From: Escherichia phage JLBYU32 | Reading direction: 5' to 3' (one strand) | Sequence record: OK272490.1 | DNA: 64,000 nucleotides | Shown: in pieces, positions 1-64,000 of the stretch | Position numbering within the stretch: position 1 is the stretch's first letter | Layout: each line of letters starts with the position of its first letter | The notes under the pieces: generated by a model | Told to the model about the DNA's origin: nothing | Database searches by the model: none | What the model saw: the letters and a program-made list of their open reading frames with translations, nothing else | Translations under genes and position numbers: made by a program

Positions 1-1
1 T

Positions 2-2368
2 ATGCGCATGGTAAATGACCACGCAGAAGTGATTAAGAGTTCAACTTCTTTAGAGACGTCTCAAGCACAGATTACAATGACACCTGAGATGTTCAGCCTT
101 TTGAGTTCTGGTGTGTATACCTTTAAAGAAAGGGCAGTGATTCGTGAACTGTCATGTAACGCAGTAGATGCTCAGAAAGAAGCTGGAAAAGAGAACATCC
201 CGTTCCATGTGCATTTACCTACTCGTTTTGAGCCTTACTTTGAAGTTCGTGATTTTGGAACTGGATTGACTCATGATAAAGTTATGAGTTTGTATCTAAA
301 CTACGGGGCTTCTACGAAGAATGACTCTAATGACTACATTGGTGCAATGGGTATCGGCTCAAAATCACCATTTGCAATTGCTCAGTCATTCACAGTGTCT
401 AGCTATGTTGATGGTGTTGTTAATAAGTACTCTGTTTATCTTGAGAATGGTATCCCTCAAGTAACTAAGCTGACCACTAACCCAACAAAAGAACCTAATG
501 GTTTAGCTGTACGTGTGGCAGTTGCTGACCACCGTATCTCAAAGTTCTTTGAAGAAGCTGGAAATGTGTACTCATACTTCACTGTAAAACCAGAAAGTAA
601 TATTGAGTACGACGATGTATTAGCAGACATGAACGTCATTGCCCGTGAAGAAGGTGTTTATGATGCCATGATTCATAAGCAAAGCTGGCGTTCTAGTGGT
701 AACAGGACAGAGTTTAATGTGGTGATGGGTAACATTGCCTACCCTGTTAATATGGAAGCATTACTTGGTGATGATTTCTTCAAAGTATTGCCAGAATTTT
801 TCCGTAGGAGCGTAGACCTTGTAAACATCTACATGCCTATTGGTTCAGTTGCTATTGCAGCTTCTCGTGAAGCATTGCAGATGAATGATACGACAAAAAA
901 TGTTATCATCGAGGCTACCAAAAAGATAACTGAAGCAATTACAAAGGATGTTATCAAGAAAGTTAATAGCCAACCTACACTCATGGATGCTGCACAGGCT
1001 TATGCAGAGCTACGTTTGAACTCACGAGAGATGTTTAATGCTGTGTGTCCAAAGCTAGAGTGGGGAGGCATTAAGCTTGATTCTCTGGAAGAAGAATTGT
1101 TAAACATTCGTCGTGGAATTATCTACGCAGAAGACGGCTCAGTCATTTATGAACGTGACGGTAAAGGCAATATTAAGGTTGATAGGAACGGGAACAATAT
1201 CCCTAAAGTAGATTATCTTTATGACCCAGTTGCTTATGTCAAGTTCAACTCTTTAGAGAGTAAGATTCGTGCAACAGCACTTTCCTACACTCAAGAGGCA
1301 AGTATGTTCAATATCTTTGGTGCAATGCGTAAAAGCCAAATTGAACAGTTTTTGTTCGTGATTAATGACCGTCGCAATAAAAACGGTACTGAGAAGACTG
1401 TAGGCCGCAATCAGATTCTGCGTGGTGCATGTCGAGATTACGCCAATGAGTCAAGTCTGTTTCACAGATACAATGGTATTGTGTTTGTATTCTCAACTGA
1501 GAAAGAGTTAGATGATTTAATCAATCTGCATAAACTTGATAAAAGTTTGTTAAAGATTGTGAAGATGTCTGATAAGGAACACCATTATCAGCGTAAAGAA
1601 GCTGTGAGGGGTGTTGTAAAACTCTGGAAAGCTGTCCCAGCAGAAGGTGTAGCCTCCTACAAAGAGGTATCAGAAGACTTAGACACAATTGAAGAGCCTC
1701 AGCTTTACATTAAGGCGGTTGGCGACACAGTTGATGGTGAATGTTTTTGCTCATCTCCAGAAGATGTGGCTAAGTCAGTTGCTAATGTTATTGGAAAGAC
1801 AGTCTATGTTTTCCGAAAAGCAAATTGGAAAAAGATACCAGAAGACTGGATTGAAGTAGATGAGAAGCTCTTGAACGACAGCTTAACTGATGTTCATTGG
1901 ATTAACCATAACAGGTATATGACACGCATCTACATGAATGGTGTTCTTGACCTTACAAGTAGCTGGATTATTGCCAGAAACTTTACATTCAATAATAGGA
2001 AGATTTCTCGTGGTTATTGCTATTCACGGGATACAAACAAAACTATCTTCCTAGAAGGTAATGAAGAGGCTGTAGAGGCAATGTTCGGTAAAATCCAATA
2101 CGTTGCTGCACCGTTTGCATACACTTACACTGTTAGTAGATTGCAAACTTTGAAAGAATGCCTTGACAATGATACAAAGCTGTACAAGAAAATTAAGAAA
2201 GCTGGTGACCGCATGGTCATTAAGGTGACAAACTATCTTTCAAAAAGAAAACAAGAAAACTTCTTGCTTTCTCATTTAGATTGGAATAAAGTGTCACCTA
2301 TTGAAGTGAGTAAGTTTTTAGGCTTTGATGTGAAATGTGTTCCAGAAGGGACTACAATTTACGATTAA
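2..2368 (+). CDS. rIIA: rIIA-like protein (GHKL/histidine-kinase-like ATPase N-domain)
   Basis: N-terminal block FSLLSSGVYTFKERAVIRELSCNAVDA ... DFGTGL ... NDYIGAMGIGSKSPF matches T4 rIIA ATPase motifs as recalled; 788 aa; followed by rIIB-like gene. Confidence 0.85.
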   Translation: MRMVNDHAEVIKSSTSLETSQAQITMTPEMFSLLSSGVYTFKERAVIRELSCNAVDAQKEAGKENIPFHVHLPTRFEPYFEVRDFGTGLTHDKVMSLYLNYGASTKNDSNDYIGAMGIGSKSPFAIAQSFTVSSYVDGVVNKYSVYLENGIPQVTKLTTNPTKEPNGLAVRVAVADHRISKFFEEAGNVYSYFTVKPESNIEYDDVLADMNVIAREEGVYDAMIHKQSWRSSGNRTEFNVVMGNIAYPVNMEALLGDDFFKVLPEFFRRSVDLVNIYMPIGSVAIAASREALQMNDTTKNVIIEATKKITEAITKDVIKKVNSQPTLMDAAQAYAELRLNSREMFNAVCPKLEWGGIKLDSLEEELLNIRRGIIYAEDGSVIYERDGKGNIKVDRNGNNIPKVDYLYDPVAYVKFNSLESKIRATALSYTQEASMFNIFGAMRKSQIEQFLFVINDRRNKNGTEKTVGRNQILRGACRDYANESSLFHRYNGIVFVFSTEKELDDLINLHKLDKSLLKIVKMSDKEHHYQRKEAVRGVVKLWKAVPAEGVASYKEVSEDLDTIEEPQLYIKAVGDTVDGECFCSSPEDVAKSVANVIGKTVYVFRKANWKKIPEDWIEVDEKLLNDSLTDVHWINHNRYMTRIYMNGVLDLTSSWIIARNFTFNNRKISRGYCYSRDTNKTIFLEGNEEAVEAMFGKIQYVAAPFAYTYTVSRLQTLKECLDNDTKLYKKIKKAGDRMVIKVTNYLSKRKQENFLLSHLDWNKVSPIEVSKFLGFDVKCVPEGTTIYD

Positions 2369-2381
2369 AGTGTTTGACAAG

Positions 2382-2398
2382 GGGCTTTGAAGCCCCTT
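2382..2398 (+). terminator. stem-loop GGGGCTT-TGAA-GCCCC after rIIA (no clear U-tract)
   Basis: inverted repeat directly after stop codon; same GGGGCT/AGCCCC stem recurs elsewhere in window. Confidence 0.4.
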
Positions 2399-2447
2399 AG
2401 AATAGCCTTACAAAATGATTTATTAACTAACAAGAGAGAGTAATAAG

Positions 2448-3557
2448 ATGACTACTAAAACTAAAGCACAGATTGACGCAGAAATTTACAAACTGGTTAA
2501 AGAAGGTAAGCTGACTAAAACAGCTATTGCACAGAAATTTAATACTTCAACCCGTTCAGTCGGTCGTGCTGTAGAGCGTCATGAAGCAACCTTAAAAGGT
2601 AAGAAAAAGGTAGCTTCTAAACCAGCTACGAAGACTTTGAAGCAAGTTGCTAAATCAGTTAAAAAGAAAGCTGACAAGCCAGTTAAAAAGGCTGTTAAAG
2701 AGGATGTACAGAAAGCTCCGGTAAATAAACTACACGAAGCTATGCAGAAAGATGACAAGATTGAGTACATGATTACTGGTGACTCTGTAATTATGACTTA
2801 CGGTTCAGAATCTGAAATTGTTGAGTCTACTCATCCGAACTATCAAGAGATTGTAGTTCATGTTGTTAAAGGTGAGTTTAAGAAAGCTTTCGAACTGATG
2901 AACATTCGTAAGTCTATCGAAAACTTCACTCAGGGAGCTATCACAATCAAAGGTGATAAGTTATTCTACGGTGCTGTTGAGATGCGCTCTACTCTGGTTG
3001 ACCGTATTCTTCACATGATGAAGACTGGTGACAAGGGCTTTGAACGTCTGGTAATGTTCTTCGAAAAACTGATGGAAAACCCATCCAAAGATTCTGTAGA
3101 ACAACTTTGGGGCTTCGTATCTCACCTTGATGTCGAAATTGATGAGGAAGGCTACATCATTGGTTGGAAGAAAGTCTCTACTCGTGAGGGTAAGCTGGTT
3201 GATTCTCACACCTACAAAGTGCCTAATGATTTGGGTAACATTGTAGAAATGCCACGTTGGATGGTTGATAATAACCGTAACGTGACTTGCTCTCAAGGTC
3301 TTCACGTTGGTGCTTGGGATTATGTTCGTTGCTTCTCAGGTGATACAATCCTGAAGGTTCGTGTCCATCCACGAGATGTTGTATCTGTTCCGACTGATTA
3401 CAATGATATGAAGATGCGTTCATCCCGTTATGAAGTTGCAGCAATCGTTGATAATCAACGTAAAGTGCTGGAAGCATGGAATGGTAAGACTGAAGCCTTG
3501 CATGTCATTGTTGGTACTGCTGGGGAACTCATCTCTCAACGCAAACGCGAAATCTAA
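2448..3557 (+). CDS. rIIB: rIIB-like protein
   Basis: C-terminal half (LFYGAVEMRSTLVDRIL ... CSQGLHV ... KVRVHPRDVVSVPTDYNDMKMR) resembles T4 rIIB as recalled; immediately downstream of rIIA. Confidence 0.75.
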   Translation: MTTKTKAQIDAEIYKLVKEGKLTKTAIAQKFNTSTRSVGRAVERHEATLKGKKKVASKPATKTLKQVAKSVKKKADKPVKKAVKEDVQKAPVNKLHEAMQKDDKIEYMITGDSVIMTYGSESEIVESTHPNYQEIVVHVVKGEFKKAFELMNIRKSIENFTQGAITIKGDKLFYGAVEMRSTLVDRILHMMKTGDKGFERLVMFFEKLMENPSKDSVEQLWGFVSHLDVEIDEEGYIIGWKKVSTREGKLVDSHTYKVPNDLGNIVEMPRWMVDNNRNVTCSQGLHVGAWDYVRCFSGDTILKVRVHPRDVVSVPTDYNDMKMRSSRYEVAAIVDNQRKVLEAWNGKTEALHVIVGTAGELISQRKREI

Positions 3558-3572
3558 TAAGTAATTTCTTAA

Positions 3573-3597
3573 AAGGCTGCTTCGGCGGCCTTTTTTA
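3573..3597 (+). terminator. rho-independent terminator
   Basis: GGCTGC-TTCG-GCGGCC hairpin followed by TTTTTTATTT. Confidence 0.7.
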
Positions 3598-3657
3598 TTT
3601 GTATTTTGTGCAGAGTGCTGTATAATTGTTGTCACGATAAACTAAACAGGAGAACCA

Positions 3658-4206
3658 ATGAAGAAGTTGATTCTAGGTTTGTGCTTAATGTTTACAGCAC
3701 ACTTATCTTATGCAGTTGACTGCCCAGAGCTATCAATTAGCCAAAAAGTAAACATGTTAAAAGCTTACCAGTATGGTGAGAATAATATGGGTAAAGGTTG
3801 GGGTATCACTCTAGCTGCTATAGCCTTACAAGAGTCAGAGTTAGGTCTGAAGGTAGAGAATAAAAAGACACACGATTATGGTATTTTCCAGAATCACTTG
3901 AAGACTGTTGTAAAGCGTAACAAAATTAGTCCTAATGTTGCTAAAAAGAAACTCTTAAAAGACTTTGACTATGCTGCGAAGGAGACTCACAAAGAGCTTG
4001 AGTTTTGGACAAAGGTGCATGGTCAACCAAAGTCAAAGAAGACTTTACAAAAAGTTTTAGCATCATATAATGCTGGGTATTCGTACAAAATCCCTAAAGC
4101 TAAGAAATACTCTCAAGATGTCTATAACAATATGAAAGTCATCGCTCAATGTGAATTTGCAACAAACATCTCTAAGGTAAATCATGAAAAAATTAAAAAA
4201 GTCTGA
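3658..4206 (+). CDS. secreted lytic transglycosylase-like protein (SLT domain) with signal peptide
   Basis: N-terminal signal peptide MKKLILGLCLMFTAHLSYA; QESELG...YGIFQ and SYNAGYSY resemble SLT catalytic/AYNAG motifs. Confidence 0.5.
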   Translation: MKKLILGLCLMFTAHLSYAVDCPELSISQKVNMLKAYQYGENNMGKGWGITLAAIALQESELGLKVENKKTHDYGIFQNHLKTVVKRNKISPNVAKKKLLKDFDYAAKETHKELEFWTKVHGQPKSKKTLQKVLASYNAGYSYKIPKAKKYSQDVYNNMKVIAQCEFATNISKVNHEKIKKV

Positions 4207-4879
4207 TGAAGTACTGTGTCATGCTTACGACTTACATCCTCATGAGTTAGGTCTTGATTCCTGTGTATGGACTCCAGAACAGTGTAGGGATTTTGAAGAC
4301 ACTGCAAGAGAAGTTGTATGTTCACTGGAAGAGTTCCACACATCAGAACCAATTGTGAACGTTGTGGACAAAGAGACTGGACAAACTATAGGTGTAAGGC
4401 GTGATAGTTTAGTCATAGTCAATAAAGACCTTGTAGAAAAAGGTAACCTCATCTTAGCAGATATTGATGGCGTTCTTACAAATTTTAATCACGAAGATTG
4501 CTCAACGGAGTTGACTGATGGGTCATTCTCACAGTACACTAATCTTCTTGATTCTGTAAGAGCAAAGCCAACATATGTTTTCAACATTATTGATGCAATT
4601 GCTAATCATGCTGCCGTTGGACTCTTGACAGCAAGAGGTGAATCTCAGAGAATACCTACTGAGATGTTTTTAAGGCACAATATAGAGCATGATTACTTGC
4701 TTTTTATGCGTGGTTTTGGAACTAACTCTATAAGTGCAGAAAGTTTGAAAGTGAGGATGATTCAGTCTTGCATTCTTCCTTACTTTAATATAGTATGCTT
4801 TATAGAAGATACAGAGAATAATGTTAAGAAGGTAAACAGAATCCTTCCACACATTAAAACTATGTTAGTTAAACATTGA
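4184..4879 (+). CDS. hypothetical protein, possible HAD-family phosphatase
   Basis: LILADIDGVLTNF resembles HAD motif I (DxDGxL); GLLTAR possible motif II; weak. Confidence 0.35.
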   Translation: MKKLKKSDEVLCHAYDLHPHELGLDSCVWTPEQCRDFEDTAREVVCSLEEFHTSEPIVNVVDKETGQTIGVRRDSLVIVNKDLVEKGNLILADIDGVLTNFNHEDCSTELTDGSFSQYTNLLDSVRAKPTYVFNIIDAIANHAAVGLLTARGESQRIPTEMFLRHNIEHDYLLFMRGFGTNSISAESLKVRMIQSCILPYFNIVCFIEDTENNVKKVNRILPHIKTMLVKH

Positions 4880-5355
4880 GAGAAGAACTTATGAACAATA
4901 TCATTACGGTAGCACTGGACGATACGGCAAACAAATCTGAAGTAGTTCGTAAAATGATTCAAGGCAACTTTGAAGGTAAAATTTTCCGTGCTGTTAATGT
5001 AAAAGCTGATGGTAGCATTCGTGAATACCGTGCACTGTTGAACGTTAAGAAGCACGTAAAAGGTGTTGGTTCAACGACTGCACACAAAGAAAACCTGATG
5101 ACTATCTATGATATGGGTAAGGCTTCAGAGTTAGGTGCTGAAGGTATCGTTAAAGAAGGTGCTCCGTATCGCTCTTTCAATCTGGAAACTACCCTTATGC
5201 TTTCCTTTACAAGTGGTTCCAAAACAATCACTTATCTCTTTACTGATGCTGCAACGGTATCTGCTATTAAGGATAGCACTGTCAAAGCTGGCGTAGTTGC
5301 TGCTGCAAAAGCTTCTTCGATGGCTGCAAATATCCTTGCTAAAGTCCTCGGTTAA
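4876..5355 (+). CDS. hypothetical protein
   Basis: ORF with overlapping start/stop (ATGA) with upstream gene; followed by terminator. Confidence 0.5.
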   Translation: MREELMNNIITVALDDTANKSEVVRKMIQGNFEGKIFRAVNVKADGSIREYRALLNVKKHVKGVGSTTAHKENLMTIYDMGKASELGAEGIVKEGAPYRSFNLETTLMLSFTSGSKTITYLFTDAATVSAIKDSTVKAGVVAAAKASSMAANILAKVLG

Positions 5356-5366
5356 GGTTAAGATAC

Positions 5367-5389
5367 AGGCTCCTTCGGGAGCCTTTTTC
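5367..5389 (+). terminator. rho-independent terminator
   Basis: AGGCTCC-TTCG-GGAGCCT hairpin followed by TTTTT. Confidence 0.75.
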
Positions 5390-5407
5390 ATTTCAGGAGA
5401 TTGTTAA

Positions 5408-5755
5408 ATGACATTTAAAGAGTTCTGTCAAGCTACTTTCATAGTTGTTTTCTTAGTTGGGGCAGGTGTCTGGGGAGGATACTCTTACAGAGACTACCAA
5501 GTTGCTGAAACTGAGCTAAACAATGAGAAGCTGATAAGTGTTGCTAAAGATGCTTATCAGGAAGGATTAGCTACACTGAGCACCAATTACAAAAATGATT
5601 TGAAAGATGTGCTTGCTAAGAATAAGCATACAAAAGAGGTACTAACATATGAAAAGACTAAGCCAGAGTTTTATAATGTTTGTGTTACTGATAATTATGT
5701 CAGGGTGTTCAACGAGCAAAGTGAACAGTACATTCAAAAACTCCCAAGTAAGTGA
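5408..5755 (+). CDS. putative i-spanin (Rz-like): N-terminal TM helix plus coiled-coil region
   Basis: hydrophobic segment FIVVFLVGAGVWGG near N-terminus; downstream lipoprotein ORF overlaps its 3' end in another frame. Confidence 0.35.
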   Translation: MTFKEFCQATFIVVFLVGAGVWGGYSYRDYQVAETELNNEKLISVAKDAYQEGLATLSTNYKNDLKDVLAKNKHTKEVLTYEKTKPEFYNVCVTDNYVRVFNEQSEQYIQKLPSK

Positions 5756-5918
5756 GAGTGACAAGTACACTCAAGAAGAGTCAAGATTCACTGTCAAAGG
5801 TAATACTGGTAGTGATGTGGCAGCAGCCCTTGAGTTTTATCGTGATGGTTTTTACCAGTGCACAATCAGAGCTAATAACCTTATTGATATGATTTTATTA
5901 GGAAATAAACAGCAATGA
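5649..5918 (+). CDS. putative o-spanin-like lipoprotein (Rz1-like), overlapping the preceding gene
   Basis: signal peptide with lipobox-like IMSGC (MKRLSQSFIMFVLLIIMSGCS); ORF starts inside and extends past the Rz-like ORF. Confidence 0.35.
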   Translation: MKRLSQSFIMFVLLIIMSGCSTSKVNSTFKNSQVSESDKYTQEESRFTVKGNTGSDVAAALEFYRDGFYQCTIRANNLIDMILLGNKQQ

Positions 5919-6184
5919 CAGAGAATGAAGATACTTTTTACGTAGAGGGTTACTTACTGTTACCACGACCAAAAGAAACTTATATGCGAATTGACTTCTT
6001 ACCAACCATTATGGATAATGTGATGTGTCATATCTTTATGCAAGGTGTCACAGCACAGCTTAAGCACGTTGGTAAAGAGTGCAAAATAAAGGTTGACACT
6101 CATCCAGAAATCAAAGAGAATCACTACACATGGTTCTTACCAGACTCTAAAGAAATCTTAGCAGTTCTTAAAACGAGGAAGTAA
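5915..6184 (+). CDS. hypothetical protein
   Basis: ORF, start overlaps upstream stop. Confidence 0.45.
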   Translation: MTENEDTFYVEGYLLLPRPKETYMRIDFLPTIMDNVMCHIFMQGVTAQLKHVGKECKIKVDTHPEIKENHYTWFLPDSKEILAVLKTRK

Positions 6185-6186
6185 CT

Positions 6187-6513
6187 ATGCAGATTAATGG
6201 AAGAGATTTTGTAGCCGTTTACTACGAGAAAGATAAAGAAGTTGGCGTAGCACAAGTATCTTATGGCAATGGTAAGTGGTTGTATGGGACAATCGCAGTA
6301 GTTGGAACAAGAAGTGATACAAAAACTTTTAAAGACTGTGTTGACCTTCTTGAAGAATCCATCCATAATCATTGGTGTCTGATATGGATGACTGACAACG
6401 AAGTGATAGAACGCTTCAAAAAGATTGGTATCAACATTGATAGCATTGAGCATGTTGACTTGTATGAGCTAACTGAGAAGGTAAACTATGAAAGTAATAC
6501 TAGCCAGAGATAA
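6187..6513 (+). CDS. hypothetical protein
   Basis: ORF in tightly packed + strand array. Confidence 0.5.
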   Translation: MQINGRDFVAVYYEKDKEVGVAQVSYGNGKWLYGTIAVVGTRSDTKTFKDCVDLLEESIHNHWCLIWMTDNEVIERFKKIGINIDSIEHVDLYELTEKVNYESNTSQR

Positions 6514-6721
6514 AAAGACCCGTAAGATTGTACGTTCAGCAGTATTCATAGGGAGAGATGAAGTTGTACCGTTTGCAGGGGAAGATGTGCTAACTTATAA
6601 GAAGGGTTTAAAACGTAAATTCAGTGACCGTTTACGTGGCTTCATCTCTGAACCATTAGAAGATTTCAAAAGTCGCTGTGGCGAAGGCATCATCATTCAA
6701 GAGGCAATTATTCATGGCTGA
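6488..6721 (+). CDS. hypothetical protein
   Basis: ORF. Confidence 0.4.
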   Translation: MKVILARDKKTRKIVRSAVFIGRDEVVPFAGEDVLTYKKGLKRKFSDRLRGFISEPLEDFKSRCGEGIIIQEAIIHG

Positions 6722-6914
6722 TTTCTGCAAAGATTGTGCTATCGAAATGTTCGGACGTGATACAGGTGACTTAAAAGGTCTCATCACTGAAGATGACTTT
6801 AAAGCTGGTTATGCAATGCCAGTAATCTGTGAAGGTTGTGGATGTATCTGGGTAGACCATGAAGGACAACGTGTAAAACCTTCAGAAGATAAAGAATCTT
6901 GGGAGAGATGTTAA
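6678..6914 (+). CDS. hypothetical Cys-rich (zinc-ribbon-like) protein
   Basis: CKDC ... CEGCGC cysteine pairs. Confidence 0.4.
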   Translation: MAKASSFKRQLFMADFCKDCAIEMFGRDTGDLKGLITEDDFKAGYAMPVICEGCGCIWVDHEGQRVKPSEDKESWERC

Positions 6915-7700
6915 ATGGGTATTGTAAAAATCATCAATGGGGATATCTTCTCCGCATTTGATAAAGGTAAGTTTGATATTATTGGTCACGGTTGCAACTG
7001 TATGAACTTAATGGGTGCGGGTATCGCTGACAAGATTTCTAAACTTTACCCAAAAGCATATGAGACCGATACAGAAGCTTATCTGTATGCAGGTGGTATA
7101 GGTCACAAACCCTGTGAAAATTTACTAGGAAATTTCTCTGTAGCACGTTTAGAACAAGGCCGTATAGCTAATCTTTACACTCAGCTTAAGACTGGTAAAG
7201 ATGCCCGATACAGTGCTTTAGAGTCATCTTTGAAACAGCTTAACAGATACTGTGAAGTTAATCAGTTGAAGAAAGTCGGGTTACCTATGATTGGTGCAGG
7301 TATCGGTGGGCTAGACCCTCAAGCCGTCACAGTTATCATTAATCAGGTGATGAAGAGTGTAGATGTGTATCTGTATGTTTATGAAGGAGAGATGTACCAC
7401 AAGTTACGCTCAGGTTGGAAGAACTACTGTGAACCAGAATACTTTGCAGGTGTAGTAACGTTCACAGATAATACAGTTACCCTCTTCAGACGAAGAAAAG
7501 GTAAGATACATCAAAGTAACCCTCCGGTTGAAAAGATGTCTCTGAGTAACGCTCTAGTTACCCACCTGTCGAAGAGCAATCACAGGATTGCAGTAACATT
7601 TGGTAGTGATGCAGACACTTATATCTATGCAAGAACTGATGAGGATATCGAGACAGTTTTCTCTTCTCCAGAAGTTATCTTCTTAGACGCAAAGAACTAA
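6915..7700 (+). CDS. macrodomain protein (TARG1/OARD1-like ADP-ribose processing domain) with C-terminal extension
   Basis: DIIGHGCNCMNLMGAGIADKI resembles TARG1 HCISEDCRMGAGIA signature; second glycine-rich loop PMIGAGIGGLDP. Confidence 0.5.
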   Translation: MGIVKIINGDIFSAFDKGKFDIIGHGCNCMNLMGAGIADKISKLYPKAYETDTEAYLYAGGIGHKPCENLLGNFSVARLEQGRIANLYTQLKTGKDARYSALESSLKQLNRYCEVNQLKKVGLPMIGAGIGGLDPQAVTVIINQVMKSVDVYLYVYEGEMYHKLRSGWKNYCEPEYFAGVVTFTDNTVTLFRRRKGKIHQSNPPVEKMSLSNALVTHLSKSNHRIAVTFGSDADTYIYARTDEDIETVFSSPEVIFLDAKN

Positions 7701-7761
7701 GAAACTCTGTAGTATATTCACAATAGACTAAGCCTTTCTTATCTGGTAAATTTTTCAGGTA

Positions 7762-7965
7762 AGGAGGGCTTTTTCATTTCAGATTTGTGCAGGTAGAGTT
7801 CTGTAGAGAAATCTATAGAGAAAATTTTGAACTCCAAAGAGAAAATTCATTTTCAAACTGTGCAGGTAATCTCCAAAGAGCTTTTTCATTTTCAAAACGT
7901 GCAGACCCCGCTCAGGTCGGGCAAGAAAAATCATTTTAGAATTGTGCAGGTAGGTGGGTGCAGGT
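7762..7965 (+). repeat. four direct repeats of ~TTTCATTTTCAAA-N-TGTGCAGGTA in ORF-free intergenic region
   Basis: copies near 7764, 7848, 7884 and 7930 (last with duplicated GTGCAGGT); no ORF >=60 aa in 7701-8208 on the + strand. Confidence 0.7.
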
Positions 7966-8129
7966 GGGAATGTCGCCATTTCTCACAAGGCTACCACATC
8001 TGGAAATAAAAGTCAACAGAAAAATTTGTAGCGGATTGAAAAATAATTCTTGATTGTAGTTCTGTTTTGTGGTAGTCGCGCGCACCCGTTTCATTACAAT
8101 TTTTGCAAAAAATATTTTTAAAATTCCTA

Positions 8130-8158
8130 TTGACTCTTTGAGTATAGTTATCTAATAT
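8130..8158 (+). promoter_or_regulatory. sigma70-like promoter TTGACT-17-TAATAT
   Basis: consensus -35/-10 with 17-bp spacer ~50 bp upstream of first small ORF (8209). Confidence 0.6.
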
Positions 8159-8208
8159 TTGCATCAGACGGGCAATCAAGCCCACTTCCTAAACTGGAGA
8201 TTCAAAAA

Positions 8209-8397
8209 ATGGCATCAAGAAAGATTAAAGTTGGCGATGAGGTTAACATCAAGCACGAATACTCTTACAAAATGCTAACTATACGCTCTTATAAGGTTTA
8301 TCAGGTGGAAGCTATCCACGAAGATAACACTTTTTCCTTAAAAGGTTATAGCGAACGTTTCCCTGCTGAACTCTTTGAGAAATGGAGTGCGAAATAA
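8209..8397 (+). CDS. hypothetical small protein
   Basis: preceded by conserved AAACTGGAGATTCAAAAAATG RBS/start module. Confidence 0.55.
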   Translation: MASRKIKVGDEVNIKHEYSYKMLTIRSYKVYQVEAIHEDNTFSLKGYSERFPAELFEKWSAK

Positions 8398-8603
8398 TGA
8401 TATACAGTCGCGAATTGATGGTTACAACTAACATTCACACAAAGGCAAAACGTTTTTACATGCAAATTTGTGGCGTATGGTCTAGAATATCAGAAGCTGA
8501 CTATTGCAACTATGTAGAAACGTCTATAAACTCTAATTGCTACCTTACAAGAAATACAAGAAAGTACATAAGACAGACAGCAATTTACTACTACGATAAA
8601 TAA
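8397..8603 (+). CDS. hypothetical small protein (start ATG overlapping upstream stop, TAATG)
   Basis: ORF MIYSRELMV...; ends exactly at cassette-associated TAA. Confidence 0.35.
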   Translation: MIYSRELMVTTNIHTKAKRFYMQICGVWSRISEADYCNYVETSINSNCYLTRNTRKYIRQTAIYYYDK

Positions 8604-8690
8604 AGTACTTTACAAGGGGCTTATAGTTCGATAAAGTAAGCCCCAGATAAAGAGCTTTACTAACTAACCTTAAACTAGGAGAATCTGAAA
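8603..8690 (+). repeat. intergenic cassette type A (TAAAGTACTTTACA-GGGGCTTA..TAAGCCCC-AGATAAAGAGCTTTAC + RBS)
   Basis: near-identical copies at 8984, 9592, 10661; stem conserved, loop variable; begins at the stop codon of the upstream gene. Confidence 0.75.
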
Positions 8691-8984
8691 ATGGCTATTA
8701 TCAAAAACGTTGTAATTACTGCAAAAACTCGTGATGACGCTCGCGTTATGGCTAAAAAGTTATGCGGGAAAGTGGTTGACAACGGAAAACAATCTGCTGT
8801 AAGGTGGGGCGTGAAGGCTGATAAACAGTTGAAGTTAAAAAATTCACCGATAAACCTTTTTACATGTGTAAACACTATCGGGAAGACAAATGTATACACG
8901 AAAAAGGCATACATTAGACGCGTAGCATTAACATCCCCCATTCGTACAATGAGAAGTTATGCAAAGCTGAAAATTAACAAATAA
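8691..8984 (+). CDS. hypothetical small basic protein
   Basis: ORF after cassette with GGAGAATCTGAAAATG start context. Confidence 0.55.
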   Translation: MAIIKNVVITAKTRDDARVMAKKLCGKVVDNGKQSAVRWGVKADKQLKLKNSPINLFTCVNTIGKTNVYTKKAYIRRVALTSPIRTMRSYAKLKINK

Positions 8985-9069
8985 AGTACTTTACATGGGG
9001 CTTAAAAGTTGATATCTTAAGCCCCAGATAAAGAGCTTTACCACTCAATCCTAAACTGGAGATTCAAAA
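8984..9069 (+). repeat. intergenic cassette type A
   Basis: TAAAGTACTTTACATGGGGCTTAAAAGTTGATATCTTAAGCCCCAGATAAAGAGCTTTAC. Confidence 0.75.
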
Positions 9070-9582
9070 ATGAAAACTGTAGACGCTACTTTTGAAGTTG
9101 TAAAAGAAAAATTCACCATTATCTATGAAGCGGTAAATTGCTTTGAAGCAAGCCATAATCTTGATAATTGGAAGTTTACAGATGACCATCAAGGCGGTGT
9201 GACTATTAAAAACCCTAACTGTCAGCGTAACGATTTTAAATATGCAATTCCTTTAAATTATAGCCTTAAGCAGCTTTCTAGTGACTATGCAAAACAAGGC
9301 CGGGAAAACCCATCAAAAGAGGCTTATATCAGCTTACAGGAAGAAATAGAAAGAGATTTAGAGGCTTCAGAGTACAACCTTGCCGCGAAAGTTGTGGATG
9401 CAAACGGTAACACGGTTTTAGAAAGTTTTTATCTTGGTTATGCTTTCGATTGGTGCTATCGTGACGGCGATGATTTAGAGGATAGACTAAAAGAAGAGGT
9501 GAGCGATTCAGACGCAGAAACTGAAGTATTAGAACGTTTGGAATCGTTGAAAGACTCAGTGATGAATATCTTTAAGAACTAA
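9070..9582 (+). CDS. hypothetical protein with acidic C-terminus
   Basis: conserved GGAGATTCAAAAATG start module; D/E-rich C-terminal third. Confidence 0.55.
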   Translation: MKTVDATFEVVKEKFTIIYEAVNCFEASHNLDNWKFTDDHQGGVTIKNPNCQRNDFKYAIPLNYSLKQLSSDYAKQGRENPSKEAYISLQEEIERDLEASEYNLAAKVVDANGNTVLESFYLGYAFDWCYRDGDDLEDRLKEEVSDSDAETEVLERLESLKDSVMNIFKN

Positions 9583-9591
9583 ATAGATTTC

Positions 9592-9674
9592 TTTACACGG
9601 GGCTAACAAGCTGATATGATAGCCCCAGATAAAGAGATTTATCAAATAAAGCCCTTAAACTAGGAGATTCTAAA
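9592..9674 (+). repeat. intergenic cassette type A (variant)
   Basis: TTTACACGGGGCTAACAAGCTGATATGATAGCCCCAGATAAAGAG ... AAACTAGGAGATTCTAAAATG. Confidence 0.7.
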
Positions 9675-9971
9675 ATGAAATTATCGAATAAAGTTCGTGA
9701 AAATCTGAGCAAATTACTCAACAAAATTGATTTCATTGAAACATCAAGGAATAGCCATGATGTTATGGAATGGTTACACGGCAAAATAAAAGGTCGTCGT
9801 GTAGTGATTTGCTTATGGAATAGTTGCAGGGAGTATAAAAAACCTGTATTGCAAGTAAATATTTATGATGATACTTTTAAAAGTCCTGTAAAGTCTAAAA
9901 GTGATTTATTAGAATCCTATGAGATAACTTTAAATGGCAAAGTGTCACGTAAAGAGGAAACACCATGTTAA
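9675..9971 (+). CDS. hypothetical small protein
   Basis: ORF following cassette. Confidence 0.55.
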   Translation: MKLSNKVRENLSKLLNKIDFIETSRNSHDVMEWLHGKIKGRRVVICLWNSCREYKKPVLQVNIYDDTFKSPVKSKSDLLESYEITLNGKVSRKEETPC

Positions 9972-10297
9972 TGACTGGTATCACTGCAATCATTGCCATT
10001 TTCGCGCTATATAAGGCATATAAAGCCTATAATCTAGCAAATAAGGCAATCACACAGCAGGTTAGCAATAACCTTGTAGAAAGCTTTCTAGGGCGCCTCA
10101 GTGATGAGCAAATAAAGCGGCTAGAGATGAGCTTCAGATATAAAGCGAAAACCTATCAGATAAGTGACATCTTCAAAGATGATTTTCAGTTAGTCGATGA
10201 TTATAATTCACTGATAAATGCTTTAAATATCAGTGACTTGAAAGACTATTACGCTGTAATTGTTCAAGAATTGAGCAAACGAAAACAAAACAGTTGA
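9965..10297 (+). CDS. hypothetical protein with N-terminal hydrophobic helix
   Basis: ITAIIAIFALY hydrophobic segment; stop TGA lies inside the -35 of the next cassette promoter. Confidence 0.5.
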   Translation: MLMTGITAIIAIFALYKAYKAYNLANKAITQQVSNNLVESFLGRLSDEQIKRLEMSFRYKAKTYQISDIFKDDFQLVDDYNSLINALNISDLKDYYAVIVQELSKRKQNS

Positions 10298-10322
10298 CAC
10301 TGGTTTTTAGATAGATTAAATT
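10294..10322 (+). promoter_or_regulatory. sigma70-like promoter TTGACA-17-TAAATT (cassette type B)
   Basis: exact consensus -35, 17-bp spacer; duplicated at 11162. Confidence 0.6.
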
Positions 10323-10388
10323 ACACATCAACGGGGAGGGAATGACCTTCCCCACTAAGTAAAGTCCTTAAACTAGGAGATTCAAAAA
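10323..10388 (+). repeat. cassette type B hairpin + RBS (ACACATCAACGGGGAGGGAATGACCTTCCCCACTAAGTAAAGTCCTTAAACTAGGAGATTCAAAAA)
   Basis: GGGGAGGGAATGACCTTCCCC stem-loop; copies at 11191, 11758, 12352. Confidence 0.7.
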
Positions 10389-10661
10389 ATGTATACTACT
10401 AACAACGGTCGTACTCTAAATGTCACTCTACGTCACTACATCAACGGGGTGATGCACTTTGAAGACTTACAAGCTGAGCAACATATCTTAGATTGGCAAC
10501 TTGCAGGACTACAAAAAACTGCTACAGGATACGGGAAAAAGATTCCAACCAGTTGGAAAGTATACTACGAAGGCCGTTTGCGCAGAATTTATCAGGATGT
10601 GCAAAGCAATAGCGCATCGAGTTACATCATAGTAAAAGGTAAAAAGCTGCATTTAGTATAA
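10389..10661 (+). CDS. hypothetical small protein
   Basis: ORF after type B cassette. Confidence 0.55.
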   Translation: MYTTNNGRTLNVTLRHYINGVMHFEDLQAEQHILDWQLAGLQKTATGYGKKIPTSWKVYYEGRLRRIYQDVQSNSASSYIIVKGKKLHLV

Positions 10662-10747
10662 AGTACTTTACAAGGGGCTTATAGTTCGATAAAGTAAGCC
10701 CCAGATAAAGAGCTTTACCACTAAATCCTAAATTGGAGAACTTAAAA
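10661..10747 (+). repeat. intergenic cassette type A
   Basis: TAAAGTACTTTACAAGGGGCTTATAGTTCGATAAAGTAAGCCCCAGATAAAGAGCTTTACC, near identical to copy at 8603. Confidence 0.75.
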
Positions 10748-11152
10748 ATGACTATTAATAATCGCGAGTTATCAATCTTAAAAGCACGTTTGACCGTTAA
10801 CCGGATTAATGTTATTACGTCATCAGCACCGGACGAAACATTGCACAACATTATTGGGAAGATTCAAAGCGTTATCTTAGACGTTGAAAACGTAAAAAAC
10901 TCATTGGCTGACGTTGCAGCAGGTATCACGCTAGACGGTGCACAATATGAAATGTCAGACATGTTAGGCAAATCTAAGGTAATGAATAAAGAGTTAGATT
11001 TGAAAATGTTCCGATTTGCTGTTAAAGTGTGGCTATCTGTCGAGTATGACGCTAACTTTGCAATCGCTGACTTTTTCGCCACTTGGTTACAACGTAATTT
11101 GACAAATCATGATTTTCGTGGTATCTGTGATGCAATTTATGCAGAACTCTAA
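10748..11152 (+). CDS. hypothetical protein
   Basis: start moved to ATG at 10748 after GGAGAACTTAAAA module; track start at 10733 lies inside the RBS. Confidence 0.5.
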   Translation: MTINNRELSILKARLTVNRINVITSSAPDETLHNIIGKIQSVILDVENVKNSLADVAAGITLDGAQYEMSDMLGKSKVMNKELDLKMFRFAVKVWLSVEYDANFAIADFFATWLQRNLTNHDFRGICDAIYAEL

Positions 11153-11161
11153 AAAATTTTG

Positions 11162-11190
11162 TTGACACTGGTTTTCAGATAGATTAAATT
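11162..11190 (+). promoter_or_regulatory. sigma70-like promoter TTGACA-17-TAAATT (cassette type B copy)
   Basis: identical architecture to 10294-10322. Confidence 0.6.
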
Positions 11191-11253
11191 ACACATCAAC
11201 GGGGCGGGAATGAACTTCCCCACTAAATAAAGTCCTAAACTGGAGATTCAAAA
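11191..11253 (+). repeat. cassette type B hairpin + RBS
   Basis: GGGGCGGGAATGAACTTCCCC stem-loop then AAACTGGAGATTCAAAAATG. Confidence 0.7.
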
Positions 11254-11595
11254 ATGGCTTATGTAACCGTAATTACCGATAAAGCTGGCTCATCTTGGTC
11301 AACTCAAGTAAGCGATAAGATGTCACCTATGCAGTGCCTAAAATACTTTGAGCAGTGGAATAAAGGCGAGGATGTAAGCCCCTTTCAAGTAATGAAGGTT
11401 ATTCATGTAGACAATGAAGGGAAGAAAACAACGCTGAATAGTGAGTACTATGCAAGCCGTTTTGAAACGAGAAGTAAAACAATGAAACTTTTACGTGAGT
11501 CCGGTTATGCCCATATCGCCGCGTTAATCTGGGATGACCTGCTAAAAAACCAACGTATGAACTATGTAAAACCTGAAAAAATATTCATCAGTTAA
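11254..11595 (+). CDS. hypothetical protein
   Basis: ORF after type B cassette. Confidence 0.55.
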   Translation: MAYVTVITDKAGSSWSTQVSDKMSPMQCLKYFEQWNKGEDVSPFQVMKVIHVDNEGKKTTLNSEYYASRFETRSKTMKLLRESGYAHIAALIWDDLLKNQRMNYVKPEKIFIS

Positions 11596-11627
11596 TCAAT
11601 AACTTACAAAAAACTTTTAAAAAAGTA

Positions 11628-11656
11628 TTGACAATACCCCTTGACATTGGTAACTT
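11628..11656 (+). promoter_or_regulatory. candidate promoter TTGACA-17-TAACTT overlapped by palindrome GTATTGACAATAC
   Basis: perfect 13-bp palindrome centred on the -35; second TTGACA 8 bp downstream. Confidence 0.4.
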
Positions 11657-11724
11657 TGTTCGAGGGGGTTTATCTAAAAAGGATTAACTTAAAAGATTCT
11701 TTATAGATAAGCTTAAAAAATTGC

Positions 11725-11753
11725 TTGCAATCAGATATCAAAACAAGTAAATT
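11725..11753 (+). promoter_or_regulatory. sigma70-like promoter TTGCAA-17-TAAATT
   Basis: same -10 and spacing as type B cassette promoters; followed by type B hairpin. Confidence 0.5.
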
Positions 11754-11757
11754 ACTA

Positions 11758-11815
11758 ATCAACGGGAGGGAATGACCTTCCCCACTAAGTAAAGTCCTAA
11801 ACTGGAGATTCAAAA
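11758..11815 (+). repeat. cassette type B hairpin + RBS
   Basis: AATCAACGGGAGGGAATGACCTTCCCCACTAAGTAAAGTCCTAAACTGGAGATTCAAAA. Confidence 0.7.
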
Positions 11816-12346
11816 ATGAACAAGTTCAAAGCTATCAACTTCATTCGTTCAAATGCTGTAATGTCCAAGCCTGTTAAAGACACCTATGAATTTCGTTGCA
11901 ATGGTGAACATTTCGCAACCATCACCAAATCAGAAAACGGGGCTTATTATATCCATCGTCGTAATGTTTCTACCGTTGTAGTTTCTAACTTTATGCAAGC
12001 TGTAGCGGAACTCCTCCCGCTCTTCATGGAAAAGTATGCCGTACAATGTGAAAGTGTTCGTGAATGCACTAAATCAGTACTTAACGGTTATCGTATGGCT
12101 TACGAGCGCTCTTTAAAGAATCTCAATAAGTACTACAAAGCACCAGAAGGTACTACCTCGACAGCCTACGGGGTAGGGGGCTTCAATGTTAGCCTTTACG
12201 AAGTGGAAGAAATCGAGCTTTACGACCATCGCCCAAATGGTTACGCTAAAACACTGGGGGAAGGGTTAATGATGAATATCAAGAACTTAGAAAAAACTTT
12301 AAGAGAAATTGAAAAAGACATTGACGAGACAATCAAAAATCTGTAA
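11816..12346 (+). CDS. hypothetical protein
   Basis: ORF after cassette. Confidence 0.55.
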   Translation: MNKFKAINFIRSNAVMSKPVKDTYEFRCNGEHFATITKSENGAYYIHRRNVSTVVVSNFMQAVAELLPLFMEKYAVQCESVRECTKSVLNGYRMAYERSLKNLNKYYKAPEGTTSTAYGVGGFNVSLYEVEEIELYDHRPNGYAKTLGEGLMMNIKNLEKTLREIEKDIDETIKNL

Positions 12347-12349
12347 ATT
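12321..12349 (+). promoter_or_regulatory. sigma70-like promoter TTGACG-17-TAAATT inside 3' end of upstream gene
   Basis: same -10/spacing as cassette promoters; precedes type B hairpin. Confidence 0.5.
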
Positions 12350-12351
12350 GT

Positions 12352-12414
12352 CAATCAACGGGGAGGTAATGAACTTCCCCACTACATAAAACCCTTAAAC
12401 TAGGAGATTCAAAA
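12352..12414 (+). repeat. cassette type B hairpin + RBS
   Basis: GGGGAGGTAATGAACTTCCCC stem-loop then AAACTAGGAGATTCAAAAATG. Confidence 0.7.
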
Positions 12415-12663
12415 ATGGCAACTATTCGCGCTACTGTTAACGAATTTGGTTTTTCCTCTCTGGATGTTAAATTTGACATTGTAGGCACTGATAACGCCTT
12501 TGAAATGGTGAAAGGTCTTATCAGTCAGACTATCAAAGGCTATAATCCTTCGGAAGAGTTCTGGGAGGAAACAAAACAAGAAGTTCTCAAGGATGGTTAT
12601 ACTTATCACTATTGGGGAGAAAAAATCGTCTCCCTGTACTACAACAAACAAGATTATAACTAA
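12415..12663 (+). CDS. hypothetical small protein
   Basis: ORF after cassette; last gene of + strand array. Confidence 0.55.
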   Translation: MATIRATVNEFGFSSLDVKFDIVGTDNAFEMVKGLISQTIKGYNPSEEFWEETKQEVLKDGYTYHYWGEKIVSLYYNKQDYN

Positions 12664-14434
12664 TCGACGCAGCGGGGCTAAATAGCCCCAGATACCTTTA
12701 CAGCCCCTTTATTTAGATTCGATAGAGTCTATCTCATAGGGGCTTTTTTACGTCCTATCAAATCCCTTATACAATCCCTTTCCCTTTCCTTTCCAGAATC
12801 TTATCAGACCTTAAAAAGCAATAACTCTATAGTCTACTCTATAGCCTACTCTATAGCCTTTTATCAAATCAACTTAAATATAAGCCCATAACCCGAAAGG
12901 GAAGGGCAACCATTTAAACGCTCTATAAAGCCCTATAACAGCCTTATCAACCTAACTTAAGGGATTGCATTACCTCACCCTTAAAAGCCCTTTATAAAGC
13001 TTCCCAGAGCCTTAAAAGAATCTTATAAGGGTGTAAGCTTTATCATCTCGTTAGCTATCTTGTGAACTACTAAACAACCCCCTTGATAGTCACTAAAAAG
13101 TATGTTATAGGGGCTTTAAAGTTGCTTAAAAGTAGCTTAAAAGTTACTTCAAAGTTACGTAAATGCTAGCCCCCTTAACATTTTCTTAACAATTTCTTAA
13201 CAAACCCTACATAGTTATGCTTGTTAGCAACTTGTTAGCCCCTTGTTAAATCTCTGTTAAGACCACGTAAAAGCCTTGTAAGAGTCTTTGACATAGCCTT
13301 TAAAGCCCCTGTAAAGCCCTATAAAGAGCTATCTGTACAGTTGGGCTGTAGTTACTAGGGAGAGACTTAAAAGGGGCTATACAGAGCTATACAGAGCTTT
13401 TAAGAGGTATGTTTAGAGAATCACTAAGAAAGGAAAGGGAACGATAAGAAAAGATAGTTGTGTTTGTAAACAACCACTGTGACCATGTTAATAGCTTGTT
13501 AAAAAGGTTAAACACTTGTTAGGAACTTGTTAATTATCTTAACAAAATAACTCTTAAAAATTAACTTGTTAGCTCTTGTTAGTCATCTGTTAAGATTCTG
13601 TAAAGACTATTCAGCACTTGTTAATTGGTATTGTTACCAATCCCTAGAAAACTGTTACAGCCTTGTTAGTTCTGTTAAGAATCTGTTAAGACCTTTGAAG
13701 AATTGTTAAGAAGATGTGAGAACTGTTAAGAGATTGTTAAGGATATTTTAAAATTCTGCAAAGGGGGTGTTAAGGAGCTGTTAAGGGCTACCAAGCAGAT
13801 ATACATCTTCTACAGATATTTTTCAGTTCCTTCAAAGACCCTAAAAAATGACTTGATAGTCCTATTTTATAAAAATTTTAAAAATCTGAATAATTACCTA
13901 TACAGTCTTTTAAAAATACAGGTAGAAACAGGCTTATAAGATACCTTGTTAGTACCGTGTTAGACCTTGTGAGATAAGGTCTGTAAAGATATTCCTGTTA
14001 AGTTTGTTAAAACAGTCTATATAGAGGCTTAGTAATACCTAGTGAACACCTATAGAGGGTGACATAGCTGACATAGAGATTAAGAGGTGTATAGGAGCTT
14101 CTAAGAGTGTGTAGAGAGATGGTTAAGGTGATTGTATAGGTTGTTTAGAAGGCTTGTTAGAAGAGTGTTTAGAAGGCTTGTTAGAGGGCTTGTTAGAAGG
14201 GTTATACAGAGGGGCTATTAAGACCACTAGATAGTTACTAAGATACTATATAGTACTATATAACTATATATATATAGAGAGTAAGATTAAGAAGGTTGTT
14301 AAGAAGGATAGATATTTGTTCACATATGATGGTGACCCAGAGGTTGGGACAACCGATAAAATTTTATAAAAAGTATAAATTTCGTAAATTTTACTCAATA
14401 AAAAGCCCCCGATTAAGGAGGCTCTTAAGATATT
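12664..14434. repeat. 1.7 kb ORF-free, repeat-dense region between convergent gene blocks
   Basis: no ORF >=60 aa on either strand; tandem CTCTATAG(T/C)CTA x3 (~12826-12860), GCTTGTTAGA(A/G)G x4 (~14143-14200), dozens of YTGTTAR units, TATATA tract ~14246-14280. Confidence 0.8.
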
Positions 14435-15058
14435 TTAAATCAGTGTTTCCAGAACTGTTTTAAGGGATGACTTAGTTGTCTGATAAAAATGAGTGAATCC
14501 GTTGTTGTTATCGAATATCTGCATCATGATATCATCTCCCTTGATTGGGTATACTCGGATATCATAGTGAAAACCATTAAAGACACAAGACCCATTACAG
14601 AATGCACTAAAGTCATCCACTGAGATATACTCTTCATGTCCTGTGATTTTTATACAAACACCTTTACTCGGTCTCTTAGGGTTGATATCTTCCATCACAG
14701 ACATACTCTGTCCACCAAGAGACACCATAGTGACCACTTTACGGTTCTTCTGTCTAAAGTACATCTTAACTTTCTGCAAAGTGTCTTCATAGAACGGATA
14801 AGACCTTTCTACAAAGATTCCTTCAAGTGGCTCTTTACCATTTTCAACTTCTCGGTTATGCCGTACTGCAAAGATAATTTGTTCGAACCAGTCAAGATTT
14901 TCTTCGGAGAGTGCTTCCCGAACATCCTTCCAGTCAAGTACTAAGTAGTTACCTTCAACTTCTTTTAAGTTATCTTTTTCCATATCTATCACACCATTAT
15001 CGTAAAACTTGATATTCTGGTACTGCGAATTTATTACTATTGTTCTTGATGAGGTCAT
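14435..15058 (-). CDS. hypothetical protein
   Basis: first gene of - strand block; 207 aa. Confidence 0.5.
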   Translation of the reverse strand: MTSSRTIVINSQYQNIKFYDNGVIDMEKDNLKEVEGNYLVLDWKDVREALSEENLDWFEQIIFAVRHNREVENGKEPLEGIFVERSYPFYEDTLQKVKMYFRQKNRKVVTMVSLGGQSMSVMEDINPKRPSKGVCIKITGHEEYISVDDFSAFCNGSCVFNGFHYDIRVYPIKGDDIMMQIFDNNNGFTHFYQTTKSSLKTVLETLI

Positions 15059-15461
15059 CTTCTGAAACTAAAAATGTAACCCCACATAAGTGTCTGTAAC
15101 GACTATCATACTCGAATATCTTAAACAGATATTTACCATCATGATAAACCTGTTGCACTTCGCCTTCTGCAACAATCTCGCCTGTAATAAAATTTTTTAG
15201 TTTATACACATTACCAACTTTAGGTACTGTTTTCATCTCAGGCTCTTTTAGTGCTACACCTATTTTTGCATCACCGAGTAAGTGAGAACTTTCAAACGCT
15301 ACATATTGCATATAAGCCTCTGAGCATTCCCAGATAAAACAGTGTACAAGAACCTTAGCAGCATGTCTTGAGCAATTCAACTTATCACAAATCTCTTTGT
15401 ACATGTCATCTTTAGTTGAGTTGTCAAGCATTGCTTTTTGAACGACTTCTTTAATTTTCAT
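14997..15461 (-). CDS. hypothetical protein
   Basis: ORF. Confidence 0.5.
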   Translation of the reverse strand: MKIKEVVQKAMLDNSTKDDMYKEICDKLNCSRHAAKVLVHCFIWECSEAYMQYVAFESSHLLGDAKIGVALKEPEMKTVPKVGNVYKLKNFITGEIVAEGEVQQVYHDGKYLFKIFEYDSRYRHLCGVTFLVSEDDLIKNNSNKFAVPEYQVLR

Positions 15462-15491
15462 AAACTCTTTACCTATATAACCTTTCGTTTC

Positions 15492-15764
15492 TTAAAGCCT
15501 ATCAATTTGAAATTCTTCAGGTAACTCAGCAACCACTTTTAAATAGTAAGCGTCAGAGATTGTATGCTTTGTCTCATAGCTACCATTCTTAATCCAGTTA
15601 TAATTTTCTGGTACTCCATCATCATTACAGAAACCTGAGTACATAATTGCTCTGTGGATTATATTTTTATTAGAGTATGCAACATCTACAATATAGTATG
15701 TTTTTTCTTTCCAACCACCTTCAGGTTTACAAATACCTGAGATACCTTCTAATTCTGGTGTCAT
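15492..15764 (-). CDS. hypothetical protein
   Basis: ORF. Confidence 0.5.
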   Translation of the reverse strand: MTPELEGISGICKPEGGWKEKTYYIVDVAYSNKNIIHRAIMYSGFCNDDGVPENYNWIKNGSYETKHTISDAYYLKVVAELPEEFQIDRL

Positions 15765-15820
15765 TTCGCTACCTTCTAAGTTTCTATAAAGGGGCTATCA
15801 AGTAACCCCTCAAGCTACTA

Positions 15821-16042
15821 CTAAGACTTTTCAGTCTTCTTGTCGGATTTCTTACTAGTCTTCTTCTCAGCTTTCTGTTCAGGTTCCTTTTCAGGAGTTG
15901 CCTTGATAACCATATCAAGAAGCTCTGATAAGTCACTCTTCAGCAAAGTAACAGGCTGCTCATTGTAGAAGTTTTTGTCAAGATAAACTTTGAACTCTTC
16001 AATAGATGGAAATCCAAAAATTGGTACAGGTGTCTTAATCAT
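15821..16042 (-). CDS. hypothetical protein with lysine-rich C-terminal tail
   Basis: ORF; KAEKKTSKKSDKKTEKS tail. Confidence 0.45.
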   Translation of the reverse strand: MIKTPVPIFGFPSIEEFKVYLDKNFYNEQPVTLLKSDLSELLDMVIKATPEKEPEQKAEKKTSKKSDKKTEKS

Positions 16043-16118
16043 TACTTAGTTTCTCCATAGGCATCTTTTAAGATTGCCTTGTTAATCATTTCAGCGATTG
16101 CAAAACGAACACATACAG

Positions 16119-16652
16119 CTATAATTGTAGGTTGCATTCTTTACTTACCTCTTCAAGTTTAACCTCAGAGTCCTTAAGTCGTTTCTTATGAACTCTGAAC
16201 CTCATTAGTGAGATGATGATACCAGCTAAAGGAACAGTATACAAGTACCAAACATCATGTACCTTTGCAGTAATCTGTGTAATGGTCAAGTCTTGAGATA
16301 TACAACTGATTGCTGATACTGCCAGTAACATTGCTAAGAAGAACGCCAGTACCATAACAATACTCAGGCATCCTCTGGCATGGTGTTCATGCTTAATGCA
16401 CTTATTCTTTTCGTCAACAACTCTGTTGTAGTCATTTGTAAAGTCTCTGTAGAAAGCTTTCAAGTATTCTTGAGTGTAGCCTTCAAAGCAACCTGTACCG
16501 TACCAATAATCACCACCAAAATGTGCTATGATACCAGTCTCTCCATTTGGTTTGGTTACTCTTAGTGAAGTATGATGACCAGTCTTCTGATAATCTATCT
16601 TGTATCTTTCTTCGTAAATCATTTCCCAACCCCTCTCAATCGTTTGTTCCAC
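16119..16652 (-). CDS. hypothetical membrane protein (soluble N-domain + two predicted TM helices)
   Basis: hydrophobic segments LSIVMVLAFFLAMLLAVSAISCI and LYTVPLAGIIISL. Confidence 0.5.
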   Translation of the reverse strand: MEQTIERGWEMIYEERYKIDYQKTGHHTSLRVTKPNGETGIIAHFGGDYWYGTGCFEGYTQEYLKAFYRDFTNDYNRVVDEKNKCIKHEHHARGCLSIVMVLAFFLAMLLAVSAISCISQDLTITQITAKVHDVWYLYTVPLAGIIISLMRFRVHKKRLKDSEVKLEEVSKECNLQL

Positions 16653-16837
16653 TCAAGGTCAACAAGTCTTTGCAGGACTTTCCCTCTAGGTGTTACACCT
16701 TTTAAATCTGCATCGTAGCAACGGTAAAAGTCACCTTCAGCGTGTTTACCATAGCATTTTCTGATATTCTGACTCCTACGATATTGTTCTAATAGGGACA
16801 GTTTGTAGTAATCTTCAACTGTAGTTAGTTTTTTCAT
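16619..16837 (-). CDS. hypothetical protein
   Basis: ORF. Confidence 0.4.
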   Translation of the reverse strand: MKKLTTVEDYYKLSLLEQYRRSQNIRKCYGKHAEGDFYRCYDADLKGVTPRGKVLQRLVDLEWNKRLRGVGK

Positions 16838-16909
16838 TTTTCACCACGCATCTTCTTAAGAAGCTAAAAAGGGAACTACCTCTCGATAGCTCCCATTATA
16901 GTCAATATT

Positions 16910-17500
16910 TTATACTCGGCAAGAGTACTTCTTAGGCATTAATGCACTGCGTTTGCTACTTTCTTCACTCAATAGTGCGATAAAGTCATCACCTTTACCT
17001 TTCCACGGGCTGAATGAAGGGATATGCTCACGAATAGCCTCAATAACCGTCTTAAGTGCTGTGTTCTTCATCCACCAATCAGAATCTGCTGATGCAACCA
17101 CGTAGTATCCACCGTCATCAGTTAAAATTGGCTCTGAAATACATGGTGAAATCAAAGTGGTGATGATTGAACCGTTGTTCATGTAGTATGTGCGCTTCAT
17201 AACCTTTTCAAGAAGCTTGTGAAGGTCACCAAACAGTGTTACAAGTTCTTTGTGGTCAATGTCTTTTTCTAGGTTTGCTCGATACTTCAATAGTGCAGCA
17301 TCAACCTCTCTGTCATTAAACTTGAAATATTGAACTTCATCAACAAGGCAAACACTTATGTTGTTAACATTCATAGTCAGCTTGCAAACTTTTGCAGGAG
17401 AGTTGATGCTTGGTTGAAAAAGTGCAACACACCCTTCAATATTTCCAAAGTGTTGTACAAGTGTTACTTGTGGAATGATATCCTGTTGCTCTTCGGACAT
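16910..17500 (-). CDS. hypothetical protein
   Basis: ORF. Confidence 0.5.
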   Translation of the reverse strand: MSEEQQDIIPQVTLVQHFGNIEGCVALFQPSINSPAKVCKLTMNVNNISVCLVDEVQYFKFNDREVDAALLKYRANLEKDIDHKELVTLFGDLHKLLEKVMKRTYYMNNGSIITTLISPCISEPILTDDGGYYVVASADSDWWMKNTALKTVIEAIREHIPSFSPWKGKGDDFIALLSEESSKRSALMPKKYSCRV

Positions 17501-17844
17501 TACAGTTTCCTCATTAAATATTTTTTAAGTTGTGTGTTAGGTTTCTCAAAAACTTCTATAGAAGATATCTTGACAGCTTCACCACGCATACCAGTATGTT
17601 TGAATATATAGTACTCTAACATCCCTATGTACTTTGCTGGCAAGTCATGCTTGACATACACCGTCACAGAATCTTCAAATTCGACAACCTTTGTACCATC
17701 TTTATAGTTGAACTCTTTAGGATGGTTGTAGTTGTCTATGTCATACATTAAAAAGAGTCTTTTCCGTTGCATGTCAAGCTTATTGGTTAAAGACTCTTTG
17801 ATATCTGAGAAGTTTTTGTAAACTGTGACATGGAGCTTACTCAT
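17500..17844 (-). CDS. hypothetical protein
   Basis: ORF with overlapping start/stop. Confidence 0.5.
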   Translation of the reverse strand: MSKLHVTVYKNFSDIKESLTNKLDMQRKRLFLMYDIDNYNHPKEFNYKDGTKVVEFEDSVTVYVKHDLPAKYIGMLEYYIFKHTGMRGEAVKISSIEVFEKPNTQLKKYLMRKL

Positions 17845-18130
17845 CGTTAAACTCTCTGACGAAGAAATAGTTGACTTTGTTATTACCTACCATAAGGTCA
17901 AAGCAGGTATTCTCAAAAGGCTTGTTGTAGGCATCATAAGAAGTATATGTATCAGCTACTTGTTTAGTATTCAGCTTTTTACTTGATGGGTTTAAGAGAC
18001 CACCATACAACTTCTTGATAGCCTCTTCTACAACAGACCAGATGATTTCGTCAGTAATTTCTTCGTACAGGTCAAGTTCACGCTCTAGTGAGAAGTCACA
18101 AATAGGGAAGATAACCTGTACTTTGCTCAT
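17837..18130 (-). CDS. hypothetical protein
   Basis: ORF. Confidence 0.5.
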   Translation of the reverse strand: MSKVQVIFPICDFSLERELDLYEEITDEIIWSVVEEAIKKLYGGLLNPSSKKLNTKQVADTYTSYDAYNKPFENTCFDLMVGNNKVNYFFVREFNDE

Positions 18131-18519
18131 TAACGAATAACCTGTGAAACTTGAATTGCTTCAGTTACAGACAAATCACCAACTTTCTCTTCTTTGATAA
18201 AAGTGAATGTGAGTTCAACAGGCTCTTGCTCTTCTTGCTCAACTGGAATGCCATTAAGCTCATCAAAGATTGATTGGGTAGTCCAGTCTTCTCCACCATC
18301 TGGATAATGGATGGCGTAAAGAGGAAACTCCATGTCATACCAGCCAAATACAGGGCAACCATCTGCATCATCTCGCATTCTGCGAAGGGTGCTACCTGAG
18401 CCTGTAAAGCGAAGACTAATATTTCCATTACACTCAAAAATCACTGCGTCAGCAAGTCCAGCATCTTCCCGACCATCATGGCCAAAGGTGTCAACTTTTA
18501 CTTGAATCTCTTTATTCAT
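18130..18519 (-). CDS. hypothetical acidic protein
   Basis: ORF. Confidence 0.5.
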   Translation of the reverse strand: MNKEIQVKVDTFGHDGREDAGLADAVIFECNGNISLRFTGSGSTLRRMRDDADGCPVFGWYDMEFPLYAIHYPDGGEDWTTQSIFDELNGIPVEQEEQEPVELTFTFIKEEKVGDLSVTEAIQVSQVIR

Positions 18520-18910
18520 AAAAACCTCTCTCTGCTTGTTCGATTTTTGCTCTTAAAGCTTCACAATGTTGAAAATGATAGTTAGCCTCTTGTTCATGTG
18601 TTGCTAACTGCCTTTCAAGAACAGTTTTATAATAACTTGCAAGTTGCTCTTTTGTCAATGGGTGTTCTGAAATAATATCAAGTCCACTTTCACCAAGAGG
18701 GTTGAATTGTCCATGTTCATTGACATTGTAAGTCTCAAACTTGAAGAGTCCATTGTTCACAGACTCAATAGGCGACAGCTCAACAAGCTCTACAGTAAAC
18801 CGTGTATATACCTTGTCACCTCTTGAAACCACATTGTTTCCGACAATGCGTACAAGCGAGCCATTACGAGTGTACTTAAAAGTTCCAAAGTCACTAGCCC
18901 AAAGTTTCAT
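18512..18910 (-). CDS. hypothetical protein
   Basis: ORF with AAGGAG RBS after - strand terminator. Confidence 0.5.
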   Translation of the reverse strand: MKLWASDFGTFKYTRNGSLVRIVGNNVVSRGDKVYTRFTVELVELSPIESVNNGLFKFETYNVNEHGQFNPLGESGLDIISEHPLTKEQLASYYKTVLERQLATHEQEANYHFQHCEALRAKIEQAERGFYE

Positions 18911-18925
18911 AATTTTCTCCTTAGA

Positions 18926-18952
18926 AAATAAAAAAGGCTCCCGAAGGAGCCT
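18926..18952 (-). terminator. rho-independent terminator (- strand)
   Basis: GGCTCC-TTCG-GGAGCC hairpin followed by U-tract on - strand, downstream of endolysin. Confidence 0.6.
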
Positions 18953-18961
18953 ATGAAGATA

Positions 18962-19426
18962 TTACTTTGGATATACACTGTCAAGATAAATGTCAGCTTC
19001 CATTCTACGTCTGTTTTTCAGGCCGTTTGAAGTGACCTTCTTACCTTTGACTGTAACCTTGTTCCACCACTGCATAGCTTCTGCACAACCGACCTTATTA
19101 CCAGCATTGTGGCGCTTGATAAATGTAGAATCCTGCATAGCTGTGATACCGATGTTGTATGTTTCACTTACAAGTGCATCGAACTCGTTCTGAGAAGTTG
19201 GAACCTTGATAGCTTTATTCACTGCTGCAACGAACTTCTCAACATCTGCAAGAAGATACTGTTCAGCTTGTTCAGCAGTAATTTTCATACCCATCTTAAC
19301 AGGTTTTCCGTCAATACGGATTGTCCCATACCCGATTGTTGGGATTCCGGCAGAGTCTTCGTAAGCCTCTAACTTCAGACCTTCAAAGAACTTAATAGCC
19401 TCTAAACCTTTTCTTGAGAGTTGCAT
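18962..19426 (-). CDS. endolysin, T4-lysozyme-like (GH24 family)
   Basis: EGLKLEAYEDSAGIPTIGYG resembles T4 lysozyme catalytic N-terminus (E..D..T motif); 154 aa. Confidence 0.75.
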   Translation of the reverse strand: MQLSRKGLEAIKFFEGLKLEAYEDSAGIPTIGYGTIRIDGKPVKMGMKITAEQAEQYLLADVEKFVAAVNKAIKVPTSQNEFDALVSETYNIGITAMQDSTFIKRHNAGNKVGCAEAMQWWNKVTVKGKKVTSNGLKNRRRMEADIYLDSVYPK

Positions 19427-20061
19427 TATGCCTCCCCTGCTGGGTTAACAGTAACTGTTGCTGCATCTGAGGTAACACTTGTTCCACCCTCTCCAGATAC
19501 AACGCAAGTGTATGAACCAGTGTCAGAAGGTACTACTGACTGTTTTGTGTAAGTTGCAGAATTGGCACTAGGGATGTCCTCACCATCCTTTTTCCACTGA
19601 TATCCAGTGGCGTTAGTTGCTAGAATGCTTAGAGTAAGTGTGTCACCCTCATTGACTGTTTGACCTGTTGGTTGCTGAGTAATTGTTGGTGGCTTAATAG
19701 CATCCTTCAACTTAGCATTCAACATTGAGAACGGCTTAACTCTTGCCAACCATTCACAGTAAATTGTGTCAACATCTTTACCATTGATGATTGCATACTG
19801 CAAATCCATGAAGAAATCAGCAGTTCTCATCTGTGCACCAACACTGTAAAGGAGTTCATCACTAAAAGGGACTTTGTAGTCTGGTTTGTAGTCAAACTTC
19901 TTAACCTCTGCAATATCAGCTTCAGGCCAATATGAGCTATAGGTGAGTGGTAAAATAGCCTCTTGATATGTTCTAAAATCATATCTCTTACCAGCTTTTA
20001 CGTTTGCAATGAAGCCCTTCACAAACTCTTTGAAGTCTGGGTAAGTCTTTGCTTTAATCAT
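19426..20061 (-). CDS. hypothetical protein with C-terminal Ig-like domain
   Basis: C-terminal ~85 aa (TITQQPTGQTVNEGDTLTLS...YQWKKDG...DTGSYTCVV) has Ig-like hallmarks; N-domain paralogous to next gene. Confidence 0.5.
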   Translation of the reverse strand: MIKAKTYPDFKEFVKGFIANVKAGKRYDFRTYQEAILPLTYSSYWPEADIAEVKKFDYKPDYKVPFSDELLYSVGAQMRTADFFMDLQYAIINGKDVDTIYCEWLARVKPFSMLNAKLKDAIKPPTITQQPTGQTVNEGDTLTLSILATNATGYQWKKDGEDIPSANSATYTKQSVVPSDTGSYTCVVSGEGGTSVTSDAATVTVNPAGEA

Positions 20062-20429
20062 TTCTTTTTAGCCTCTAAATGTGCGTTTAGTCTAAAATAA
20101 CCTTTGTGATTCGGAGATACATCACCAACGACAATACCTTTAACCTTATAACCTTTACCAATTACATACTGGATATCCATAAGGAATCTTCCAAGGCCAA
20201 CAATATGGAACATTGGGTATAATAGACTCTCAGAGTCTGGAATATTGATTTCAGGTTTGTAGATACGCTGTTCGCTTGTTGGTGTAATATCTTCTTCAGG
20301 CCATTTACTGAGTCTCCATGTCAAAGGTGTTGGGATAACATCATTAAGGCTGTACCTTTCACCATTTTGCACGGAATTGATATAGGATTGTAGGAAGCAA
20401 TAAAAGTCTTTTGCACTCTTAGCCTTCAT
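20058..20429 (-). CDS. hypothetical protein, paralog of N-domain of 19426-20061 product
   Basis: shared motifs (FMDxQY.I..GK, WPExDI) with the adjacent gene. Confidence 0.5.
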   Translation of the reverse strand: MKAKSAKDFYCFLQSYINSVQNGERYSLNDVIPTPLTWRLSKWPEEDITPTSEQRIYKPEINIPDSESLLYPMFHIVGLGRFLMDIQYVIGKGYKVKGIVVGDVSPNHKGYFRLNAHLEAKKK

Positions 20430-20476
20430 TAAATATCCTTATAAATAATTAAAGGGGCATCAGCCCCTATTCACAC

Positions 20477-21067
20477 TTAAGCTTTGGTCTTAAGTAGGTT
20501 CTTAAGTTTTTTAAGATTCATACTCTCATCAAACTTAAAACCAAATCCATTGACATAATCAATGAACTCGGATTTCTTACTAAGTGACAATGCGTAACTC
20601 ATATCAAAGTTCTTACTTGTTTCTGCGTCTGGACTAGAGTTCACATCAAATGAAATTTCTGTAGGCTCTTGCTTACTTTTTCTCATATTATCAATTAACA
20701 AACATGTATAGTTTGCTGGATAGAAGTTTACACTACCATCAACGTAGCTGTACTTATTATTGTGGATAAGGTTGGAAAAGACCTTAAGGAATGTTTCTGA
20801 GTCGTGGCAAACAAGTTTGAATTGGCTGCTCTCTCCAAGCGCAACTAATGAATACGGACTTTCACTATCAAAGTCATAATTTGGATTAGATGCCGTCACT
20901 GTTACACGCATCAAGTTATTAGCAATAGTCTTCTGTTTAAAAGAATTTTGAACATAGTGAAGACCTCTATCACACTGATTGACTAGCTCTTTAAGTAGGT
21001 CATTTGCATATGGTGAATTAATTGATACAGAGCCATCACTATTGTAATTAAAACTTACTGTTAACAT
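20477..21067 (-). CDS. hypothetical protein
   Basis: ORF. Confidence 0.5.
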   Translation of the reverse strand: MLTVSFNYNSDGSVSINSPYANDLLKELVNQCDRGLHYVQNSFKQKTIANNLMRVTVTASNPNYDFDSESPYSLVALGESSQFKLVCHDSETFLKVFSNLIHNNKYSYVDGSVNFYPANYTCLLIDNMRKSKQEPTEISFDVNSSPDAETSKNFDMSYALSLSKKSEFIDYVNGFGFKFDESMNLKKLKNLLKTKA

Positions 21068-21294
21068 TTTTCAGTTCTCCTGCGATTTATAATTTTGCTG
21101 CAATAGAGAAACGAAGTAAACTCACTGGAAGAAACCACTAAGTGTTGTTCACTAGATTGAGCCATTGCCCTGAAATACATTCCAGTCAAAGCATCATAGT
21201 GACTATTCTTTCCAATTGAGGTTATATAGCCATGACTCTTTGCAGTTTGATATAAATCTATAATATCTGCGATTTCTAATTGGGAACTACACAT
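21061..21294 (-). CDS. hypothetical protein
   Basis: ORF. Confidence 0.4.
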   Translation of the reverse strand: MCSSQLEIADIIDLYQTAKSHGYITSIGKNSHYDALTGMYFRAMAQSSEQHLVVSSSEFTSFLYCSKIINRRRTEKC

Positions 21295-21458
21295 AGATAA
21301 TCCTCTTGTCTTCTGTAATTTTGAAAGAACAGGTACAGACCAATTTCAGAGGATGAATAGTAGAGTAACTCTACCCTTTTTGATTCCTTACAGTGATTGG
21401 TATTTTTACCTTTCTTCGGGTTGTTTGATTTTCTCATTAAGTCTCCTTTGTAGAACAA
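21276..21458 (-). CDS. hypothetical small basic protein
   Basis: ORF; first gene of - strand block. Confidence 0.35.
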   Translation of the reverse strand: MFYKGDLMRKSNNPKKGKNTNHCKESKRVELLYYSSSEIGLYLFFQNYRRQEDYLCVVPN

Positions 21459-21536
21459 GGCAGACCTACAGCTTTAAGTAAGATGGTACAGTAATCCATA
21501 CAACAAGTCAAGAACTATTGCAAGTTAAAAAAGTTG

Positions 21537-21577
21537 TTGACAAAGTACTTGACAAGGTGTAGGCTTCTAAATACTTA
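21537..21577 (+). promoter_or_regulatory. candidate tandem promoters (two TTGACA boxes) in divergent intergenic region
   Basis: TTGACA at 21537 and 21549; -10 candidates weak. Confidence 0.3.
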
Positions 21578-21686
21578 GAAGATAACTTAAAAGGTTCCTC
21601 TAAAAAGGCTATTTAAACAGATATCTTTCTGGATATCTATCTTTTATCTTAAAAGCCTTTTAAGAGGTCTTATAAGAGGCATACCA

Positions 21687-22058
21687 ATGAAAAACAGAAC
21701 AAACAAAGGCCAGTTTAAAAAAGGCCAGTCTGGAAACCCATCTGGAAGACCTAAAGGCTCTCGTAACAAAAGTTCACTCGTAAAAGCTCAACTGACCATT
21801 GATAATTCTGCTGAGTTTGCTGCAAAGTTGTTTGAAGCGATTGTTACAAGGGATGCTGCTAAGCTTGCAGAGTTCGGTTTGACGACTGACGATGTAAACC
21901 TGAAGTCGATGATGGAAGCTGGTAAAACTATCATGACCCACTCAGCAGGTGAGATGAAAGCGATTGCAGCAGACACTAAGAAGACCCCTGATAATGGTGG
22001 TCAAACCCAGACAGATAACAAACCAACGTTTTCTGCTGTAGCGACTCTCAAAAAATAA
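21687..22058 (+). CDS. hypothetical protein with N-terminal AT-hook-like GNPSGRPKG motif
   Basis: KGQSGNPSGRPKGSRNK basic motif. Confidence 0.5.
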   Translation: MKNRTNKGQFKKGQSGNPSGRPKGSRNKSSLVKAQLTIDNSAEFAAKLFEAIVTRDAAKLAEFGLTTDDVNLKSMMEAGKTIMTHSAGEMKAIAADTKKTPDNGGQTQTDNKPTFSAVATLKK

Positions 22059-22138
22059 TTTTAAAAGGTGTTGACAGACTCTACAAAGTTGCTCTAAAGT
22101 CTGTCACATCAAACAACAATGAGAGAAGAGAGTAAAAT

Positions 22139-23554
22139 ATGAGCGAGTTATTTAAACATGCGCACCTTCATGCAGGTCGAACTGAAAATGGTGCTGTAAA
22201 CCATACTTCATCAATGTCTTCTCTGGTAGACTTTTACAAAGCCGCTGGCTCAAGCCGTAGTAATGTAGAAATCTTACCAGACCTGTTCTACAAAGCTTTG
22301 CGTGAGGATGTTGATGTTGCAGTTCGTATTTTGCTTCATATGCGAGATGTACGAGAAGGTATGGGTGAGCGTAAAGCTTTCCGAACTGTTTTACTTCAAG
22401 CGATTGAAGATAAAGTTTTAGAGCCTACGCAGGTTCTTCGCATTATGGGTAAGATTGCAGAACTTGGTCGTTTTGATGACTTCAAAATCTTCGCAGGTAC
22501 TCGTTTTGAGACAGATGCCTTCAAACATTTAGAAGCAGCATTACTAGACCCTGCAACAGCAGGTTTAGCAGCTAAGTGGTTGCCACGAGTAAAACCACGC
22601 CACAAACAGTTTGTAAAACGTTTCTGCAAGTTTGCAAACTTAAGTGAGAAGGAGTATCGCACACTGTTGTCTGCACTGTCTGATACGGTTGAGCAAAAAA
22701 TCTCTGCTAATGAGTTTGGTAAGATTGACTACAGCAAGATTCCTTCACTCGCTGCTGCACGTTACCAAAAACTCTTTAACCGTAAAGATGGGGAACGTTA
22801 CAAAGCTTACATTGAGTCCCTCTCAAAAGGTGAGGCTAAGATTAACGCTGGCGCTGTTTACCCATACGATGTGATTAAATCTATCAAGTATGGTAATGCA
22901 GATGTTGCTAATGAGCAGTGGAAAGCACTACCAAACTGGATGGCAGAAGGTGAAAACATCCTGTGTATGACTGATGTTTCAAGCTCAATGTCTTGGGTGA
23001 ATCTTGGTTCAATCACTGCCCTTGATATTGGTGTATCACTTGCATTGTATGTAGCAGAACGCAATACAGGTTGCTTTAAAAATGAGTTAATGGTGTACTC
23101 AACAGACCCTCATTTCATCGAACTGAGTGGTGATTTACAGACTCGTATGCGTCAAGTAATGAGTCATGTTGAATATGGTTCAACTTACTTACAAGCAGCT
23201 TTTGACCGTATTCTTGAGATAGGTAAAAGAAACAACTTGACTCAGGAAGATATGCCAAGTAAGCTTATCATCTTCTCCGATATGGAGTTCAATCAGGTTG
23301 ATGGTGCTAACGGTCGTACAAACTTTGAAGCAATTCAGAGTAAGTACAAAAAAGCTGGATATGAGATGCCACAACTGGTATTCTGGTACTTAGCAAACCG
23401 TAATGGCACTTGCGAAGTATCTGTTAAGGATAACGGTGTAGCAATGGTATCTGGTTTCTCTCCAGCCACTTTAAAAGCTCTGCTTGGTGGTGAGAAGTTT
23501 GACCCAATCAGCGTAATGCTCAAAGCAGTAATGATTGACCGTTACATTTGGTAA
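22139..23554 (+). CDS. vWA-domain protein with MIDAS-like DxSxS motif (Ro60/TROVE- or DUF2828-like architecture)
   Basis: alpha-helical N-terminal half; CMTDVSSSMS MIDAS-like motif and FSDMEF in C-terminal half; 471 aa. Confidence 0.45.
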   Translation: MSELFKHAHLHAGRTENGAVNHTSSMSSLVDFYKAAGSSRSNVEILPDLFYKALREDVDVAVRILLHMRDVREGMGERKAFRTVLLQAIEDKVLEPTQVLRIMGKIAELGRFDDFKIFAGTRFETDAFKHLEAALLDPATAGLAAKWLPRVKPRHKQFVKRFCKFANLSEKEYRTLLSALSDTVEQKISANEFGKIDYSKIPSLAAARYQKLFNRKDGERYKAYIESLSKGEAKINAGAVYPYDVIKSIKYGNADVANEQWKALPNWMAEGENILCMTDVSSSMSWVNLGSITALDIGVSLALYVAERNTGCFKNELMVYSTDPHFIELSGDLQTRMRQVMSHVEYGSTYLQAAFDRILEIGKRNNLTQEDMPSKLIIFSDMEFNQVDGANGRTNFEAIQSKYKKAGYEMPQLVFWYLANRNGTCEVSVKDNGVAMVSGFSPATLKALLGGEKFDPISVMLKAVMIDRYIW

Positions 23555-23572
23555 AAAGTTTCAAAAAGGGTA

Positions 23573-23601
23573 TTGACAATATGTTTGATACCCTTTAATA
23601 T
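23573..23601 (+). promoter_or_regulatory. sigma70-like promoter TTGACA-17-TAATAT overlapped by palindrome GGGTATTGACAATA...ATACCC
   Basis: consensus boxes; inverted repeat spans the -35; upstream of tRNA cluster. Confidence 0.55.
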
Positions 23602-23663
23602 GTTCTACATAGAAACGAAATGAGAGCTTTTCTAAGATACTGAAAAATATTTTAAAAAAGTTC

Positions 23664-23692
23664 TTGACAATCACTAAAAAATAATGTTAAAG
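23664..23692 (+). promoter_or_regulatory. candidate promoter TTGACA with weak -10, just upstream of first tRNA
   Basis: TTGACA at 23664; -10 ambiguous. Confidence 0.3.
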
Positions 23693-23719
23693 TGGTTACA
23701 TAGAGTTTGAAAAGTTTAT

Positions 23720-23796
23720 CTCTGTTTAGCTCAGCTTGGTAGAGCGTTCCGTTTGGGGCGGTAAGGCCGGAGGTTCAAGTCCTCCAACAGAGACCA
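23720..23796 (+). tRNA. tRNA-Pro (anticodon TGG)
   Basis: hand-folded cloverleaf; 7-bp acceptor, T-arm GGAGG-TTCAAGT-CCTCC, CCA encoded. Confidence 0.7.
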
Positions 23797-23803
23797 AATT
23801 AAT

Positions 23804-23881
23804 GTTCCAGTAGACAAAACGGTAAAGTCACCACTCTTTCAAAGTGGATATTTGAGGGCTCAAATCCCTTCTGGAACGCCA
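23804..23881 (+). tRNA. tRNA-Glu (anticodon TTC), atypical T-loop CTCAAAT
   Basis: perfect acceptor and anticodon stems; loop CTTTCAA. Confidence 0.7.
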
Positions 23882-23883
23882 GT

Positions 23884-23963
23884 TTTGACAGAAGACCAAT
23901 TACAGCAAGTTTAATCTTATTCATCTGACACGAAATCGGACAAAGAAGAGATTTGGTCTGGTC
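23884..23963 (+). repeat. tRNA spacer element CAGAAGACC..ACAGCAA ... TTGGTCTGG (copy 1)
   Basis: long-range inverted repeat AGACC/GGTCT; recurs at least 4 times between tRNAs. Confidence 0.6.
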
Positions 23964-23972
23964 ATTAAGAAT

Positions 23973-24049
23973 TGCGGGTATAGAGAAAGGGCGTCTCACA
24001 TGTCTCATTAGCATGGTATCGGCAGGTTCGACTCCTGCACCCGCCTCCA
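23973..24049 (+). tRNA. tRNA-Met (anticodon CAT)
   Basis: anticodon loop CTCATTA; T-arm GCAGG-TTCGACT-CCTGC; 1-72 mismatch. Confidence 0.65.
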
Positions 24050-24050
24050 A

Positions 24051-24117
24051 TTTTGCAGAAGACCGTATGCAGCAATAAACTACTTTTTGCGGATAAAAGA
24101 AAAAACACGGTCTGGCA
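24051..24117 (+). repeat. tRNA spacer element (copy 2)
   Basis: TTTTGCAGAAGACCGTATGCAGCAA ... CACGGTCTGGC. Confidence 0.6.
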
Positions 24118-24126
24118 ATGTATTAA

Positions 24127-24203
24127 GGTTAGGAAGCACATAAGGTATGTGCGGTCGCCTGTTAAGCGAATGGCACAGGGTTCGAATCCCTGACTAACCG
24201 CCA
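24127..24203 (+). tRNA. tRNA-Asn (anticodon GTT)
   Basis: loop CTGTTAA; T-arm CAGGG-TTCGAAT-CCCTG. Confidence 0.75.
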
Positions 24204-24212
24204 AATTTAAAT

Positions 24213-24300
24213 GTGTCGTTATCCCGTAGATGGTAGCGGTGGGGACTGTAAATCCCTTGTCATTGAGACTCGGTAGGTTCGACTCCTACACGGCACACCA
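24213..24300 (+). tRNA. tRNA-Tyr (anticodon GTA), long variable arm
   Basis: 88 nt; loop CTGTAAA; T-arm GTAGG-TTCGACT-CCTAC. Confidence 0.7.
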
Positions 24301-24306
24301 AATAAA

Positions 24307-24384
24307 GGTTATGTAGTTTAATCTGGTTAAAATACTCCCCTGTCACGGGAGATGATGAGGGTTCAAATCCCTTCGTAACCGCCA
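24307..24384 (+). tRNA. tRNA-Asp (anticodon GTC)
   Basis: anticodon stem CTCCC/GGGAG, loop CTGTCAC. Confidence 0.75.
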
Positions 24385-24442
24385 ATTTTGAGAGGGCTAT
24401 TTAGCCCCTCCCTTAAAGAGTTCTTACGAGTATTCTTTAAAG

Positions 24443-24514
24443 GAGCAGAAGACCAAATACAGCAAATACGTATGATATTTTCAAGCCAATTTAATTTTGA
24501 AAAAATTTAAAACT
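24443..24514 (+). repeat. tRNA spacer element (copy 3)
   Basis: GCAGAAGACCAAATACAGCAA ... AACTTGGTCTGGC. Confidence 0.6.
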
Positions 24515-24520
24515 TGGTCT

Positions 24521-24668
24521 GGCTCAACAATTTTACAGAAGACCGTTTACAGCAAAACTTAAACAATCTATTTCTCGGTAAAGAAAAGGAGAAGGTTCGA
24601 TTCCTTCACTCGACAGATGTCGAGTTGGTGTAATGGTAGCACTTAAGATGATAAACAACGGTCTGGTA
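24521..24668 (+). repeat. tRNA spacer element (copy 4) containing a tRNA-like fragment
   Basis: TTTTACAGAAGACCGTTTACAGCAA ... AACGGTCTGG. Confidence 0.6.
24585..24640 (+). pseudogene. tRNA-like fragment: T-arm then acceptor-like hairpin then D-arm-like segment (degenerate or permuted tRNA?)
   Basis: GAAGG-TTCGATT-CCTTC then ACTCGAC-AGAT-GTCGAGT then TGGTGTAATGGTAGCAC; no canonical cloverleaf in normal order. Confidence 0.25.
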
Positions 24669-24817
24669 ATCATCTTTGCAGTAGCTTATGTGGCTAATTA
24701 TGTCGTCCCATGAGTGCCGATGAATTTCCTTAGCATGATTCTAGATTAGCTTAATAGGAAATGACTCTACAGACCCTTTAGCAAGGTCTGCGTAGGTTAC
24801 TGCAAAGATGATTTAAT

Positions 24818-24892
24818 GGAAGTGTAGCAGAATGGTGATGCGGCAGACTTTTAATCTGACAGGCGATGGGTTCGAATCCCTCCACTTCTACC
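24818..24892 (+). tRNA. tRNA-Lys (anticodon TTT)
   Basis: loop CTTTTAA; paralog of tRNA at 26051 (shared T-arm GATGGGTTCRAWTCCCTCC). Confidence 0.65.
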
Positions 24893-24897
24893 AAAAT

Positions 24898-24974
24898 GGT
24901 TCAGTCGCAGATAAGGTAATGCAGGGGTCTCATAAGCCCTATGAATGTGGGTTCGATTCCCATCTGAACCTCCA
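24898..24974 (+). tRNA. tRNA with anticodon CAT (Met, or Ile via lysidine)
   Basis: loop CTCATAA; perfect acceptor GGTTCAG/CTGAACC. Confidence 0.7.
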
Positions 24975-24976
24975 AT

Positions 24977-25051
24977 TGTGGGTTAGCATAAATGGTAATG
25001 CAAACGGCTGATAACCGTTAGAAGAGGGTTCGATACCCTCACCTACAACCA
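24977..25051 (+). tRNA. tRNA-Ile (anticodon GAT)
   Basis: anticodon stem AACGG/CCGTT, loop CTGATAA. Confidence 0.75.
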
Positions 25052-25066
25052 ATTTCAATAAAGTTG

Positions 25067-25095
25067 TTGACATTTAGATGTGACCACTTTATAGT
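25067..25095 (+). promoter_or_regulatory. sigma70-like promoter TTGACA-17-TATAGT inside tRNA cluster
   Basis: consensus boxes; followed by ~200 nt of structured non-tRNA sequence before next tRNA. Confidence 0.6.
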
Positions 25096-25299
25096 AACCT
25101 TAGTTTTCGTTGCGTAGCGTCTATTTTGCAAATTTAAAATAAATGCAAACGACAATGTTTTTCTGGCAGTAGCTTGATAGGCTAAACACCAGTGAGGTCT
25201 TCCAATCCCTCATCAAAGAATTTGGCGTACTAGCCCACGGTATGATTAATAAAGTGGGCATCTTTAAGGGCTTTCTAAGAGAGTCTTTAAAGATAATTA

Positions 25300-25381
25300 C
25301 GGGGCGTATCTCAGCTGTCTTCTAAACAGCCGTTAACCGAGTAAGTGGAGTATGCGGGTTCGAGTCCTGCCGCCTCGACCA
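25300..25381 (+). tRNA. atypical tRNA-like gene (possible anticodon TCT, Arg); fold uncertain
   Basis: good acceptor and T-arm (GCGGG-TTCGAGT-CCTGC) but non-canonical D region; hairpin GCTGT-CTTCTAA-ACAGC. Confidence 0.35.
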
Positions 25382-25524
25382 ATTTAGTTAGCAGATTACT
25401 TAGACGACCTAAGCGGGTCTTCCTGTAGGGAGGTGGTCTGTATCTCATGTTTTCCAGAACATGTAAATAATCTGAGAAGGGGCTTTACAGTGTTGAGATA
25501 ATACGGTAAGCTTCGAATTATAGT

Positions 25525-25606
25525 ATGGGACGATGTTAAGACTCTAAGGCATGAGCAACGGCTTCCAACACCGTTTCAAAGGGGTTCAACTCCTCCGTCC
25601 CATGCC
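25525..25606 (+). tRNA. atypical tRNA, possibly tRNA-Trp (anticodon CCA) with oversized D region
   Basis: perfect 7-bp acceptor ATGGGAC/GTCCCAT, T-loop TTCAACT; candidate anticodon loop TTCCAAC. Confidence 0.4.
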
Positions 25607-25620
25607 AAAGTCTTATTAGG

Positions 25621-25708
25621 GGTAGGTAGCGGCTAATGGTAGCCAAACTGTCTTGAAAACAGTTGCCACTGTAGAGATACGGTGAGGGTTCGACTCCTTT
25701 ACTTACCG
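25621..25708 (+). tRNA. tRNA-Ser (anticodon TGA), long variable arm
   Basis: 88 nt; anticodon stem ACTGT/ACAGT loop CTTGAAA; CCA not encoded. Confidence 0.7.
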
Positions 25709-25855
25709 CCTAATAAGATTTAAAGCCAAGCTTCATTCGGATGTTGCTTTGGTATACCGCGTGTATTGTTGTACACACAGATAAAACACCTAGTAGGTGT
25801 CACGGAGAAGAGATAATATCAAGCTCTCCAAAGGTTCTAGTCACCGGATTAAACA

Positions 25856-25880
25856 AGACTATGCAAAGACCTTTTTAGGT
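25856..25880 (+). terminator. hairpin + T-tract inside tRNA cluster spacer
   Basis: AAGACC-TTTTT-AGGTCTT followed by TTTTAGAG. Confidence 0.4.
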
Positions 25881-25966
25881 CTTTTTAGAGGGCTTCTAAG
25901 GTTATTAGTCGCTTGTTGTGGAACCTTGTTGCTCAGGTTCTTAGAAGTTCTCTAAAAAGATTTAAT

Positions 25967-26043
25967 GCACCTATAGCCCAACTGGTGGAGGCAGCAGACT
26001 TAGAATCTGCTCAGTGTGAGTTCGAATCTCTCTAGGTGTACCA
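25967..26043 (+). tRNA. tRNA with anticodon TAG (Leu by anticodon) but class I (short variable loop) shape
   Basis: anticodon stem GCAGA/TCTGC loop CTTAGAA; 77 nt; discriminator A. Confidence 0.6.
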
Positions 26044-26050
26044 AATTAAT

Positions 26051-26126
26051 GCAGGTGTAGCAAAATGGTTATGCGGCTGACTCTTAATCAGTAAGACGAT
26101 GGGTTCAATTCCCTCCACCTGTACCA
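26051..26126 (+). tRNA. tRNA-Lys (anticodon CTT)
   Basis: loop CTCTTAA; paralog of tRNA-Lys(TTT) at 24818. Confidence 0.65.
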
Positions 26127-26132
26127 AACATT

Positions 26133-26208
26133 GGGGTCATAGTTTATATGGTTAAAATTCGAGTTTTGCAAACTTGGGAACTGAGTTCAATTCTCAGTGA
26201 CTCCACCA
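26133..26208 (+). tRNA. tRNA-Ala (anticodon TGC)
   Basis: G3:U70 wobble pair in acceptor stem; loop TTTGCAA; T-arm CTGAG-TTCAATT-CTCAG. Confidence 0.8.
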
Positions 26209-26214
26209 ATTAGT

Positions 26215-26289
26215 GCATCCATAGTTTAAACGGGAAAATTACAGTCTTCCAAACTGAGGTTGAGGGTTCGATTCCCTCTGGATGCTCCA
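26215..26289 (+). tRNA. tRNA-Gly (anticodon TCC)
   Basis: perfect acceptor GCATCCA/TGGATGC; loop CTTCCAA. Confidence 0.75.
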
Positions 26290-26296
26290 AATTAAT

Positions 26297-26372
26297 GCTC
26301 CTATCGTATAATTGGCTATTACGGTTGCCTTGTAAGCAACTTATCAGGGTTCGAATCCTTGTGGGAGCACCA
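26297..26372 (+). tRNA. tRNA-Thr (anticodon TGT)
   Basis: anticodon stem GTTGC/GCAAC loop CTTGTAA. Confidence 0.8.
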
Positions 26373-26467
26373 ATTCAGAGGTCAAGTGAAAGACCGCTTT
26401 GAGTCAACTGAAGACCGTAACAAATTCCACGGAGTTGAGTTAGCGGCACAACTCCAGACCTCTTTCA

Positions 26468-26543
26468 TACTCGCTTAGTTTATATGGTAAAACATCACCC
26501 TTACAAGATGAAGAAAAAGGTTCAAGTCCTTTAGTGAGTACCA
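26468..26543 (+). tRNA. tRNA-Val (anticodon TAC)
   Basis: T-arm AAAGG-TTCAAGT-CCTTT; loop CTTACAA. Confidence 0.65.
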
Positions 26544-26544
26544 T

Positions 26545-26622
26545 GTTCCAGTATCCCAATTGGCAGAGGATGCAAGCTCAAACCTTGTACTAGTGACGGT
26601 TCGAATCCGTCTTGGAACACCA
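26545..26622 (+). tRNA. tRNA with anticodon CAA (Leu by anticodon), class I shape
   Basis: T-arm GACGG-TTCGAAT-CCGTC; loop CTCAAAC; discriminator A. Confidence 0.6.
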
Positions 26623-26627
26623 ATTTT

Positions 26628-26703
26628 GCAGGATTAGTTCAAATGGAAAGAGCAACAGTCTACGAAGCTGTTAATAGGGGTTCGAATCCCTTATCCTGCG
26701 CCA
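26628..26703 (+). tRNA. tRNA-Arg (anticodon ACG)
   Basis: perfect acceptor GCAGGAT/ATCCTGC; loop CTACGAA. Confidence 0.8.
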
Positions 26704-26722
26704 ATTTAAAGAGGCTATTTAG

Positions 26723-27280
26723 ATGAGATATTTGAAGTATGCTTCATGGATTTTCTTAGCTTTGTTAGAGCCATTTGCAGCAATCTTAGCAGTTATCTTA
26801 GCACCTTTTGTAGTTCCATTCTACAGTGAGAAGAAAGGACACTTACCTTTCGGGTTCAGATGGATGGAGACATATGACAACCCAATTGATGGTGATGAAG
26901 GTCACGTTAAAAGATGGGCTAATATTAGATGGATTGGTAAACTAGGTGTCTACATGCAAAGAGTCGGATGGCTCTGGAGAAACAAAGCTTATAACTTCTC
27001 TTACCATGTATTAGGAAGAGATGTAAAAGATGTTACTAAGTGGAAAGGTAATATCAACGTAAGTTCTGACCCCGAAGATAATCAGACAGGTTATCTCCTA
27101 ATGTGGAACAGTAATGCTTGGGGATTATTCGCTTTTATCCCATCAATTAAAATCTTTGGTAAACAATTTTACTGGAGAATTTATATTGGATGGAAACTAA
27201 AAAGTGTTGTCCCAGAAGAAAGAGCATTCTCAAGGGAAAGAGTTATGTTGGCATTCTTTATTCATCCACTGAGAAAGTAA
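26723..27280 (+). CDS. hypothetical membrane-anchored, Trp-rich protein embedded in tRNA cluster
   Basis: AAAGAGG RBS 8 nt upstream of ATG; N-terminal hydrophobic segment. Confidence 0.55.
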   Translation: MRYLKYASWIFLALLEPFAAILAVILAPFVVPFYSEKKGHLPFGFRWMETYDNPIDGDEGHVKRWANIRWIGKLGVYMQRVGWLWRNKAYNFSYHVLGRDVKDVTKWKGNINVSSDPEDNQTGYLLMWNSNAWGLFAFIPSIKIFGKQFYWRIYIGWKLKSVVPEERAFSRERVMLAFFIHPLRK

Positions 27281-27288
27281 AGATTTAA

Positions 27289-27364
27289 AGGGGATTAGTT
27301 TACAAGGTTAAAACCTCGGTCTTTGAAATCGAAGAAGTTGGTTCAATTCCAACATCCCCCGCCA
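27289..27364 (+). tRNA. tRNA-Gln (anticodon TTG)
   Basis: T-arm GTTGG-TTCAATT-CCAAC; loop CTTTGAA. Confidence 0.7.
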
Positions 27365-27366
27365 AT

Positions 27367-27445
27367 GCTCCATTACTCCAATTGGCAGAGAGGCCAGACT
27401 TAAAATCTGTGTTATGTATCGGTTCGAATCCGATATGGAGTACCA
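27367..27445 (+). tRNA. tRNA with anticodon TAA (Leu by anticodon), class I-like shape
   Basis: T-arm ATCGG-TTCGAAT-CCGAT; loop CTTAAAA; discriminator A. Confidence 0.6.
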
Positions 27446-27450
27446 AATTT

Positions 27451-27526
27451 AGCGGTATAGCATAACTGGCAATGCAGCAGCCTCTGAAGCTGTCCTATTA
27501 AGGTTCAAATCCTTATGCCGCTGCCA
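27451..27526 (+). tRNA. tRNA-Gln (anticodon CTG)
   Basis: T-arm TAAGG-TTCAAAT-CCTTA; loop CTCTGAA. Confidence 0.65.
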
Positions 27527-27557
27527 CTTCTAAGGATTCTTGCGAGAGTCCTTAAAT

Positions 27558-27633
27558 GTGGCCTTATCATAAATGGTAATGACCCATGCTGTGAACATGG
27601 TCTATACGGGTTCAAATCCCGTAGGTCACCCCA
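27558..27633 (+). tRNA. tRNA-His (anticodon GTG)
   Basis: anticodon stem CCATG/CATGG loop CTGTGAA; discriminator C. Confidence 0.75.
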
Positions 27634-27639
27634 ATTTAT

Positions 27640-27715
27640 AGTCCAAGTAGCTTATATGGTTAAAGCGCGTGTCTGAAAAACATGAGAAGAGGGTTCGAAT
27701 CCCACTGGACTACCA
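27640..27715 (+). tRNA. tRNA-Phe (anticodon GAA)
   Basis: loop CTGAAAA; T-loop TTCGAAT; acceptor pairing slightly ambiguous. Confidence 0.65.
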
Positions 27716-27731
27716 ATTTCAAAGGTGCTTA

Positions 27732-28466
27732 ATGAAAGAGATGACAGAACAAGGTAAGGAGATTTTTAATCTCTTAAAAACCGGTAGAGGGTTTTCTAAT
27801 CCCCTTATTACTGGTGCAGCAGTTCTCGGTGGAACCGTAGCTGCCTCTACATCACTTGTAAGTTCTATTAGCTCTGTAACAGACCCTACAATGAAGGAGA
27901 AACTTGTTGCTGCTGGACTTACAACAGTCCTTCTAAACAGCTTTACAACAAGCCTTACAAGCACTACAGCGACTACTAAGACCTTAACAGACTATGGTCA
28001 AAAGTCTATTGATGAGTTTTCATCACGTATGCAGGTAGCAAAGGGGTATTCCAATGTTATGGGTGCAGCAGGGGAACAAGTTGGCTGTACACCGTTTAGT
28101 GGTATTATGGGCGTTGCTACAGAATATGGTCAAAAAGCTATTGACACAATTAACAGTGCACTAGATGACGTTAATGATGTATTAAGTGACTTACAAGATG
28201 CTATTGATAAGGGTCTTGATACTGTTTCTGATTTAGCTAATCAGGCTGTTAGCAAGATTAATGAAGGTATCTCGAAGATTACAGCTTATGCAGATGAAGT
28301 TGTGCAGATGATTGAAGAAGAAGCTGCCCTTATTGCAGAGTACCTTAAAACGAATATCAATGGGTTCTTAGCAGGTATCTTACCAGACTGGTTTGATGAT
28401 GCCTGTAAAACTGGTGTAATTGATACTATTGCAACACCAGAAATGAAGAGCGCATTACAGAAGTAA
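27732..28466 (+). CDS. hypothetical Ser/Thr/Ala-rich protein embedded in tRNA cluster
   Basis: start moved to ATG 27732 (track start 27669 is an alternative start inside tRNA-Phe); ends 1 nt before tRNA-Ser. Confidence 0.5.
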   Translation: MKEMTEQGKEIFNLLKTGRGFSNPLITGAAVLGGTVAASTSLVSSISSVTDPTMKEKLVAAGLTTVLLNSFTTSLTSTTATTKTLTDYGQKSIDEFSSRMQVAKGYSNVMGAAGEQVGCTPFSGIMGVATEYGQKAIDTINSALDDVNDVLSDLQDAIDKGLDTVSDLANQAVSKINEGISKITAYADEVVQMIEEEAALIAEYLKTNINGFLAGILPDWFDDACKTGVIDTIATPEMKSALQK

Positions 28467-28467
28467 T

Positions 28468-28560
28468 GGAAGATTAACCCTAAAAGGTAAGGGAGCAGTT
28501 TGCTAAACTGCCAGTAGCTGAGAAATCGGTGTACCAGTTCAAGTCTGGTATCTTCCTCCA
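28468..28560 (+). tRNA. tRNA-Ser (anticodon GCT), long variable arm
   Basis: 93 nt; perfect acceptor GGAAGAT/ATCTTCC; anticodon stem GCAGT/ACTGC loop TTGCTAA. Confidence 0.75.
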
Positions 28561-28564
28561 ATTT

Positions 28565-28640
28565 GAATCCGTGACAGAAATGGCTATGTGCCTGTCTGCA
28601 AAACAGGTTTATAAGGGTTCGAGTCCCTTCGGATTCTCCA
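28565..28640 (+). tRNA. tRNA-Cys (anticodon GCA)
   Basis: perfect acceptor GAATCCG/CGGATTC; anticodon stem CCTGT/ACAGG loop CTGCAAA. Confidence 0.8.
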
Positions 28641-28679
28641 AGTTATTTTACTCTCTCTCTCAATTAAAATAATAATAAT

Positions 28680-28740
28680 GCCCTGCTATAAGTATTCTTC
28701 CTTTCGCTACCGAAGAGTATTTTTAGACAGGGCTTTTTTA
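28680..28740 (+). terminator. long hairpin + T-tract terminator after tRNA cluster
   Basis: GCCCTG ... CAGGGC with internal complementarity followed by TTTTTT. Confidence 0.6.
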
Positions 28741-28804
28741 CAGAGCTATACTTTATAAGAAGACTTATACAGTATGTCTCTGACGTACATTGTGGTTTCT
28801 CCTT

Positions 28805-28830
28805 GACGGTCTCTGTGCCGTCTTTTTTAA
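28805..28830 (+). terminator. hairpin + T-tract
   Basis: GACGG-TCTCTGTG-CCGTC followed by TTTTTT. Confidence 0.5.
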
Positions 28831-28864
28831 GGGGAAACATGGTTAATTATTTGGAGAAAACATA

Positions 28865-29065
28865 ATGAGCGAGACCGTTTATAAAGAACTTTATGAAGCT
28901 AACAAGAAGCTAGAATTTATGCAGAATACTATCATGGCAATTGCAGACAGATTATCTGTAGCAACAGGCATTGATATTAAAGAAGCATCTATGGATGCAC
29001 TTCTTGATGCTGTTGATGCAAAGTTCGAAGTTAAGAAAGAAGAGACTGCTACAGACTCTGAATAA
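28865..29065 (+). CDS. hypothetical small acidic protein upstream of terminase
   Basis: GGAG RBS; first gene of late + strand module. Confidence 0.5.
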   Translation: MSETVYKELYEANKKLEFMQNTIMAIADRLSVATGIDIKEASMDALLDAVDAKFEVKKEETATDSE

Positions 29066-29086
29066 TTCTATTTGCGGAGGTGCTTA

Positions 29087-30688
29087 ATGGACTTAAATGC
29101 TGTTAAGCAGAAGCGAGTGGAAGATGTTAGGAAAGTCCTAGCTGGAGAGTTGGGGCTTTCTGATGAAGTAAAAGAAATTATCAAATCATTCGGTAAAGAC
29201 CCCTCTAAATTCCTTCCAACTCAAATTCTGACTTTATTAAGATACACACCAGACCAAGTTAGACTTATCTTCAAATTGATGACTGATAAGAACTATGTAG
29301 CCCCTCAGCCGGGTTCTCAAGAGGTCTTTTTAAATACTAATGCTGACTTGGTTCTCTATGGTGGTGCTGCGGGTGCTGGTAAAACTGCTGCATTGTTAAT
29401 GGACTCTTTAAGGTTTATTGAAGACCCTAACTATAATGCTGTATATTTCCGTCGAAATACAACACAGTTACAAGGTGGTTTATGGCCTGCTGCAAAGAAA
29501 CTATTTGGTAAGTTTGGTGGGGTTCCTCACGAGCAGAAGATGACTATCACATTCCCTTCTGGGGCAACTATCAAGTTTACCTATCTAGAACTTGAAAAGC
29601 ACGCTGAAGGTCATCAGGGTATTGAATACTCAGCTATTTACTTTGACGAAGGTACACACTTCTCTGCTTCACAGATTTCATACCTACAGACTCGTCTACG
29701 TTCTGGGGCTGAAGGTGATTCATACATGAAGATTTCTATGAACCCAGACAGAGACCACTTTATTTACGATTGGGTAGAACCATTCTTAGATGAAGAAGGC
29801 TACCCAGACCCTGAAAAGTGTGGTCGTATTCGTTGGTATGTAATGAATGATGGTGTTATGGTTTCTGATTGGGAGAGAGACAAGATTCTTGAAATGTTTC
29901 CTCTTGAGATTCCTCAAACATATACATTCATCTCTGGTACGATTGATGATAACCCAATCCTTGACTTCTTAGAGCCTAAGTACCGTGGTAAGTTGGAAAA
30001 CAACACCCCTGTAAACGTTGCAAGACTTCGTTTCGGTAACTGGAAGGCTCGTGCAGAAGGTTCAAACTATTGGCAAAGACAATGGTGTGAGATTGTTGAT
30101 TCACTCCCAGAAGATGTATTCGATGTTAGAGCATGGGACTTAGCAGCAACTTTACCATCTGAGATTAACCCTAATCCAGACTGGACAGCAGGTGTTAAGA
30201 TGGGTAAATCTAAAAAAGACGGTTGCTATTATATCATTGATGTAGTAAGATTTAGAGATAGACCCTCTGGAGTCGAAACACAAATTAATTTGACTGCTGA
30301 AAGTGACGGTAAGCGAACTGGTATTTTTATCCCTCAAGACCCAGGCGCTGCTGGTAAATCCTACGCAACATCCCTCATCAGGAAACTTGCCGAGAAAGGT
30401 TATCGAGCAAGAGCTAAACCAACAAATAAAGATAAAGTTACCCGCTTTGCGGGATTTTCTGCTGCTTCTGAAGCTGGACTTGTAAAAGTCTTGAGAGGTA
30501 GTTGGAATGAAGCTTACTTTCAAGAGCTTGAAGGCTTTTGTGGTGATGGCAAAACTAAAGATGACCAAGTGGATGCTACCAGTGATGCTTTCAACAGTCT
30601 TAACGAAGTTAAATTATTCAAGCCACCATCAATGGGTGCTCACACAGATTTAGTGAGAGGAAACCCGTATGAGGGGCTTAGACGTTGA
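29087..30688 (+). CDS. terL: terminase large subunit
   Basis: Walker A LVLYGGAAGAGKTAAL; start moved to ATG 29087 after GGAGG RBS (track start 29072 is TTG); ~533 aa. Confidence 0.8.
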   Translation: MDLNAVKQKRVEDVRKVLAGELGLSDEVKEIIKSFGKDPSKFLPTQILTLLRYTPDQVRLIFKLMTDKNYVAPQPGSQEVFLNTNADLVLYGGAAGAGKTAALLMDSLRFIEDPNYNAVYFRRNTTQLQGGLWPAAKKLFGKFGGVPHEQKMTITFPSGATIKFTYLELEKHAEGHQGIEYSAIYFDEGTHFSASQISYLQTRLRSGAEGDSYMKISMNPDRDHFIYDWVEPFLDEEGYPDPEKCGRIRWYVMNDGVMVSDWERDKILEMFPLEIPQTYTFISGTIDDNPILDFLEPKYRGKLENNTPVNVARLRFGNWKARAEGSNYWQRQWCEIVDSLPEDVFDVRAWDLAATLPSEINPNPDWTAGVKMGKSKKDGCYYIIDVVRFRDRPSGVETQINLTAESDGKRTGIFIPQDPGAAGKSYATSLIRKLAEKGYRARAKPTNKDKVTRFAGFSAASEAGLVKVLRGSWNEAYFQELEGFCGDGKTKDDQVDATSDAFNSLNEVKLFKPPSMGAHTDLVRGNPYEGLRR

Positions 30689-30704
30689 TAGCTAGGTGAG
30701 AAGA

Positions 30705-32171
30705 ATGGCAGATATTACAGAAACACAAGAAAGCTTACCACCATTTAGAATGGGTGAAGTAGGTTCTTTGGGTCTGAAGGTTAAGAATGGAAGAATCTAT
30801 GAAGAACCTCGTCAGGCACTAAGGTTCCCTGAAAGTATTAAAACTTTCCAATTAATGATGCGTGACCCTGCTGTAGCAGCATCTGTAAATATTATTAAGA
30901 TGTTTGTCAGAAAAGTCAACTGGAGATTCGTACCTCCAAAGGGAAAAGAGCAAGACCCTAAAATGCTTGAAAGAGCAGACTTCTTTAATTCTTTAATGGA
31001 TGACATGGAGCATGATTGGGCAGATTTTATTAATTCTGTAATGTCATTCTGCACTTATGGGTTCTGTGTTAACGAAAAGGTTTATAAGAAGCGACAGGGT
31101 AAAAAAGGAAAGTACCAGTCAAAATTTGATGATGGTCTAATTGGATGGGCTAAATTACCAATCAGAAACCAATCAACACTTGATAAGTGGTATTTTGACG
31201 AAGACTTTAGAAAAGTTACTGGTGTCAGACAGAATCTGAGAAATGTTTCACATATTGCTGGAGCAATTAATCTTGGAGAAAGACCGCTAACAAGAAAACT
31301 TCCACGAGCTAAATTCATGCTGTTTAAGTATGATGATGAATATGGAAACCCAGAAGGTCGTTCACCATTACTTAATGCCTATGTACCGTGGAAATATAAA
31401 GTTCAGATTGAAGAGTACGAAGCTGTTGGTGTTTCAAGAGACTTGGTTGGTATGCCAAAGATTGGTTTACCACCAGATTATCTGGATGAAAATGCAGAAC
31501 CTGAAAAGAAAGCTTTCGTACAATACTGCAAAACTGTTGTTAACGATATGATTGCTAATGACAGAGCAGGTTTAATCTGGCCTAGATATATCGACCCAGA
31601 TACTAAAGAGGATATTTTCGAGTTCTCATTAGTTTCTAGACAGGGTGCTAAAGCATACGATACAGGTTCTATTATTGACAGATATTCCAAGCAGATTATG
31701 ATGGCATTTATGTCAGATGTTCTTGCTATGGGTCAGTCAAAATATGGTTCATTCTCTCTTGCAGATTCTAAGACAAGCTTACTAGCGATGTCAGTAGATA
31801 TTCTGCTGAAGCAAATTAAGAACGTAATTAACCGTGATTTAGTTGCACAGACTTATGCTCTTAATATGTGGGACGATGAAGAACATGTACAAATCACTTA
31901 TGATGATATCGAAACTCCAGACCTTGAAGCAATTGGTTCTTATATCCAGAAGACTGTTGCAGTAGGTGCTTTGGAAGTTGACAAAGAGCTATCTAACAAA
32001 CTTAGAGAGCATATTGGTCTTCCTCCTGCTGATGAGTCTCAGCCAGTATCTGAAAAGCTTTCTCCAAATAGCCAAAGCCGCTCAGGAGATGGTTATAAGA
32101 CCGCTGGGGAAGGTACTGCAAAGACACCTTCAGCGAAAGACCCAAGCACAGCAAATAAGGCAAATAAATAA
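30705..32171 (+). CDS. portal protein (by size and position after terminase)
   Basis: ~489 aa immediately after terL; ATG 30705 preferred over GTG 30696. Confidence 0.6.
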   Translation: MADITETQESLPPFRMGEVGSLGLKVKNGRIYEEPRQALRFPESIKTFQLMMRDPAVAASVNIIKMFVRKVNWRFVPPKGKEQDPKMLERADFFNSLMDDMEHDWADFINSVMSFCTYGFCVNEKVYKKRQGKKGKYQSKFDDGLIGWAKLPIRNQSTLDKWYFDEDFRKVTGVRQNLRNVSHIAGAINLGERPLTRKLPRAKFMLFKYDDEYGNPEGRSPLLNAYVPWKYKVQIEEYEAVGVSRDLVGMPKIGLPPDYLDENAEPEKKAFVQYCKTVVNDMIANDRAGLIWPRYIDPDTKEDIFEFSLVSRQGAKAYDTGSIIDRYSKQIMMAFMSDVLAMGQSKYGSFSLADSKTSLLAMSVDILLKQIKNVINRDLVAQTYALNMWDDEEHVQITYDDIETPDLEAIGSYIQKTVAVGALEVDKELSNKLREHIGLPPADESQPVSEKLSPNSQSRSGDGYKTAGEGTAKTPSAKDPSTANKANK

Positions 32172-32671
32172 TGGCTGAAGTTATCTCTATTTCAAATGCT
32201 ACACGAGTGCATTCGTATAGGGGTGTCCTTATCATCACTGACAAGTTATCTGTAGAGGCTGGCTCAAGGGTCAGCCTTTCAGGTTATGTTAGTGATGGTG
32301 GAATCTCTGACGTTTTCACTATTTGCAGGTTACTTGATGCACCAATGAGTGGAAAACCGTTTATTTCAGGAAATTGTAGTGAAATTGTTAAAATTCCATT
32401 TGACAGTTCATGCCTTTTGGGTGTAAAGTTATATAACTGCGAGAATAAACGTATCAATGTTAATAGCATTGAAGCCGCTTTCATTACCCTCGATACTGCA
32501 TTTCAATCTCCAATGACAGTTAATAAAGAAACAAACAGACTTGAATACATTTTTTCACAAAATGATTACAAAGTACTTGTCAAAGGTAAAGTATATGATA
32601 TGATTGTAAATGTGGTAGATGAATCTGGTAACCATTCAACAGTCCTTAAACAAAAAGTAAGGTTTAATTAA
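32171..32671 (+). CDS. hypothetical head-module protein
   Basis: ATGA-coupled ORF. Confidence 0.5.
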   Translation: MAEVISISNATRVHSYRGVLIITDKLSVEAGSRVSLSGYVSDGGISDVFTICRLLDAPMSGKPFISGNCSEIVKIPFDSSCLLGVKLYNCENKRINVNSIEAAFITLDTAFQSPMTVNKETNRLEYIFSQNDYKVLVKGKVYDMIVNVVDESGNHSTVLKQKVRFN

Positions 32672-33003
32672 TGGGAACATTAACTATTGATGGTAAGAAT
32701 AAAATCCTCGCCACGCTAACCCCAACGACTATTATTTTACACAATGTAGACCCAACGGCAGACCCTACAGCAAATAAGGTTACTCAGCCAGTGGCTATTT
32801 ATTTTTCTGAACCGGATAATGGCTTAATTGCCTCAGAAGACACAGTTAATATTACTGTTCCAGCTTCTGCAACGGTCTCACACTATAGCTTGTGGGATGC
32901 TAACGATAAATGCGTGGCAACTGGTGCTCTTAGCAAACCTCAATTCTTTGCTGAAGAAGGTATTTATGTTGTCTCTTCAGTCTCTGTAGATTTAAACAAA
33001 TAG
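32671..33003 (+). CDS. hypothetical head-module protein
   Basis: ATGA-coupled ORF. Confidence 0.5.
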   Translation: MGTLTIDGKNKILATLTPTTIILHNVDPTADPTANKVTQPVAIYFSEPDNGLIASEDTVNITVPASATVSHYSLWDANDKCVATGALSKPQFFAEEGIYVVSSVSVDLNK

Positions 33004-33014
33004 GGTGAGTAAAA

Positions 33015-34361
33015 ATGAGTTCGAATATCTTCAGACTTGCTGATAGATTATTCAACCAACCTTTACTAGCCACTGAATCATTAGCTCACTCAGCAGCAAC
33101 TTATGTGAATAACAGATTGCTGGGTGATGTCCAAGCAGCAGTAAACTTTGATAAACCCAAAGGTGACGCAAGAAGTCTTTTAAAAGTAAAAGATGACATT
33201 GCTATTATCCCTATTATGGGTGGTTTAACTCATCGTATGACGTTCATTGATGCAATGTGTACAGGTGGATTAAGCTCTTATGAGGGTTTACGTAGAGGCT
33301 TTGACGAAGCTTTAGCAGATGAGTCAATCAAGACTATTGTTCTGCATATTGATTCTGGTGGTGGTGAAGCTTCAGGTTGCTTTGAATTAGCACGTCACAT
33401 TATGGCTTCAAGAGGCCAAAAGAAAATTATTGCTTATGTAGATGAGTTCGCTTGTTCCGCTGCATACGCTCTTGCATCTTCTGCTGAAGAAATTATTGCA
33501 TCACCAGATGCAGATGTTGGTTCTATTGGTGTAATTATGGTTCATCAGGAATTAACTAAGGCATTTGAAAAGAATGGCGTAACAATTAACGTCATCAAAG
33601 CTGGTGAGTTTAAAGGTATGGGTTCACCATTCCAAGCACTCTCGGAAGAAAGCAAAGAAAGACTTCAAAAGAGAATTAATGATACCTACGCAACCTTTAC
33701 AGGTTTTGTAGCTGAATCTCGTAATCTCTCTGAAGAAGCTGTAAAGAATACTGAGGCGAATGTTTATTCTGCTCAGGAAGCTCTTGAACTTGGTTTAATT
33801 AACTCAATCATGTCTCAAGATGATTTCTTAAATTACTTACAAGGTTCTGAAGAGGCTCCTGTAAGTTTAAACGTTAACAATTCAGGTGAAGAAATGACTG
33901 AACAAGAAAAGCAAGAACTAGAAGCTTTGCGTCTTCAGGTTGCTCAAATGAAAGCCAAAGAACAGGAAGCTGCTTTGTCAGATTTGACTAATAAGATTTC
34001 TGCTTCTGCTGAAGCTTTTGGATTTGATGCAAAAGAAGCTGCAACGACTATTTTAGGTGCTGGTCTTGATAACCCTCTGAGTGTTCTGTTTATGAATGCT
34101 ATGGAAGGTGCTAACCAGAAACTTAATGAAACTATCGCGTCCCATGCTTCTGCAATGGAAGAAAAAGAATCAGAAATTACCAAGTTGAAAGAAACTGCTG
34201 GTGCTGTTCTTGAACATTCCAACGCTATGGAAGAAATGGGTAATGACGGCGAAGCTGATTTGGTTGAAGAAGAAAAAGAACCAGCTAAGAATGCTTCCGA
34301 AGACACCGCTGAACAACGCAAACTGGCTCTCCAGAATGCTCTAAAATCTCTTATCAAATAA
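33015..34361 (+). CDS. prohead protease (ClpP/S49-like) fused to scaffold-like coiled-coil C-terminal region
   Basis: IVLHIDSGGGEASG and CSAAYALAS motifs typical of S49/ClpP-type head maturation proteases; E/A/K-rich coiled-coil tail. Confidence 0.7.
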   Translation: MSSNIFRLADRLFNQPLLATESLAHSAATYVNNRLLGDVQAAVNFDKPKGDARSLLKVKDDIAIIPIMGGLTHRMTFIDAMCTGGLSSYEGLRRGFDEALADESIKTIVLHIDSGGGEASGCFELARHIMASRGQKKIIAYVDEFACSAAYALASSAEEIIASPDADVGSIGVIMVHQELTKAFEKNGVTINVIKAGEFKGMGSPFQALSEESKERLQKRINDTYATFTGFVAESRNLSEEAVKNTEANVYSAQEALELGLINSIMSQDDFLNYLQGSEEAPVSLNVNNSGEEMTEQEKQELEALRLQVAQMKAKEQEAALSDLTNKISASAEAFGFDAKEAATTILGAGLDNPLSVLFMNAMEGANQKLNETIASHASAMEEKESEITKLKETAGAVLEHSNAMEEMGNDGEADLVEEEKEPAKNASEDTAEQRKLALQNALKSLIK

Positions 34362-34372
34362 GGAACACAATA

Positions 34373-34750
34373 ATGGCATATCAAGGTTTTACTAAGTTAG
34401 GTAACAGAGAACCTCTGAATGATATCATTCTTTGGGAACAGATTACCCCAACAGGCCACTCTCGTAAAGAGTACACTCCACAGGCATCTACAGAGTATCG
34501 TGTAGGTGAAGTTCTGAAAGCAGATGGTACTAAAGTTGCAGCAGGGGAAGAATCTCAGGCTGATTCTGTATGTATCGTTAACTTTTACGCAGACCTACAA
34601 CTGTCTTACCACGGTCAGTTGAAAGTTGTTGGTATTTACCGTGACGCAGAACTAAAAGACCTGCTTACTCTTGAATCAGGTGTTGATGCTGATGCAGTCA
34701 AGACAGCTCTGGCTGCTAAAGGTATTGATTTCGTACCAACTGGCCTGTAA
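34373..34750 (+). CDS. hypothetical protein (possible head decoration/accessory)
   Basis: ORF between protease and capsid gene. Confidence 0.45.
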   Translation: MAYQGFTKLGNREPLNDIILWEQITPTGHSRKEYTPQASTEYRVGEVLKADGTKVAAGEESQADSVCIVNFYADLQLSYHGQLKVVGIYRDAELKDLLTLESGVDADAVKTALAAKGIDFVPTGL

Positions 34751-34783
34751 TAACAATAATAAGACATTCTGGAGAATTTTACA

Positions 34784-35896
34784 ATGTTGACTAATTCTGA
34801 AAAAAGCAGATTTTTCCTTGCTGACCTGACTGGTGAAGTCCAGTCTATCCCAAATACTTATGGGTATATTTCCAACTTAGGTCTGTTCCGTTCAGCACCA
34901 ATCACCCAAACTACTTTCCTTATGGACTTGACTGATTGGGATGTTAGCTTGCTTGATGCGGTAGACCGTGATAGCCGTAAAGCAGAGACTAGCGCACCTG
35001 AGCGTGTTCGTCAAATCAGCTTCCCAATGATGTACTTCAAAGAAGTTGAAAGCATTACTCCTGATGAGATTCAGGGTGTACGTCAGCCAGGCACTGCAAA
35101 CGAACTGACCACTGAAGCTGTGGTACGTGCTAAGAAGCTGATGAAGATTCGTACCAAGTTCGATATTACTCGTGAGTTCTTGTTTATGCAAGCTCTGAAG
35201 GGTAAAGTTGTTGATGCTCGTGGTACTCTGTACGCTGACCTGTACAAGCAGTTCGACGTTGAGAAGAAGACTATTCACTTCGACCTTGACAATCCTAATG
35301 CTGACATTGACGCTGCTATTGAAGAACTGCGTATGCACATGGAAGACGAAGCTAAGACTGGCACTGTAATCAACGGTGAAGAAATTCACGTAGTCGTTGA
35401 CCGTGTATTCTTCAGCAAACTGGTTAAGCATCCTAAGATTCGTGACGCTTATCTTGCACAGCAGACTCCACTGGCTTGGCAGCAGATTACTGGTTCTCTG
35501 AGAACTGGTGGTACTGACGGCGTTCAGGCTCATATGAACACCTTCTACTACGGTGGTGTTAAATTTGTCCAGTACAACGGTAAGTTCAAAGACAAGCGCG
35601 GTAAGGTTCACACTCTGGTTAGCATTGATGGTGTTACTCAGGATGGAACTGTAGGTGTAGGCCACGCTTTCCCTAACGTTTCTATGCTGGGTGAAGCAAA
35701 CAACATCTTCGAAGTGGCATATGGTCCATGTCCTAAGATGGGTTACGCAAATACTCTGGGTCAGGAACTGTACGTATTCGAATACGAAAAAGACCGTGAC
35801 GAAGGTATTGACTTCGAAGCTCACTCTTACATGCTGCCATACTGCACTCGTCCTCAGTTGCTGGTAGATGTCCGTTCTGATGCTAAAGGCGAATAA
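34784..35896 (+). CDS. major capsid protein (by synteny and size)
   Basis: 370 aa after protease-scaffold gene; strong codon bias. Confidence 0.65.
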   Translation: MLTNSEKSRFFLADLTGEVQSIPNTYGYISNLGLFRSAPITQTTFLMDLTDWDVSLLDAVDRDSRKAETSAPERVRQISFPMMYFKEVESITPDEIQGVRQPGTANELTTEAVVRAKKLMKIRTKFDITREFLFMQALKGKVVDARGTLYADLYKQFDVEKKTIHFDLDNPNADIDAAIEELRMHMEDEAKTGTVINGEEIHVVVDRVFFSKLVKHPKIRDAYLAQQTPLAWQQITGSLRTGGTDGVQAHMNTFYYGGVKFVQYNGKFKDKRGKVHTLVSIDGVTQDGTVGVGHAFPNVSMLGEANNIFEVAYGPCPKMGYANTLGQELYVFEYEKDRDEGIDFEAHSYMLPYCTRPQLLVDVRSDAKGE

Positions 35897-35917
35897 TATT
35901 CTTAAGGAGGGTTATTA

Positions 35918-36367
35918 ATGTGTTATACAGGCGACCCAGCCAATAACCCTCTTGATAGAGTAAGAATCCTCTGCACAGACACCAATAATGATGAAATTCT
36001 TATTGAGCAGTCTGTGCTAGAGTGGTTCTATCTAGAATCTGGAAAGGATGAAAAGAAAGCAGCCATCAAAGCTCTTAAATATTTACTCTTTCAAGTAGCC
36101 AAGATGGGAGATGAGAAGGTTGGTGGTGTTTATTTACGTAACTCTTCCAGATTCAAATCTCTGAAAGCTGTTTATGATGACCTTGTTAAAAGCTCTGTTT
36201 CAGGACTACCCTATGCAGGTGGTATCAATCAGTGTGATATTGACATGCGTCGTCAGAATCCTTGCTCTGTCAAGAAATACACAGAATATGGTGATGCTGC
36301 CAGATACGAAGGCAGAGATTACTGCAACCGTGTCAATGGCGTATTTATTATCGAGCGAGATGAATAA
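35918..36367 (+). CDS. head-tail connector/completion protein (by position)
   Basis: ORF with GGAGG RBS. Confidence 0.45.
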   Translation: MCYTGDPANNPLDRVRILCTDTNNDEILIEQSVLEWFYLESGKDEKKAAIKALKYLLFQVAKMGDEKVGGVYLRNSSRFKSLKAVYDDLVKSSVSGLPYAGGINQCDIDMRRQNPCSVKKYTEYGDAARYEGRDYCNRVNGVFIIERDE

Positions 36368-36849
36368 TGGTTAAAAGGGTTATTCACCCCGCTAGAGCAA
36401 AATTAGTCGGGGCTATGAAGAACTTGCAAACGGCTAATGCTCAAGTTGGGTATTTTCAAGAACAAGGTCAACATAGCTCTGGTTTTTCTTATCCTGCTTT
36501 AATGTATTTGCAAGAAGTTATTGGGGTTCCTTCAGCTTCTGGTAAAGTATATCGTAGGTTGTTTGAAATCACTATGATGCTAAACAAACAGACCTTGTTA
36601 GAGCAGACTAAGAAGAATCTATATAAGCAACTTAGCAGTCTCAACACAGACCCTTCAAATACCTTAGAAGCATTTGCAAAGAATGCTCAAAAGGCAATTA
36701 AAAGGGGTTTTGGTAATTCTGCTATCCTCCCTCCTAACGCACCTTCCACAGTCAAGAAAAAAGGCTTTAACGCACCTCTTGTTGAGACAGGTGACTTAAG
36801 AGATAACCTTGCTTATAAAATTTCTACTAAGAAGGGTATTAAAAAATGA
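36367..36849 (+). CDS. head-tail joining protein (by position)
   Basis: ATGA-coupled ORF. Confidence 0.45.
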   Translation: MVKRVIHPARAKLVGAMKNLQTANAQVGYFQEQGQHSSGFSYPALMYLQEVIGVPSASGKVYRRLFEITMMLNKQTLLEQTKKNLYKQLSSLNTDPSNTLEAFAKNAQKAIKRGFGNSAILPPNAPSTVKKKGFNAPLVETGDLRDNLAYKISTKKGIKK

Positions 36850-37247
36850 GACTCTTAAACAGACACAGCTTTGTAGTAAAGCGCAAAGTCTCTGAAGACG
36901 GTTATTATAATGATGATGGTGATTGGGTAGCTTCACAAGATATTGTTGAGGTTAACTGCAAAGGTAATATCCAGCCATACATCAAAGGTTCTGTAAAGAA
37001 TGGTACACAGATTGCTTTACCGGAAGGTATTAGACTCACCGATACAAGAATCCTGTATACTACATATAAACTTAGAACTTCAGATGATGTAGAGTGGAAT
37101 GAGTCTGATATTGTTATGATTGATGGTCATGAGTATGAAGTATTTATGACTATGGATTGGTCACAACAATTAGCCCATACGTCCCATTATGAATATATCA
37201 TTATTAGAAGGGATAAAATGAATGCAGTTAGAAACAGCAGAACTTGA
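36846..37247 (+). CDS. head-tail joining protein (by position)
   Basis: ORF. Confidence 0.45.
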   Translation: MRLLNRHSFVVKRKVSEDGYYNDDGDWVASQDIVEVNCKGNIQPYIKGSVKNGTQIALPEGIRLTDTRILYTTYKLRTSDDVEWNESDIVMIDGHEYEVFMTMDWSQQLAHTSHYEYIIIRRDKMNAVRNSRT

Positions 37248-37821
37248 AAAAGGTCTAGTTAGAACCTTAGTGGATGTTATTGGTCACAGACTAGCTCGTG
37301 ATAAAAATAATAGACCAAACGTAATTAGAGCTTACCCTTCTGATAACTCAAATGACAAAGGTTTAAAACCTGACCAACCATTTATCACCGTATATTGTCA
37401 AGATGCTGCAACACCTTATGGTTGGGTTCTTGATAAGTTTGTTGAGGATGATGTAGTTTGTTACAGAATTGCTTTTCAGATTCCAGTATTAATTACGGTG
37501 AATGGTAAAGGTGCTCACAGTATTATGCTTGAGCTTAAACAACGATTAGAGATGAGTTCAGTCAGAGATTTAATCCTTGAAGAAACAGGAGCTACAGTAC
37601 TAGACACTGGAGCTATCCCGAATGACTATACTTATCTCAATACAGATTTCGAAAATTCTGCACCTCTTGTTGTAACTCTTGTAAAAAACTCAGTCCTGAA
37701 AGATGAACGTGGAAGTATTATTGAGCGTGTCATTGTTGATGGTGAGTTAGTTTATGAAGAAGGACAAGAGCCACCAGAATATACTATCCATCTAGATGTA
37801 GACTCCAAAGGGGTAAAATAA
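37222..37821 (+). CDS. tail completion/neck protein (by position)
   Basis: ORF. Confidence 0.45.
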   Translation: MQLETAELEKGLVRTLVDVIGHRLARDKNNRPNVIRAYPSDNSNDKGLKPDQPFITVYCQDAATPYGWVLDKFVEDDVVCYRIAFQIPVLITVNGKGAHSIMLELKQRLEMSSVRDLILEETGATVLDTGAIPNDYTYLNTDFENSAPLVVTLVKNSVLKDERGSIIERVIVDGELVYEEGQEPPEYTIHLDVDSKGVK

Positions 37822-39174
37822 ATGTGGAATCCAATTGTTAATGTAGATATTACATTGAACACCGCAGGAACTACAAGAGAAGGTTTTGGTTTGCCACTAT
37901 TCTTAGCTTCAACAGATAACTTTGAAGAAAGAGTACGTGGTTACACTTCCTTAACTGAAGTTGCTGAAGATTTCGATGAGAATACTGCTGCATATAAGGC
38001 TGCTAAACAACTTTGGAGTCAGACTCCTAAAGTGACTCAGCTTTATATTGGTAGACGTGCTATGCAGTACACTGTATCAATTCCTAATGCCGTTACTGAA
38101 AGTACAGACTACTCAATCACTGTAGCTGCTGGCGGTGGAATTTCTCAACCATATCAGTATACAGCGCAAGCTGAAGACACTGCTGAAAACGTGTTGCAAC
38201 AGTTTAAAACACAGATTGAAGCTGACCCAACAATCAAAGATAAGGTTTCTGTGAACGTAACTGGTAGCAATGGCTCTGCCACAATGATTATTACCAAAGC
38301 TGGTGATAATGACTTTGTGAAAGTAACAACCACAGCACAGACTGTATATATTGCAAGTACAACTGCCGATACAGCATCAACTGCTCTAGCAGCCATTGAA
38401 GCTTACTCTACTGACTGGTATTTCATTGCAGCAGAAGACAGAACTCAACAGTTTGTCTTAGCAATGGCTTCTGAGATTCAGGCTCGTAAGAAAATTTTCT
38501 TTACAGCTAACTCCGATGTAACAGCCCTACAAGGTACAGAATTAGCCAGTGCAAATGATGTTCCAGCACAGCTTGCTAAGAATATGTACACTCGTACAGT
38601 TTGCTTGTGGCATCACGCAGCATCAGAAGATTATCCAGAGATGGCATACATTGCTTATGGTGCTCCATATGATGCAGGTTCAATTGCTTGGGGTAATGCT
38701 CAGCTAACTGGTGTAGCCGCTTCTCTACAACCATCTAATCAGAGACCTCTGACAAGTATTCAGAAGTCTGCTTTAGATGTACGTCACTGTAACTTTATTG
38801 ACCTTGATGGTGGTGTTCCAGTGGTTCGTAGAGGGATTACTTCTGGTGGGGAATGGATTGATATCGTCCGTGGTGTTGACTGGTTAGAATCAGACCTGAA
38901 AACTTCTCTGAGAGACTTGCTAATTAACCAGAAGGGTGGTAAGATTACTTATGATGATACTGGTATTACCCGTATTCGTCAAGTCATTGAAACCTCTCTG
39001 CAAAGAGCAGTCAACAGAAACTTCCTGTCATCTTACACAGTTAATGTTCCTAAAGCCTCTCAAGTTGCTTTAGCAGACAAGAAAGCTCGTATCCTGAAAG
39101 ACGTTACCTTCGCAGGTATCTTAGCAGGGGCTATCTTGGATGTTGACTTGAAAGGTACAGTGGCTTACGAATAA
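37822..39174 (+). CDS. tail sheath protein
   Basis: 450 aa directly upstream of 148-aa tube gene, chaperone frameshift pair and tape measure (canonical myovirus order). Confidence 0.65.
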   Translation: MWNPIVNVDITLNTAGTTREGFGLPLFLASTDNFEERVRGYTSLTEVAEDFDENTAAYKAAKQLWSQTPKVTQLYIGRRAMQYTVSIPNAVTESTDYSITVAAGGGISQPYQYTAQAEDTAENVLQQFKTQIEADPTIKDKVSVNVTGSNGSATMIITKAGDNDFVKVTTTAQTVYIASTTADTASTALAAIEAYSTDWYFIAAEDRTQQFVLAMASEIQARKKIFFTANSDVTALQGTELASANDVPAQLAKNMYTRTVCLWHHAASEDYPEMAYIAYGAPYDAGSIAWGNAQLTGVAASLQPSNQRPLTSIQKSALDVRHCNFIDLDGGVPVVRRGITSGGEWIDIVRGVDWLESDLKTSLRDLLINQKGGKITYDDTGITRIRQVIETSLQRAVNRNFLSSYTVNVPKASQVALADKKARILKDVTFAGILAGAILDVDLKGTVAYE

Positions 39175-39189
39175 TAGAGGTAAATTGGA

Positions 39190-39636
39190 ATGGCTATGTA
39201 TCAGCAATATTCCCCTAAAGACGTTGTATGTAGCTGGAACGGCATTGCTATTGAAGGCTTTGCTCCAGACTCATTCTTGCGTCTACAGAGAACATCACCA
39301 CTTGTGACACCAGTTGTTGGTGCAGGTGGTCAGGTTGCTCTGACAAGAAATGCAGACAAGACAGGTACTATTGAGATTGAGCTAATGCAGACTTCTCTCT
39401 CTAACCAGATGCTTTCTGCAATTCAAGCTAAACAAGACAATATGGAACTTGAAGAAGATATCTCTTCTAACTTCGTAATCTACGACCCATCAGGCTCTGT
39501 TCTGGCAACTGGTATTAACGCTTGGTTGCAGGAGTTACCACAGATTGAACTTGGTCGTGACCAGAACTCTAAAACTTGGATTTTTGGTTGTGAGAAGTTA
39601 GACTACACTTCTACAATTCCAGCGTCAAGTGTTTAA
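39190..39636 (+). CDS. tail tube protein
   Basis: 148 aa between sheath and chaperone genes; terminator follows. Confidence 0.6.
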   Translation: MAMYQQYSPKDVVCSWNGIAIEGFAPDSFLRLQRTSPLVTPVVGAGGQVALTRNADKTGTIEIELMQTSLSNQMLSAIQAKQDNMELEEDISSNFVIYDPSGSVLATGINAWLQELPQIELGRDQNSKTWIFGCEKLDYTSTIPASSV

Positions 39637-39648
39637 TAAATCCTATAA

Positions 39649-39680
39649 GGGGGAGACTTTAAAAGGTCTTCCCCTTTTTT
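39649..39680 (+). terminator. rho-independent terminator (likely partial readthrough)
   Basis: GGGGGAGAC..GGTCTTCCCC hairpin followed by TTTTTTG. Confidence 0.6.
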
Positions 39681-39709
39681 GTTTCTTTTAAAAGTATTAA
39701 GGAATCACA

Positions 39710-40108
39710 ATGAAAACAGAATCTAGAGTAATTAATGGTAAGAAAGTAAATATCGTTCTGCTTGGGGCAAGAGATGGTATTAAGATGTCTATGAAGTTGG
39801 GTAAAATTGTTGTTCCAACTTTTGCACAGATGCTGTCAAGTCTGACTGACAAGGGTAAGAAAGAAGCTCCAATGGTTCCATTTAAAGAACTTGTTGAAGC
39901 TTGTTTTGACAGAATTGAAGAAATTAACCTTGAAGAAATGGCTACCCTGTTATTTCAAGGGGCAACTGTTGATGACTTCCCACTCAATATTGATACATAC
40001 TTCCAAGCAAACTACGGTGAGTTCATTGATTACTTAGCATTTGCGCTGGAGGCAAACTTCGGAAGTTTTTTCGAAGCAAGCATTTTCAAAAGCCTAACTT
40101 CTCAGTAA
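39710..40108 (+). CDS. tail assembly chaperone (G-like)
   Basis: position before tape measure; slippery heptamer near 3' end. Confidence 0.6.
   Translation: MKTESRVINGKKVNIVLLGARDGIKMSMKLGKIVVPTFAQMLSSLTDKGKKEAPMVPFKELVEACFDRIEEINLEEMATLLFQGATVDDFPLNIDTYFQANYGEFIDYLAFALEANFGSFFEASIFKSLTSQ
40066..40072 (+). other. programmed -1 ribosomal frameshift site (slippery heptamer T_TTT_TTC)
   Basis: heptamer in X_XXY_YYZ register of 39710 ORF; -1 frame is open from 40069 into ORF 40111-40350. Confidence 0.6.
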
Positions 40109-40110
40109 AC

Positions 40111-40349
40111 ATGGGTAACACTCTACAGACACCACTAACTGATGCTGCTGTAGAGGCAACCTATGAAGAAGCAGACGAGATGAAATTTGTGCTTGCTATT
40201 TATGGTATGGAAGGGTGTAAAGAAACACTCGACCAACTCTTTGCTATGACATTCTCTGATTTATTATCATTGAGACAATTTCTTGAAATTCAGAGGTCGT
40301 ATAAAGAGGAAATTGCTTACAACGAACTTAGAAGAGCAGGAAAAATGTA

Positions 40350-40350
<1 letters not shown>
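40111..40350 (+). CDS. tail assembly chaperone frameshift extension (GT-like)
   Basis: in -1 frame relative to upstream chaperone, no intervening stop from slip site. Confidence 0.55.
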
Positions 40351-48369
<8,019 letters not shown>

Positions 48370-48371
48370 TA

Positions 48372-49520
48372 ATGGCAGTAGGTGAAATTCAAATTAGTGC
48401 CTTGCCTCAAGCAGCCTTACCAATCGACCTTAGTGATATCTTCCATCTTAAACAGGGTATCGAGGATAAGAGATGTACTCTTGAGCAACTACTTGCTCCA
48501 CATTCAAGCCTAAGAAATAACCCTCATGGTGTTACTAAGACACAAATTGGTCTAGACAATGTTATTAATGCTCTTCAGTTAGTTGCTGCAAATAACTTAT
48601 CAGATATTGTTAATGTAGCTGAGGCAAGAGCAAATCTACAGATTATGTCTTCAGAAGAGGTTAATAGCCTTATTCAACAGCATATTAATGACAAGAGCAA
48701 CCCACACAATACAACTAAGGCACAGGTTGGTTTAAGTAATGTCCAGAACTGGACAACATCTAACCTTTATAATGAAGATGCAGATAAGTATGCTACAGCA
48801 AGAGCAGTAAATAACTTGTACAAGGCTGTTCAGGCTTCTTATCCAGTAGGTACTATCCATCTCTCTATGAATCCTGCAAACCCCTCTACATATTTAATTT
48901 GTGGAGGTACTTGGGAGTTAGTTTCAAAAGGAAGAGCACTTGTAGGTTATGATAGTGATTCTAGGCCAGTTGGTTCAACGTTTGGTTCACAGACTACTGC
49001 ACTGACGGTTAATAACATCCCTGCACATACCCACTCAGTGTATGTCACTGGTGGTGGTCACACTCATGGTGCAACGGCCTCTATCGGTGCTTTTGATTAT
49101 GGCACTAAAGGGACTACAACGTTTGACTACGGAACCAAGACCGTATCTACTTACGACTATGGCAACAGAACAACAAGTGCTGCTGGCTTAACACAAACAA
49201 CATTCATTAACCGTGGCTATGCTGATGGTGGTTGGAGAGGTTTATCGGTTGAGGGGGCAAGCTATGACCCAAGAGCTACGCTGACAACAGCTAACAACCA
49301 CACTCACTCTGTAGCAATTGGTGCGCATAATCATACGGTTGGTATTGGTGCTCACAGCCATACTGTTGCAATTGGTTCCCACAACCACTCAGCAACAGTA
49401 ACAGTAACCGGAGCAGGTGAGCATTCACACTCTGGCACAACTGGCACAACTGGTTCTGGTCAAGCATTTAGTGTTGAACAGCCATCCTTCGTATTGTATG
49501 TATGGCAGAGAACAGCTTAA
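48372..49520 (+). CDS. tail fiber protein with C-terminal His-rich HxH repeat domain
   Basis: repeated HTHS / HNHT / HSHT motifs; C-terminal ...GSGQAFSVEQPSFVLYVWQRTA shared with next fiber. Confidence 0.65.
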   Translation: MAVGEIQISALPQAALPIDLSDIFHLKQGIEDKRCTLEQLLAPHSSLRNNPHGVTKTQIGLDNVINALQLVAANNLSDIVNVAEARANLQIMSSEEVNSLIQQHINDKSNPHNTTKAQVGLSNVQNWTTSNLYNEDADKYATARAVNNLYKAVQASYPVGTIHLSMNPANPSTYLICGGTWELVSKGRALVGYDSDSRPVGSTFGSQTTALTVNNIPAHTHSVYVTGGGHTHGATASIGAFDYGTKGTTTFDYGTKTVSTYDYGNRTTSAAGLTQTTFINRGYADGGWRGLSVEGASYDPRATLTTANNHTHSVAIGAHNHTVGIGAHSHTVAIGSHNHSATVTVTGAGEHSHSGTTGTTGSGQAFSVEQPSFVLYVWQRTA

Positions 49521-49530
49521 TTTCTTTACA

Positions 49531-49552
49531 GGGGCTTTATAGCCCCTTTTAA
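49531..49552 (+). terminator. hairpin GGGGCT-TTAT-AGCCCC + T-tract
   Basis: same stem sequence as cassette type A hairpin; followed by TTTT. Confidence 0.55.
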
Positions 49553-49566
49553 GAGGAAAATTTATA

Positions 49567-51918
49567 ATGGCAGATTACAAGTTGAGTGAATTAAACTCAA
49601 TTGATACAATTCGTTCAGACGACCTTCTTCATGTCAGGGTTAAAAAGAGACCTGAAATGCTGGGTGATGAAGACCGTCGAATGACCTATCAAGACTTCTT
49701 AGCATCTTTTAAACTAGAAAGATTTGTCCAGATTGCTGGTAGCACTATGACGGGTGACTTAGGAATTGTTAAGTTACTTTATGGTGGTAAGGTAGTCTTT
49801 GACCCAACAGGCTCTTCTGAGATTAATATTGGGGATGTTTTAAAGACTTTTAAAATTAACGCAAATGGCCTTAAACTAACTATCGCAGATGCTTCAAGGT
49901 CGGCAACTGTTTATCATACTCTTAATAAGCCAAGTCCTAATGAACTTGGGATGAGAACTAATGAAGAGAATGATGCAAGATATGCAAGACTTGCTGTAAA
50001 TAACACCTTTAGGGCCACTCAAAATATTCTATCTGATAATGAAACTATTATTGTTAAGAATGTTACACAAGGGATGCCGCTGTATATTCGCGGTCGAGAT
50101 GCAGATGGTTCTAACAGGTGGTATCTAGGCAATGATAACAAAGGTACAGACAATCTTGTTTTAAAAAATGTTAAATCTGGTGCATATGTAGCTATTTTGG
50201 ATAGCTTAATCACTGTGAACAAATCTATCCAGATTACTGGTCAAGTTCAGCCTTCTGACTTCTCTAACTTAGATGCTAGATACTTTACTCAGACAGCAGC
50301 TAATCAGAGATTTGCACAGTTAGTTGCGAATAACACTTTTAGAGGTATTAACAATTTTGTAGGAGAGTTCAATATCACCAGAGATAACGCTGTGCTAGTC
50401 GTTAAGAATGCCACTGCTGCAACTGGACTGTACTTGCTGGGGCAGAAGGCTGATGGGACAAACAAGTTCTACTTAGGGACTGATGACTCTGATTCTGTAG
50501 TCAACCTACATAACTACACCACGAGTACAACTATCTCTTTGTCAAATGTGATTACCACTACTAAGACTGTGAAAATCACTGGTCAAGTACAACCTTCAGA
50601 TTGGACTAACATTGACTCTCGTTATGTTCTTATTGGTTCATACGCAAATCTTGCTAAGAAGAATGAAGCTAACACATTCACTTTACAGCAGAATATTCAA
50701 TCTGATGGTGAAGCATTAAGAATCTACAGCAAGGCTCAGAATAATTCTTCTTACATTGTTGGTAAGAATACTGATAACACAAATAAGTGGTTTATTGGTT
50801 GTGGTACTAATGGTTCTGGTACGGCATCATTCCATAACTACTTGACTGGTGCAAGACTCGATTTAGCTGACGAAATTCTTCTGTCTAAATCTCTACAGAT
50901 TACTGGACAGGTAAAACCTTCTGATTGGTCTAACTTAGATGCTAGATACTTCACTCAGTCAGCAGCTAATCAGAGATTCATGGTTGCAGGTTCTACAGGA
51001 GAAGCTACAGAGCATAATGCAGATGGTGTGGCATGGAACGCTAAAACAGGCTTATATAATGTAACCTCAACAAATGCTGATTACACAGCACTTGTGTTTC
51101 AAATGTATCAGGGGGTTAACTCTTCTACTGCCTGTGCGCAATTAAAGTTCCAGTATAAGAACGGTGGGATGTGGTACAGAACATCTGTAGATAGTAAAGG
51201 CTTTGAAGCTAAGTGGTCTAAGATTTACACAGAAGCACAGAAGCCAACCCCTTCAGAGCTTGGTGCATACACTAAAGCAGAAACTGACCAGAAGATTGCA
51301 CAGGCAGTAAGTGACTCTACAGACCTTAATAAAATCTATCCAGTAGGTATTGTGACGTGGTTTAACAGTAATGTTAACCCTAATACAGCACTGCCTGGTC
51401 TAACTTGGACGTATCTGAACAATGGTGTTGGTAGAACTATCAGAATTGCAGCAGCAAACGGTTCAGATGTTGCTACAACTGGTGGTTCAGACTCTGTGAC
51501 GTTAGCTGTTGGTAACTTACCTTCACACACTCACAGTTTTTCTGCGACTACCTCATCGTTTGACTACGGAACAAAAAACACTAACACGACTGGTGCTCAC
51601 ACACACTCTGTAAGTGGTTCTACTTCATCTGCTGGTAACCACAACCACGCTATCTCGTGGATTGGTCAGAACTCTACACACTATTCTGGTGGTGGTGGTG
51701 GTAAAATCGGTACAGGTCCGGGTTACACTGATGCTGCTGGTGCGCACACCCACACAATCTCTGGTACTGCTGCTTCTGCTGGTAACCATGCTCACAGTGT
51801 TGGTATTGGTGCTCACAGTCATACTGTTAGTGGTAACACTGGTGGTACAGGTTCTGGTTCAGCATTTAGTGTAACTAACCAGTTCTACAAGTTAATGGCT
51901 TGGGTGAGAACTGCTTAA
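49567..51918 (+). CDS. long tail fiber protein with internal repeats and C-terminal His-rich HxH domain
   Basis: three copies of ~[20 protein letters not shown](T/S)AANQRF; C-terminal HTHS/HNHA/HSHT repeats and ...[22 protein letters not shown]. Confidence 0.7.
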
Positions 51919-51997
51919 TCCCTTGTTGACTGATTGTTAAGATGGTGTTAATATTCTTTATGGGTATTCTCACCATCTTGGCTGATGAGGTGATTAA

Positions 51998-52192
51998 ATG
52001 CCTACAATCCTAGCAATTCTTCTAAAAAATCTAGGTAGTTTCTTCTGGAAACTCATTTTATCCCTTCTAAGTGAATACATGATTGAGAAAGTGTTCTTTA
52101 GGCTTGCAAGATACCTTGCGAGTAAGACAGACACACCTATTGATGATGAGTTCGTAGATAACTTAGAAAAAGCTTTTAAGGGGGAGAAATAA
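51998..52192 (+). CDS. hypothetical small membrane protein (holin candidate)
   Basis: 64 aa, hydrophobic N-terminal segment ILAILLKNLGSFFWKLILSLL. Confidence 0.3.
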   Translation: MPTILAILLKNLGSFFWKLILSLLSEYMIEKVFFRLARYLASKTDTPIDDEFVDNLEKAFKGEK

Positions 52193-52564
52193 ATGAAGTG
52201 GCTGGAGGAAGCTTTTAAAAATAATATTGGTGCAATTGTAGTTGGTATTTTTAGTGTTATTGGGATGTATACCACCATGCAAGTTTCGGATGGTAAACAA
52301 GAAGTGTCTATCACAACAAAGTTACAGCAGCTAGATAATTATTCCAAAAGTAATTATTCAGCTATTCGTGATTTACAGTCTGATATGAGGCTGCTTCAGC
52401 TAGGGATGGAGAACCAGAAAGTCCAGTTAGAGAATGTTAAGGGAGAGAACGCAAAACTTACTAAGACTCTTGATAAATTTTCTGATAGTGTGAACAATCT
52501 GGCTCAATCAGTATCAGCCCTCCAAGCTATTACTGAAAAGAACACAAAGAATACTGAAAAATAA
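52193..52564 (+). CDS. hypothetical membrane-anchored coiled-coil protein
   Basis: N-terminal TM (IGAIVVGIFSVIGMY) then heptad-rich region. Confidence 0.4.
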   Translation: MKWLEEAFKNNIGAIVVGIFSVIGMYTTMQVSDGKQEVSITTKLQQLDNYSKSNYSAIRDLQSDMRLLQLGMENQKVQLENVKGENAKLTKTLDKFSDSVNNLAQSVSALQAITEKNTKNTEK

Positions 52565-52571
52565 AATTTTA

Positions 52572-52600
52572 AGGCTCCTTTTTACGGGAGCCTTTTTTGT
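52572..52600. terminator. bidirectional rho-independent terminator between convergent blocks
   Basis: AAGGCTCC..GGGAGCCTT hairpin flanked by A-run and T-run. Confidence 0.7.
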
Positions 52601-52602
52601 TT

Positions 52603-53502
52603 CTACTTACCTACTGACAAAGGTGCTTCAATCTTTCCTGCATGTTGGTAGTTACTAATTCCACCAATAAAGTCACTTGCAGTAAGATGTTTCAGGTCAC
52701 TTAAAGTATTAAGTTGTAGACCAATCTCAAAAGTTGGTGCATGGAACTCTTCATTGTTCATCAGTTCATAAACCTGCTTCATATGATTCTGATAAATCTG
52801 AGTATCTCCAAAGACACCTATCAAGTACCGTGGAGTGTATCCAGTCATCTTACAAAGAACTTCCAGAATAAAACCATAAGATGCAATATTAAACGGAAGT
52901 CCTAAAAAGGTGTCTACTGAACGCTGATACCACTGTAAGTCAACTTCACCCTCGTTAGTAATATAAATCTGAAACAGAACATGGCAAGGTGCTAGAGCCA
53001 TTGAGTTTGCTGCAATATCTGCTGCATTCCAAGCATTCACAAGCATGTAACGGTCTGTGATATCACCCTTCATCTTCGTTACTAAGGTCTCTAGCTGGTC
53101 TACAACACAACCGTTATGACCTTCAAAGTTTCTCCACTGAACTCCGTAGATTCTTCCACCTGCATCTTCTAACCAATCTTGTTCAGAAGAATAGTTAGAG
53201 CTTAACCATCGTTTAAAATCATCTGACCAGATAGTCCAACGTTCTCCGTCATTTTCACCCCAAGTACGGTAACGGAGTTCACCCAGTTTATTCTCACCAT
53301 TCAGGAACCATAAAGCTTCCCCAATAACTTGCCGCGTAAACACCTGTTTAGAGGTTAAGAGTGGGAAACCAGTTCTCATATCAAAACGAAACTGTGGTGG
53401 AGCAAATGCAGAGATAACATCTCCAGTTCGTGTAGTACGCAGTTCGCCAACAGATAAAACATGGTTCAGGATATTTTTGTAACTTGTATCTGCTTGTGAC
53501 AT
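52603..53502 (-). CDS. thyA: thymidylate synthase
   Basis: catalytic cysteine motif ALAPCH and overall ThyA-like sequence; 299 aa. Confidence 0.85.
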   Translation of the reverse strand: MSQADTSYKNILNHVLSVGELRTTRTGDVISAFAPPQFRFDMRTGFPLLTSKQVFTRQVIGEALWFLNGENKLGELRYRTWGENDGERWTIWSDDFKRWLSSNYSSEQDWLEDAGGRIYGVQWRNFEGHNGCVVDQLETLVTKMKGDITDRYMLVNAWNAADIAANSMALAPCHVLFQIYITNEGEVDLQWYQRSVDTFLGLPFNIASYGFILEVLCKMTGYTPRYLIGVFGDTQIYQNHMKQVYELMNNEEFHAPTFEIGLQLNTLSDLKHLTASDFIGGISNYQHAGKIEAPLSVGK

Positions 53503-53503
53503 A

Positions 53504-54049
53504 TCAAAAGTGTCCTTTTACTTGTGGAACATAAATTTCAAAAGTTGCTTTACCATCCTCTGATGGTTTTGACTGTACCTTTGTAAACACACGGTTATCA
53601 TACAGCTTCTCAAAGAAGTTTTCAAAAGGTAAATGCACAGTGGCCTCTTCAGTGACTTTATGGAAAACTGTATGGAAAACTACACCAGCATACGGTAAAG
53701 CATTGACAAGGACACCTGCACCACCAATTACAAAGACATCTTCATCAATAGAGCTATCAAGATACTTCAAAAATGCTCCAAAGGATTCTTTGCTGGCCTT
53801 AGCATACATTACATCATCTTTGCCAAAATCTATGCCTAAGTATGGTACAGAATTTGTTAAGATGAGGTTTGCACGTTCTGGTAAAGGTTTACTACCCAGA
53901 GTCTTAAAAGTCTCATTACCCATGACTACTAAGTTATTTTTAGTGAGTCTCTTAAACTCTTGCATGTCCTGTTTATGTCGAGGCCACGGCATACCAGTCG
54001 GTGTACCAAATTCACCGTTTTCACCACTTGCAAATATTAGTTTAATCAT
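53504..54049 (-). CDS. folA: dihydrofolate reductase
   Basis: N-terminal IKLIFA...NGEFG...GMPW motif typical of DHFR; 181 aa; adjacent to thyA. Confidence 0.75.
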   Translation of the reverse strand: MIKLIFASGENGEFGTPTGMPWPRHKQDMQEFKRLTKNNLVVMGNETFKTLGSKPLPERANLILTNSVPYLGIDFGKDDVMYAKASKESFGAFLKYLDSSIDEDVFVIGGAGVLVNALPYAGVVFHTVFHKVTEEATVHLPFENFFEKLYDNRVFTKVQSKPSEDGKATFEIYVPQVKGHF

Positions 54050-54306
54050 TTTGTAAACCCTTTCTTAATGAACCAGTTGATGACACTCTTCACAACTTTA
54101 CTACGATGGTAGATAAAATGTGGAGATGGTTGGTATGAACCATAAGCCCAGAAAGCGATAATTTCATTACACCCTGTGCATCGGGTACTTTCTTCAGCAA
54201 TATGACCGTTGACTATTTCACTTACCTCACCTTGTAAGTCTGTACACCCACAATGTGGACAACGGATAGGTGTTCCATCAGACTCATAGCAGTGTTCAAT
54301 TTTCAT
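54046..54306 (-). CDS. hypothetical zinc-ribbon protein
   Basis: CPHCGC ... CTGCNE cysteine pairs. Confidence 0.5.
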   Translation of the reverse strand: MKIEHCYESDGTPIRCPHCGCTDLQGEVSEIVNGHIAEESTRCTGCNEIIAFWAYGSYQPSPHFIYHRSKVVKSVINWFIKKGFTK

Positions 54307-54822
54307 TTATTTAACCTCAAAAACTGGCTCAAGAACCAATATAAAGTCTACACAGTCATCTTCTTCATCCAGAATACCATCAAAGTTCTTAGGAACGAAG
54401 TCGAAGAGGCTCATAACAAAACAGTCAGAAGTGACCTTGATAGTTCCTCCCATGTTCTCTACAGTCAACACTGTACGACTTTCTTTTACCTCCCTCAGAA
54501 GATTACCCACAAAGTCATCTAAGAAGTACTTCATCAGTGACTTAAACCCTTTAGGGTAGTCTGTACCAGAGTATGTTTCAATCTGTGGTACAAGCTTAAC
54601 ATTTATACTAGTCTTTGTTAAGAACGTGTTAGAGAACATACTATCAGGTAGCTTACAAACAGTCTTTCCAGTACCTTCATGTTCAATCTCAACAAAACCA
54701 GCTTCATCGCCACATGTAACTATTTTAAAAGATGCTTCATTCTCATACTGTGAAGCCATAAACTTTTTAAGCATCACTTTAAGGAAGTCTGCATGAGTAT
54801 CTTGTAAGAAGATATCAATCAT
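54307..54822 (-). CDS. hypothetical protein
   Basis: ORF. Confidence 0.5.
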   Translation of the reverse strand: MIDIFLQDTHADFLKVMLKKFMASQYENEASFKIVTCGDEAGFVEIEHEGTGKTVCKLPDSMFSNTFLTKTSINVKLVPQIETYSGTDYPKGFKSLMKYFLDDFVGNLLREVKESRTVLTVENMGGTIKVTSDCFVMSLFDFVPKNFDGILDEEDDCVDFILVLEPVFEVK

Positions 54823-54835
54823 AGTTAATCACCTA

Positions 54836-55195
54836 TTATGGGAACAAGCACTTAATGTCATCGTTTTTGAAAACAAAACTTGTGTAGTTATGACCGTCAA
54901 CATCCAGCCAAACAGCCTGAACATCTACACCATCAAGATTCTGGTAAAGCTCCTTGATGAAGTGGTCTTTCACAATCTGGCTACTGGTTGTTTCCAGCTT
55001 GATGTTTGAGATTGCTGAACCTACAGCCATATAACCAATGACACGTTTCTTCTCAGTATGCTTAATCTTACCATCTTTGTAAGCCATAATGAGATTGGAA
55101 AGAATCTTTACACCATAATACTTTTCAAGGTGAGTAGGTGCACCATAAAAGCCTAATGCGAAGTTTTCAGAGTGGATAATGTTTTCACGTTTCAT
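54836..55195 (-). CDS. hypothetical protein
   Basis: ORF. Confidence 0.5.
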   Translation of the reverse strand: MKRENIIHSENFALGFYGAPTHLEKYYGVKILSNLIMAYKDGKIKHTEKKRVIGYMAVGSAISNIKLETTSSQIVKDHFIKELYQNLDGVDVQAVWLDVDGHNYTSFVFKNDDIKCLFP

Positions 55196-55196
55196 A

Positions 55197-55526
55197 TTAA
55201 TCTGCCAACCTTAAATTGAAATTAACACCAAATTTTTCACATACTTCCAACATATACTCAAGGGAGACGTTACCAGTGAGATGGATTATGTTGGATACAC
55301 GAGCCTGAGAGATACCACAAATTTTAGCAACTTGCTCTTGAGAAAGACCTCTTGATTTAATCTCTCTCTTAAAACGATGTGCAACAAAGTCTCTCATTTC
55401 GTCTACATCCATTGGACAAATATAACTCTCCATTTCAGCCTCTCTATCAGCCTCCCAATCATCTTGTGGGGCATAAGGGTCAAAAGCTTCATTCATCTTT
55501 CTTCTTCCGTTTGCGTGAAGTGTCAA
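55197..55526 (-). CDS. helix-turn-helix (XRE-like) DNA-binding protein
   Basis: RGLSQEQVAKICGISQARVSNI helix-turn-helix signature. Confidence 0.6.
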   Translation of the reverse strand: MTLHANGRRKMNEAFDPYAPQDDWEADREAEMESYICPMDVDEMRDFVAHRFKREIKSRGLSQEQVAKICGISQARVSNIIHLTGNVSLEYMLEVCEKFGVNFNLRLAD

Positions 55527-55701
55527 TCAATGAATCTATGTTTGTAGCTCTAACCTTTTCACGTTCATCGTTAAGATAATCATCAAGAGCCTTTTCAATC
55601 TGTGAATCATCTTGACAGATAACTGTAAAGACTGTAAAGCCGTCTGTATCGTCAATTATCTTACCATAACCGCTTCTGGGATGTAACTTTTTAAGAGCCA
55701 T
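55489..55701 (-). CDS. hypothetical small protein
   Basis: ORF; overlaps downstream gene start by ~38 nt. Confidence 0.4.
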   Translation of the reverse strand: MALKKLHPRSGYGKIIDDTDGFTVFTVICQDDSQIEKALDDYLNDEREKVRATNIDSLIDTSRKRKKKDE

Positions 55702-55702
55702 A

Positions 55703-56086
55703 TCAAATACCTGTGCAGCTTCTGTTTTCTAAGAAATACTCAACACCATACATAGCTTTTTGCATCAAATCTTCTTTAAACTGAATACGATGATTGAGCA
55801 TAGCCTGTACATCAATATCATCATGGTGTTTCTCTTTAATATTTGCAGATTGCAGGAAATACTCTGCAAGAACGCGATACTGATAGTCAGTTACCTTATC
55901 AGTCATCTCTGTTAAAGATTCTTCAGAGATTGGTTTAAGTAGCTCACCTTTGGATAAAGCAATACCTTTTACAATCTGGCAAGTGTCTTCTGGAACACCT
56001 GACAAGTCCACATTTGGGAGTTCTGTTGCATTGACTGGTAAATTCATTGCCATAACCATTGCAGCAGCTAATAAAATCTTTTTCAT
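55703..56086 (-). CDS. hypothetical secreted protein (signal peptide)
   Basis: MKKILLAAAMVMAMNLPVNA signal peptide. Confidence 0.5.
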   Translation of the reverse strand: MKKILLAAAMVMAMNLPVNATELPNVDLSGVPEDTCQIVKGIALSKGELLKPISEESLTEMTDKVTDYQYRVLAEYFLQSANIKEKHHDDIDVQAMLNHRIQFKEDLMQKAMYGVEYFLENRSCTGI

Positions 56087-56099
56087 AATGACCTCAAAG

Positions 56100-56590
56100 T
56101 TATATTAAATTTTGTATTACATTGAGTATAAAAATAAGCTATAACACCTGACTTGTCAACAGACTTTATAGCTTATTTGGCAGATTTTTTATAAGGCTAC
56201 TGCCATCCTTCCATACCCTACCTTACCACACCTAACCATACCTAACCAAACTACACCATACAATACCTTGTTAAAAGACCCTATTTAAAGACCTTTTAAA
56301 AAGGTAAGTCTCATTTTAATGTAGCTGAGACTAACTACCCATACCGAACAACACCGCGCTATACCTTAGCCCACCTCACCGAGCCTCGCCCCACATCACT
56401 TAAAAACCCTCTTAGAAGACTCTTAAGTGATGTAATCGGATTTTTATGTAGCTCCGATTAACTACCCATACCAAGCCTAACCTGACCGCACCAAACCTTA
56501 CAACACCACACCATACCTGACCATACCAAACCTCATTAAAAGACCCTGTTTAAAGACCTTTTAAAAAGGAGCCTCCGAAGAGGCTACCTA
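56100..56590. repeat. ORF-free C/A-rich repeat region, copy 1
   Basis: shares ~70-bp block TTAAAAGACCCT.TT.AAGACCTTTTAAAAAGG(TAAGTCTCATTTTAATGTAGCTGAGACTAACTACCC) and CACTTAAAA.CCCT.TTA.AAGACTCTTAAGTGATG with 57650-58020. Confidence 0.7.
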
Positions 56591-56596
56591 GTCAAC

Positions 56597-57037
56597 TTAG
56601 AAAGGTTTTCTACGTTGCTTGTTAATGTTAGCTTTCATAGCAGCTAAATGGTTTTGCTGTTCAATCAGTCGTGAACGTTCTTGATGGCTAAGTGCCATAG
56701 TGTTCACATTCTCAATCGCTTGAGTGGCTTGCTTTAAAGCCCGACCAATCTTACCAGACATTTTACGTTTTGCAATAGTTGCTTGATGTTTAGGTTCAAC
56801 CACACGATAACCAACACCCATTGAAGCAACCAGATAAATCTTCTCTTCTTTAAGAAGCTTTTCAATAAACTTCTCAAGTCGGTTTAGACGTGTAAGTGCA
56901 TAAGCCTTCATTTCATCTTCGTACTTAACAATGTCGCCTTGATAAGTTGGCTTCACAATACCTAAGAAGGTATCCATCTCAGAATGTGATACAGTGTCAC
57001 CGTAACTAAACTTTGCTGCTAATGCTTTTGTATTCAT
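56597..57037 (-). CDS. hypothetical protein
   Basis: ORF. Confidence 0.5.
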   Translation of the reverse strand: MNTKALAAKFSYGDTVSHSEMDTFLGIVKPTYQGDIVKYEDEMKAYALTRLNRLEKFIEKLLKEEKIYLVASMGVGYRVVEPKHQATIAKRKMSGKIGRALKQATQAIENVNTMALSHQERSRLIEQQNHLAAMKANINKQRRKPF

Positions 57038-57039
57038 AA

Positions 57040-57645
<606 letters not shown>

Positions 57646-57649
57646 TTAG

Positions 57650-58020
57650 TTTATTGTTAAGTTGTTTGTAAAGAACCCTCAACAGAAGACTCTTTAGAAA
57701 CTTGGTAGATTTTTAACGTGGCTACTACCATCCACCCATACCAGACCTAACCACACCTCACCCCACCTGACCCATACCTCACATTACCATACCAAACCAG
57801 ACCCCACCTCATTAAAAGACCCTCTTAAAGACCTTTTAAAAAGGTAAGTCTCATTTTAATGTAGCTGAGACTAACTACCCGCACCTTACCAAACCACACC
57901 ATACACCACCGAACCGAACCAAACACTACCTTACCGGACATCACTTAAAACCCTTTTAAAAGACTCTTAAGTGATGCTGGTGAGTACCCGTTGGTTTATG
58001 ATGCTCAGTATACTCACCAA
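57650..58020. repeat. ORF-free C/A-rich repeat region, copy 2
   Basis: near-identical blocks to 56100-56590. Confidence 0.7.
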
Positions 58021-58030
58021 ATTTTCTATG

Positions 58031-58219
58031 TCAACAACTTTCTAATAAAGTTTTATGAAGATTTTGCTTAACAACCCGCCTCACATGCCTATGTTCTTTC
58101 TTAATAAAGAGTGACCTCTTCTTGATAGAGCGCCTATTCTTGTAAGTATTACTAGGATACTTATCATGAACCGGACAACAACTCCCCGGATTTGTAAACT
58201 TGATAATCTCTCTTTTCAC
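58031..58219 (-). CDS. hypothetical small basic protein
   Basis: ORF. Confidence 0.35.
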   Translation of the reverse strand: MKREIIKFTNPGSCCPVHDKYPSNTYKNRRSIKKRSLFIKKEHRHVRRVVKQNLHKTLLESC

Positions 58220-59355
58220 TATTCATAATCCCTAATAACTAGCCCGACAGGGAACTGTAAAGAACCCTTACGAGTCATCTTCTGGAACTGTACCGTTAAA
58301 GGTTTCCCGATAAACTCTTCAGGATGCTCAGCAAGATACTGTTTCTTCTCATGAGTAGTCTTCCATGAGACATCTACAAAGACGTTAGGAAGAGTCTCTA
58401 CAACGAACTTACCGTGGCCACGTTTATCAGTCTTGACACCAGTCACTTTAAACTCTTCAGTGTGCATCTTCTTGTGCTTAATCAAGAAGTATGAACGGTG
58501 ACAACACTCATAGAAGGAGTCTTCAGAGATTGAACGGTACATTGCACCTTCAAACTTAGCTTCAACCCACTTATCATGAGCTTCATCGAACTCTTCCCAA
58601 GAATTTACACGACGAGACTTAACAGGGACAACTTTACAGCCGTCTCTAAAGTCATTCAATGGTGAAGTCTCAATAATATCTCTACGCTCAGGCCACGTCT
58701 TAGTACTGTCACAGATATCGTACCAGTAAAACTTGAGTAAGTGTCTGTCAGGATTGTCTTCATTTTTAATCATGGAGACAATATCTTCTAAGTCCCACCC
58801 ATGAGCATAAATCTCTCCATCAAATTCATCAACATCTTTGTGGAGCCTTAACATTGCCATAATGTCAGGTATTAGTTCAGTAGGGATTTTGTAAACAGTA
58901 TTCTCACGAGAATATGCCGTGAAACTAACTGAATCATCACCTCTTGAAATTCTACAACGTACACCATCAAGTTTTGGTTGAGCATCAGCAGGGAACTTCA
59001 GATACTTTGCATGACTAACCTTTGCAGCATCATGAGCAAGCTGTACACCTACCTTCTCAGTATTCTGTGCAGATTCTTTTGTGTAAGCATACCCTTTACG
59101 GTCAACCTGCTTTTTATACTTAGCAGCAACTTCAAAGAGAGCTTGCTGTTCAGCGTTACGCTCATTCTTTTTACCAATGTTCTTAGGTTCTGCTGTATAC
59201 TCTTCAAACATCATCTTGCCATTTTCTTTACCGTAGGTTGTAATAACTTTGTCGCCTACAGCAACACATGACCAGACATTGAAAGAGCCATCTTTATTTT
59301 GTTTGTATAGAATTGTCATTTTATTCCTCTGAGTGATACCAAGTATTGCAAGCAT
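58219..59355 (-). CDS. ATP-dependent DNA ligase
   Basis: adenylation motif I KLDGVRC (KxDGxR); 378 aa, T7-ligase-like size. Confidence 0.75.
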   Translation of the reverse strand: MLAILGITQRNKMTILYKQNKDGSFNVWSCVAVGDKVITTYGKENGKMMFEEYTAEPKNIGKKNERNAEQQALFEVAAKYKKQVDRKGYAYTKESAQNTEKVGVQLAHDAAKVSHAKYLKFPADAQPKLDGVRCRISRGDDSVSFTAYSRENTVYKIPTELIPDIMAMLRLHKDVDEFDGEIYAHGWDLEDIVSMIKNEDNPDRHLLKFYWYDICDSTKTWPERRDIIETSPLNDFRDGCKVVPVKSRRVNSWEEFDEAHDKWVEAKFEGAMYRSISEDSFYECCHRSYFLIKHKKMHTEEFKVTGVKTDKRGHGKFVVETLPNVFVDVSWKTTHEKKQYLAEHPEEFIGKPLTVQFQKMTRKGSLQFPVGLVIRDYE

Positions 59356-59512
59356 TACATGCGTAAAGCTCTAAGTCATTTTTATCAGGTTTATGAAAGC
59401 AGTTTGCTCCGCAGTGGCAACGAAACGGCTTTCCACCAACTGTCAGGGTGAAGGATTGAACCTTTCCATTAGGAGTTCGTACAGCATTTTTATGCTTATC
59501 TTCTTTGTTCAT
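59321..59512 (-). CDS. hypothetical zinc-finger protein
   Basis: CHCGANCFH ... CNACN motif. Confidence 0.45.
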   Translation of the reverse strand: MNKEDKHKNAVRTPNGKVQSFTLTVGGKPFRCHCGANCFHKPDKNDLELYACNACNTWYHSEE

Positions 59513-59715
59513 TTTCTCTTACCACCAATCTCTACGTCAACCACTTGAACATCACCAGCAACATCAAACTTATGAATGATGCTTTCCACAGTGTAAGTCC
59601 AACCATCAATGCGAACTAACTCACCCTCTCGTGGGACGATTGGATTACGTTGAGCTACAGTTGTAGTGGAGTGAACAACATCATAACAATAGATATAGTT
59701 TACTAATACTTCCAT
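59509..59715 (-). CDS. hypothetical protein (start placed at internal ATG with GAGG RBS)
   Basis: track ORF 59509-59814 overlaps lipoprotein gene; internal Met has AGTGAGG RBS. Confidence 0.4.
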   Translation of the reverse strand: MEVLVNYIYCYDVVHSTTTVAQRNPIVPREGELVRIDGWTYTVESIIHKFDVAGDVQVVDVEIGGKRK

Positions 59716-59725
59716 CGTGAAAACC

Positions 59726-59983
59726 TCACTCAATAACCGTGGTATGTGATTGACCATTTTTGCCATAGCTATAAGATGTTGTTGTTTGAGAGTTTGGACA
59801 TCTGACAACAACAATATCCCTGCTTATAGCGTCACCATTGAGTTTGTAGATTTTGCAGTCTTGCATCTCTGGAGGTAGGCTGTAAGAAGCATCTTTGTTT
59901 TCATAAGAAGGGTTGCAGCCAGCCAGAAAAATTACTCCAAGTGCAACCATTACTTTCACACAACTCTTAATCTTATTGTTCAC
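59726..59983 (-). CDS. small lipoprotein (signal peptide + lipobox LAGC)
   Basis: MNNKIKSCVKVMVALGVIFLAGC; mature part ~63 aa. Confidence 0.55.
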   Translation of the reverse strand: MNNKIKSCVKVMVALGVIFLAGCNPSYENKDASYSLPPEMQDCKIYKLNGDAISRDIVVVRCPNSQTTTSYSYGKNGQSHTTVIE

Positions 59984-60115
59984 GATAGTCTACCTCTCTG
60001 TATGTTTTTAAATAGTGGGTGATGAGTTCTGGTAATTCACTACGTTTAACGTTTGAACGAAGAAGTGTCCAGTCAAAACCTTTACCAACCCTTCCCCAGA
60101 GACTGTACAGTTTCT

Positions 60116-60349
60116 TCATATCAACTCCAGAATATCAATACGTTCACCCTTAAGAACTCCAGTACGGTCTCTTGCAATCTTGCCGTCAACAATAAGGATA
60201 TGTGCAGCCCTTAAAGAGTCACCATTAAAACCTTTTACGAACTTGCTAGGCATCACTACAATGGACATCTCCTGAATCAACTCTGGAGTATAGCAATTAT
60301 CGTGAAGTTGCTGAATAACGTCTGCAAGTGTCATTTTTGATGTCTCCAA
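60116..60349 (-). CDS. hypothetical protein
   Basis: ORF. Confidence 0.45.
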   Translation of the reverse strand: METSKMTLADVIQQLHDNCYTPELIQEMSIVVMPSKFVKGFNGDSLRAAHILIVDGKIARDRTGVLKGERIDILELI

Positions 60350-60540
60350 TACTCAATGTCAATAAGTTCTTGTGCAATGCTTTTCAGATTACCTTTCAAG
60401 AAAACCTTCTCAGAACCTGAAAGAGATGAATTGTCAATTAACCTGTTCATTCTCTCAAACAACTTCTGCTTACGGTTCTTAATAGTTTCCTTTGAAGCAC
60501 CTTTCATCATCGCTGCATGGGTTCTTCCACGGTGACTCAT
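60331..60540 (-). CDS. hypothetical small basic protein
   Basis: ORF. Confidence 0.4.
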   Translation of the reverse strand: MSHRGRTHAAMMKGASKETIKNRKQKLFERMNRLIDNSSLSGSEKVFLKGNLKSIAQELIDIEYWRHQK

Positions 60541-60601
60541 AAGCCCTCCTATACAAGATGTAGTATAAGGTACTCTTCCCTGAGCACCTTGTCAATACTA
60601 A

Positions 60602-61165
60602 TTAGTGTACCTCATACCAGCTTTTACCAACCTTACCAGTACCTGTAACAAGTGTTTCTTTCTTAAGACCTAAGTTCTTAGAAGCTTGTCCATAATACCA
60701 GTCAGTAACTGCTTTCACTTCTGCCGTCATACTTTCTGGACATTCCCAACTCGTCTCGTCGTGATAGGAGCACAATAAACGAGCACCTATAGCTGGCTTG
60801 CGACCGTTCAACTTCATCAAACCTTCGTCAATCATACGACGGCAAGCAAGGTTAATTGCTTCATTCTGAACCTGCGCCTCACTACCCATAAGTGTGTAAT
60901 TCAATAACTTATGTGGAGATTTACACCATAACCACGCTCCAGCGACCTGAATGTACCCACCCTTAGCGATTGCAGCACTCTTGCCGAAAACCTCTTCTAA
61001 TGCCTTCTTAGTGGCCTTAAAATCGGCTTCTAAGTTATCAAGTAGCTTCTTAATCTTTGGTAGACGCATATAGTAGGTCTGCTTAGTCAATGCACCTTCT
61101 TCTGTAGAAGCTGCCTTAATGGTTTTGGCAAACTTCTCATCACCTGCACCGAACAATACATCTGG
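60602..61165 (-). CDS. DNA polymerase (family A), C-terminal segment (second half of motif B and motif C)
   Basis: VLFGAGDEKFAKTI matches T7-like motif B second half; YHDE motif C; in-frame stop at 61166-61168 bounds the segment. Confidence 0.7.
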   Translation of the reverse strand, partial: PDVLFGAGDEKFAKTIKAASTEEGALTKQTYYMRLPKIKKLLDNLEADFKATKKALEEVFGKSAAIAKGGYIQVAGAWLWCKSPHKLLNYTLMGSEAQVQNEAINLACRRMIDEGLMKLNGRKPAIGARLLCSYHDETSWECPESMTAEVKAVTDWYYGQASKNLGLKKETLVTGTGKVGKSWYEVH

Positions 61166-61965
61166 TCAATACACTCGCAAGGTGTACCAGTTCTCTTATG
61201 AACTTCTCCGCATTTCTACGGAGTGTCGGACTATATCACGTAGTAGTAATACTACCGTTGCACTTGGGAATGGTCATTAGCTTACCACCCTACTCTACTC
61301 AGTTCATACATTAAGTATGCTTTTCGATAGTCTCTGAACGTTTCTCTGTTAGGAACTCTAAAATACTATTGTTTACTAAGGTATGCAATTGCTCTCTGCA
61401 TATTATCTACACTGTCTGAGAACAAGCCAAGACCTCTGTTACAGTTGTGGCACAACATCCCTCTCACCTTACCTGTTTTGTGGTCATGGTCAACAACAAG
61501 TTTAGCTTTATGTCTTGAGCCATTCATGATGAAACCTTCACCGCCACAGATTTGGCACTTATGGCCACATTTACTTAACAACTCTTCAACCTCTTCTCTT
61601 TCTAGGCCGTAAGTCCTTAAGTAGTAGTTCTTTACCCTTCCCTTTTCTCCACATGCAGAACTGCAATATGTCTGTCTTGCTGTTCTAGGTGTGAATTGGT
61701 TATTGCAGCTTGGACATATCTTTTCTATGACACGGTTTGCTGCTCTCCTGTCTACTTCAAGAACGCAGTTTCTGCAACGTTTTTGATTGTACTGGTATGG
61801 CTTAAACTCTTCGCCACATCTGGAACAAACTCTCTCTTTATAACCTACCATTGTCTCTCTCCCATTTCTACTATAGGAGTCCTAACAGAGACTTCGCTGC
61901 TGATTACCATATCTTTTAAGACTTAGGCTTCCAGCAATTCACAACGTTTTACATGCGCCACTGAC
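61160..61965 (-). mobile_element. intervening sequence in DNA polymerase gene (putative group I intron; boundaries approximate) carrying HNH endonuclease
   Basis: splits motif B between ...AKNGIYA and VLFGAGDEK...; contains HNH ORF on same strand. Confidence 0.55.
61366..61851 (-). CDS. HNH homing endonuclease
   Basis: multiple CxxC pairs and DHDHKTGKVRGMLCHNCNRGLG HNH motif. Confidence 0.8.
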   Translation of the reverse strand: MVGYKERVCSRCGEEFKPYQYNQKRCRNCVLEVDRRAANRVIEKICPSCNNQFTPRTARQTYCSSACGEKGRVKNYYLRTYGLEREEVEELLSKCGHKCQICGGEGFIMNGSRHKAKLVVDHDHKTGKVRGMLCHNCNRGLGLFSDSVDNMQRAIAYLSKQ

Positions 61966-64000
61966 GCATAGATACCATTCTTAGCCTTCTTACGGCCTTT
62001 AGTTATCTCGTGAAGAAGTTCCTCATCCTGTGTCTCTCTACAACGGATAATATCTTCTTCTTTGTTCAATGCAAAATAGATACTGTTAAGTGTATGCGCA
62101 TCAGTACCTGTGTAGACTTCATACAAATCATTATCAGCATCGTAACGACAATATTTATCAGCCTCTGGATTTAGGTACTTATCAAGATGCTTGCAGTAGT
62201 ATCGTCCATCATCCTGTTTAGTGAACTCTACAAACTCTTTACCTTCAGTTACCGCTTTGGTGAAGTCTTTATCACCCATAAAGTTACACAGTAAAACAAG
62301 CTGTGCAGAGTTCTGGTCAACTGAAACGATATTAGTCCCTTCCTCGCAAATCCACACCTCCCTCATAGGCGCTCCATAGACAGCAGCACCAGACGGCACG
62401 TTTACAATACCATATTGTGTCATACGCCCAGTTGAAGTACCAAACACCATTGCACCAGCACTAAGGCGACCATCTGGACGAATCTGGTTCAGCCAACCTT
62501 TCTCGTCATCCTTTGAGTTCTCAATAGTTCTGCGTCGGTGCATCAAAGTATAGTACTTAGCAATCTTCTGTCCAAGTTCACCTTCAATCGTATCATAAGA
62601 TGATTCAGTAAGTTTTGGTGAAGTACGGATTAAGCAAGGCTCAAGCAAATCTGTGTACTTCTTCACAGACCAGTTATGCTCAATGTACTGGACACCTTCA
62701 TGCTCAACATAGCTCAAACCACACCGCTCAACCATTTCCTGCCATTTAGGATGCTTGGTAATCATCTTTTTGTTGTCTTTGAAACGACAAACCTTAACAG
62801 GACGACCATCTGAGTCTTTCTTGTAGTTCCAGTCATCTGGAATCCAACCAACTGATTTCAAGTAGTCTTTAACAACTGCTACCTGAGTCATACGAGAAAC
62901 TTCAAACTCAATTGGTGTATATGGTGCATCAATCAATCCTGTGTAGCGACTTGACTCAAGTTCAAAGTGGTTAACAACGTGGCTGTTATAGTACTTCACA
63001 GTTTTGACTGTTTTTACTGGCTTCCAGTCTTTGCATTTCTTACCAATCTTTGCATTCAACTCATTGCAAATTGCACGAGCATCCTTCATTGCTACAAAGC
63101 CTTCCTTGTACTCTTCACCAGTTACAGAGTTGGTTGGTGTATAGCAATTTCTCTTTTCAATGTTAAAAATCTTTGTAGTTGGCTTACCAAATGGTTTGAT
63201 TTCATAAGTCTGCATCTCACCATTACGCACCTGCTGACGATACTTCGTCTTAGGGTACTTGGTAATTCTTTTCAGTCCATCTGCATGACCAAATGCTTCA
63301 ACATACTCATTCCAAGCTTTTGCAAACTCTTCTCCAGTGACTTTACCTTTGGTCTTAATAGTTGGAGGTAGATGTGGTTCAACCTCTGAAGCAAGCTCAT
63401 TAGTCAACTTGTCAAGTTCCTTTACATGGAACTCCATAAGCTCTTTATCAGCTTTCCAGCCATTAATAGCTTGTTGACTCATCCAGAAAGACGTCTCTTT
63501 AGCTCGCATGTAGGTTTCATAAGTGTCTATGCCACACTTCTTAAGCTTGAGATACTCGTTATCAAGTGCCCGTTTAGTTTTGGCGTTAATACGGATATCT
63601 TCTACAACACGAGTGAAGATTTCTGCATTCCACACACCCCAATGTTCAATCTCTGGTTTACGAACACCAACACGAGCACCCCATGCAGCCAAACCATGAG
63701 CACCTTTATAACCCTTTGGAGTTGGTCTATCCATCCACTGAACACGAGACTGGATAAGAGAATCCTGAAAGAAATTACTCCACGGTTTACACTTTGGATT
63801 ATCAAAGTTCCATAAATCAGGTGCAATGTGATTGAAAACCCACCAGTCATAACCGAGACCATTATGGATGCAAAGACGTTTTGCCTTTAACGCAAACTCA
63901 ATGCCTTCACGTAAGCCACCCTTAATGTACTTGGTATACTTGTGACCGAGGATAGGCTCATCTGTAAAGACCCATACAGGCGGCTCTTCATCGTCAGATT
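61923..64000 (-). CDS. DNA polymerase (family A), N-terminal segment; partial, runs off window end
   Basis: DQNSAQL (motif A-like) and ...RKKAKNGIYA (first half of motif B); frame open from 63734 to 64000. Confidence 0.7.
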   Translation of the reverse strand, partial: SDDEEPPVWVFTDEPILGHKYTKYIKGGLREGIEFALKAKRLCIHNGLGYDWWVFNHIAPDLWNFDNPKCKPWSNFFQDSLIQSRVQWMDRPTPKGYKGAHGLAAWGARVGVRKPEIEHWGVWNAEIFTRVVEDIRINAKTKRALDNEYLKLKKCGIDTYETYMRAKETSFWMSQQAINGWKADKELMEFHVKELDKLTNELASEVEPHLPPTIKTKGKVTGEEFAKAWNEYVEAFGHADGLKRITKYPKTKYRQQVRNGEMQTYEIKPFGKPTTKIFNIEKRNCYTPTNSVTGEEYKEGFVAMKDARAICNELNAKIGKKCKDWKPVKTVKTVKYYNSHVVNHFELESSRYTGLIDAPYTPIEFEVSRMTQVAVVKDYLKSVGWIPDDWNYKKDSDGRPVKVCRFKDNKKMITKHPKWQEMVERCGLSYVEHEGVQYIEHNWSVKKYTDLLEPCLIRTSPKLTESSYDTIEGELGQKIAKYYTLMHRRRTIENSKDDEKGWLNQIRPDGRLSAGAMVFGTSTGRMTQYGIVNVPSGAAVYGAPMREVWICEEGTNIVSVDQNSAQLVLLCNFMGDKDFTKAVTEGKEFVEFTKQDDGRYYCKHLDKYLNPEADKYCRYDADNDLYEVYTGTDAHTLNSIYFALNKEEDIIRCRETQDEELLHEITKGRKKAKNGIYASVAHVKRCELLEA

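Follow-up and report, generated by a model that had tools for sequence, protein, structure and literature searches.

A predicted overlapped spanin pair and a Vs.1-like secreted protein in the genome of a Felix O1-like phage: probably two separate features

Genes and signals in the interval and lysis genes elsewhere

The window analyzed here comprises 64,000 nucleotides of Escherichia phage JLBYU32 (OK272490.1) and shares about 96% identity with many deposited genomes of Felixounavirus, that is, Felix O1-like myoviruses. A 4-kb query covering positions 3000-7000 showed about 95.6% DNA identity to FSL SP-010. All features described for the interval 3658-5918 and its upstream flank are located on the + strand. 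A sequence scan revealed a terminator-like hairpin with a UUCG loop and a T-run after rIIB (3571..3594), and an alignment a conserved TGTATAAT block (3619-3626) upstream of a gene encoding a secreted lytic-transglycosylase-like protein of 182 aa (3658..4206). Both hairpin and TGTATAAT were invariant in an alignment with Mooglevirus relatives; furthermore, the curated Mijalis record annotates this hairpin as a terminator. The following gene (4184..4879) belongs to the PseT-like polynucleotide kinase/phosphatase family and contains a HAD-type DxDG motif. Its product matched phrog_3970 (6e-134) and phrog_415 (1.4e-6), and relatives annotate the counterpart as polynucleotide kinase; it is not a lysis gene. 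A 154-aa gene without an assigned function (4891..5355) matched phrog_2267 (3.8e-50). Its product gave no significant Pfam match, and a hydropathy scan detected neither a hydrophobic segment nor a membrane or secretion signal. Between this gene and the putative i-spanin gene (5408..5755), the scan identified a second terminator-like hairpin, again with a UUCG loop and a T-run (5367..5384), which was invariant across genera in the alignment and is also an annotated terminator in Mijalis. A promoter-like block was not seen between this hairpin and the i-spanin ATG. The interval ends with the putative o-spanin gene (5649..5918).

Lysis genes of Felix O1-like phages are known to be scattered (PMC4319497; PMC3185647). 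A T4-lysozyme-type soluble endolysin without signal sequence is encoded at 18962..19426 on the - strand, where a sequence-only reading of the window had placed it; it matched Pfam Phage_lysozyme PF00959 (6.6e-41) and phrog_7 endolysin (4.4e-58). A TMD scan found no membrane-protein ORF adjoining either the endolysin locus or the SLT/spanin locus, in agreement with the same reading, which had noticed no adjacent holin. The only annotated holin candidate is located at 52193..52564 on the + strand, downstream of the tail-fibre genes, and encodes 123 aa with one N-terminal TMD. It corresponds to the 'putative holin' of MW481326 (39938-40309) by size, predicted TMD and gene order, a comparison made without alignment. 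Its product showed no match to a holin family: phrog_4038 is unlabelled, and Pfam yielded only a sub-threshold DivIC match.

Anatomy and identity of the predicted spanin pair

The 5408..5755 gene encodes a predicted type II inner-membrane protein of 115 aa, the i-spanin. Its sole hydrophobic segment is a TMD at about aa 6-24 (KD19 1.73) that is conserved in the alignment, and the protein matched phrog_1152 'Rz-like spanin' at 1.7e-41. A C-terminal motif, P-x-F/Y-x-N-x-C-x-[TS]-[DE]-x-Y-x-x-x-F-N, is also conserved and includes the invariant Cys92. The protein had been described as a membrane-anchored coiled coil. The anchor was borne out; the coiled coil fared less well, as a single-sequence AF2 model was all-helical but reached a pLDDT of 51.8, and the heptad a/d occupancy of 0.75 for aa 41-70 is a crude measure.

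The 5649..5918 ORF encodes an 89-aa predicted outer-membrane lipoprotein precursor, the o-spanin, and is preceded by a GAGG ribosome-binding site 9 nt upstream. Its N-terminus reads MKRLSQSFIMFVLLIIMSG followed by C20-S21, with the lipobox IMSG directly before C20 (Cys codon 5706-5708). Position +2 is occupied by Ser, not by Asp. Processing sites of this lipoprotein and of the signal peptide described below were deduced from sequence rules. Cys20 and the following S-T were invariant in six sequences from four genera, as was the second Cys71, and the C-terminal part shows the motif [LM]-[ED]-[FYW]-[YW]-[RQ]-x-x-[YF]-x-x-C-x-x-x-x-N-x-L-[IV]-D. PHROG comparison identified phrog_4180 (1.4e-50), phrog_2425 (8.7e-10) and phrog_456 'Rz-like spanin' (5.4e-5).

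The two genes overlap by 107 nt in different frames, and the overlapping IMSGC lipoprotein ORF was thus confirmed. The description as a 'classic Rz/Rz1 overlap' holds for the overlap itself, whereas the architecture is 'overlapped' and not 'embedded' as in lambda. Neither frame is interrupted in other genera, where the DNA identity is about 79%. The overlap was conserved to 88-89% as compared to 74-76% in the single-coding flanks (Fisher p = 0.002-0.004), which indicates a dual-frame constraint. Furthermore, the two genes overlap in Mooglevirus, Kolesnikvirus (by 137 nt), Gorganvirus and Suseptimavirus, and these genera share C20, C71, C92 and the C-terminal motifs with Felixounavirus. A homologous pair also occurs in the Proteus podophage RS10pmA directly after a holin (phrog_198, 4e-23) and an endolysin (phrog_465, 9e-51), in the order holin-endolysin-i-spanin-o-spanin.

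Relatives in GenBank carry i-/o-spanin annotations, and the o-spanin of the curated CPT record (Mijalis) is the identical 270-nt ORF, which is also ORF7 of Felix O1. In the spanin census, Felix01 and FSL_SP-010/012 are classed as 'overlapped' (PMC6139136). Felix O1 ORF6/ORF7 as covered by this census (Kongari et al. 2018; Felix01/FO1a/UAB_phi87 and FSL_SP-010/012) are the same genes as the pair in the window and agree with it in length (348 and 270 nt), overlap and lipobox; the differences are allelic only. An experimental test of members of the Felix O1-type spanin family was not found in the searchable literature. The spanin call is firm, given that the pair belongs to a known spanin family, that its anatomy is conserved, that homologues occur in a lysis cassette, and that the assignment is published and annotated: 5408-5755/5649-5918 very probably constitute a genuine overlapped two-component spanin.

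The o-spanin contains no proline among its 89 residues. This lack of proline richness had been noticed before and had made the call appear tentative, a caution that is not warranted, since the T4 o-spanin family likewise has no proline-rich region (PMC6139136). Linker prolines are present in close o-spanin family members of Kolesnikvirus and SU10-like phages; the linker is variable, and its lack of proline is a peculiarity of the lineage. Membership in the lambda Rz1 family was rejected because a proline-rich or penta-proline stretch is missing, and only that family is excluded in this way. It is most improbable that 5649-5918 encodes some other lipoprotein, for example a superinfection-exclusion factor, or represents a chance ORF. 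The proline-free mature part would fit such an assumption, as would the label 'unknown function' of the best PHROG families and the shortened ORF without signal peptide annotated in several GenBank records. A chance ORF or unrelated lipoprotein is, however, hard to reconcile with the conservation, across five genera, of the overlap with a gene for a type II membrane protein, with invariant lipobox and second Cys residues, and with the dual-frame constraint; the homologue in a holin-endolysin-spanin cassette, the phrog_456 match, the census and the curated annotations also argue for an o-spanin.

The pair resembles lambda Rz/Rz1 in combining a type II inner-membrane protein with an out-of-frame outer-membrane lipoprotein, and in its periplasmic Cys residues. 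Lambda Rz1, in contrast, is fully embedded in Rz and contains a penta-proline, whereas the o-spanin gene of the window only overlaps; sequence homology to Rz/Rz1 is not claimed. T4 PseT.3/PseT.2 are similar in being located away from holin and endolysin and near a polynucleotide kinase gene, and in their o-spanin without proline-rich region. No homology to the T4 proteins was detectable beyond the lipobox; moreover, the T4 genes are 'separated', and the T4 o-spanin contains two Cys whereas the T4 i-spanin lacks Cys, as compared to one Cys each in the window pair.

The i-spanin would use its N-terminal TMD as an anchor in the inner membrane. The o-spanin would be exported, cleaved by signal peptidase II and lipidated at Cys20, and Ser at +2 suggests sorting to the outer membrane. 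The C-terminal domains of both proteins may then bind to each other across the periplasm, in a complex probably stabilized by a Cys92-Cys71 disulfide bond. In the proposed order of events, the putative holin would trigger lysis, the T4-lysozyme-type endolysin would remove the peptidoglycan, and the spanins would act thereafter, probably completing lysis by fusing inner and outer membranes.

The Vs.1-like protein and its possible role

The 3658..4206 product has a signal-like N-terminus, MKKLILGLCLMFTAHLSYA followed by VD. The predicted signal peptide comprises aa 1-19 (nt 3658-3714) with an n-region MKK, an h-region of 13 residues and S-Y-A before V in accordance with the -3/-1 rule. A SAR or TMD anchor was rejected because the N-terminal segment is too short. 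The motifs QESELG (aa 58-63, nt 3829-3846) and SYNAG (aa 136-140, nt 4063-4077), which had been pointed out together with the signal peptide, are present, and the protein is SLT-like at the level of fold and motifs. These motifs comprise E59-S60 with the putative catalytic Glu59 (codon 3832-3834), G75-x-x-Q78, S136-Y-N-A-G140 and Y151. Residues E59, Q78, Y137, G140 and Y151 were invariant in both Vs.1-family alignments. In alignment A1 of Vs.1-like proteins, S60, G75 and S136 were at least 90% conserved and N138 was invariant; the latter is Ser in T4 Vs.1.

BLASTP against T4 Vs.1 gave 32% identity (E = 2e-16, aa 1-155 of 182). Both proteins are similar in size (181 aa in T4 and 182 aa here) and share the signal sequence and the catalytic motifs; the SLT-like protein is almost certainly a full-length orthologue of T4 Vs.1. 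An SLT similarity of T4 Vs.1 was already noted in 2006 in a comparison of T4-like phages (PMC1524935), and the record note of Felix O1 ORF3 names the T4 vs-regB protein. The Felix-type protein differs by a conserved pair of cysteines, C22 and C165, which T4-like members do not have. The gene neighbors also differ, namely rIIB and the pseT-like gene here and regB and vs in T4.

With 18.8 bits, the protein scored just under the gathering threshold of Pfam SLT (PF01464; 21.3), whereas T4 Vs.1 exceeded this cut-off (25.1 bits) and distant homologues carry precomputed PF01464 matches. The fold was of the lysozyme-like (goose-type/Slt) kind. Profile matches were obtained to g-lysozyme and, weakly, to EtgA (E = 7e-4), a type III secretion transglycosylase that is the best solved sequence relative; sequence identity in structural alignments to characterised transglycosylases was low (12-20%). 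IagB, IpgF and VirB1 are, besides EtgA, specialized lytic transglycosylases of secretion systems. Membership in this EtgA/VirB1 group was rejected, because the link to EtgA is weak and the neighborhood in the window contains no secretion-system genes. The similarity to EtgA was no better than that to housekeeping Slt/Mlt enzymes, whose fold fitted at least as well, and an equivalent of EtgA Asp60 is not conserved in the Vs.1 family.

At 50% identity, the Vs.1 family falls into at least 1,265 clusters. Among its top representatives, about 92% have a hydrophobic N-terminus, 107 of 147 contain x-E-S/T, and Y-N/S-x-G is found in 136 of the 147. Distant members are phage-borne, and the family extends to a chimallin-encoding jumbo phage. 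Invariance of the catalytic Glu and the other family-1 motifs at only about 30% identity suggests selection on catalysis, and the Vs.1-like protein is likely to be an active transglycosylase. The same invariance, as well as the motif counts among the top representatives, makes it improbable that the protein is an inactive, peptidoglycan-binding or regulatory lysozyme-fold protein, such as a periplasmic decoy or an inhibitor-titrating factor, even though the sub-threshold Pfam score, the low identity to characterised enzymes and T4 genetics without a sign of redundancy with the endolysin would be in line with inactivity.

We suggest that the protein acts as a small, Sec-exported lytic-transglycosylase-like enzyme of GH23, family 1. 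Cleavage after Ala19 would leave the mature enzyme free in the periplasm, probably stabilized in the Felix-type lineage by a C22-C165 disulfide bond, where it would cut MurNAc-GlcNAc bonds with Glu59 as single catalytic acid. It was rejected as main endolysin, since a canonical soluble endolysin is encoded separately (18962-19426) and homology to F352 Lys was not detected. T4 e mutants do not lyse despite an intact vs.1, and gene e is needed for lysis; Vs.1 is thus not a redundant endolysin.

Secreted phage transglycosylases with a role in lysis have precedents (PMC7150955, PMC7692668). F352 Lys of Fletchervirus (Campylobacter) and Tgl of Kayvirus (Staphylococcus) resemble the Vs.1-like protein in possessing a cleavable signal peptide, a transglycosylase domain of about 170-190 aa and Sec export, and their genes are likewise located away from the lysis cassette. 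Tgl, which has an early-type promoter, occurs alongside a major endolysin. Neither protein, however, is a Vs.1-family member: F352 Lys is the main endolysin of its phage and not detectably homologous to the window protein, and Tgl belongs to the IsaA/SceD group and a Gram-positive host. By analogy with both, we infer that the Vs.1-like enzyme is most likely accessory and non-essential, providing wall-conditioning or auxiliary muralytic aid to the main endolysin; its assignment as an accessory factor of lysis is tentative, and both the phenotype of T4 e mutants and the lack of detectable homology to F352 Lys speak against it.

An experimental function of the Vs.1 family was not found in the searchable literature. 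A role outside lysis is possible but somewhat unlikely. It could consist in reshaping peptidoglycan in the periplasm while infection proceeds, for example to let cells enlarge under lysis inhibition, in muropeptide release or recycling, in interference with superinfecting phages or envelope-based defence, or in local opening of the wall for trans-envelope assembly, as for EtgA, VirB1 and IagB. The neighbors, here and in T4, are T4-type accessory genes (rIIA/B, pseT-like, tk.4-like macro) and not lysis genes, the family is kept across very different large virulent phages including the chimallin-encoding jumbo phage, and T4 requires gene e although vs.1 is present, all of which would suit such roles. 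EtgA as best solved relative also points in this direction, but this match is weak and matched at least equally by the Slt/Mlt fold. Moreover, a functional study of any of these roles was not found in the literature searched, whereas those secreted phage transglycosylases found to have been tested experimentally act in lysis. It is also improbable that Vs.1 proteins of T4-like, Felix O1-like, Vi1-like and chimallin jumbo phages are early or middle Sec-secreted transglycosylases that pre-condition the wall from the periplasm well before holin triggering. Such enzymes might widen peptidoglycan pores so that spanins or other trans-envelope complexes can assemble, or they might set the speed and completeness of the burst once the endolysin arrives. 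If so, the linkage of vs.1 and spanin genes in Ounavirinae would be functional and not accidental.

Relation between the enzyme and the spanins

The sequence-only reading, whose sequence observations were all confirmed, had combined the secreted enzyme and the spanins into a second lysis-related module. This claim was not supported. The enzyme is encoded by a vs.1 orthologue, and between this gene and the spanin genes lie two unrelated genes and a terminator-like hairpin that is conserved; in Kolesnikvirus, six genes intervene, and in T4, vs.1 (at 62 kb) and the spanin genes (at 135 kb) are 73 kb apart. Apparently, the Vs.1-like enzyme and the spanins are not one module and have in common only a neighborhood of T4-type accessory genes. 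A more fitting reading of the block is that such genes (rIIA/B, vs.1, pseT-like, tk.4-like macro) are clustered there and that the spanin genes happen to lie among them. We therefore regard the interval of this Felix O1-like virulent myovirus as probably holding two independent, already catalogued features, the spanin pair and the Vs.1 orthologue (probability about 0.8).

Alternatively, enzyme and spanins might form a single co-regulated and functionally coupled module, parallel to the endolysin locus or as its backup. They are 1.2 kb apart on the same strand, and Ounavirinae as a whole retain this linkage at a distance of a few kb. Read-through co-transcription with the upstream genes is possible, since no promoter-like signal was seen from the second hairpin up to the start of the i-spanin gene. 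We consider such a module quite improbable in view of the intervening genes and hairpin, the greater distances in Kolesnikvirus and T4, and the occurrence of the spanin family in podophages without a Vs.1-like neighbor. Transcript timing could be quoted in its favor, as ORF3, ORF6 and the lysin ORF35 of Felix O1 all peaked in the 25-min class of a crude RT-PCR analysis (PMC3185647). This class of about 60 ORFs, however, also holds about 55 others and is therefore neutral on a link between enzyme and spanins (PMC3185647).

Neither the spanin pair nor the Vs.1 homology is new. Both entered the record with the Felix O1 annotation, the comparison of T4-like phages in 2006 and the spanin census of 2018, and the finding carries little weight for the window. 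The Vs.1 family is large, almost always has a signal sequence and is found in widely differing virulent phages that infect Gram-negative hosts. Additionally, in many deposited relatives the o-spanin is annotated with a shortened start or the Vs.1 homologue is called 'RegB', and the o-spanin families PHROGs 4180 and 2425 carry no such label. The o-spanin start, the 'RegB' label and both PHROG entries could be corrected in annotation pipelines.

Spanin genes at 5408-5918

The 4 kb surrounding the genes studied here share 95-96% identity with dozens of Felixounavirus genomes from Felix O1-type phages of Escherichia, Salmonella, and Shigella; 237 records span at least 80% of this region, the sequence of FSL SP-010 is 95.6% identical, and the window shows no departure from hundreds of sequenced relatives. 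Coordinates of the Felix O1 reference correspond to those of the window with an offset of 76 bp, which makes the genes treated below ORF3 to ORF7 of Felix O1. A sequence-only reading had noticed here a secreted SLT-like enzyme and a spanin-like pair and had proposed that they might form a second lysis-related module. We could confirm the observation, the interpretation is supported in part only, and both the spanin pair and the Vs.1 homology described below are already known at the annotation level.

The ORF at 5408-5755 encodes 115 aa with a single hydrophobic segment (aa 6-24), in line with its description as a membrane-anchored protein; its helical or coiled-coil character is tentative, and the single-sequence structure model is of low confidence. 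The lipoprotein ORF at 5649-5918 encodes 89 aa in another frame and overlaps the first gene by 107 nt. It carries the lipobox IMSG-C20 with Ser at position +2, is preceded by a GAGG ribosome-binding site 9 nt upstream, and the same 270-nt ORF is found in the curated record of the relative Mijalis and as Felix O1 ORF7. The arrangement had been called a classic Rz/Rz1 overlap. Gene overlap is indeed present, but its architecture is "overlapped", in contrast to the "embedded" one of lambda Rz/Rz1.

The spanin call, originally tentative, was upheld by several lines of evidence. The membrane protein (i-spanin) matches phrog_1152, "Rz-like spanin", at 1.7e-41; the lipoprotein (o-spanin) matches phrog_4180 and phrog_2425, both labelled unknown, and the "Rz-like spanin" family phrog_456 at 5.4e-5. 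Searches of the spanins and the genes between them and the SLT-like gene against Pfam and NCBIfam returned sub-threshold noise only. Deposited annotations of relatives label both genes as i-spanin and o-spanin, and a 2018 census lists (Felix01, FO1a, UAB_phi87) and (FSL_SP-010, FSL_SP-012) among the "overlapped" two-component spanins (PMC6139136). Homologues were extracted from Mooglevirus, Kolesnikvirus, a Proteus Gorganvirus podophage, and SU10-like Suseptimavirus; in all of them the lipoprotein gene overlaps the 3' end of a type II membrane protein gene. Invariant in the aligned o-spanins are the lipobox Cys, the following Ser-Thr, and a second Cys, and in the i-spanins a single periplasmic Cys; both proteins retain a recognisable C-terminal motif. 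Furthermore, the overlap DNA is 88-89% identical to that of Mooglevirus as compared to 74-76% for the single-coding flanks (Fisher p = 0.002-0.004), which is what selection on two frames would predict. In the Proteus phage RS10pmA, a holin gene (phrog_198, 4e-23), a second small membrane protein gene, and an endolysin gene (phrog_465, 9e-51) are directly followed by the homologous pair, a textbook lysis cassette.

As had been pointed out, the lipoprotein lacks proline richness; it contains no proline at all. This poses no problem for the call because the T4 o-spanin family is likewise devoid of a proline-rich region (PMC6139136), and the linker varies among relatives of the same family, with several prolines in Kolesnikvirus and SU10-like members. 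Homology to T4 PseT.3/PseT.2, considered on account of the shared PNK neighbourhood, was rejected: BLASTP gave E-values of 15-18, and hhalign aligned the lipobox only. We regard the spanins as real. From their anatomy and family context, we infer that the pair would form a bridge between inner and outer membrane as in the established spanin model, and that endolysin action would free this bridge to fuse both membranes.

Across a 70-nt stretch covering the o-spanin start and the i-spanin end (5648-5717), the DNA shares 79-86% identity with spanin genes of SU10-like podophages. The proteins encoded by these podophage genes are members of the same spanin family, which suggests that myo- and podophages have exchanged the pair.

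A probable transglycosylase of the T4 Vs.1 family

The SLT-like ORF at 3658-4206 encodes 182 aa with the N-terminus MKKLILGLCLMFTAHLSYA-VD, and the motifs QESELG (aa 58-63) and SYNAG (aa 136-140) were found as described. Its Pfam SLT score is just below threshold (E = 1.2e-3; 18.8 vs 21.3 bits). A homology search retrieved Felix-type relatives and distant ones carrying precomputed matches to the Pfam SLT family PF01464, and in their alignment the columns that are invariant or nearly so coincide exactly with the four motifs of family-1 lytic transglycosylases: E59-S60, G75..Q78, S136-Y-N-x-G140, and Y151. A single-sequence search of the PDB gave no match; a profile was required, and the family profile matched the type III secretion transglycosylase EtgA (7e-4) and goose-type lysozymes. 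Taken together, motif columns and profile matches make it very probable that the protein is a lytic transglycosylase of the periplasm whose catalytic acid is Glu59.

We assign the protein to the T4 Vs.1 family on the basis of sequence comparison. T4 vs.1 (61726-62271, 181 aa) lies between regB and vs, its product clears the Pfam SLT threshold, and pairwise alignment extends over the full length with 32% identity (E = 2e-16). Consistently, the Felix O1 record calls ORF3 "protein in vs-regB intergenic region". By tblastn, 2,128 phage records contain a homologue, T4-like, Vi1-like, and KVP40-like genomes among them; in the T4-likes it is located between regB and vs. An exhaustive profile search yielded 1,265 clusters (50% identity) at E ≤1e-3 and 604 at ≤1e-10, nearly all of 160-200 aa; among the 144 top representatives with an initial Met, 132 have a hydrophobic N-terminus. 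Both distant members that were traced are phage-borne, one in a Felix-like syntenic block and the other on a 214-kb contig of a Campylobacter coli assembly (ACBEZJ010000004.1). This contig encodes a PhiKZ-type chimallin in addition to the Vs.1-family gene (8001-8582) and is probably the genome of a nucleus-forming jumbo phage within a bacterial assembly.

The enzyme would be exported via Sec, lose its signal peptide after Ala19, and fold in the periplasm, where it would cut glycan strands. Ounavirinae, the Vi1-like phage Det7, and metagenomic relatives share a conserved Cys22 and Cys165, both of which T4-like Vs.1 proteins lack; the two residues probably form a lineage-specific periplasmic disulfide, and the pair fits an oxidising compartment.

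Two features rather than one module

A shared lysis module is unsupported. The SLT-like gene and the spanin genes are separated by two genes, one for a PseT-like protein of the HAD phosphatase/kinase family (phrog_3970) and an unrelated one of 154 aa, followed by a T-tailed hairpin with a UUCG loop (5367-5384), which does not vary across genera and is marked as a terminator in the Mijalis record. A similar hairpin (3571-3594) and a conserved TGTATAAT lie upstream of the SLT-like gene. In Kolesnikvirus the Vs.1-like gene and the spanins are six genes apart, in T4 the distance is 73 kb, and podophages have the spanin family without a Vs.1-like neighbour. Hence, enzyme and spanins form no shared module. 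No promoter-like signal was detected between the hairpin at 5367-5384 and the i-spanin ATG; therefore, some read-through co-transcription into the spanin genes may occur. The conserved block TGTGCAG-N6-TGTATAAT upstream of the SLT-like gene has no second copy within the window, and the T4-type late promoter TATAAATA was rejected with one occurrence in 64 kb, fewer than expected by chance; these motif searches yielded no promoter class. Literature searches for Felixounavirus transcriptomics gave nothing useful. End-point RT-PCR of Felix O1 placed ORF3, ORF4, ORF6, and the lysin ORF35 in a "25 min" class, with ORF2 and ORF5 assigned to a "10 min" class (PMC3185647); as the former comprises about 60 ORFs and the assay did not include ORF7, these classes do not discriminate.

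The endolysin is encoded elsewhere, as stated before (18962-19426; Pfam Phage_lysozyme, 6.6e-41), and a hydropathy scan of all non-nested ORFs showed no membrane protein next to either locus, in agreement with the reported lack of an adjacent holin. Felix O1-like phages are known to have their lysis genes scattered (PMC4319497; PMC3185647). Searches by hydropathy, PHROG, and Pfam revealed no holin with family support in the window. The sole annotated candidate, the "putative holin" of Felix O1-like annotations (52193-52564, + strand), was named by analogy; its product starts with a single N-terminal TMD, after which comes a coiled-coil-like region (weak DivIC match). The holin of this phage group appears to be still putative.

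Which role the Vs.1-like enzyme plays has to be weighed between lysis and wall remodelling. T4 e mutants fail to lyse although vs.1 is intact, which argues that a function in lysis would be at most accessory. Secreted phage transglycosylases which act in lysis after the membrane is de-energised provide the closest functional precedents, for example Fletchervirus F352 Lys and Kayvirus Tgl, the latter serving as an additional endolysin and having an early-type promoter (PMC7150955, PMC7692668). The experimentally characterised secreted endolysin F352 Lys was rejected as a Vs.1 member, since signal peptides alone align, and is not homologous to the enzyme described here. Literature searches on vs.1 found no functional study, and an enzyme that serves wall remodelling and not lysis is a serious rival to the accessory lysis role.

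The spanins are embedded in a compact block (2448-7700) of homologues of dispersed T4 accessory genes: rIIB, vs.1, the gene for the pseT-like phosphatase/kinase, and one for a macro-domain protein of the tk.4 type (6915-7700, phrog_335). A metagenomic relative (L017) has this order as well. The T4-type neighbourhood also includes rIIA.

Annotation of relatives

Of remaining value are the very widespread but uncharacterised Vs.1 family and a number of systematic annotation errors. Several GenBank relatives start the o-spanin at an internal codon, whereby signal peptide and lipobox are lost, and some products are named "hypothetical"; shortened counterparts of 5649-5918 are found in the relatives' loci L001 (4198-4419), L002 (4222-4419), L004 (3814-4008), L010 (2603-2776), and L020 (2589-2762). 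PHROG 4180 and 2425 ("unknown function") are the o-spanin partners of the phrog_1152 i-spanins, as judged from 5649-5918 and the relatives' loci L009 (2501-2776) and L011 (2004-2240). Vs.1-family genes of Erwinia phage Tian (L013, 2998-3510) and Salmonella phage maane (database match H87) are labelled "RegB endoribonuclease", a name apparently taken over by mistake from the adjacent gene in T4 and then passed on through Kolesnikvirus records.

Records named Campylobacter phage A126 and A132 and Staphylococcus phage SA1 contain sequences 91-100% identical to the Felix O1-type genes studied here, and Listeria phage LPML1 carries a more distant homologue (47% identity). These records (database matches H51, H62, H70, and H76) likely reflect contamination, chimeric assembly, or mislabelling.

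A second predicted lipoprotein of 85 aa is encoded at 59726-59983 (- strand; MNNKIKSCVKVMVALGVIFLAG-C; phrog_902, labelled unknown function). No type II membrane partner was seen beside it, and it may act in superinfection exclusion or in the masking of a receptor.

What the first reader, a model, noticed from the sequence alone, without database searches (positions are those of the whole stretch)
6915..7700. TARG1/OARD1-like macrodomain protein: candidate eraser of ADP-ribosylation
DIIGHGCNCMNLMGAGIADKI closely matches the TARG1 signature (HCISEDCRMGAGIA), and a second glycine-rich loop (PMIGAGIGGLDP) follows. TARG1-type macrodomains remove ADP-ribose from protein and DNA; the DarG antitoxin uses one to reverse DarT ADP-ribosylation of DNA. 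A phage-encoded copy is a plausible counter-defence against DarTG or other ADP-ribosyltransferase immunity. About 100 C-terminal residues are of unknown function.
Basis: partly seen in the sequence, partly recalled or inferred. Interest (0 to 1): 0.65.

Follow-up and report, generated by a model that had tools for sequence, protein, structure and literature searches.

The report
Felix O1-type phage macrodomain ADP-ribose eraser

Summary
ORF 6915-7700 (+) encodes 261 aa, and both quoted motifs are present. The window is a Felixounavirus, and the gene is 85-99% conserved in about 250 related phage genomes, where it is annotated 'phosphatase' or 'macro domain protein'.

**Macrodomain (residues 1-157).** This is a confident macrodomain of the TARG1/DarG/Poa1p/SCO6735 (ALC1-like) class: Pfam Macro E 5e-8, AF2 pLDDT 91, Foldseek TM 0.84 to TARG1. 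It is not a TARG1 or DarG orthologue. The catalytic Lys is an invariant Gln (Q90) and TARG1 Asp125 is Gly. That gives the His/Asn/Gln site described for SCO6735, which does remove thymidine-linked ADP-ribose from DNA.

**Closest characterised relative.** This is T4 Tk.4, with the same PHROG 335 and 34% identity over the whole domain. A 2025 preprint named it AdfM and found T4 needs it to resist DarTG2. No ADP-ribosyltransferase, DarT, Tpt1 or NADAR was found among 49 non-structural ORFs, so it looks like an orphan eraser.

**Best reading (about 0.5).** It is an anti-DarTG2 DNA de-ADP-ribosylase.

**C-terminal domain (158-261).** It folds confidently but has no sequence or fold relatives outside Ounavirinae-like phages. 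It diverges about twice as fast as the macrodomain, and its role is unknown.

**Verdict.** A new member of a known kind, of modest interest.

The parts
6915..7700 (+). Complete ORF, 261 aa plus stop: two-domain macrodomain protein, the orthologue of Bas63 bas63_0095 'putative phosphatase'.
   Evidence: ORF listing. 97-99% aa identity to many Felixounavirus records. Syntenic with bas63_0095.
6915..7385 (+). N-terminal macrodomain (aa 1-157), ALC1-like/TARG1-DarG-Poa1p-SCO6735 class, T4 Tk.4 (AdfM) subfamily.
   Evidence: Pfam PF01661. AF2 model pLDDT 91.4. Foldseek TM 0.84 to TARG1, 0.78 to DarG. 34% identity to T4 Tk.4, E 9e-24. Same PHROG 335.
6987..7028 (+). Loop-1 motif H25-G-C-N28-C-M-N-L-M-G-A-G-I-A38. 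It carries the invariant His25 and Asn28 and the first Gly-rich ADP-ribose loop.
   Evidence: H25, G26, N28, C29, G36 and A38 are invariant in 29 homologues. The motif aligns to Poa1p H23-S-C-N26-C, to TARG1 H32 and to BT1257 H-I-C-N. Asn corresponds to DarG N22 / SCO6735 N27, both needed for activity.
7170..7184 (+). N86-L-Y-T89-Q90 motif. Gln90 occupies the position of the catalytic Lys of TARG1 (K84) and DarG (K80).
   Evidence: N86, T89 and Q90 are invariant. Q90 aligns to TARG1 K84 in phmmer, profile and MAFFT alignments, and to the Gln of BT1257 NMIGQ. SCO6735 Gln85 is stated to be at the K80/K84 position and is essential.
7284..7310 (+). Loop-2 motif P124-M-I-G-A-G-I-G-G132 (diphosphate-binding loop). 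G131 lies where TARG1 has Asp125.
   Evidence: P124, G127 and G129 are invariant. Aligned to TARG1 MPRIGCGLD. DarG G117/G119/G121 bind ADP-ribose.
7386..7697 (+). Linker helix (aa 158-167) plus C-terminal beta-rich domain (six strands and one helix, aa about 175-250). It is an orphan, lineage-restricted domain of unknown function.
6901..6907 (+). Shine-Dalgarno-like GGGAGAG, 7 nt upstream of the ATG.
   Evidence: Read directly from the sequence.
7730..7781 (+). Intrinsic-terminator-like hairpin (17 pairs) followed by a T-run, 30 nt after the stop codon. The macro gene appears to be the last gene of its transcription unit.
   Evidence: Terminator scan. The previous terminator-like site on this strand is at 5367-5384.
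6714..6914 (+). Context only: upstream 66-aa CxxC...CxxC (zinc-ribbon-like) ORF, PHROG 2210. Its stop codon directly abuts the macro start.
   Evidence: bas63_0094. A distant homologue locus (L005) also has a 63-aa CxxC...CxxC ORF overlapping the macro start by 1 nt. No sequence similarity between the two small proteins was shown.

Best explanation
The gene encodes an orphan, antitoxin-like ADP-ribosylglycohydrolase that the phage makes to erase ADP-ribose marks placed by host immunity. The most likely target is the thymidine-linked ADP-ribose that DarT2 (of DarTG2 systems) puts on single-stranded phage DNA to block replication.

**Shown.** The N-terminal 157 residues are a macrodomain of the ALC1-like class and belong to the same phage family as T4 Tk.4/AdfM. 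Its ADP-ribose-binding loops are intact. Its active site is the His25/Asn28/Gln90 type, not the Lys type of TARG1/DarG.

**Inferred.**
- As in SCO6735, Gln90 is held by Asn28 and positions the distal ribose so that a water molecule can cleave the ribose-thymine bond, releasing free ADP-ribose and intact DNA.
- The enzyme acts in trans on whatever DarT2 variant the host carries. No toxin partner is encoded by the phage.
- The C-terminal roughly 100-residue domain packs on the macrodomain as a rigid accessory module. It has few invariant residues and therefore no obvious catalytic site. It probably mediates a protein or substrate contact, and its role is not established.
For: **Macrodomain identity.** Pfam hit, high-confidence model, and best structural matches TARG1, DarG and Poa1p. 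Profile hits to TARG1, DarG, Poa1p, SCO6735 and BT1257 are all at 1e-13 to 1e-17.

**Family link to an experimentally tested anti-DarTG2 factor.**
- T4 Tk.4 is 34% identical across the whole domain (81 bits), falls in the same PHROG 335 and shares the HGCNC, NLYTQ and IGAGIG motifs.
- tk.4 was the single significant HIDEN-SEQ hit on DarTG2, and its clean deletion sensitised T4.
- A second, DarG-like phage macrodomain (PhiKZ gp104) removes DarT2 marks from DNA.

**Active site compatible with thymidine-ADPr hydrolysis.** SCO6735 has Gln at the Lys position. Its Q85A/E and N27S mutants are inactive, yet the wild type removes DarT marks faster than DarG and rescues cells from DarT. [quoted passage not shown]

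**Orphan status.** A Pfam scan of 49 non-structural ORFs of the window found no ART, DarT, Tpt1/KptA, NADAR, SIR2, Nudix or RNA ligase. The Bas63 annotation lists none either.

**Conservation.** The gene is conserved at 85-99% in about 250 Felix O1-like genomes. Enteropathogenic E. coli, a natural host species, carries DarTG (PMC7003065 abstract).
Against: - No activity or phenotype exists for this protein or for any Ounavirinae phage. No paper linking Felixounavirus and DarTG2 was found.
- The T4 evidence is a preprint. It is genetic only, and that protein is only 34% identical.
- The DNA-contacting Lys of DarG (K29) and SCO6735 (K34) is Ala35 here, and the extended 'mobile loop' of SCO6735/BT1257 is absent.
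- The HxCNC motif, including the His that was mutated in the Poa1p structures, is shared with a small-molecule phosphatase.
- Macrodomain substrate range cannot be read from sequence (PMC9503650).
- The extra C-terminal domain, absent from T4 Tk.4, could redirect specificity.
Confidence: 0.5

Rival explanations
1. It is a counter-defence eraser, but for a different macromolecular target. It would remove ADP-ribose from RNA (for example mRNA modified by CmdT-type toxins, or phosphate-linked RNA ADP-ribosylation) or from phage or host proteins modified by other bacterial ADP-ribosyltransferase toxins. The C-terminal domain would supply target recognition.
For: - ALC1-like macrodomains are promiscuous. 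SCO6735 and TARG1 act on both protein and DNA substrates.
- RNA-targeting ART defences exist (CmdTAC, PMC11618068), and RNA ADPr-reversing macrodomains are described (PMC11833690 abstract).
- The extra, rapidly diverging C-terminal domain distinguishes this protein from the single-domain T4 AdfM.
- No phage-encoded ART was found, so any target mark must be host-made.
Against: The only phenotype known for this PHROG family is DarTG2-specific. No feature of the sequence points to RNA or protein rather than DNA. The C-terminal domain has no consistent charge that would suggest nucleic-acid binding.
Confidence: 0.2
2. It is a small-molecule ADP-ribose-derivative hydrolase, as the database name 'phosphatase' implies. 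It would dephosphorylate ADP-ribose-1''-phosphate, deacetylate O-acetyl-ADP-ribose, or destroy ADPR-derived immune signals or toxic metabolites. The released free ADP-ribose could be recycled by the phage.
For: - The HGCNC...MGAGIA segment is the best match to yeast Poa1p (HSCNC...WGGGIA), including the His23 position probed by the 6lfs H23A structure.
- GenBank and PHROG annotations read 'phosphatase' or 'O-acetyl-ADP-ribose deacetylase'.
- Iyer et al. argue that phage macrodomains mainly target soluble ADPr derivatives (PMC9503650).
- Felix-like genomes carry a Prs-like/Nampt-like gene pair 8-10 kb upstream. From my own recollection, not checked here, this resembles the ADPR-consuming NAD+ reconstitution pathway NARP1.
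- A PNK-like gene lies 2 kb upstream.
Against: - The annotations are transferred by homology and were never tested.
- Poa1p Ser30 is Leu32 here.
- No Tpt1/KptA, 2H phosphoesterase or RNA ligase that would generate Appr>p or Appr-1''-p was detected.
- The T4 family member has a macromolecular (DarTG2) phenotype.
Confidence: 0.2
3. It is a non-catalytic ADP-ribose binder (reader or sponge), or an inhibitor that neutralises an ADP-ribosyltransferase by binding rather than by hydrolysis.
For: The canonical catalytic Lys and Asp of TARG1 are absent. DarG, and catalytically dead SCO6735, also inhibit DarT by direct interaction. An extra domain is available for protein binding.
Against: The His/Asn/Gln constellation that is catalytically required in SCO6735 is invariant across 29 homologues. 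That pattern argues for catalysis.
Confidence: 0.07

Closest known systems
T4 Tk.4 = AdfM (anti-DarT factor Macrodomain; preprint 10.1101/2025.11.20.689424)
   Same: Same PHROG 335. 34% identity over the entire macrodomain. Identical HGCNC, NLYTQ and P-x-IGAGIG motifs. Both are phage-encoded orphans with no adjacent toxin, and both carry the historical annotation 'phosphatase/A1pp'.
   Different: T4 Tk.4 is a single domain of 155 aa. The Felix protein carries an additional roughly 100-aa C-terminal domain. The T4 phenotype (DarTG2 sensitivity of the knockout) has not been tested for the Felix protein.
SCO6735 (Streptomyces coelicolor) and BT1257: Gln-type ALC1-like macrodomains (PDB 5E3B, 2FG1)
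   Same: His-x-Cys-Asn motif, and Gln at the position of the TARG1/DarG catalytic Lys. SCO6735 hydrolyses thymidine-linked ADP-ribose on DNA and rescues cells from DarT. Profile E-values are 3e-15 and 1e-14.
   Different: The phage family lacks the 5-6-residue longer mobile loop and the Lys34 equivalent, which is Ala35 here. These relatives are cellular, single-domain proteins.
DarG antitoxin macrodomain (Thermus/Mycobacterium; PDB 5M31, 5M3E, 5M3I) and DarG-like PhiKZ gp104 AdfM
   Same: Macro fold (TM 0.74-0.78). Asn (N22/N28) and the Gly-rich loops are conserved. Two-domain layout, with a macrodomain followed by an accessory C-terminal domain. Role as eraser of DarT2 marks.
   Different: The catalytic Lys80 (FPTK) is Gln here (NLYTQ). 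Only 24% identity and 27 bits to PhiKZ gp104. The C-terminal domain shows no detectable similarity to any solved structure, DarG included. No DarT gene is adjacent.
Human TARG1/OARD1 (PDB 4J5R/4J5S)
   Same: Best sequence and structure match in the PDB. Shares His32/His25, MGAGIA and the PxIGxG loop.
   Different: The Lys84/Asp125 catalytic dyad is replaced by Gln90/Gly131. About 24% identity. Not an orthologue.
Yeast Poa1p ADP-ribose-1''-phosphate phosphatase (PDB 6LFQ-6LFU)
   Same: HxCNC...GxGIA segment including the His23 position. TM 0.75. This is the source of the 'phosphatase' annotation.
   Different: Poa1p has Ser at the Gln90 position (LFTSS), and its Ser30 is Leu32 here. No pathway that would produce Appr-1''-p was found in the phage.

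Membership tests
Macro domain superfamily (Pfam PF01661) | Sequence match above the curated Pfam threshold | tested here: met
   33.3 bits against a cut-off of 22, E 5.2e-8, residues 25-141 covering profile positions 2-117 of 118.
Macro domain superfamily (Pfam PF01661) | Three-layer alpha/beta/alpha macro fold | tested here: met
   AF2 model pLDDT 91.4. Foldseek gives 240 PDB hits at E<=0.001, and the 50 best listed are all macrodomains or proteins designed on a macrodomain scaffold. Top TM is 0.84, normalised to TARG1.
Macro domain superfamily (Pfam PF01661) | Two Gly-rich ADP-ribose/diphosphate-binding loops | tested here: met
   MGAGIA (33-38) and IGAGIGG (126-132). G34 is nearly invariant, and G36, G127 and G129 are invariant. 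Both loops align to the corresponding TARG1 loops.
TARG1/OARD1 orthologues | Catalytic Lys84-Asp125 dyad | tested here: not met
   Lys84 aligns to invariant Gln90 and Asp125 aligns to Gly131.
DarG (DarTG2 antitoxin) | Catalytic Lys80 in the FPTK motif | tested here: not met
   The motif here is NLYTQ. DarG K80 is equivalent to TARG1 K84, which aligns to Q90. PhiKZ gp104 keeps FPTK.
DarG (DarTG2 antitoxin) | Conserved Asn22 needed for turnover | tested here: met
   Invariant Asn28 in HGCN. Equivalence to DarG N22 / SCO6735 N27 comes from the motif alignment and the papers.
DarG (DarTG2 antitoxin) | Encoded next to a DarT toxin gene | tested here: not met
   The neighbours are spanins and small phage ORFs. 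No DarT or ART Pfam family was found among 49 non-structural ORFs.
DarG (DarTG2 antitoxin) | C-terminal DarT-binding domain | tested here: inconclusive
Gln-type ALC1-like macrodomains (SCO6735/BT1257) | His / Asn / Gln active-site constellation (SCO6735 H24, N27, Q85) | tested here: met
   H25, N28 and Q90 are invariant. The Gln aligns with the BT1257 Gln in MAFFT L-INS-i. The SCO6735 residues come from PMC9411070. The SCO6735 sequence itself was not aligned here; its 54%-identical homologue BT1257 was used.
Gln-type ALC1-like macrodomains (SCO6735/BT1257) | Mobile loop after the Gln that is about five residues longer than in TARG1/DarG | tested here: not met
   The loop length equals that of TARG1. 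BT1257 has a 6-residue insertion relative to the phage family.
Phage AdfM, T4 Tk.4 type (PHROG 335) | Membership of the same phage protein family, with full-domain homology | tested here: met
   PHROG 335 matches at E 8e-112 (Felix) and 1.3e-65 (Tk.4) over the same profile positions 53/54-205. BLASTP gives 34% identity, E 9e-24, residues 3-157.
Phage AdfM, T4 Tk.4 type (PHROG 335) | Required for phage growth on DarTG2-expressing hosts | not testable with these tools
   Needs a phage knockout or complementation. Reported only for T4.
Poa1p-type ADP-ribose-1''-phosphate phosphatase | His23 and Ser30 probed as functional residues in the Poa1p structures | tested here: inconclusive
   The His is conserved (H25), but Ser30 aligns to Leu32. 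Phosphatase activity is not testable here.

The most novel reading that the evidence does not exclude
The Ounavirinae-specific C-terminal domain is a new fold that acts as a fast-evolving toxin-binding or targeting module. In that case the protein would be a convergent two-pronged DarG mimic, combining enzymatic erasure by a Gln-type macrodomain with direct neutralisation of DarT2. Alternatively, the domain would be a retargeting module that extends the eraser to another ADP-ribosyltransferase defence.
Probability: 0.15. Interest if true: 0.6.

Novelty: new member of a known kind. Interest (0 to 1): 0.35.

Why it matters
If confirmed, Felix O1-like phages would join T-even and PhiKZ-like phages in carrying macrodomain 'orphan antitoxins' against DNA ADP-ribosylation. 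Felix O1-like phages are widely used for Salmonella and E. coli typing, biocontrol and therapy. That would show that the Tk.4-type (Gln-type) eraser is a general phage counter-defence found in about 5% of sequenced phage genomes (2,794 of 50,697 records have a hit). It would help predict host range on DarTG-carrying strains. It would also replace the misleading 'phosphatase' annotation. The orphan C-terminal domain is the only part that could teach something new about how such erasers are targeted.

Tried and rejected
**C-terminal domain homology.** I tried five searches:
- Pfam;
- phmmer against 1.84 billion representatives (only its own family);
- a profile search of 5.8 billion proteins (one fragment of its own family);
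- Foldseek against BFVD (only phage SUSP2's own orthologue).

AFDB50 was not available. I therefore rejected any named fold assignment. The PH-like resemblance is too weak.

**Charge analysis of the C-terminal domain.** I looked for DNA mimicry or DNA binding and found no consistent sign.

**Strict TARG1 or DarG membership.** Rejected, because the catalytic residues are not conserved.

**A phage-encoded ADP-ribosyltransferase partner or an RNA-repair pathway producing Appr-1''-p.** Nothing was detected in 49 ORFs. ORFs under 70 aa, the structural module and the roughly 23 kb of genome outside the window were not scanned. For that outside region, the Bas63 annotation lists none.

**Literature on Felix O1-like phages and DarTG or macrodomains.** None was found.

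**Rfam on the downstream repeat region.** Only sub-threshold chance hits.

**Limits of the structural work.** Model coordinates are not exposed by the tools, so the domain interface and active-site geometry could not be inspected. The SCO6735 and DarG sequences could not be retrieved for direct residue-level alignment. Equivalences to them rest on BT1257, TARG1 and PhiKZ gp104 alignments plus the cited papers.
Full report
**What the window is.** The region 5000-12000 matches Felix O1 and about 250 related Escherichia, Salmonella, Shigella and Citrobacter myoviruses at 90-95% nucleotide identity. The protein of the finding is 97-99% identical to proteins of many Felixounavirus genomes. The window is therefore part of a Felix O1-like (Ounavirinae) phage genome. 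In those records the gene is annotated 'putative phosphatase', 'macro domain protein', 'O-acetyl-ADP-ribose deacetylase' or 'hypothetical protein'.

**Check of the observation.**
- One ORF runs from 6915 to 7700 on the + strand and encodes 261 aa.
- A GGGAGAG ribosome-binding site lies at 6901-6907. The ATG directly follows the stop codon of the preceding small ORF.
- Pfam's Macro model matches above its curated threshold (33.3 against 22 bits, E 5e-8, residues 25-141). PHROG 335 ('phosphatase') matches at E 8e-112.
- Against PDB sequences the best hits are human TARG1/OARD1 (E 2e-5) and Thermus DarG (E 3e-4), followed by coronavirus Mac1 domains.

**Structure.** I built an alignment of 29 homologues and predicted the structure from it.
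- The AlphaFold2 model has mean pLDDT 91.4 and pTM 0.89.
- Residues 1-157 form a macrodomain. A helix (158-167) leads into a beta-rich C-terminal domain with one terminal helix.
- Foldseek against the PDB gives TARG1 as the best match (E 3e-10, TM 0.84 normalised to TARG1). Next come the Thermus and Mycobacterium DarG macrodomains (TM 0.78 and 0.74) and Poa1p (0.75), with alphavirus and coronavirus macrodomains below them.
- A profile of the family scores TARG1 (8e-17), Mtb DarG (4e-16), Poa1p (1e-15), SCO6735 (3e-15), BT1257 (1e-14) and Taq DarG (4e-13) almost equally.
- I conclude that the family is a distinct branch of the ALC1-like class that contains all of these proteins (class definition from PMC9411070).

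**Active site.** Fourteen positions are invariant in the 29 homologues: H25, G26, N28, C29, G36, A38, P46, G72, N86, T89, Q90, P124, G127 and G129.
- In phmmer, profile and MAFFT alignments, Gln90 sits at the position of TARG1 Lys84 and Gly131 at that of Asp125. The TARG1 dyad is therefore absent.
- DarG Lys80 is the structural equivalent of TARG1 Lys84, and K80A is inactive (PMC5179494). The DarG catalytic residue is therefore also absent.
- This is not evidence of inactivity. SCO6735 carries Gln85 at exactly that position. Its Q85A, Q85E and N27S mutants are dead. Wild-type SCO6735 removes DarT-made thymidine-ADP-ribose from DNA faster than DarG or TARG1 and rescues cells from DarT (PMC9411070).
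- BT1257 is 54% identical to SCO6735. It aligns H-I-C-N with the phage H-G-C-N, and its NMIGQ with the phage NLYTQ.
- The phage family thus has the His/Asn/Gln constellation of the Gln-type enzymes. It lacks their longer mobile loop and the DNA-contacting Lys34 (DarG K29), which is Ala35 here.
- The N-terminal motif HGCNC...MGAGIA is also the best local match to yeast Poa1p (HSCNC...WGGGIA), including the His23 position. That match explains the historical 'phosphatase' label.

**Closest characterised relative.**
- T4 Tk.4 (155 aa, annotated 'phosphatase; A1pp motif') is 34% identical to residues 3-157 (81 bits, E 9e-24). It matches the same PHROG 335 over the same profile positions and shares all three motifs.
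- A 2025 preprint reports that tk.4 was the single significant transposon-sequencing hit when a T4 library was grown on a DarTG2 host, and that a clean knockout became DarTG2-sensitive. The authors named it AdfM.
- Independently, a DarG-like macrodomain of PhiKZ (gp104, also called AdfM) was shown to remove DarT2 marks from DNA and to protect chimalliviruses (PMC13309987).
- The Felix protein is much further from gp104 (24% identity, 27 bits). gp104 keeps the DarG-type TVN/FPTK residues.
- Two mechanistic kinds of phage anti-DarT2 macrodomain therefore exist, and the Felix protein belongs to the T4 Tk.4 (Gln) kind.
- tblastn finds relatives at E<1e-5 in 2,794 of 50,697 phage records, so the family is common.

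**Genomic context.**
- The gene lies downstream of rIIA, rIIB, a PNK-like gene, the two spanin genes and four small ORFs of unknown function.
- It is followed 30 nt later by a strong terminator-like hairpin at 7730-7771. The previous terminator-like site on the strand is at 5367-5384. It is therefore probably the last gene of a short operon.
- I scanned 49 non-structural ORFs of at least 70 aa against Pfam. None matched an ADP-ribosyltransferase, DarT, Tpt1/KptA, NADAR, SIR2, Nudix or RNA ligase family. The annotation of the complete Bas63 genome lists none either.
- The macrodomain is therefore an orphan eraser. It cannot be regulating a recognisable phage-encoded writer, and the phage has no recognisable pathway that would generate ADP-ribose-1''-phosphate.

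**The C-terminal domain.** Residues 158-261 fold confidently, both in the full-length model and alone (pLDDT 83). I found no relatives anywhere outside the family:
- no Pfam family;
- only its own family in an exhaustive phmmer search of 1.84 billion representatives;
- only a fragment of its own family in a profile search;
- only an orthologue in BFVD.

By tblastn it occurs in 242 phage records: Escherichia, Salmonella, Shigella, Citrobacter and 'Felixounavirus' names, plus three named only 'Phage' and one each named Campylobacter and Staphylococcus. Every record listed is a Felix O1-like genome of the Felix, Moogle or SUSP groups, and the two odd-named records were not inspected. More distant metagenomic homologues of 246-252 aa carry a shorter C-terminal extension that aligns with it at about 20% identity. 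One of these sits in a syntenic rIIB...PNKP-like...macro arrangement.

The domain diverges about twice as fast as the macrodomain, for example 47% against 78% and 21% against 42% identity. It has only two invariant residues, Pro174 and Gly179, and no consistent net charge. I infer that it is a non-catalytic accessory or interaction module. By analogy, DarG's own second domain binds and inhibits DarT (PMC11825919; PMC5179494). A toxin-binding role here is attractive but entirely untested.

**Mechanism and alternatives.**
- Best-supported reading (confidence about 0.5): the protein is an AdfM-type anti-DarTG2 factor. It hydrolyses thymidine-linked ADP-ribose on phage ssDNA through a Gln-assisted, water-mediated mechanism.
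- Rival 1 (about 0.2): erasure of ADP-ribose from RNA or protein targets of other ART toxins.
- Rival 2 (about 0.2): hydrolysis of soluble ADP-ribose derivatives, which is the 'phosphatase' reading. The Poa1p-like motif supports it, as does the argument of Iyer et al..
- Rival 3 (under 0.1): non-catalytic binding.
- Sequence alone cannot separate these, because ALC1-like macrodomains are promiscuous.

**Novelty and verdict.**
- The macrodomain identity is already in public annotations.
- Macrodomain counter-defence against DarTG2 has been published for T4 and PhiKZ.
- No paper on Felix O1-like phages and DarTG or macrodomains was found.
- The finding is a correct and sensible call, but it is a new member of a known kind.
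- What remains open is the orphan C-terminal domain, and whether Gln-type phage macrodomains really work like SCO6735.

Noticed in passing
window 7765-7949: There are four direct copies of a unit TCATTTYMRANNTGTGCAG(GT), starting at 7774, 7847, 7886 and 7931. They sit immediately after the macro gene's terminator, in the roughly 500-nt gap before ORF 8209. The pattern gives 4 matches against 0.26 expected and occurs nowhere else in the 64 kb. No Rfam family matches. In Bas63 two tiny minus-strand ORFs are annotated here. It could be a regulatory or operator array or a small-RNA region.
   Followed up: partly
window 6714-6914; L005 5810-6001: The 66-aa ORF just upstream (PHROG 2210) has a CxxC...CxxC zinc-ribbon-like pattern, and its stop codon abuts the macro start. 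In a distantly related phage contig (macrodomain about 42% identical) a 63-aa CxxC...CxxC ORF likewise overlaps the macro start by 1 nt. This may be a conserved small partner, or coincidence. No sequence similarity between the two was shown.
   Followed up: partly
window 6488-6721: This 77-aa ORF (PHROG 6082, unknown function) has a weak, sub-threshold Pfam hit to the C-terminal end of Gad1, the Gabija anti-defence protein (E 0.037, 14 bits against a cut-off of 27). It is probably chance, but it lies in the same operon as the macrodomain gene.
   Followed up: no
window 23720-28640: A cluster of 25 tRNA genes on the + strand, with a few small ORFs interspersed. This is typical of Felix O1-like phages.
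   Followed up: no
Bas63 genome MZ501086 52746-55454 (L004 2747-5455), outside the window: Felix-like genomes carry an adjacent 'ribose-phosphate pyrophosphokinase' and 'nicotinamide phosphoribosyltransferase' gene pair, 8-10 kb upstream of the macro gene. From my recollection, not checked here, this pair resembles the ADPR-consuming NAD+ reconstitution pathway NARP1. A macrodomain releasing free ADP-ribose could feed it.
   Followed up: no
protein P0026 (339 aa, metagenomic): A homologue of the macrodomain (34% identity) is fused to a different C-terminal region carrying Pfam PF20274 instead of the Ounavirinae C-terminal domain. The macro core is therefore combined with alternative accessory modules.
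   Followed up: no
window 4184-4879: This ORF is annotated 'polynucleotide kinase' in Bas63. It gave no Pfam hit at E<=0.01 in the batch scan, and the syntenic gene in L005 has only a weak HAD_PNKP hit. The PNK annotation therefore looks soft.
   Followed up: no

Follow-up and report, generated by a model that had tools for sequence, protein, structure and literature searches.

A conserved single-locus array of iteron-like direct repeats, putatively protein-binding, in Felix-O1-like phages

The genome of Escherichia phage JLBYU32 contains, in an intergenic gap of 508 bp, four same-direction copies of a box of about 30 bases, and boxes of this type occupy the equivalent place in at least five phage lineages, this one included. 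The analysis was made on a stretch of 64,000 nucleotides from record OK272490.1 (hereafter the window, numbered from its first letter). Because the boxes are sequence-specific, locked in one orientation, confined to a single locus and conserved across phage genera, and because the region holds neither a conserved RNA structure nor a conserved ORF, the array behaves as a protein-binding cis element. From these properties we infer protein binding, and we consider it likely that the repeats are a single-locus, iteron-like, putative protein-binding array. One sequence-specific DNA-binding protein would recognize all of the boxes, and this protein is most probably encoded by the phage itself. The preliminary description of this DNA had called the repeats ‘iterons or regulator binding sites’; the likeness to a protein-binding cis element stands, and each of the two roles lacks some defining feature.

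Protein-binding repeat arrays are a familiar class, of which this is a new, well-delimited instance. The array is not described in the literature that we searched: the Felix O1 genome paper lists direct repeats of at least 24 bp without this array among them and names no origin (PMC3185647), the wV8 paper mentions no repeats, and the main text of the Bas63 knockout screen does not report the gap in which the array lies. Classic phages of diagnostics and therapy, Felix O1 and its relatives have been isolated repeatedly, and in them the array offers a conserved, single-copy, delimited target of 190 bp that gives a handle on the origin, on gene timing and on DNA entry. It can also serve as a practical marker, and engineered insertions into this seemingly ‘empty’ gap could disrupt an essential cis element.

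The boxes and the parts around them

Sequence comparison identifies the window as part of a Felixounavirus genome, and comparison with phage ASO1A puts its start near the rIIA gene. Upstream of the array lies a gene encoding a protein of 261 aa (6915-7700), annotated as ‘phosphatase’ or Tk.4-like, in which Pfam recognizes a Macro domain (6915-7697). Downstream, from 8209 onward, comes a run of small ORFs without assigned function, built as repeated cassettes of a promoter, a leader hairpin and a ribosome site; ten of these ORFs 3′ of the array have neither a Pfam match nor a functional PHROG match. GenBank records leave the gap at the array unannotated or fill it with doubtful small ORFs. At approximately 508 bp, it is a large non-coding stretch next to the gene content of about 92% reported for the Felix O1 genome (PMC3185647).

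Four direct repeats are present where the preliminary description had placed them, all on the + strand. The copies read CTTTTTCATTTCAGATTTGTGCAGGTAG in R1, AAAATTCATTTTCAAACTGTGCAGGTAA in R2, CTTTTTCATTTTCAAAACGTGCAGACCC in R3 and AAAAATCATTTTAGAATTGTGCAGGTAG in R4, with R3 lacking the GGTA tail. Their short core is TCATTTT-N6-GTGCA, but the box is longer than first described, consisting of AGRG, an A5 or T5 tract, TCATTTT, six variable bases and GTGCAG; this amounts to about 30 bases, with a core of 18 nt and a length of 32 nt when the flanks are included. Specifically, box R1 spans 7764-7795 (GAGGGCTTTTTCATTTCAGATTTGTGCAGGTA; core 7774-7791; 45.7 bits; repeat families D2, D3 and D5), R2 spans 7837-7868 (AAGAGAAAATTCATTTTCAAACTGTGCAGGTA; core 7847-7864; 41.1 bits), R3 spans 7876-7907 (AAGAGCTTTTTCATTTTCAAAACGTGCAGACC; core 7886-7903; 41.4 bits) and R4 spans 7921-7952 (GCAAGAAAAATCATTTTAGAATTGTGCAGGTA; core 7931-7948; 35.9 bits), giving start-to-start spacings of 73, 39 and 45 bp. 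Within a box, the AGRG, TCATTTT and GTGCAG blocks are spaced roughly 10-12 bp from centre to centre, with the A5 or T5 tract between the first two, and they therefore lie on one face of the helix.

The bit scores derive from a 32-nt weight matrix built from 59 distinct box copies. The four boxes score 36-46 bits, and elsewhere the score does not exceed 16.2 bits, either in the 64-kb window or in phage Tf, whose complete genome measures 89.5 kb; the next-best site, with 16 bits at 3585, corresponds to the spacer in an ordinary promoter that follows the rIIB terminator. A 22-nt degenerate pattern found three matches in the array with no more than two mismatches, against 0.06 expected, and one further match with three mismatches at 15502. 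The hexamer TCATTT occurs four times in the 508 bp (0.23 expected) and GTGCAG five times (0.17 expected), all on the + strand. A chance origin of the repeats is thus excluded. Tandem Repeats Finder did not detect the array because its units differ in length.

The boxes are embedded in a series of other elements, all on the + strand. The macro-domain gene ends in an intrinsic terminator hairpin (7730-7771; 17 pairs with an 8-nt loop in the terminator scan), and the T-tract of this terminator, CTTTTT, runs into R1. The gap between R1 and R2 is of double length, 73 bp, because it contains a decayed unit (7800-7836; families D7 and D9) that lacks the GTGCA half; this unit holds a 12-bp tandem, TCTATAGAGAAA in two copies (7800-7823, found by Tandem Repeats Finder), together with AAAATTTTGAAC. 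Past R4 lies a hypervariable stretch (7955-8007) that has 15-19 of its 53 positions in common with other genera and is G-rich in the window and C-rich in Felix O1, Moogle and ESh22. It contains an extra half-box, GTGCAGGTG (7958-7966), which accounts for the duplicated GTGCAGGT that had been noted at the last copy. The duplication is real, but it is lineage-specific, occurs in only part of the genus and falls in the hypervariable stretch, and for these reasons it is probably not part of the functional core.

Beyond the hypervariable stretch, a block reading AAAAGTCAACAGAAAAATTTGTAGCGGATTGAAAAATAATTCTTGATTGTAG (8008-8060; repeat family D4) is strongly conserved: the window agrees at 43-49 of its 53 positions with Felix O1, Moogle, ESh22 and SUSP1. 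Its 3′ half (8038-8060) resembles a degenerate box that has lost the GTGCA half, and L181 reads GAAAAATAATTCTTGATTTGTGC at the matching spot. A possible degenerate half-box, TTTCATTACAATTTTTGCAA (8089-8108; family D11), matches R1 at 80% and is not significant with the full matrix. Taken together, the four boxes, the decayed fifth unit and the two degenerate downstream copies would form an array of asymmetric binding sites.

The promoter that follows is of the sigma-70 type, TTGACT-17-TAATAT (8130-8158, + strand). It had been taken for a consensus promoter heading the small-ORF array; the promoter is present and strong, but it matches the consensus at 9 of 12 positions in the promoter scan and is one of several similar cassette promoters. 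Upstream of it, the DNA is A/T-rich from 8098 to 8128, overlapping a UP-like element, AAAAATATTTTTAAAAT (8108-8124, + strand; approximately -57 to -41 on direct reading). This element, which strengthens the promoter, matches the published UP consensus, AAAWWTWTTTTNNAAAA, at 16 of 17 positions and at the canonical distance from the -35, and the alignment shows that its AAAAATATTTTTAAAA is kept in Moogle and ESh22. TTGAC and a TAnTAT-type -10 are conserved in all five genera aligned, and in phage ASO1A a promoter is annotated at the matching place. The 5′ leader (8159-8208, + strand) forms a small hairpin, GGGC-AATCAA-GCCC (8170-8183), and carries a ribosome-binding box, CCTAAACTGGAGATTCAAAAA, on the same strand before the start codon ATG at 8209; the exact 22-mer is found again at 9049, 11233 and 11795. 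Neither the matrix nor a comparison of the cassettes reveals boxes at the sister promoters at 10294 and 11162.

Conservation of the array across phage lineages

The 508-bp region matches 288 phage records. With 1.2 kb around the array as query, 223 phage records match at 90-96% identity; nearly all are Felixounavirus, with Escherichia, Salmonella or Shigella as hosts. Erwinia phages match the 508-bp query from 146 to 248 only, which is exactly the segment from R2 to R4. The same arrangement, with the macro-domain gene, terminator, array and promoter in this order, is found in Felixounavirus, Mooglevirus, Suspvirus and Kolesnikvirus and in L145, an 88-kb metagenomic lineage without a close relative in the phage collection.

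The number of boxes ranges from three to five per genome. Four are present in each of Citrobacter phage Moogle, Shigella phage ESh22 and phiSUSP1, three in some Felixounaviruses (for example, finno and Si3), and five follow the macro-domain gene in L145. Spacings are 73/39/45 in Felixounavirus, 75/41/45 in Mooglevirus and Suspvirus, 77/39/45 in ESh22 and 37/37/39 in Kolesnikvirus, and copy number varies by whole units, as in variants with spacings of 75/45 or 112/45. In the Kolesnikvirus phiEa21-4, which infects Erwinia, four boxes (TTTTTCATTTTcaAtTTGTGCATAG; spacing 37, 37 and 39 bp) stand in the equivalent gap after the homologous gene 14; their 18-nt cores differ from R2 of the window at about two positions, and the flanks cannot be aligned.

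Conservation is concentrated in the boxes. Across genera, the cores are 83-86% identical and the spacers 61-75%; in the comparison of the window with Moogle, identical positions number 62 of 72 in the cores, 37 of 61 in the spacers and 17 of 53 in the variable stretch. R3 is the most conserved copy across genera and is nearly invariant in an alignment of 32 distinct sequences, and R2 is identical in 15 of 28 distinct arrays. In all five lineages the array is followed, at 180-230 bp, by a TTGAC-type promoter, and the first gene after this promoter has no homology between lineages; the array is therefore not tied to a particular regulated gene. Each genome has one such locus while the downstream genes vary, which argues for a chromosome-level cis element rather than a gene-specific regulator.

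Searches for copies elsewhere gave a consistent picture. A pattern of two neighbouring boxes was found in 31 viral contigs, of which 30 are of the Ounavirinae type with one locus each (most of 84-94 kb, a few being shorter fragments); the remaining contig is an unrelated tandem duplication. A scan of viral contigs with a single box was swamped by chance matches. The pattern search found no array in E. coli genomes and plasmids, none turned up in satellites, matches in bacterial genomes were chance tandem repeats in unrelated taxa, and a metagenome scan gave no further lineage with the array. Two more distant macro-domain loci, L190 and L191, have no array.

Several other identities were considered for the region and rejected. 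The gap had been called ORF-free; mechanical ORFs of 50-66 aa do exist on both strands, but their frames are not conserved, and phiEa21-4 lacks them. A hidden ORF or a repetitive peptide fails in the same way, with stop-free stretches in several frames that are not conserved and are absent from phiEa21-4; in addition, the box spacings in Kolesnikvirus do not follow multiples of three. A CRISPR-like array is at odds with repeat periods of 37-45 bp and with ‘spacers’ that are themselves conserved. Nor is each box a promoter: inspection by eye revealed no acceptable pair of -35 and -10 elements on either strand, and the promoter scan returned only the site at 8130. In the window, no pattern for IHF, CRP or sigma-54 falls on the boxes.

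Two possible roles: a replication origin or control of the early promoter

We tentatively propose that the array is the recognition part of the phage replication origin, a reading that we regard as possible but short of probable. For a terminal-repeat phage with its packaging signals elsewhere, a replication origin is the obvious candidate for a chromosome-level element of this kind. In the general reading, which we consider likely, the protein would bind each box along one face of the helix and assemble on the three to five boxes, all pointing the same way, at a single chromosomal site. According to the origin proposal, the bound protein would then mark the origin. A very strong promoter for host RNA polymerase, 180 bp further downstream and with an A/T-rich UP region, would supply either the opening of the DNA or an RNA primer, and the T7-type primase-helicase and family-A polymerase would start from this region. 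The replication genes are indeed of the T7 type, encoding a primase-helicase and a family-A polymerase, and there is no phage RNA polymerase (also PMC3185647), so that transcription would be carried out by the host polymerase (PMC3185647). T7-type replication genes without a phage RNA polymerase make a promoter-assisted origin plausible.

Iteron origins offer the nearest precedent. They include the lambda ori with its O protein, P1 oriR, F ori2, pSC101 and R6K, and their iterons are spaced by ~22 bp, or two helical turns. As in these origins, three to five asymmetric boxes of ~20 bp stand in the same orientation at one locus per replicon, and the array is non-coding and lies next to an A/T-rich segment and a promoter. 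The layout of the box, in two parts, suggests contacts in successive major grooves and would suit a protein, or a two-domain protein, that binds as iteron-binding initiators do. In number, orientation, asymmetry and uniqueness, the array is thus most like iteron arrays. However, its spacing of 37-77 bp exceeds the ~22 bp of classical iterons and is out of helical phase, and no gene for a Rep- or O-type initiator was recognized next to the array or among the annotated genes and scanned ORFs; on grounds of spacing and initiator, we do not file the array as an iteron origin.

Two phage origins are also relevant. In the primary origin of T7, promoters are followed by an A/T-rich region, and replication is carried out by the gp4 primase-helicase and the gp5 polymerase; the oriE region of T4 has iterons and the RepEB protein. 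The present phage has in common with T7 a primase-helicase and a polymerase of family A, and its array adjoins a very strong promoter flanked by A/T-rich DNA. It differs in that transcription would depend on the host polymerase (PMC3185647), whereas T7 brings an RNA polymerase of its own and lacks an iteron array.

No initiator-type family was found among the annotated genes and scanned ORFs, which counts against an origin, and none is annotated among the function-annotated genes of Tf or phiEa21-4. The neighbouring small ORFs and the replication-module proteins without assigned function gave no informative family, and no DNA-binding domain was found in the neighbouring macro-domain protein. 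The only recognizable helix-turn-helix (HTH) regulator is an Xre-type protein encoded at 55200-55496 on the minus strand. It occurs in 258 records of Felix-, Moogle- and Susp-type phages and is missing from all 28 records of Erwinia phages in which the array region is present, and the annotation of phiEa21-4 names no regulator; because its distribution does not match that of the array, we reject the Xre protein as the binder.

In favour of an origin, DnaA boxes are a frequent component of such sites, and the GTGCATAG half of the box in Kolesnikvirus and L145 is within one mismatch of a DnaA box. Against it, GC skew ranges from +0.06 to +0.22 on either side of the array with no switch of sign, although this is a weak test in phages, where skew largely reflects transcription. 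The UP element of the promoter fully explains the A/T-rich stretch, and the conserved linkage of array and promoter at 180-230 bp fits control of the promoter equally well.

Such control is a close rival of the origin reading, although we judge it rather unlikely. Here, the array would be an upstream control region for the early promoter at 8130-8158, with a bound phage or host factor activating, silencing or insulating it; this could involve looping or wrapping of the DNA, or a block to read-through from the long upstream operon. It is favored by the presence of a sigma-70 promoter 180-230 bp after the array in every lineage despite the differing downstream genes, and by the fusion of R1 to the T-tract of the terminator in Felix-, Moogle- and Susp-type phages. 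According to the Felix O1 genome paper, the temporal regulation of transcription is not understood (PMC3185647), and the window itself encodes the Xre-type HTH protein (55200-55496, minus strand).

Several features argue against promoter control. The boxes lie 182-370 bp upstream of the -35 (182 bp from the end of the R4 core and about 366 bp from the start of R1), beyond the usual reach of sigma-70 activators and repressors (~100 bp), and there is no sigma-54 promoter. The sister promoters at 10294 and 11162 are free of boxes, and no other site in the window or the complete Tf genome rises above the 16-bit level. The Xre regulator is missing from Erwinia phages that have the array, and Xre proteins usually bind inverted rather than direct repeats. 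The Cox boxes of P2 are an example of direct-repeat operator arrays in phage switches. Those boxes are 9-bp units, about one helical turn apart, that overlap the promoters that they control. Both systems have several short boxes in the same orientation near a promoter, and Cox boxes are bound cooperatively; here, however, units of 30 bp recur at intervals of 37-77 bp and keep a distance of at least 180 bp to the promoter.

Less probable roles of the array

Improbable, in our view, is that the boxes are linker sequences for crossovers in module exchange or functionless remnants of a duplicated terminator tail. This idea draws on the fact that breakpoints of similarity coincide exactly with the edges of boxes: in finno, BPS17L1, Si3 and FSL SP-107, the match to the window does not begin until query base 186, where the R3 core starts. 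The changes of copy number by whole units (75/45 or 112/45 spacing) and the highly variable, cassette-built downstream block are in keeping with it. The boxes do, on this sequence evidence, serve as natural crossover points between phage modules. Neutral remnants, however, would not keep cores at 83-86% identity while spacers drop to 61-75%, and the core motif survives in lineages whose flanks cannot be aligned. Because the cores are conserved, crossover is best seen as a by-product, a consequence of conservation rather than its cause.

We give still less credence to the idea that the boxes are host DnaA boxes, or sites for another host factor, with DnaA being recruited for replication or for attachment to the membrane. 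The 9-mers that would support it differ between lineages. All four boxes of phiEa21-4 hold CTATGCACA or TTATGCACG, one mismatch from TTWTNCACA, and L145 has CTATGCACA, with the variant CGTGGATAG in its first copy; DnaA boxes at no more than one mismatch are thus found in all four phiEa21-4 boxes, in part in L145 and not in the window. The corresponding bases in the window, as in every phage of the Felix, Moogle or Susp type, are ACCTGCACA or GTCTGCACG; with three mismatches to a DnaA box, they escape detection even at a tolerance of two. The Felix-type GTGCAGGTA is just as conserved and yet does not fit DnaA, and the TCATTTT and AGRG blocks, which are equally conserved, are foreign to DnaA boxes. 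A precedent on the side of DnaA is the injection-stop region of T5, in which clustered DnaA boxes, including TTATGCACA, are conserved and attachment to the membrane via DnaA has been proposed (bioRxiv 10.1101/866236).

That T5 region also suggests, by analogy, a reading that we consider marginally more doubtful again, in which the array is a pause or boundary signal for DNA entry. The right end of the genome would enter first, the boxes would hold the DNA until takeover proteins have been made from the right-hand block, and the remainder would follow. The array does lie at the inner border of a right-terminal block of ~5.7 kb, or some 6% of the genome; this block is made up of small, fast-evolving genes with strong host-type promoters, and the terminal repeat is its last part. 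In T5-like phages, the injection-stop region consists of conserved non-coding repeats with paired DnaA boxes (bioRxiv 10.1101/866236). In both cases, a conserved non-coding repeat cluster delimits, on the inner side, a terminal block of small early genes, and the block is of comparable extent (~5.7 kb from promoter to repeat end, or ~6% of the genome, here compared with 7.9% in T5); DnaA-box-like cores are found in two of the lineages that have the array. In T5, however, the boxes are in pairs 3 bp apart, in large inverted repeats within a 10-kb terminal repeat, whereas here four direct repeats lie 5.2 kb inside a 0.6-kb terminal repeat and the Felix-type boxes are poor DnaA matches. If the array did act in this way, Felix-O1-like myoviruses would be a second, independent case of two-step genome delivery. 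We found no report of two-step DNA entry for Felix O1 in the literature searched.

Hardly credible is the last reading, that the array is a genome end, a packaging site or a structured RNA gene. In its favour, genomes of the T7 and T5 types have arrays of short repeats next to their ends, and several metagenome contigs stop 100-200 bp past the boxes; these stops, however, fall in the hypervariable stretch of one multi-strain metagenome. A structured RNA is rejected since Rfam, at gathering thresholds, finds only tRNAs in the window, and no conserved RNA fold emerges, the five-genus consensus keeping the terminator helix alone with an unfavourable covariation term of +3.79. A genome end is ruled out by the direct terminal repeat, which maps to 13170-13792 of the window. 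In agreement with this, published terminal repeats measure 581 bp (PMC8303462) and, as mapped with Bal31, 608 bp (PMC4837284). The record of JN225449 (UAB_Phi87) is opened away from the physical ends and holds no information on the terminus, and those of Fifi106 and Fifi318, which start elsewhere, are equally uninformative. The records of SPJ41, NBEco005, D4 and I14.1, on the other hand, start at the terminal repeat and have two copies each. In phage D4, opened with PhageTerm (PMC11737134), the same 581 bp stand at both ends of the record and align to 13170-13792, so that the array lies ~5.2 kb inside the right end of the genome.

Sequences between the boxes and the promoter

The four direct repeats of the box array are separated from the conserved block at 8008-8060 by a hypervariable stretch (window 7955-8007). 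This stretch is G-rich in the window, but Felix O1, Moogle and ESh22 have a C-rich sequence here (CCCCTCTCCCCC...). In one metagenome, several contigs stop inside or just past the counterpart of this stretch, and these ends probably reflect strain mixtures that break the assembly. On the minus strand, TTGACT at window 8012-8017 is followed after 17 bp by TAGCCT, in place of which Felix O1 and Moogle have TAAGAG. Judged by its sequence, this is a candidate leftward promoter, weak and partly conserved; if active, it would direct antisense transcription of the box array.

Box-like sites outside the array

The sole other box-like site in the window (GCGGCCTTTTTTATTTGTATTTTGTGCAGAGT, 3585-3616) scores 16 bits on the 32-nt box matrix. 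The site lies just past the rIIB terminator, where a TTGTAT-16-TATAAT promoter contains it in its spacer, and it is kept in phage Tf. Two 50-bp tandem units containing AATCATTTTAACATAGTGCAGTG occur on the minus strand at 6250-6330 of L137 (= L235), an unrelated 10.2-kb metagenome contig for which no match was found in the phage collection. A promoter-like site lies just downstream of these units, together with a gene pair of 151 aa and 543 aa that is terminase-like by size only; the likeness of the units to the boxes is probably due to chance.

Cassettes of the small-ORF array

Downstream, the small-ORF array (window 8159-12420) is composed of repeated cassettes. In the first type, the promoter is TTGACA-N17-TTAAAT (10294 and 11162) and the leader carries a hairpin (GGGGAGG...CCTTCCCC). 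The ribosome-binding box hardly varies and is found as an exact 22-mer at 8187, 9049, 11233 and 11795 and as variants of it at 8669, 9654, 10367 and 12394. The second type consists of TTTACA, a hairpin (GGGGCTTA...TAAGCCCC) and GATAAAGAG. In T4-type phages, small early genes are shuffled by promoter/stem-loop cassettes, which this arrangement resembles.

Other features of the genome

A 25-gene tRNA cluster, of a kind usual in Felixounavirus, occupies 23720-28640 on the + strand. The minus strand encodes a 99-aa Xre-type helix-turn-helix protein (55200-55496) with 99% identity to a phage Tf 'transcriptional regulator'; this protein occurs in Felix-, Moogle- and Susp-type phages, and none of its 258 matching records is from the Erwinia phages.

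A 1.6-kb non-coding zone (12830-14400) encloses the direct terminal repeat (13170-13792) and holds, on the + strand, 25 copies of YTGTTAR from a total of 70 across the whole window. Many are spaced by exactly 11 bp (for example, 13221/13232/13243/13254), and two of the zone's three inverted copies are at the left edge of the terminal repeat (13186 and 13197). The YTGTTAR copies of this zone probably serve in packaging, concatemer processing or replication. In L145, an 88-kb metagenomic lineage with five box copies, a run of TTAACA repeats (600-760) directly separates the box array from its promoter.

Follow-up and report, generated by a model that had tools for sequence, protein, structure and literature searches.

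In a Felix O1-like myovirus (Ounavirinae), a group of small genes probably forms a hyperplastic early-gene array whose modules are separated by promoter/hairpin/leader cassettes that serve recombination. The window (the whole 64-kb stretch of DNA analysed) and the arrays of related phages display the cassette architecture, its conservation, the covariation of its stems, insertions and deletions bounded by cassettes, and chimeric cassettes. Recombination may further be favoured, and not merely tolerated, at the cassettes.

Gene content and boundaries of the array

The array lies between two intrinsic terminators (7730-7780 and 12702-12750) and codes for 11 small ORFs, all features described here being on the + strand. 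The upstream terminator, found 3' of a macro-domain/phosphatase gene, shows a stem of 17 pairs and then a T run in the terminator scan and is the counterpart of Felix O1 t13 (PMC3185647). The downstream one (12702-12744 plus a U run to 12750), counterpart of Felix O1 t23 (PMC3185647), is preceded by a degenerate Type A 3' remnant (GGGGCTAAATAGCCCC-AGATACCTTTAC, 12674-12700). The segment holding both (12664..12750) has an RNA fold of -32.7 kcal/mol (z -5.0). Transcription of the array genes in Felix O1 falls between 5 and 25 min post infection (PMC3185647). The earlier note set the start of the array too far downstream, leaving out the entry cassette P0 (8130-8211) and the ORFs 8209-8397 and 8397-8603. 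Its count of about ten ORFs, each with a cassette, is near the 11 present, of which 9 are preceded by a cassette while 2 are translationally coupled instead.

The gene order, by protein family, is 38 (62 aa, 8209..8397, phrog_15633), found in 4 of 21 complete arrays; 26 (68 aa, 8397..8603, phrog_5293), which has a TAATG overlap with the preceding ORF; 16 (97 aa, 8691..8984, phrog_5089); 22 (170 aa, 9070..9582, phrog_4190); 13 (98 aa, 9675..9971, phrog_4401); 8 (110 aa, 9965..10297, phrog_4375), which overlaps the preceding ORF with no cassette between them; 9 (90 aa, 10389..10661, phrog_3436); 10 (134 aa, 10748..11152, phrog_4327); 11 (113 aa, 11254..11595, phrog_4318); 20 (176 aa, 11816..12346, phrog_4725, precomputed PF26821); and 19 (82 aa, 12415..12663), the final array gene. 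All PHROG matches of the array ORFs are labelled "unknown function", a Pfam search gave no match and their predicted folds had no significant match in a fold search, nor did the AF2 model of the 176-aa ORF (pLDDT 73). These results speak neither for nor against the candidate host-takeover or anti-defence roles put forward in the earlier note. An additional conserved non-coding element is found 5' of cassette B3 (11596..11722). Besides TTGACA-17-TAACTT it carries two hairpins, with UUUAU behind the first; it folds with z -4.8, has 92-96% identity in relatives and showed no ORF of at least 30 aa on search.

Two cassette families with a common leader

A cassette spans ~92 nt from the stop codon of one gene to the ATG of the next. 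The two families reported in the earlier note are found where it placed them, far above chance expectation. In the 64-kb window CTTTACANGGGGCT, with at most 2 mismatches, has 15 matches (1.2 expected), the 22-mer AGCCCCAGATAAAGAGCTTTAC has 4 (0 expected), a Type B 31-mer has 3 (0 expected) and a leader 21-mer has 4 (0.01 expected). A repeat search identified one family of 79 nt with 4 copies and another of 82 nt with 3, and a search of the window outside the array found no further cassette copies.

The four Type A copies follow the plan TTTACA-17 nt-TAnnnT, with a G4...C4 hairpin spanning the spacer and the -10 hexamer. A1 (8601-8693) has TTTACA at 8609, TAAAGT, the CCTTAAACTAGGAG form of the leader and an extended hairpin at 8601-8659 (-21.5 kcal/mol, z -4.9). 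The initial 60 nt of A4 (10659-10750; TTTACA at 10667, TAAAGT; -21.5 kcal/mol, z -6.1) are identical to those of A1. A2 (8982-9072; TTTACA at 8990, TATCTT; -24.5 kcal/mol, z -6.4) and A3 (9580-9677; TTTACA at 9592, TATGAT; -23.6 kcal/mol, z -6.7) have TG ahead of the -10, and the flanks of A3 are variant yet compensated (TAGATTTC / GAGATTTA).

Type B (four copies and the variant at 8130) consists of a TTGACA-like hexamer, 17 nt, TAAATT and a hairpin directly 3'. The exact TTGACA given for the family in the earlier note is present in B1 and B2, while B3 has TTGCAA and B4 TTGACG; spacing and TAAATT hold in all four. B1 (10293-10391; TTGACA at 10294) has its hairpin GGGGAGGGAATGACCTTCCCC at 10333-10353, ahead of the leader, and the TGA stop of the family 8 ORF falls within its TTGACA. 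The hairpins of B2 (11150-11256; TTGACA at 11162), B3 (11723-11818) and B4 (12320-12417; TTGACG at 12321) are GGGGCGGGAATGAACTTCCCC, GGGAGGGAATGACCTTCCC and GGGGAGGTAATGAACTTCCCC, respectively, and the promoter-like part of B4 sits within the 3' end of the preceding ORF. The B-like entry cassette P0 (TTGACT-17-TAATAT) has a GGGC-AATCAA-GCCC hairpin at 8170-8183 by RNA folding, the leader CCTAAACTGGAGATTCAAAAAATG and the ATG at 8209; in relatives its place is taken by a complete Type B cassette.

Both types end in the leader CCT(T)AAACT(A)GGAGAnnnAAAATG, in agreement with the common initiation context noticed earlier. A survey of 32 related genomes yielded 237 junctions, 134 of Type A and 103 of Type B, and in 164 of them GGAG stands 8 nt before the ATG. 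The leader has two forms, each seen with both cassette types: the T after CCT and the A before GGAG always occur together (93 copies, 0 exceptions). This paired insertion would lengthen a small SD-sequestering hairpin, or the two bases may merely be linked since they are 8 nt apart.

Promoter-like elements

A consensus promoter scan called all four Type A cassettes, three Type B cassettes and P0, every one with a 17-nt spacer; the total of promoter-like sites in the region (21) is not above that of shuffled sequences (14.8 ± 4.9). The TTTACA-17-TAnnnT motif of Type A was missed by the earlier note. Among 117 unique Type A copies from the 32 genomes TTTACA is invariant, TAnnnT follows after 17 nt in 110 and 18 nt in 6 with 1 exception, and 116 retain the three key -10 positions. 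The -10 hexamer sits in the hairpin loop, its TA unpaired and its three middle positions free to vary. As promoter elements the Type A -10 hexamers (TAAAGT, TATCTT) are weak, and a G+C-rich discriminator comes after them. In Type B the constants across relatives are a -35-like hexamer, a spacing of 17 nt and TAAATT/TAAAGT; the spacer and the sequence upstream, which is sometimes coding, vary with the upstream gene. A search of the accessible literature on Felix O1-like phages found no transcription-start, reporter or processing data. The conserved hexamers and spacing suggest that the first part of the cassette is a promoter for host sigma-70 RNA polymerase, with predicted primary 5' ends near AGATAAAG in Type A and 6-8 nt past TAAATT in Type B.

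Conserved RNA hairpins

Positions assigned to cassette stems are paired in 96.7% of cells against 89.5% after shuffling, a level reached by 0 of 500 shuffles, and sliding the stem partners lowers pairing to 31-58%. Compensatory changes occupy 73 cells versus 22 in shuffles, counts that are inflated because many cassette copies share ancestry. Wobbles in the stems are T·G in 70 cases and G·T in 2, and the structure is therefore specific to the sense strand. The predicted Type A structure (-21.5 to -24.5 kcal/mol, z -4.9 to -6.7) has an upper stem of 9-10 bp, a 3x3 internal loop and a lower stem of 11 bp with one mismatch, and begins exactly at the upstream stop codon. Its outer pair 11 covaries (G-C in 92 copies, T-A in 15) and outer pair 10 is a T·G wobble in 110/117 copies. 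Nearly all of the 39 distinct Type B stems fold. The terminator scan detected no terminator-like site at any cassette, and the hairpins have no U tract.

The second part of the cassette would thus be a G+C-rich stem-loop acting in sense RNA, ahead of the common leader that places GGAG 8 nt from the ATG. In Type A the predicted interrupted helix of ~20 bp covers the promoter spacer and the -10 and reaches into the flanks, so it would be carried only by read-through transcripts from upstream; its position right behind the stop codon makes a processing or 3'-protecting structure its most likely role. The Type B hairpin, which lies within a few nucleotides of the predicted 5' end, would most likely protect the mRNA.

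Module differences between related arrays

The array is not invariant among relatives: its 21 complete versions have 20 different gene contents. Almost every junction spacer measures 90-98 nt. Gene gains and losses between relatives end at single cassettes, and junctions left by module loss keep one intact cassette, sometimes chimeric. An example is the 16|13 cassette of relative L025, whose left half is that of a 16|22 cassette while the right half has the bases of the right parent. Gene order is largely colinear with few true transpositions, so that the "shuffling" at cassette boundaries put forward in the earlier note consists mostly of genes gained or lost and of alleles replaced. Departures from colinearity include an inverted order of modules 27/36 (L010) and a relocated homologue with an exact tandem duplication (L027).

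Identity steps coincide with module edges. The family 16 gene has 99.3% identity to that of L025, with flanking cassettes at 85-88%. Two allele classes exist in relatives for family 20 (93% and about 78% identity) and for family 19 (89-97% and about 68%), and they combine differently: 78%/97% in L016 and 93%/66% in L012 (20/19). The nearest relative of a cassette belongs to another junction in 55% of cases, and 7 cores of 84 nt are shared in identical form by two or more junctions. Identity discordance is 0.045 at the coupled, cassette-free 13|8 junction versus 0.024-0.142 at cassette junctions; recombination is hence probably not limited to cassettes. The cassettes, being 85-100% alike, could act as homology patches at which recombination would delete, insert, duplicate or replace whole modules of one or two small ORFs.

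Alternative roles of the cassettes

Phage T7 has RNase III-type processing sites between its early genes, and the Type A helix is presumably comparable to its R1.1-type sites. Type A cassettes might primarily be such sites, their promoter-like hexamers being secondary or inactive: P0 and the Type B promoters would give a long early transcript, cleavage within the ~20-bp helix would follow, and the remaining 3' hairpin would stabilise each upstream message. The interrupted two-part helix at the stop codon, the covarying pair 11, the RNA-level structure indicated by T·G wobbles and the missing U tract, owing to which the hairpin is no classical terminator, all agree with this possibility. It is nonetheless rather unlikely as the primary role, for pairing cannot account for an invariant, unpaired TA exactly 17 nt from an invariant TTTACA, and most outer-stem positions are invariant and therefore uninformative on pairing. 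Processing could also be an extra role of Type A beside the promoter. A role as terminators or attenuators insulating modules, as proposed and assayed for RB49/phi1 PeSLs, is less probable still. The intergenic G4...C4 stems (-12 to -24 kcal/mol) would suit it, PeSL stem-loops lowered downstream reporter expression (PMC2839356) and the wV8 record labels two cassette sites as terminators, but on the opposite strand. Against it, no T run follows any cassette hairpin, the array borders and, in relatives, the 17|18 junction have genuine U-tract terminators, and a Type B hairpin that ended transcription would stop the transcript of its own promoter.

A conserved translation signal in otherwise neutral duplicated spacer, similar to the SAS of cluster K mycobacteriophages, was suggested for phage Mordin, where a 26-bp repeat precedes 8 genes (PMC4611695). 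The common leader with its GGAG is in line with this, as is its paired insertion if it extends the SD-sequestering hairpin rather than being merely linked; such a signal leaves unexplained the hexamers, fixed spacing and stem covariation 5' of the leader, and is quite improbable as the only conserved function. It is very doubtful that the Type A flanks are operators by which a dimeric phage or host regulator would switch early promoters off, the long hairpin being a by-product. TAAAGTACTTTA, which overlaps the -35, forms a perfect palindrome of 12 bp, and a similar sequence (TAAAGAGCTTTA) is found at about +4 to +15, both nearly invariant; yet A3-like variants (TAGATTTCTTTA / TAAAGAGATTTA) lose self-palindromy while paired changes keep flank-to-flank complementarity, the wobble at outer pair 10 suits RNA pairing but not a DNA operator, and Type B has no such palindromes. 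Selfish miniature inverted-repeat elements inserting autonomously between genes are hardly credible: Type A does have imperfect inverted repeats of ~24 nt in many copies, but orientation is uniform, every copy runs from stop to start codon at fixed distance, copies are limited to one array, no target-site duplications were seen and a search of 50,697 phage records gave copies in Ounavirinae only.

Relation to the PeSLs of T4-like phages

The reading of the array as recombining modules flanked by promoter/hairpin/leader cassettes agrees point by point with the definition of PeSLs (PMC2839356; PMC4122927), as the earlier note had proposed: all PeSL features accessible to sequence and comparison are found. 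Previous work on Felix O1 and Mordin (PMC4611695) listed parts of the units merely as repeats. The same applies to work on wV8. The location of the cassettes, confined to one ORFan region, is among the PeSL features found here. The terminator role included in the PeSL concept is doubtful for the Felix O1-like cassettes because their hairpins have no U tract. PeSLs have so far been described in T4-like phages only, and the Felix O1-like array now matches their architecture-based definition. Loss, gain, duplication or replacement of whole modules at the cassettes would leave expression of the neighbours undisturbed, the behaviour described for the PeSLs of T4-like phages.

Organization of the Array

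The small ORFs of the window are punctuated by two families of intergenic cassettes, Type A and Type B, and their description in the earlier note was confirmed by exact and near-exact searches and by repeat finding. Type A copies are located at 8601, 8982, 9580 and 10659 and Type B copies at 10293, 11150, 11723 and 12320, all on the + strand; a 31-mer search finds three of the Type B copies and repeat finding adds the one at 11723. The chance expectation for the cassette searches is 0 to 1.2 matches. Every copy lies within one 4.6-kb array, none being found elsewhere in the 64-kb window or in positions 40-86 kb of phage Felix O1, and the cassettes measure 91-107 nt from the upstream stop codon to ATG.

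The array starts further upstream than the earlier note proposed. It begins at 8130 (+ strand) with a B-like entry cassette (TTGACT-17-TAATAT, hairpin GGGC..GCCC and the leader common to the other cassettes) and includes two more ORFs. The proposal that each ORF is preceded by a cassette holds for 9 of the 11 ORFs; the exceptions, starting at 8397 and 9965, overlap the stop codon of the ORF before them. Type A includes in addition a promoter-like element that had been missed. Intrinsic terminators at 7730-7780 and 12702-12750 (+ strand) flank the array and correspond to t13 and t23 of Felix O1 (PMC3185647). A terminator scan picks up only the first of them and the site at the array end was revealed by RNA folding.

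Megablast of window positions 8000-13000 retrieves 258 phage records, nearly all from Felix O1-like myoviruses of Salmonella, Escherichia, Shigella and Citrobacter, and none of these records covers the region contiguously. Felix O1 itself is the best match; its alignment falls into four pieces that together cover 90% of the query at 89% identity. The beginning of the window lies close to the conventional genome start, and the region is equivalent to Felix O1 genes 14-23.

Type A Cassettes

Type A was characterized from 117 unique copies parsed from 32 genomes. The hexamer TTTACA is invariant and is followed by TAnnnT after 17 nt in 110 copies and after 18 nt in 6, the one exception being TAAAGC. 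All four bases occur at the three middle positions of this -10 hexamer. Its TA sits in the unpaired loop of the hairpin, so that pairing does not explain its invariance, and a sigma-70 -10 element would be expected to be conserved in just this way. All four Type A copies of the window, and 8 of its 9 cassettes overall, are called by an independent sigma-70 consensus scan. The -35 element lies only 8-12 nt from the upstream stop codon (TAAAGTAC or similar).

MAFFT alignment of whole cassettes gapped the hairpin inconsistently and its arms were therefore re-anchored at GGGG/CCCC. The hairpin defined in this way has nine pairs. Pairs 1-7 are paired in all copies, with pair 7 being T-A in 93 and A-T in 24; pair 8 is A-T in 91 copies and T-A in 17, and four pair types occur at pair 9. 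Wobbles are strongly asymmetric (70 T·G vs 2 G·T). Since a T·G wobble is a C·A mismatch on the opposite strand, the Type A structure is sense-strand specific, which indicates RNA. The flanks are predicted to contribute 11 more pairs beyond a 3x3 internal loop, yielding an interrupted helix of ~20 bp, and flank pair 11 covaries (G-C in 92 copies, T-A in 15). Because the structure was derived from copies that are themselves related, the following pairing and fold figures overstate independence: among 54 distinct arm sets in a loop-free alignment 96.7% of cells are paired vs 89.5% in column shuffles (0/500 reach the observed value), 31-58% pair in a control with slid partners, double changes number 73 vs 22 in shuffles, and RNA folds of the four window copies have energies of -21.5 to -24.5 kcal/mol with z of -4.9 to -6.7.

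Sigma-70 promoters have a usual spacing between the -10 element and the transcription start. On this basis the predicted Type A start is at or beside the A of AGATAAAG, an invariant sequence 3' of the hairpin. The helix would then be carried by read-through RNA from upstream alone and would be located directly after the upstream stop codon.

Type B Cassettes and the Shared Leader

Type B was analysed in 96 unique copies anchored at TCAACGGGG, of which the upstream 42 nt were examined. The -35-like hexamer is TTGACA, TTGATT, TTGACG, TTGCAA or TAGACA and is followed by a 17-nt spacer and by TAAATT or TAAAGT. The spacer and all upstream sequence vary with the upstream gene, often lying within its coding sequence; the sequence 5' of the -35 is A-rich, but often coding. 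The hairpin begins ~11 nt past the -10, a few nt from the predicted 5' end of the transcript. Nearly all of the 39 distinct stems fold, with energies of -4 to -15.6 kcal/mol vs approximately -3 for shuffles. Hairpins close to the 5' end are known stabilizers of mRNA in E. coli, and by analogy the Type B hairpin is a candidate mRNA stabilizer.

An additional conserved non-coding element of 127 nt is found at 11596-11722, between the ORF coding a 113-aa protein and the Type B cassette at 11723. It features TTGACA-17-TAACTT and two hairpins (UUUAU follows the first), has an RNA fold z of -4.8 and contains no ORF of 30 aa or more. The element is 92-96% identical in relatives, and distant relatives have a 46-aa ORF at that junction. 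Candidate identities are an internal terminator/promoter pair and a small RNA.

Both cassette types end in the same leader, CCT(T)AAACT(A)GGAG, which an A-rich spacer, usually of 8 nt, separates from ATG. This leader is present in 9/9 window cassettes and in 232 of the 237 cassette junctions of relatives. It exists in two forms that differ by a T and an A, which always co-occur (93 vs 0). Their joint presence would add one pair to a modelled small hairpin sequestering the SD; the two positions are only 8 nt apart and linkage explains their co-occurrence equally well. Both forms are found with both cassette types in similar proportions, which shows that the cassettes themselves are mosaics.

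Proteins Encoded by the Array

Ten of the array ORFs were scanned, that is, all except the last one (82 aa, 12415-12663). No credible match to Pfam was found for these ten and their PHROGs matches are exclusively to families of "unknown function". Homologues retrieved for the 170-aa and 176-aa ORFs all come from Felix O1-like relatives. The 176-aa protein (11816-12343) and gp23 of Escherichia phage JLBYU32 are 100% identical; relatives of this protein are assigned to the precomputed Pfam family PF26821, which the local Pfam-A scan does not report. There is no match to an Rfam family.

Module Content and Exchange among Relatives

Related arrays were retrieved through the conserved upstream macro-domain/phosphatase gene, yielding four GenBank regions and 29 IMG/VR loci. 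Their + strand genes were called and clustered into numbered families, and cassettes were located by script. Among 266 junctions of 55-125 nt in 32 genomes, 134 are Type A, 103 are Type B and 29 are others, mostly a terminator-type spacer between families 17 and 18. This spacer of ~70 nt (e.g. 8052-8123 of locus L004) has a terminator-like hairpin (GCCCCTTGTAGGGGCTTTT) directly followed by SD and ATG and has no promoter hexamers; the two-gene module of families 17 and 18 is absent from the window. Spacer length at the junctions of relatives is strikingly uniform, mostly 90-98 nt.

Gene order is colinear among arrays and gene content is variable, with 20 different contents in 21 complete arrays. 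Families 9, 10, 11, 13 and 19 are found in 21/21 and family 8 in 20/21, and some 18 further families vary between arrays. Arrays that lack a module have one intact cassette of normal length at that junction. For instance, the cassette joining families 16 and 13 in arrays that lack family 22 has the left half of the cassette found between families 16 and 22 in 5/5 hybrids and, in one of the five (locus L025), its right half switches to the type found between families 22 and 13. The colinear order has exceptions: L010 has families 27 and 36 in the reverse of the order found in L002 and L007, and L027 carries a divergent homologue of family 38 at another position. The latter locus also features an exact tandem duplication of the family 16 module (7091-7778, 258/258 nt identical), with a head-to-tail fusion of two Type A cassettes where ATG abuts CTTTACA. 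Unequal exchange between cassettes may have produced this duplication, or it may be an assembly artefact.

Steps in sequence identity fall at module edges. The family 16 gene of the window is 99.3% identical to that of L025, the flanking cassettes being 88% and 85% identical, and the window genes of families 20 and 19 have identities of 78% and 97%, respectively, to L016 and of 93% and 66% to L012. Cassettes share 92% identity at the same junction of different genomes and 86% at different junctions; the nearest relative is at another junction for 55% of cassettes, and seven 84-nt cores recur unchanged at two or more junctions. This likeness across junctions indicates exchange or conversion among copies. 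A nearest-neighbour comparison of whether the left cassette half tracks the upstream gene and the right half the downstream gene is confounded by the correlation between these two genes. The discordance in identity between neighbouring genes, a measure confounded by rate differences between genes, is 0.024-0.142 across cassettes vs 0.045 across the cassette-free overlap of families 13 and 8. It is not clearly larger across cassettes, suggesting that recombination is not confined to them.

Regions Neighbouring the Array

Three direct repeats of ~35 nt (TCATTTnAGAnTTGTGCAGGTAG; repeat families D13/D14) are found at 7774-7953 of the window, within the 350-nt spacer that separates the phosphatase terminator from the array entry promoter. 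At the other end, a non-coding stretch of ~1.7 kb (12750-14430) separates the + strand array from a cluster of small ORFs on the - strand. Short repeats with a period of 10-12 nt crowd this stretch, for example ACTCTATAGCCT (3 copies, 12824-12859), CTTAAAAGTTA (4.5 copies, 13114-13163), CTTGTTAGCAA (13220-13248), TCTGTTAAGAA (6.8 copies, 13671-13741) and TTAGAAGGCTTG (4.7 copies, 14145-14200). Their helical-period phasing suggests a protein-binding array, which could be an origin, a packaging site or a regulator sink. The - strand cluster (14435-21294) has no repeated intergenic cassettes of Type A, Type B or other detectable kind, and the cassette organization is thus specific for the + strand array. 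Further downstream, the window carries 25 tRNA genes (23720-28640); 22 are reported for Felix O1 (PMC3185647).

Possible Roles of the Cassettes

The most interesting feature of the system is the coexistence of a predicted promoter and a predicted RNase III-like helix in the same 60 nt of Type A. The constraints that act at the RNA level, namely the asymmetric wobbles and the covariation of the flanks, suggest that Type A has a processing or stabilizing role besides that of promoter. A more elaborate proposal, which we consider rather improbable as a whole, is that Type A is dual-coded, as a promoter in DNA and as an RNase III-type helix in RNA, and that its hairpin possibly serves also as a recombination substrate. 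At the DNA level the 60 nt would be a host-type promoter, and in RNA reading through from upstream they would form a helix for RNase III-type processing or for stabilization. Each ORFan could be expressed from a start of its own or from a polycistronic message after processing. The hairpin, being specific to one strand, might be the actual substrate of a structure-guided recombination similar to that of integron attC sites, instead of a passive patch of homology. If this were true, the array would be a self-contained gene-cassette system in a lytic phage that operates without an integrase.

Readings of the cassettes as operators or as MITEs were ranked low. The same applies to terminators: the scan of the window finds no U tract after any cassette hairpin, the hairpins being followed by AGATAAAG or ACTAA, and efficient termination by them is consequently unlikely.

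Felix O1-like phages are widely used for typing and biocontrol of Salmonella and E. coli, and about 260 of their genomes are sequenced. The array provides in this collection a good natural data set for module turnover, as well as a defined place to seek host-range or anti-defence genes and a ready-made insertion site for engineered payloads with predictable expression.

Comparison with Known Systems

Parts of the cassettes were sighted previously. The Felix O1 paper reports "direct repeats" of 57 bp and 39 bp without functional, structural or evolutionary interpretation and does not include them among its predicted promoters (PMC3185647). The 57-bp repeat corresponds to the Type A core and the 39-bp repeat to the Type B promoter. 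The same repeats are annotated as DR_1 to DR_9 in the GenBank record of phage wV8, whose paper does not mention them, and the announcement of phage Mordin describes a 26-bp leader "reminiscent of SAS" (PMC4611695). No publication in the incomplete literature searched reads the repeats as composite promoter-hairpin cassettes or ties them to modular exchange, and an earlier description may exist elsewhere. PeSLs, the promoter-early stem-loop cassettes, have so far been reported from T4-like phages alone; Felix O1-like phages are absent from the searchable literature on phages with PeSLs, and searches for PeSLs in Felix phages, Felixounavirus transcriptomes and Ounavirinae promoters retrieved nothing relevant.

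The RNase III sites R0.3 to R1.3 of phage T7 are interrupted hairpins of ~20 bp with an internal loop, located between small early cistrons transcribed by host RNA polymerase. The Type A helix is predicted to be similar in length, interruption, internal loop and position between small early cistrons. Unlike Type A, the T7 sites are not known to contain a promoter or to be repeated at 85-100% identity. Integron cassettes resemble the array in being sets of small accessory genes, each bounded by a repeated hairpin-forming element (attC), an analogy drawn also by the authors who described PeSLs (PMC2839356). They differ in that no integrase is identified here and that every module has its own promoter. 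Phage morons differ in not being bounded by conserved linkers. The SAS/ESAS of cluster K mycobacteriophages are, like the leader, short conserved motifs directly 5' of the start codon in a subset of genes of one genome arm (PMC4611695); compared through the Mordin announcement, they are unrelated in sequence and host, and the leader makes up no more than the 3' third of a promoter-hairpin unit.

The closest counterpart is the PeSL. In phages such as RB49 and phi1 PeSLs are defined as intergenic units of ~100 bp extending from the upstream stop codon to SD and ATG, with a sigma-70-like promoter and a GGGG...CCCC stem-loop containing G-T pairs that lies in the interval from -35 to -10, on the -10 itself or just past it (PMC2839356). 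They cluster among ORFans in hyperplastic regions and mediate indels that leave chimeric units (PMC2839356). Other PeSL traits are a terminator or attenuator action of the stem-loop and the excision of circular products (mini-circles) by recombination between neighbouring units. Systems are known in RB49/phi1, T4/PST and KVP40/nt-1 (PMC2839356, PMC4122927) and their sequences are lineage-specific, that of T4/PST being, e.g., TTTACW-N17-TAYWAT (PMC4122927). Each T4-like lineage having its own PeSL sequences, membership is a matter of architecture and is not defined by sequence relatedness.

The likeness to these mobile cassettes advanced in the earlier note is borne out at the sequence level. 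The Type A and Type B units likewise extend for ~100 bp from stop codon to SD and ATG (237 of 266 junctions of 55-125 nt in 32 genomes). Both types have sigma-70-like hexamers with ~17-nt spacing, the Type A promoter being close to the T4/PST consensus, and a stem of G and C runs with G-T pairs, over the spacer and -10 in Type A and ~11 nt past the -10 in Type B. They are clustered among ORFans in a hyperplastic region, and indels or replacements between relatives are bounded by the units and leave a single, sometimes chimeric, one. PeSLs have in addition an AT-rich tract upstream of the -35, for which the cassettes have at most a possible counterpart: only 8-12 nt separate stop codon and -35 in Type A, and the A-rich sequence at this place in Type B is often coding.

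The differences start with the phage lineage, which is Ounavirinae and not T4-like, and with the lack of sequence similarity to T4-type PeSLs; blastn with the Type A cassette matches 287 of 50,697 phage records, all Felix O1-like/Ounavirinae and including Erwinia phages at ~75% identity. There is one array rather than several hyperplastic regions, the Type A flanks pair into the predicted ~20-bp interrupted helix, the hairpins have no U tract and conservation of the leader/RBS segment far exceeds that reported in PeSLs. The view that the cassettes are, by their architecture, a lineage-specific PeSL-like set in Ounavirinae is essentially right and would give a function to repeats merely listed as such in the Felix O1, wV8 and Mordin annotations. 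The presence in Ounavirinae of cassettes that are unrelated in sequence and equivalent in architecture suggests a general, convergent route to flexible accessory genes in lytic phages, in which promoter-hairpin-leader units double as recombination linkers.
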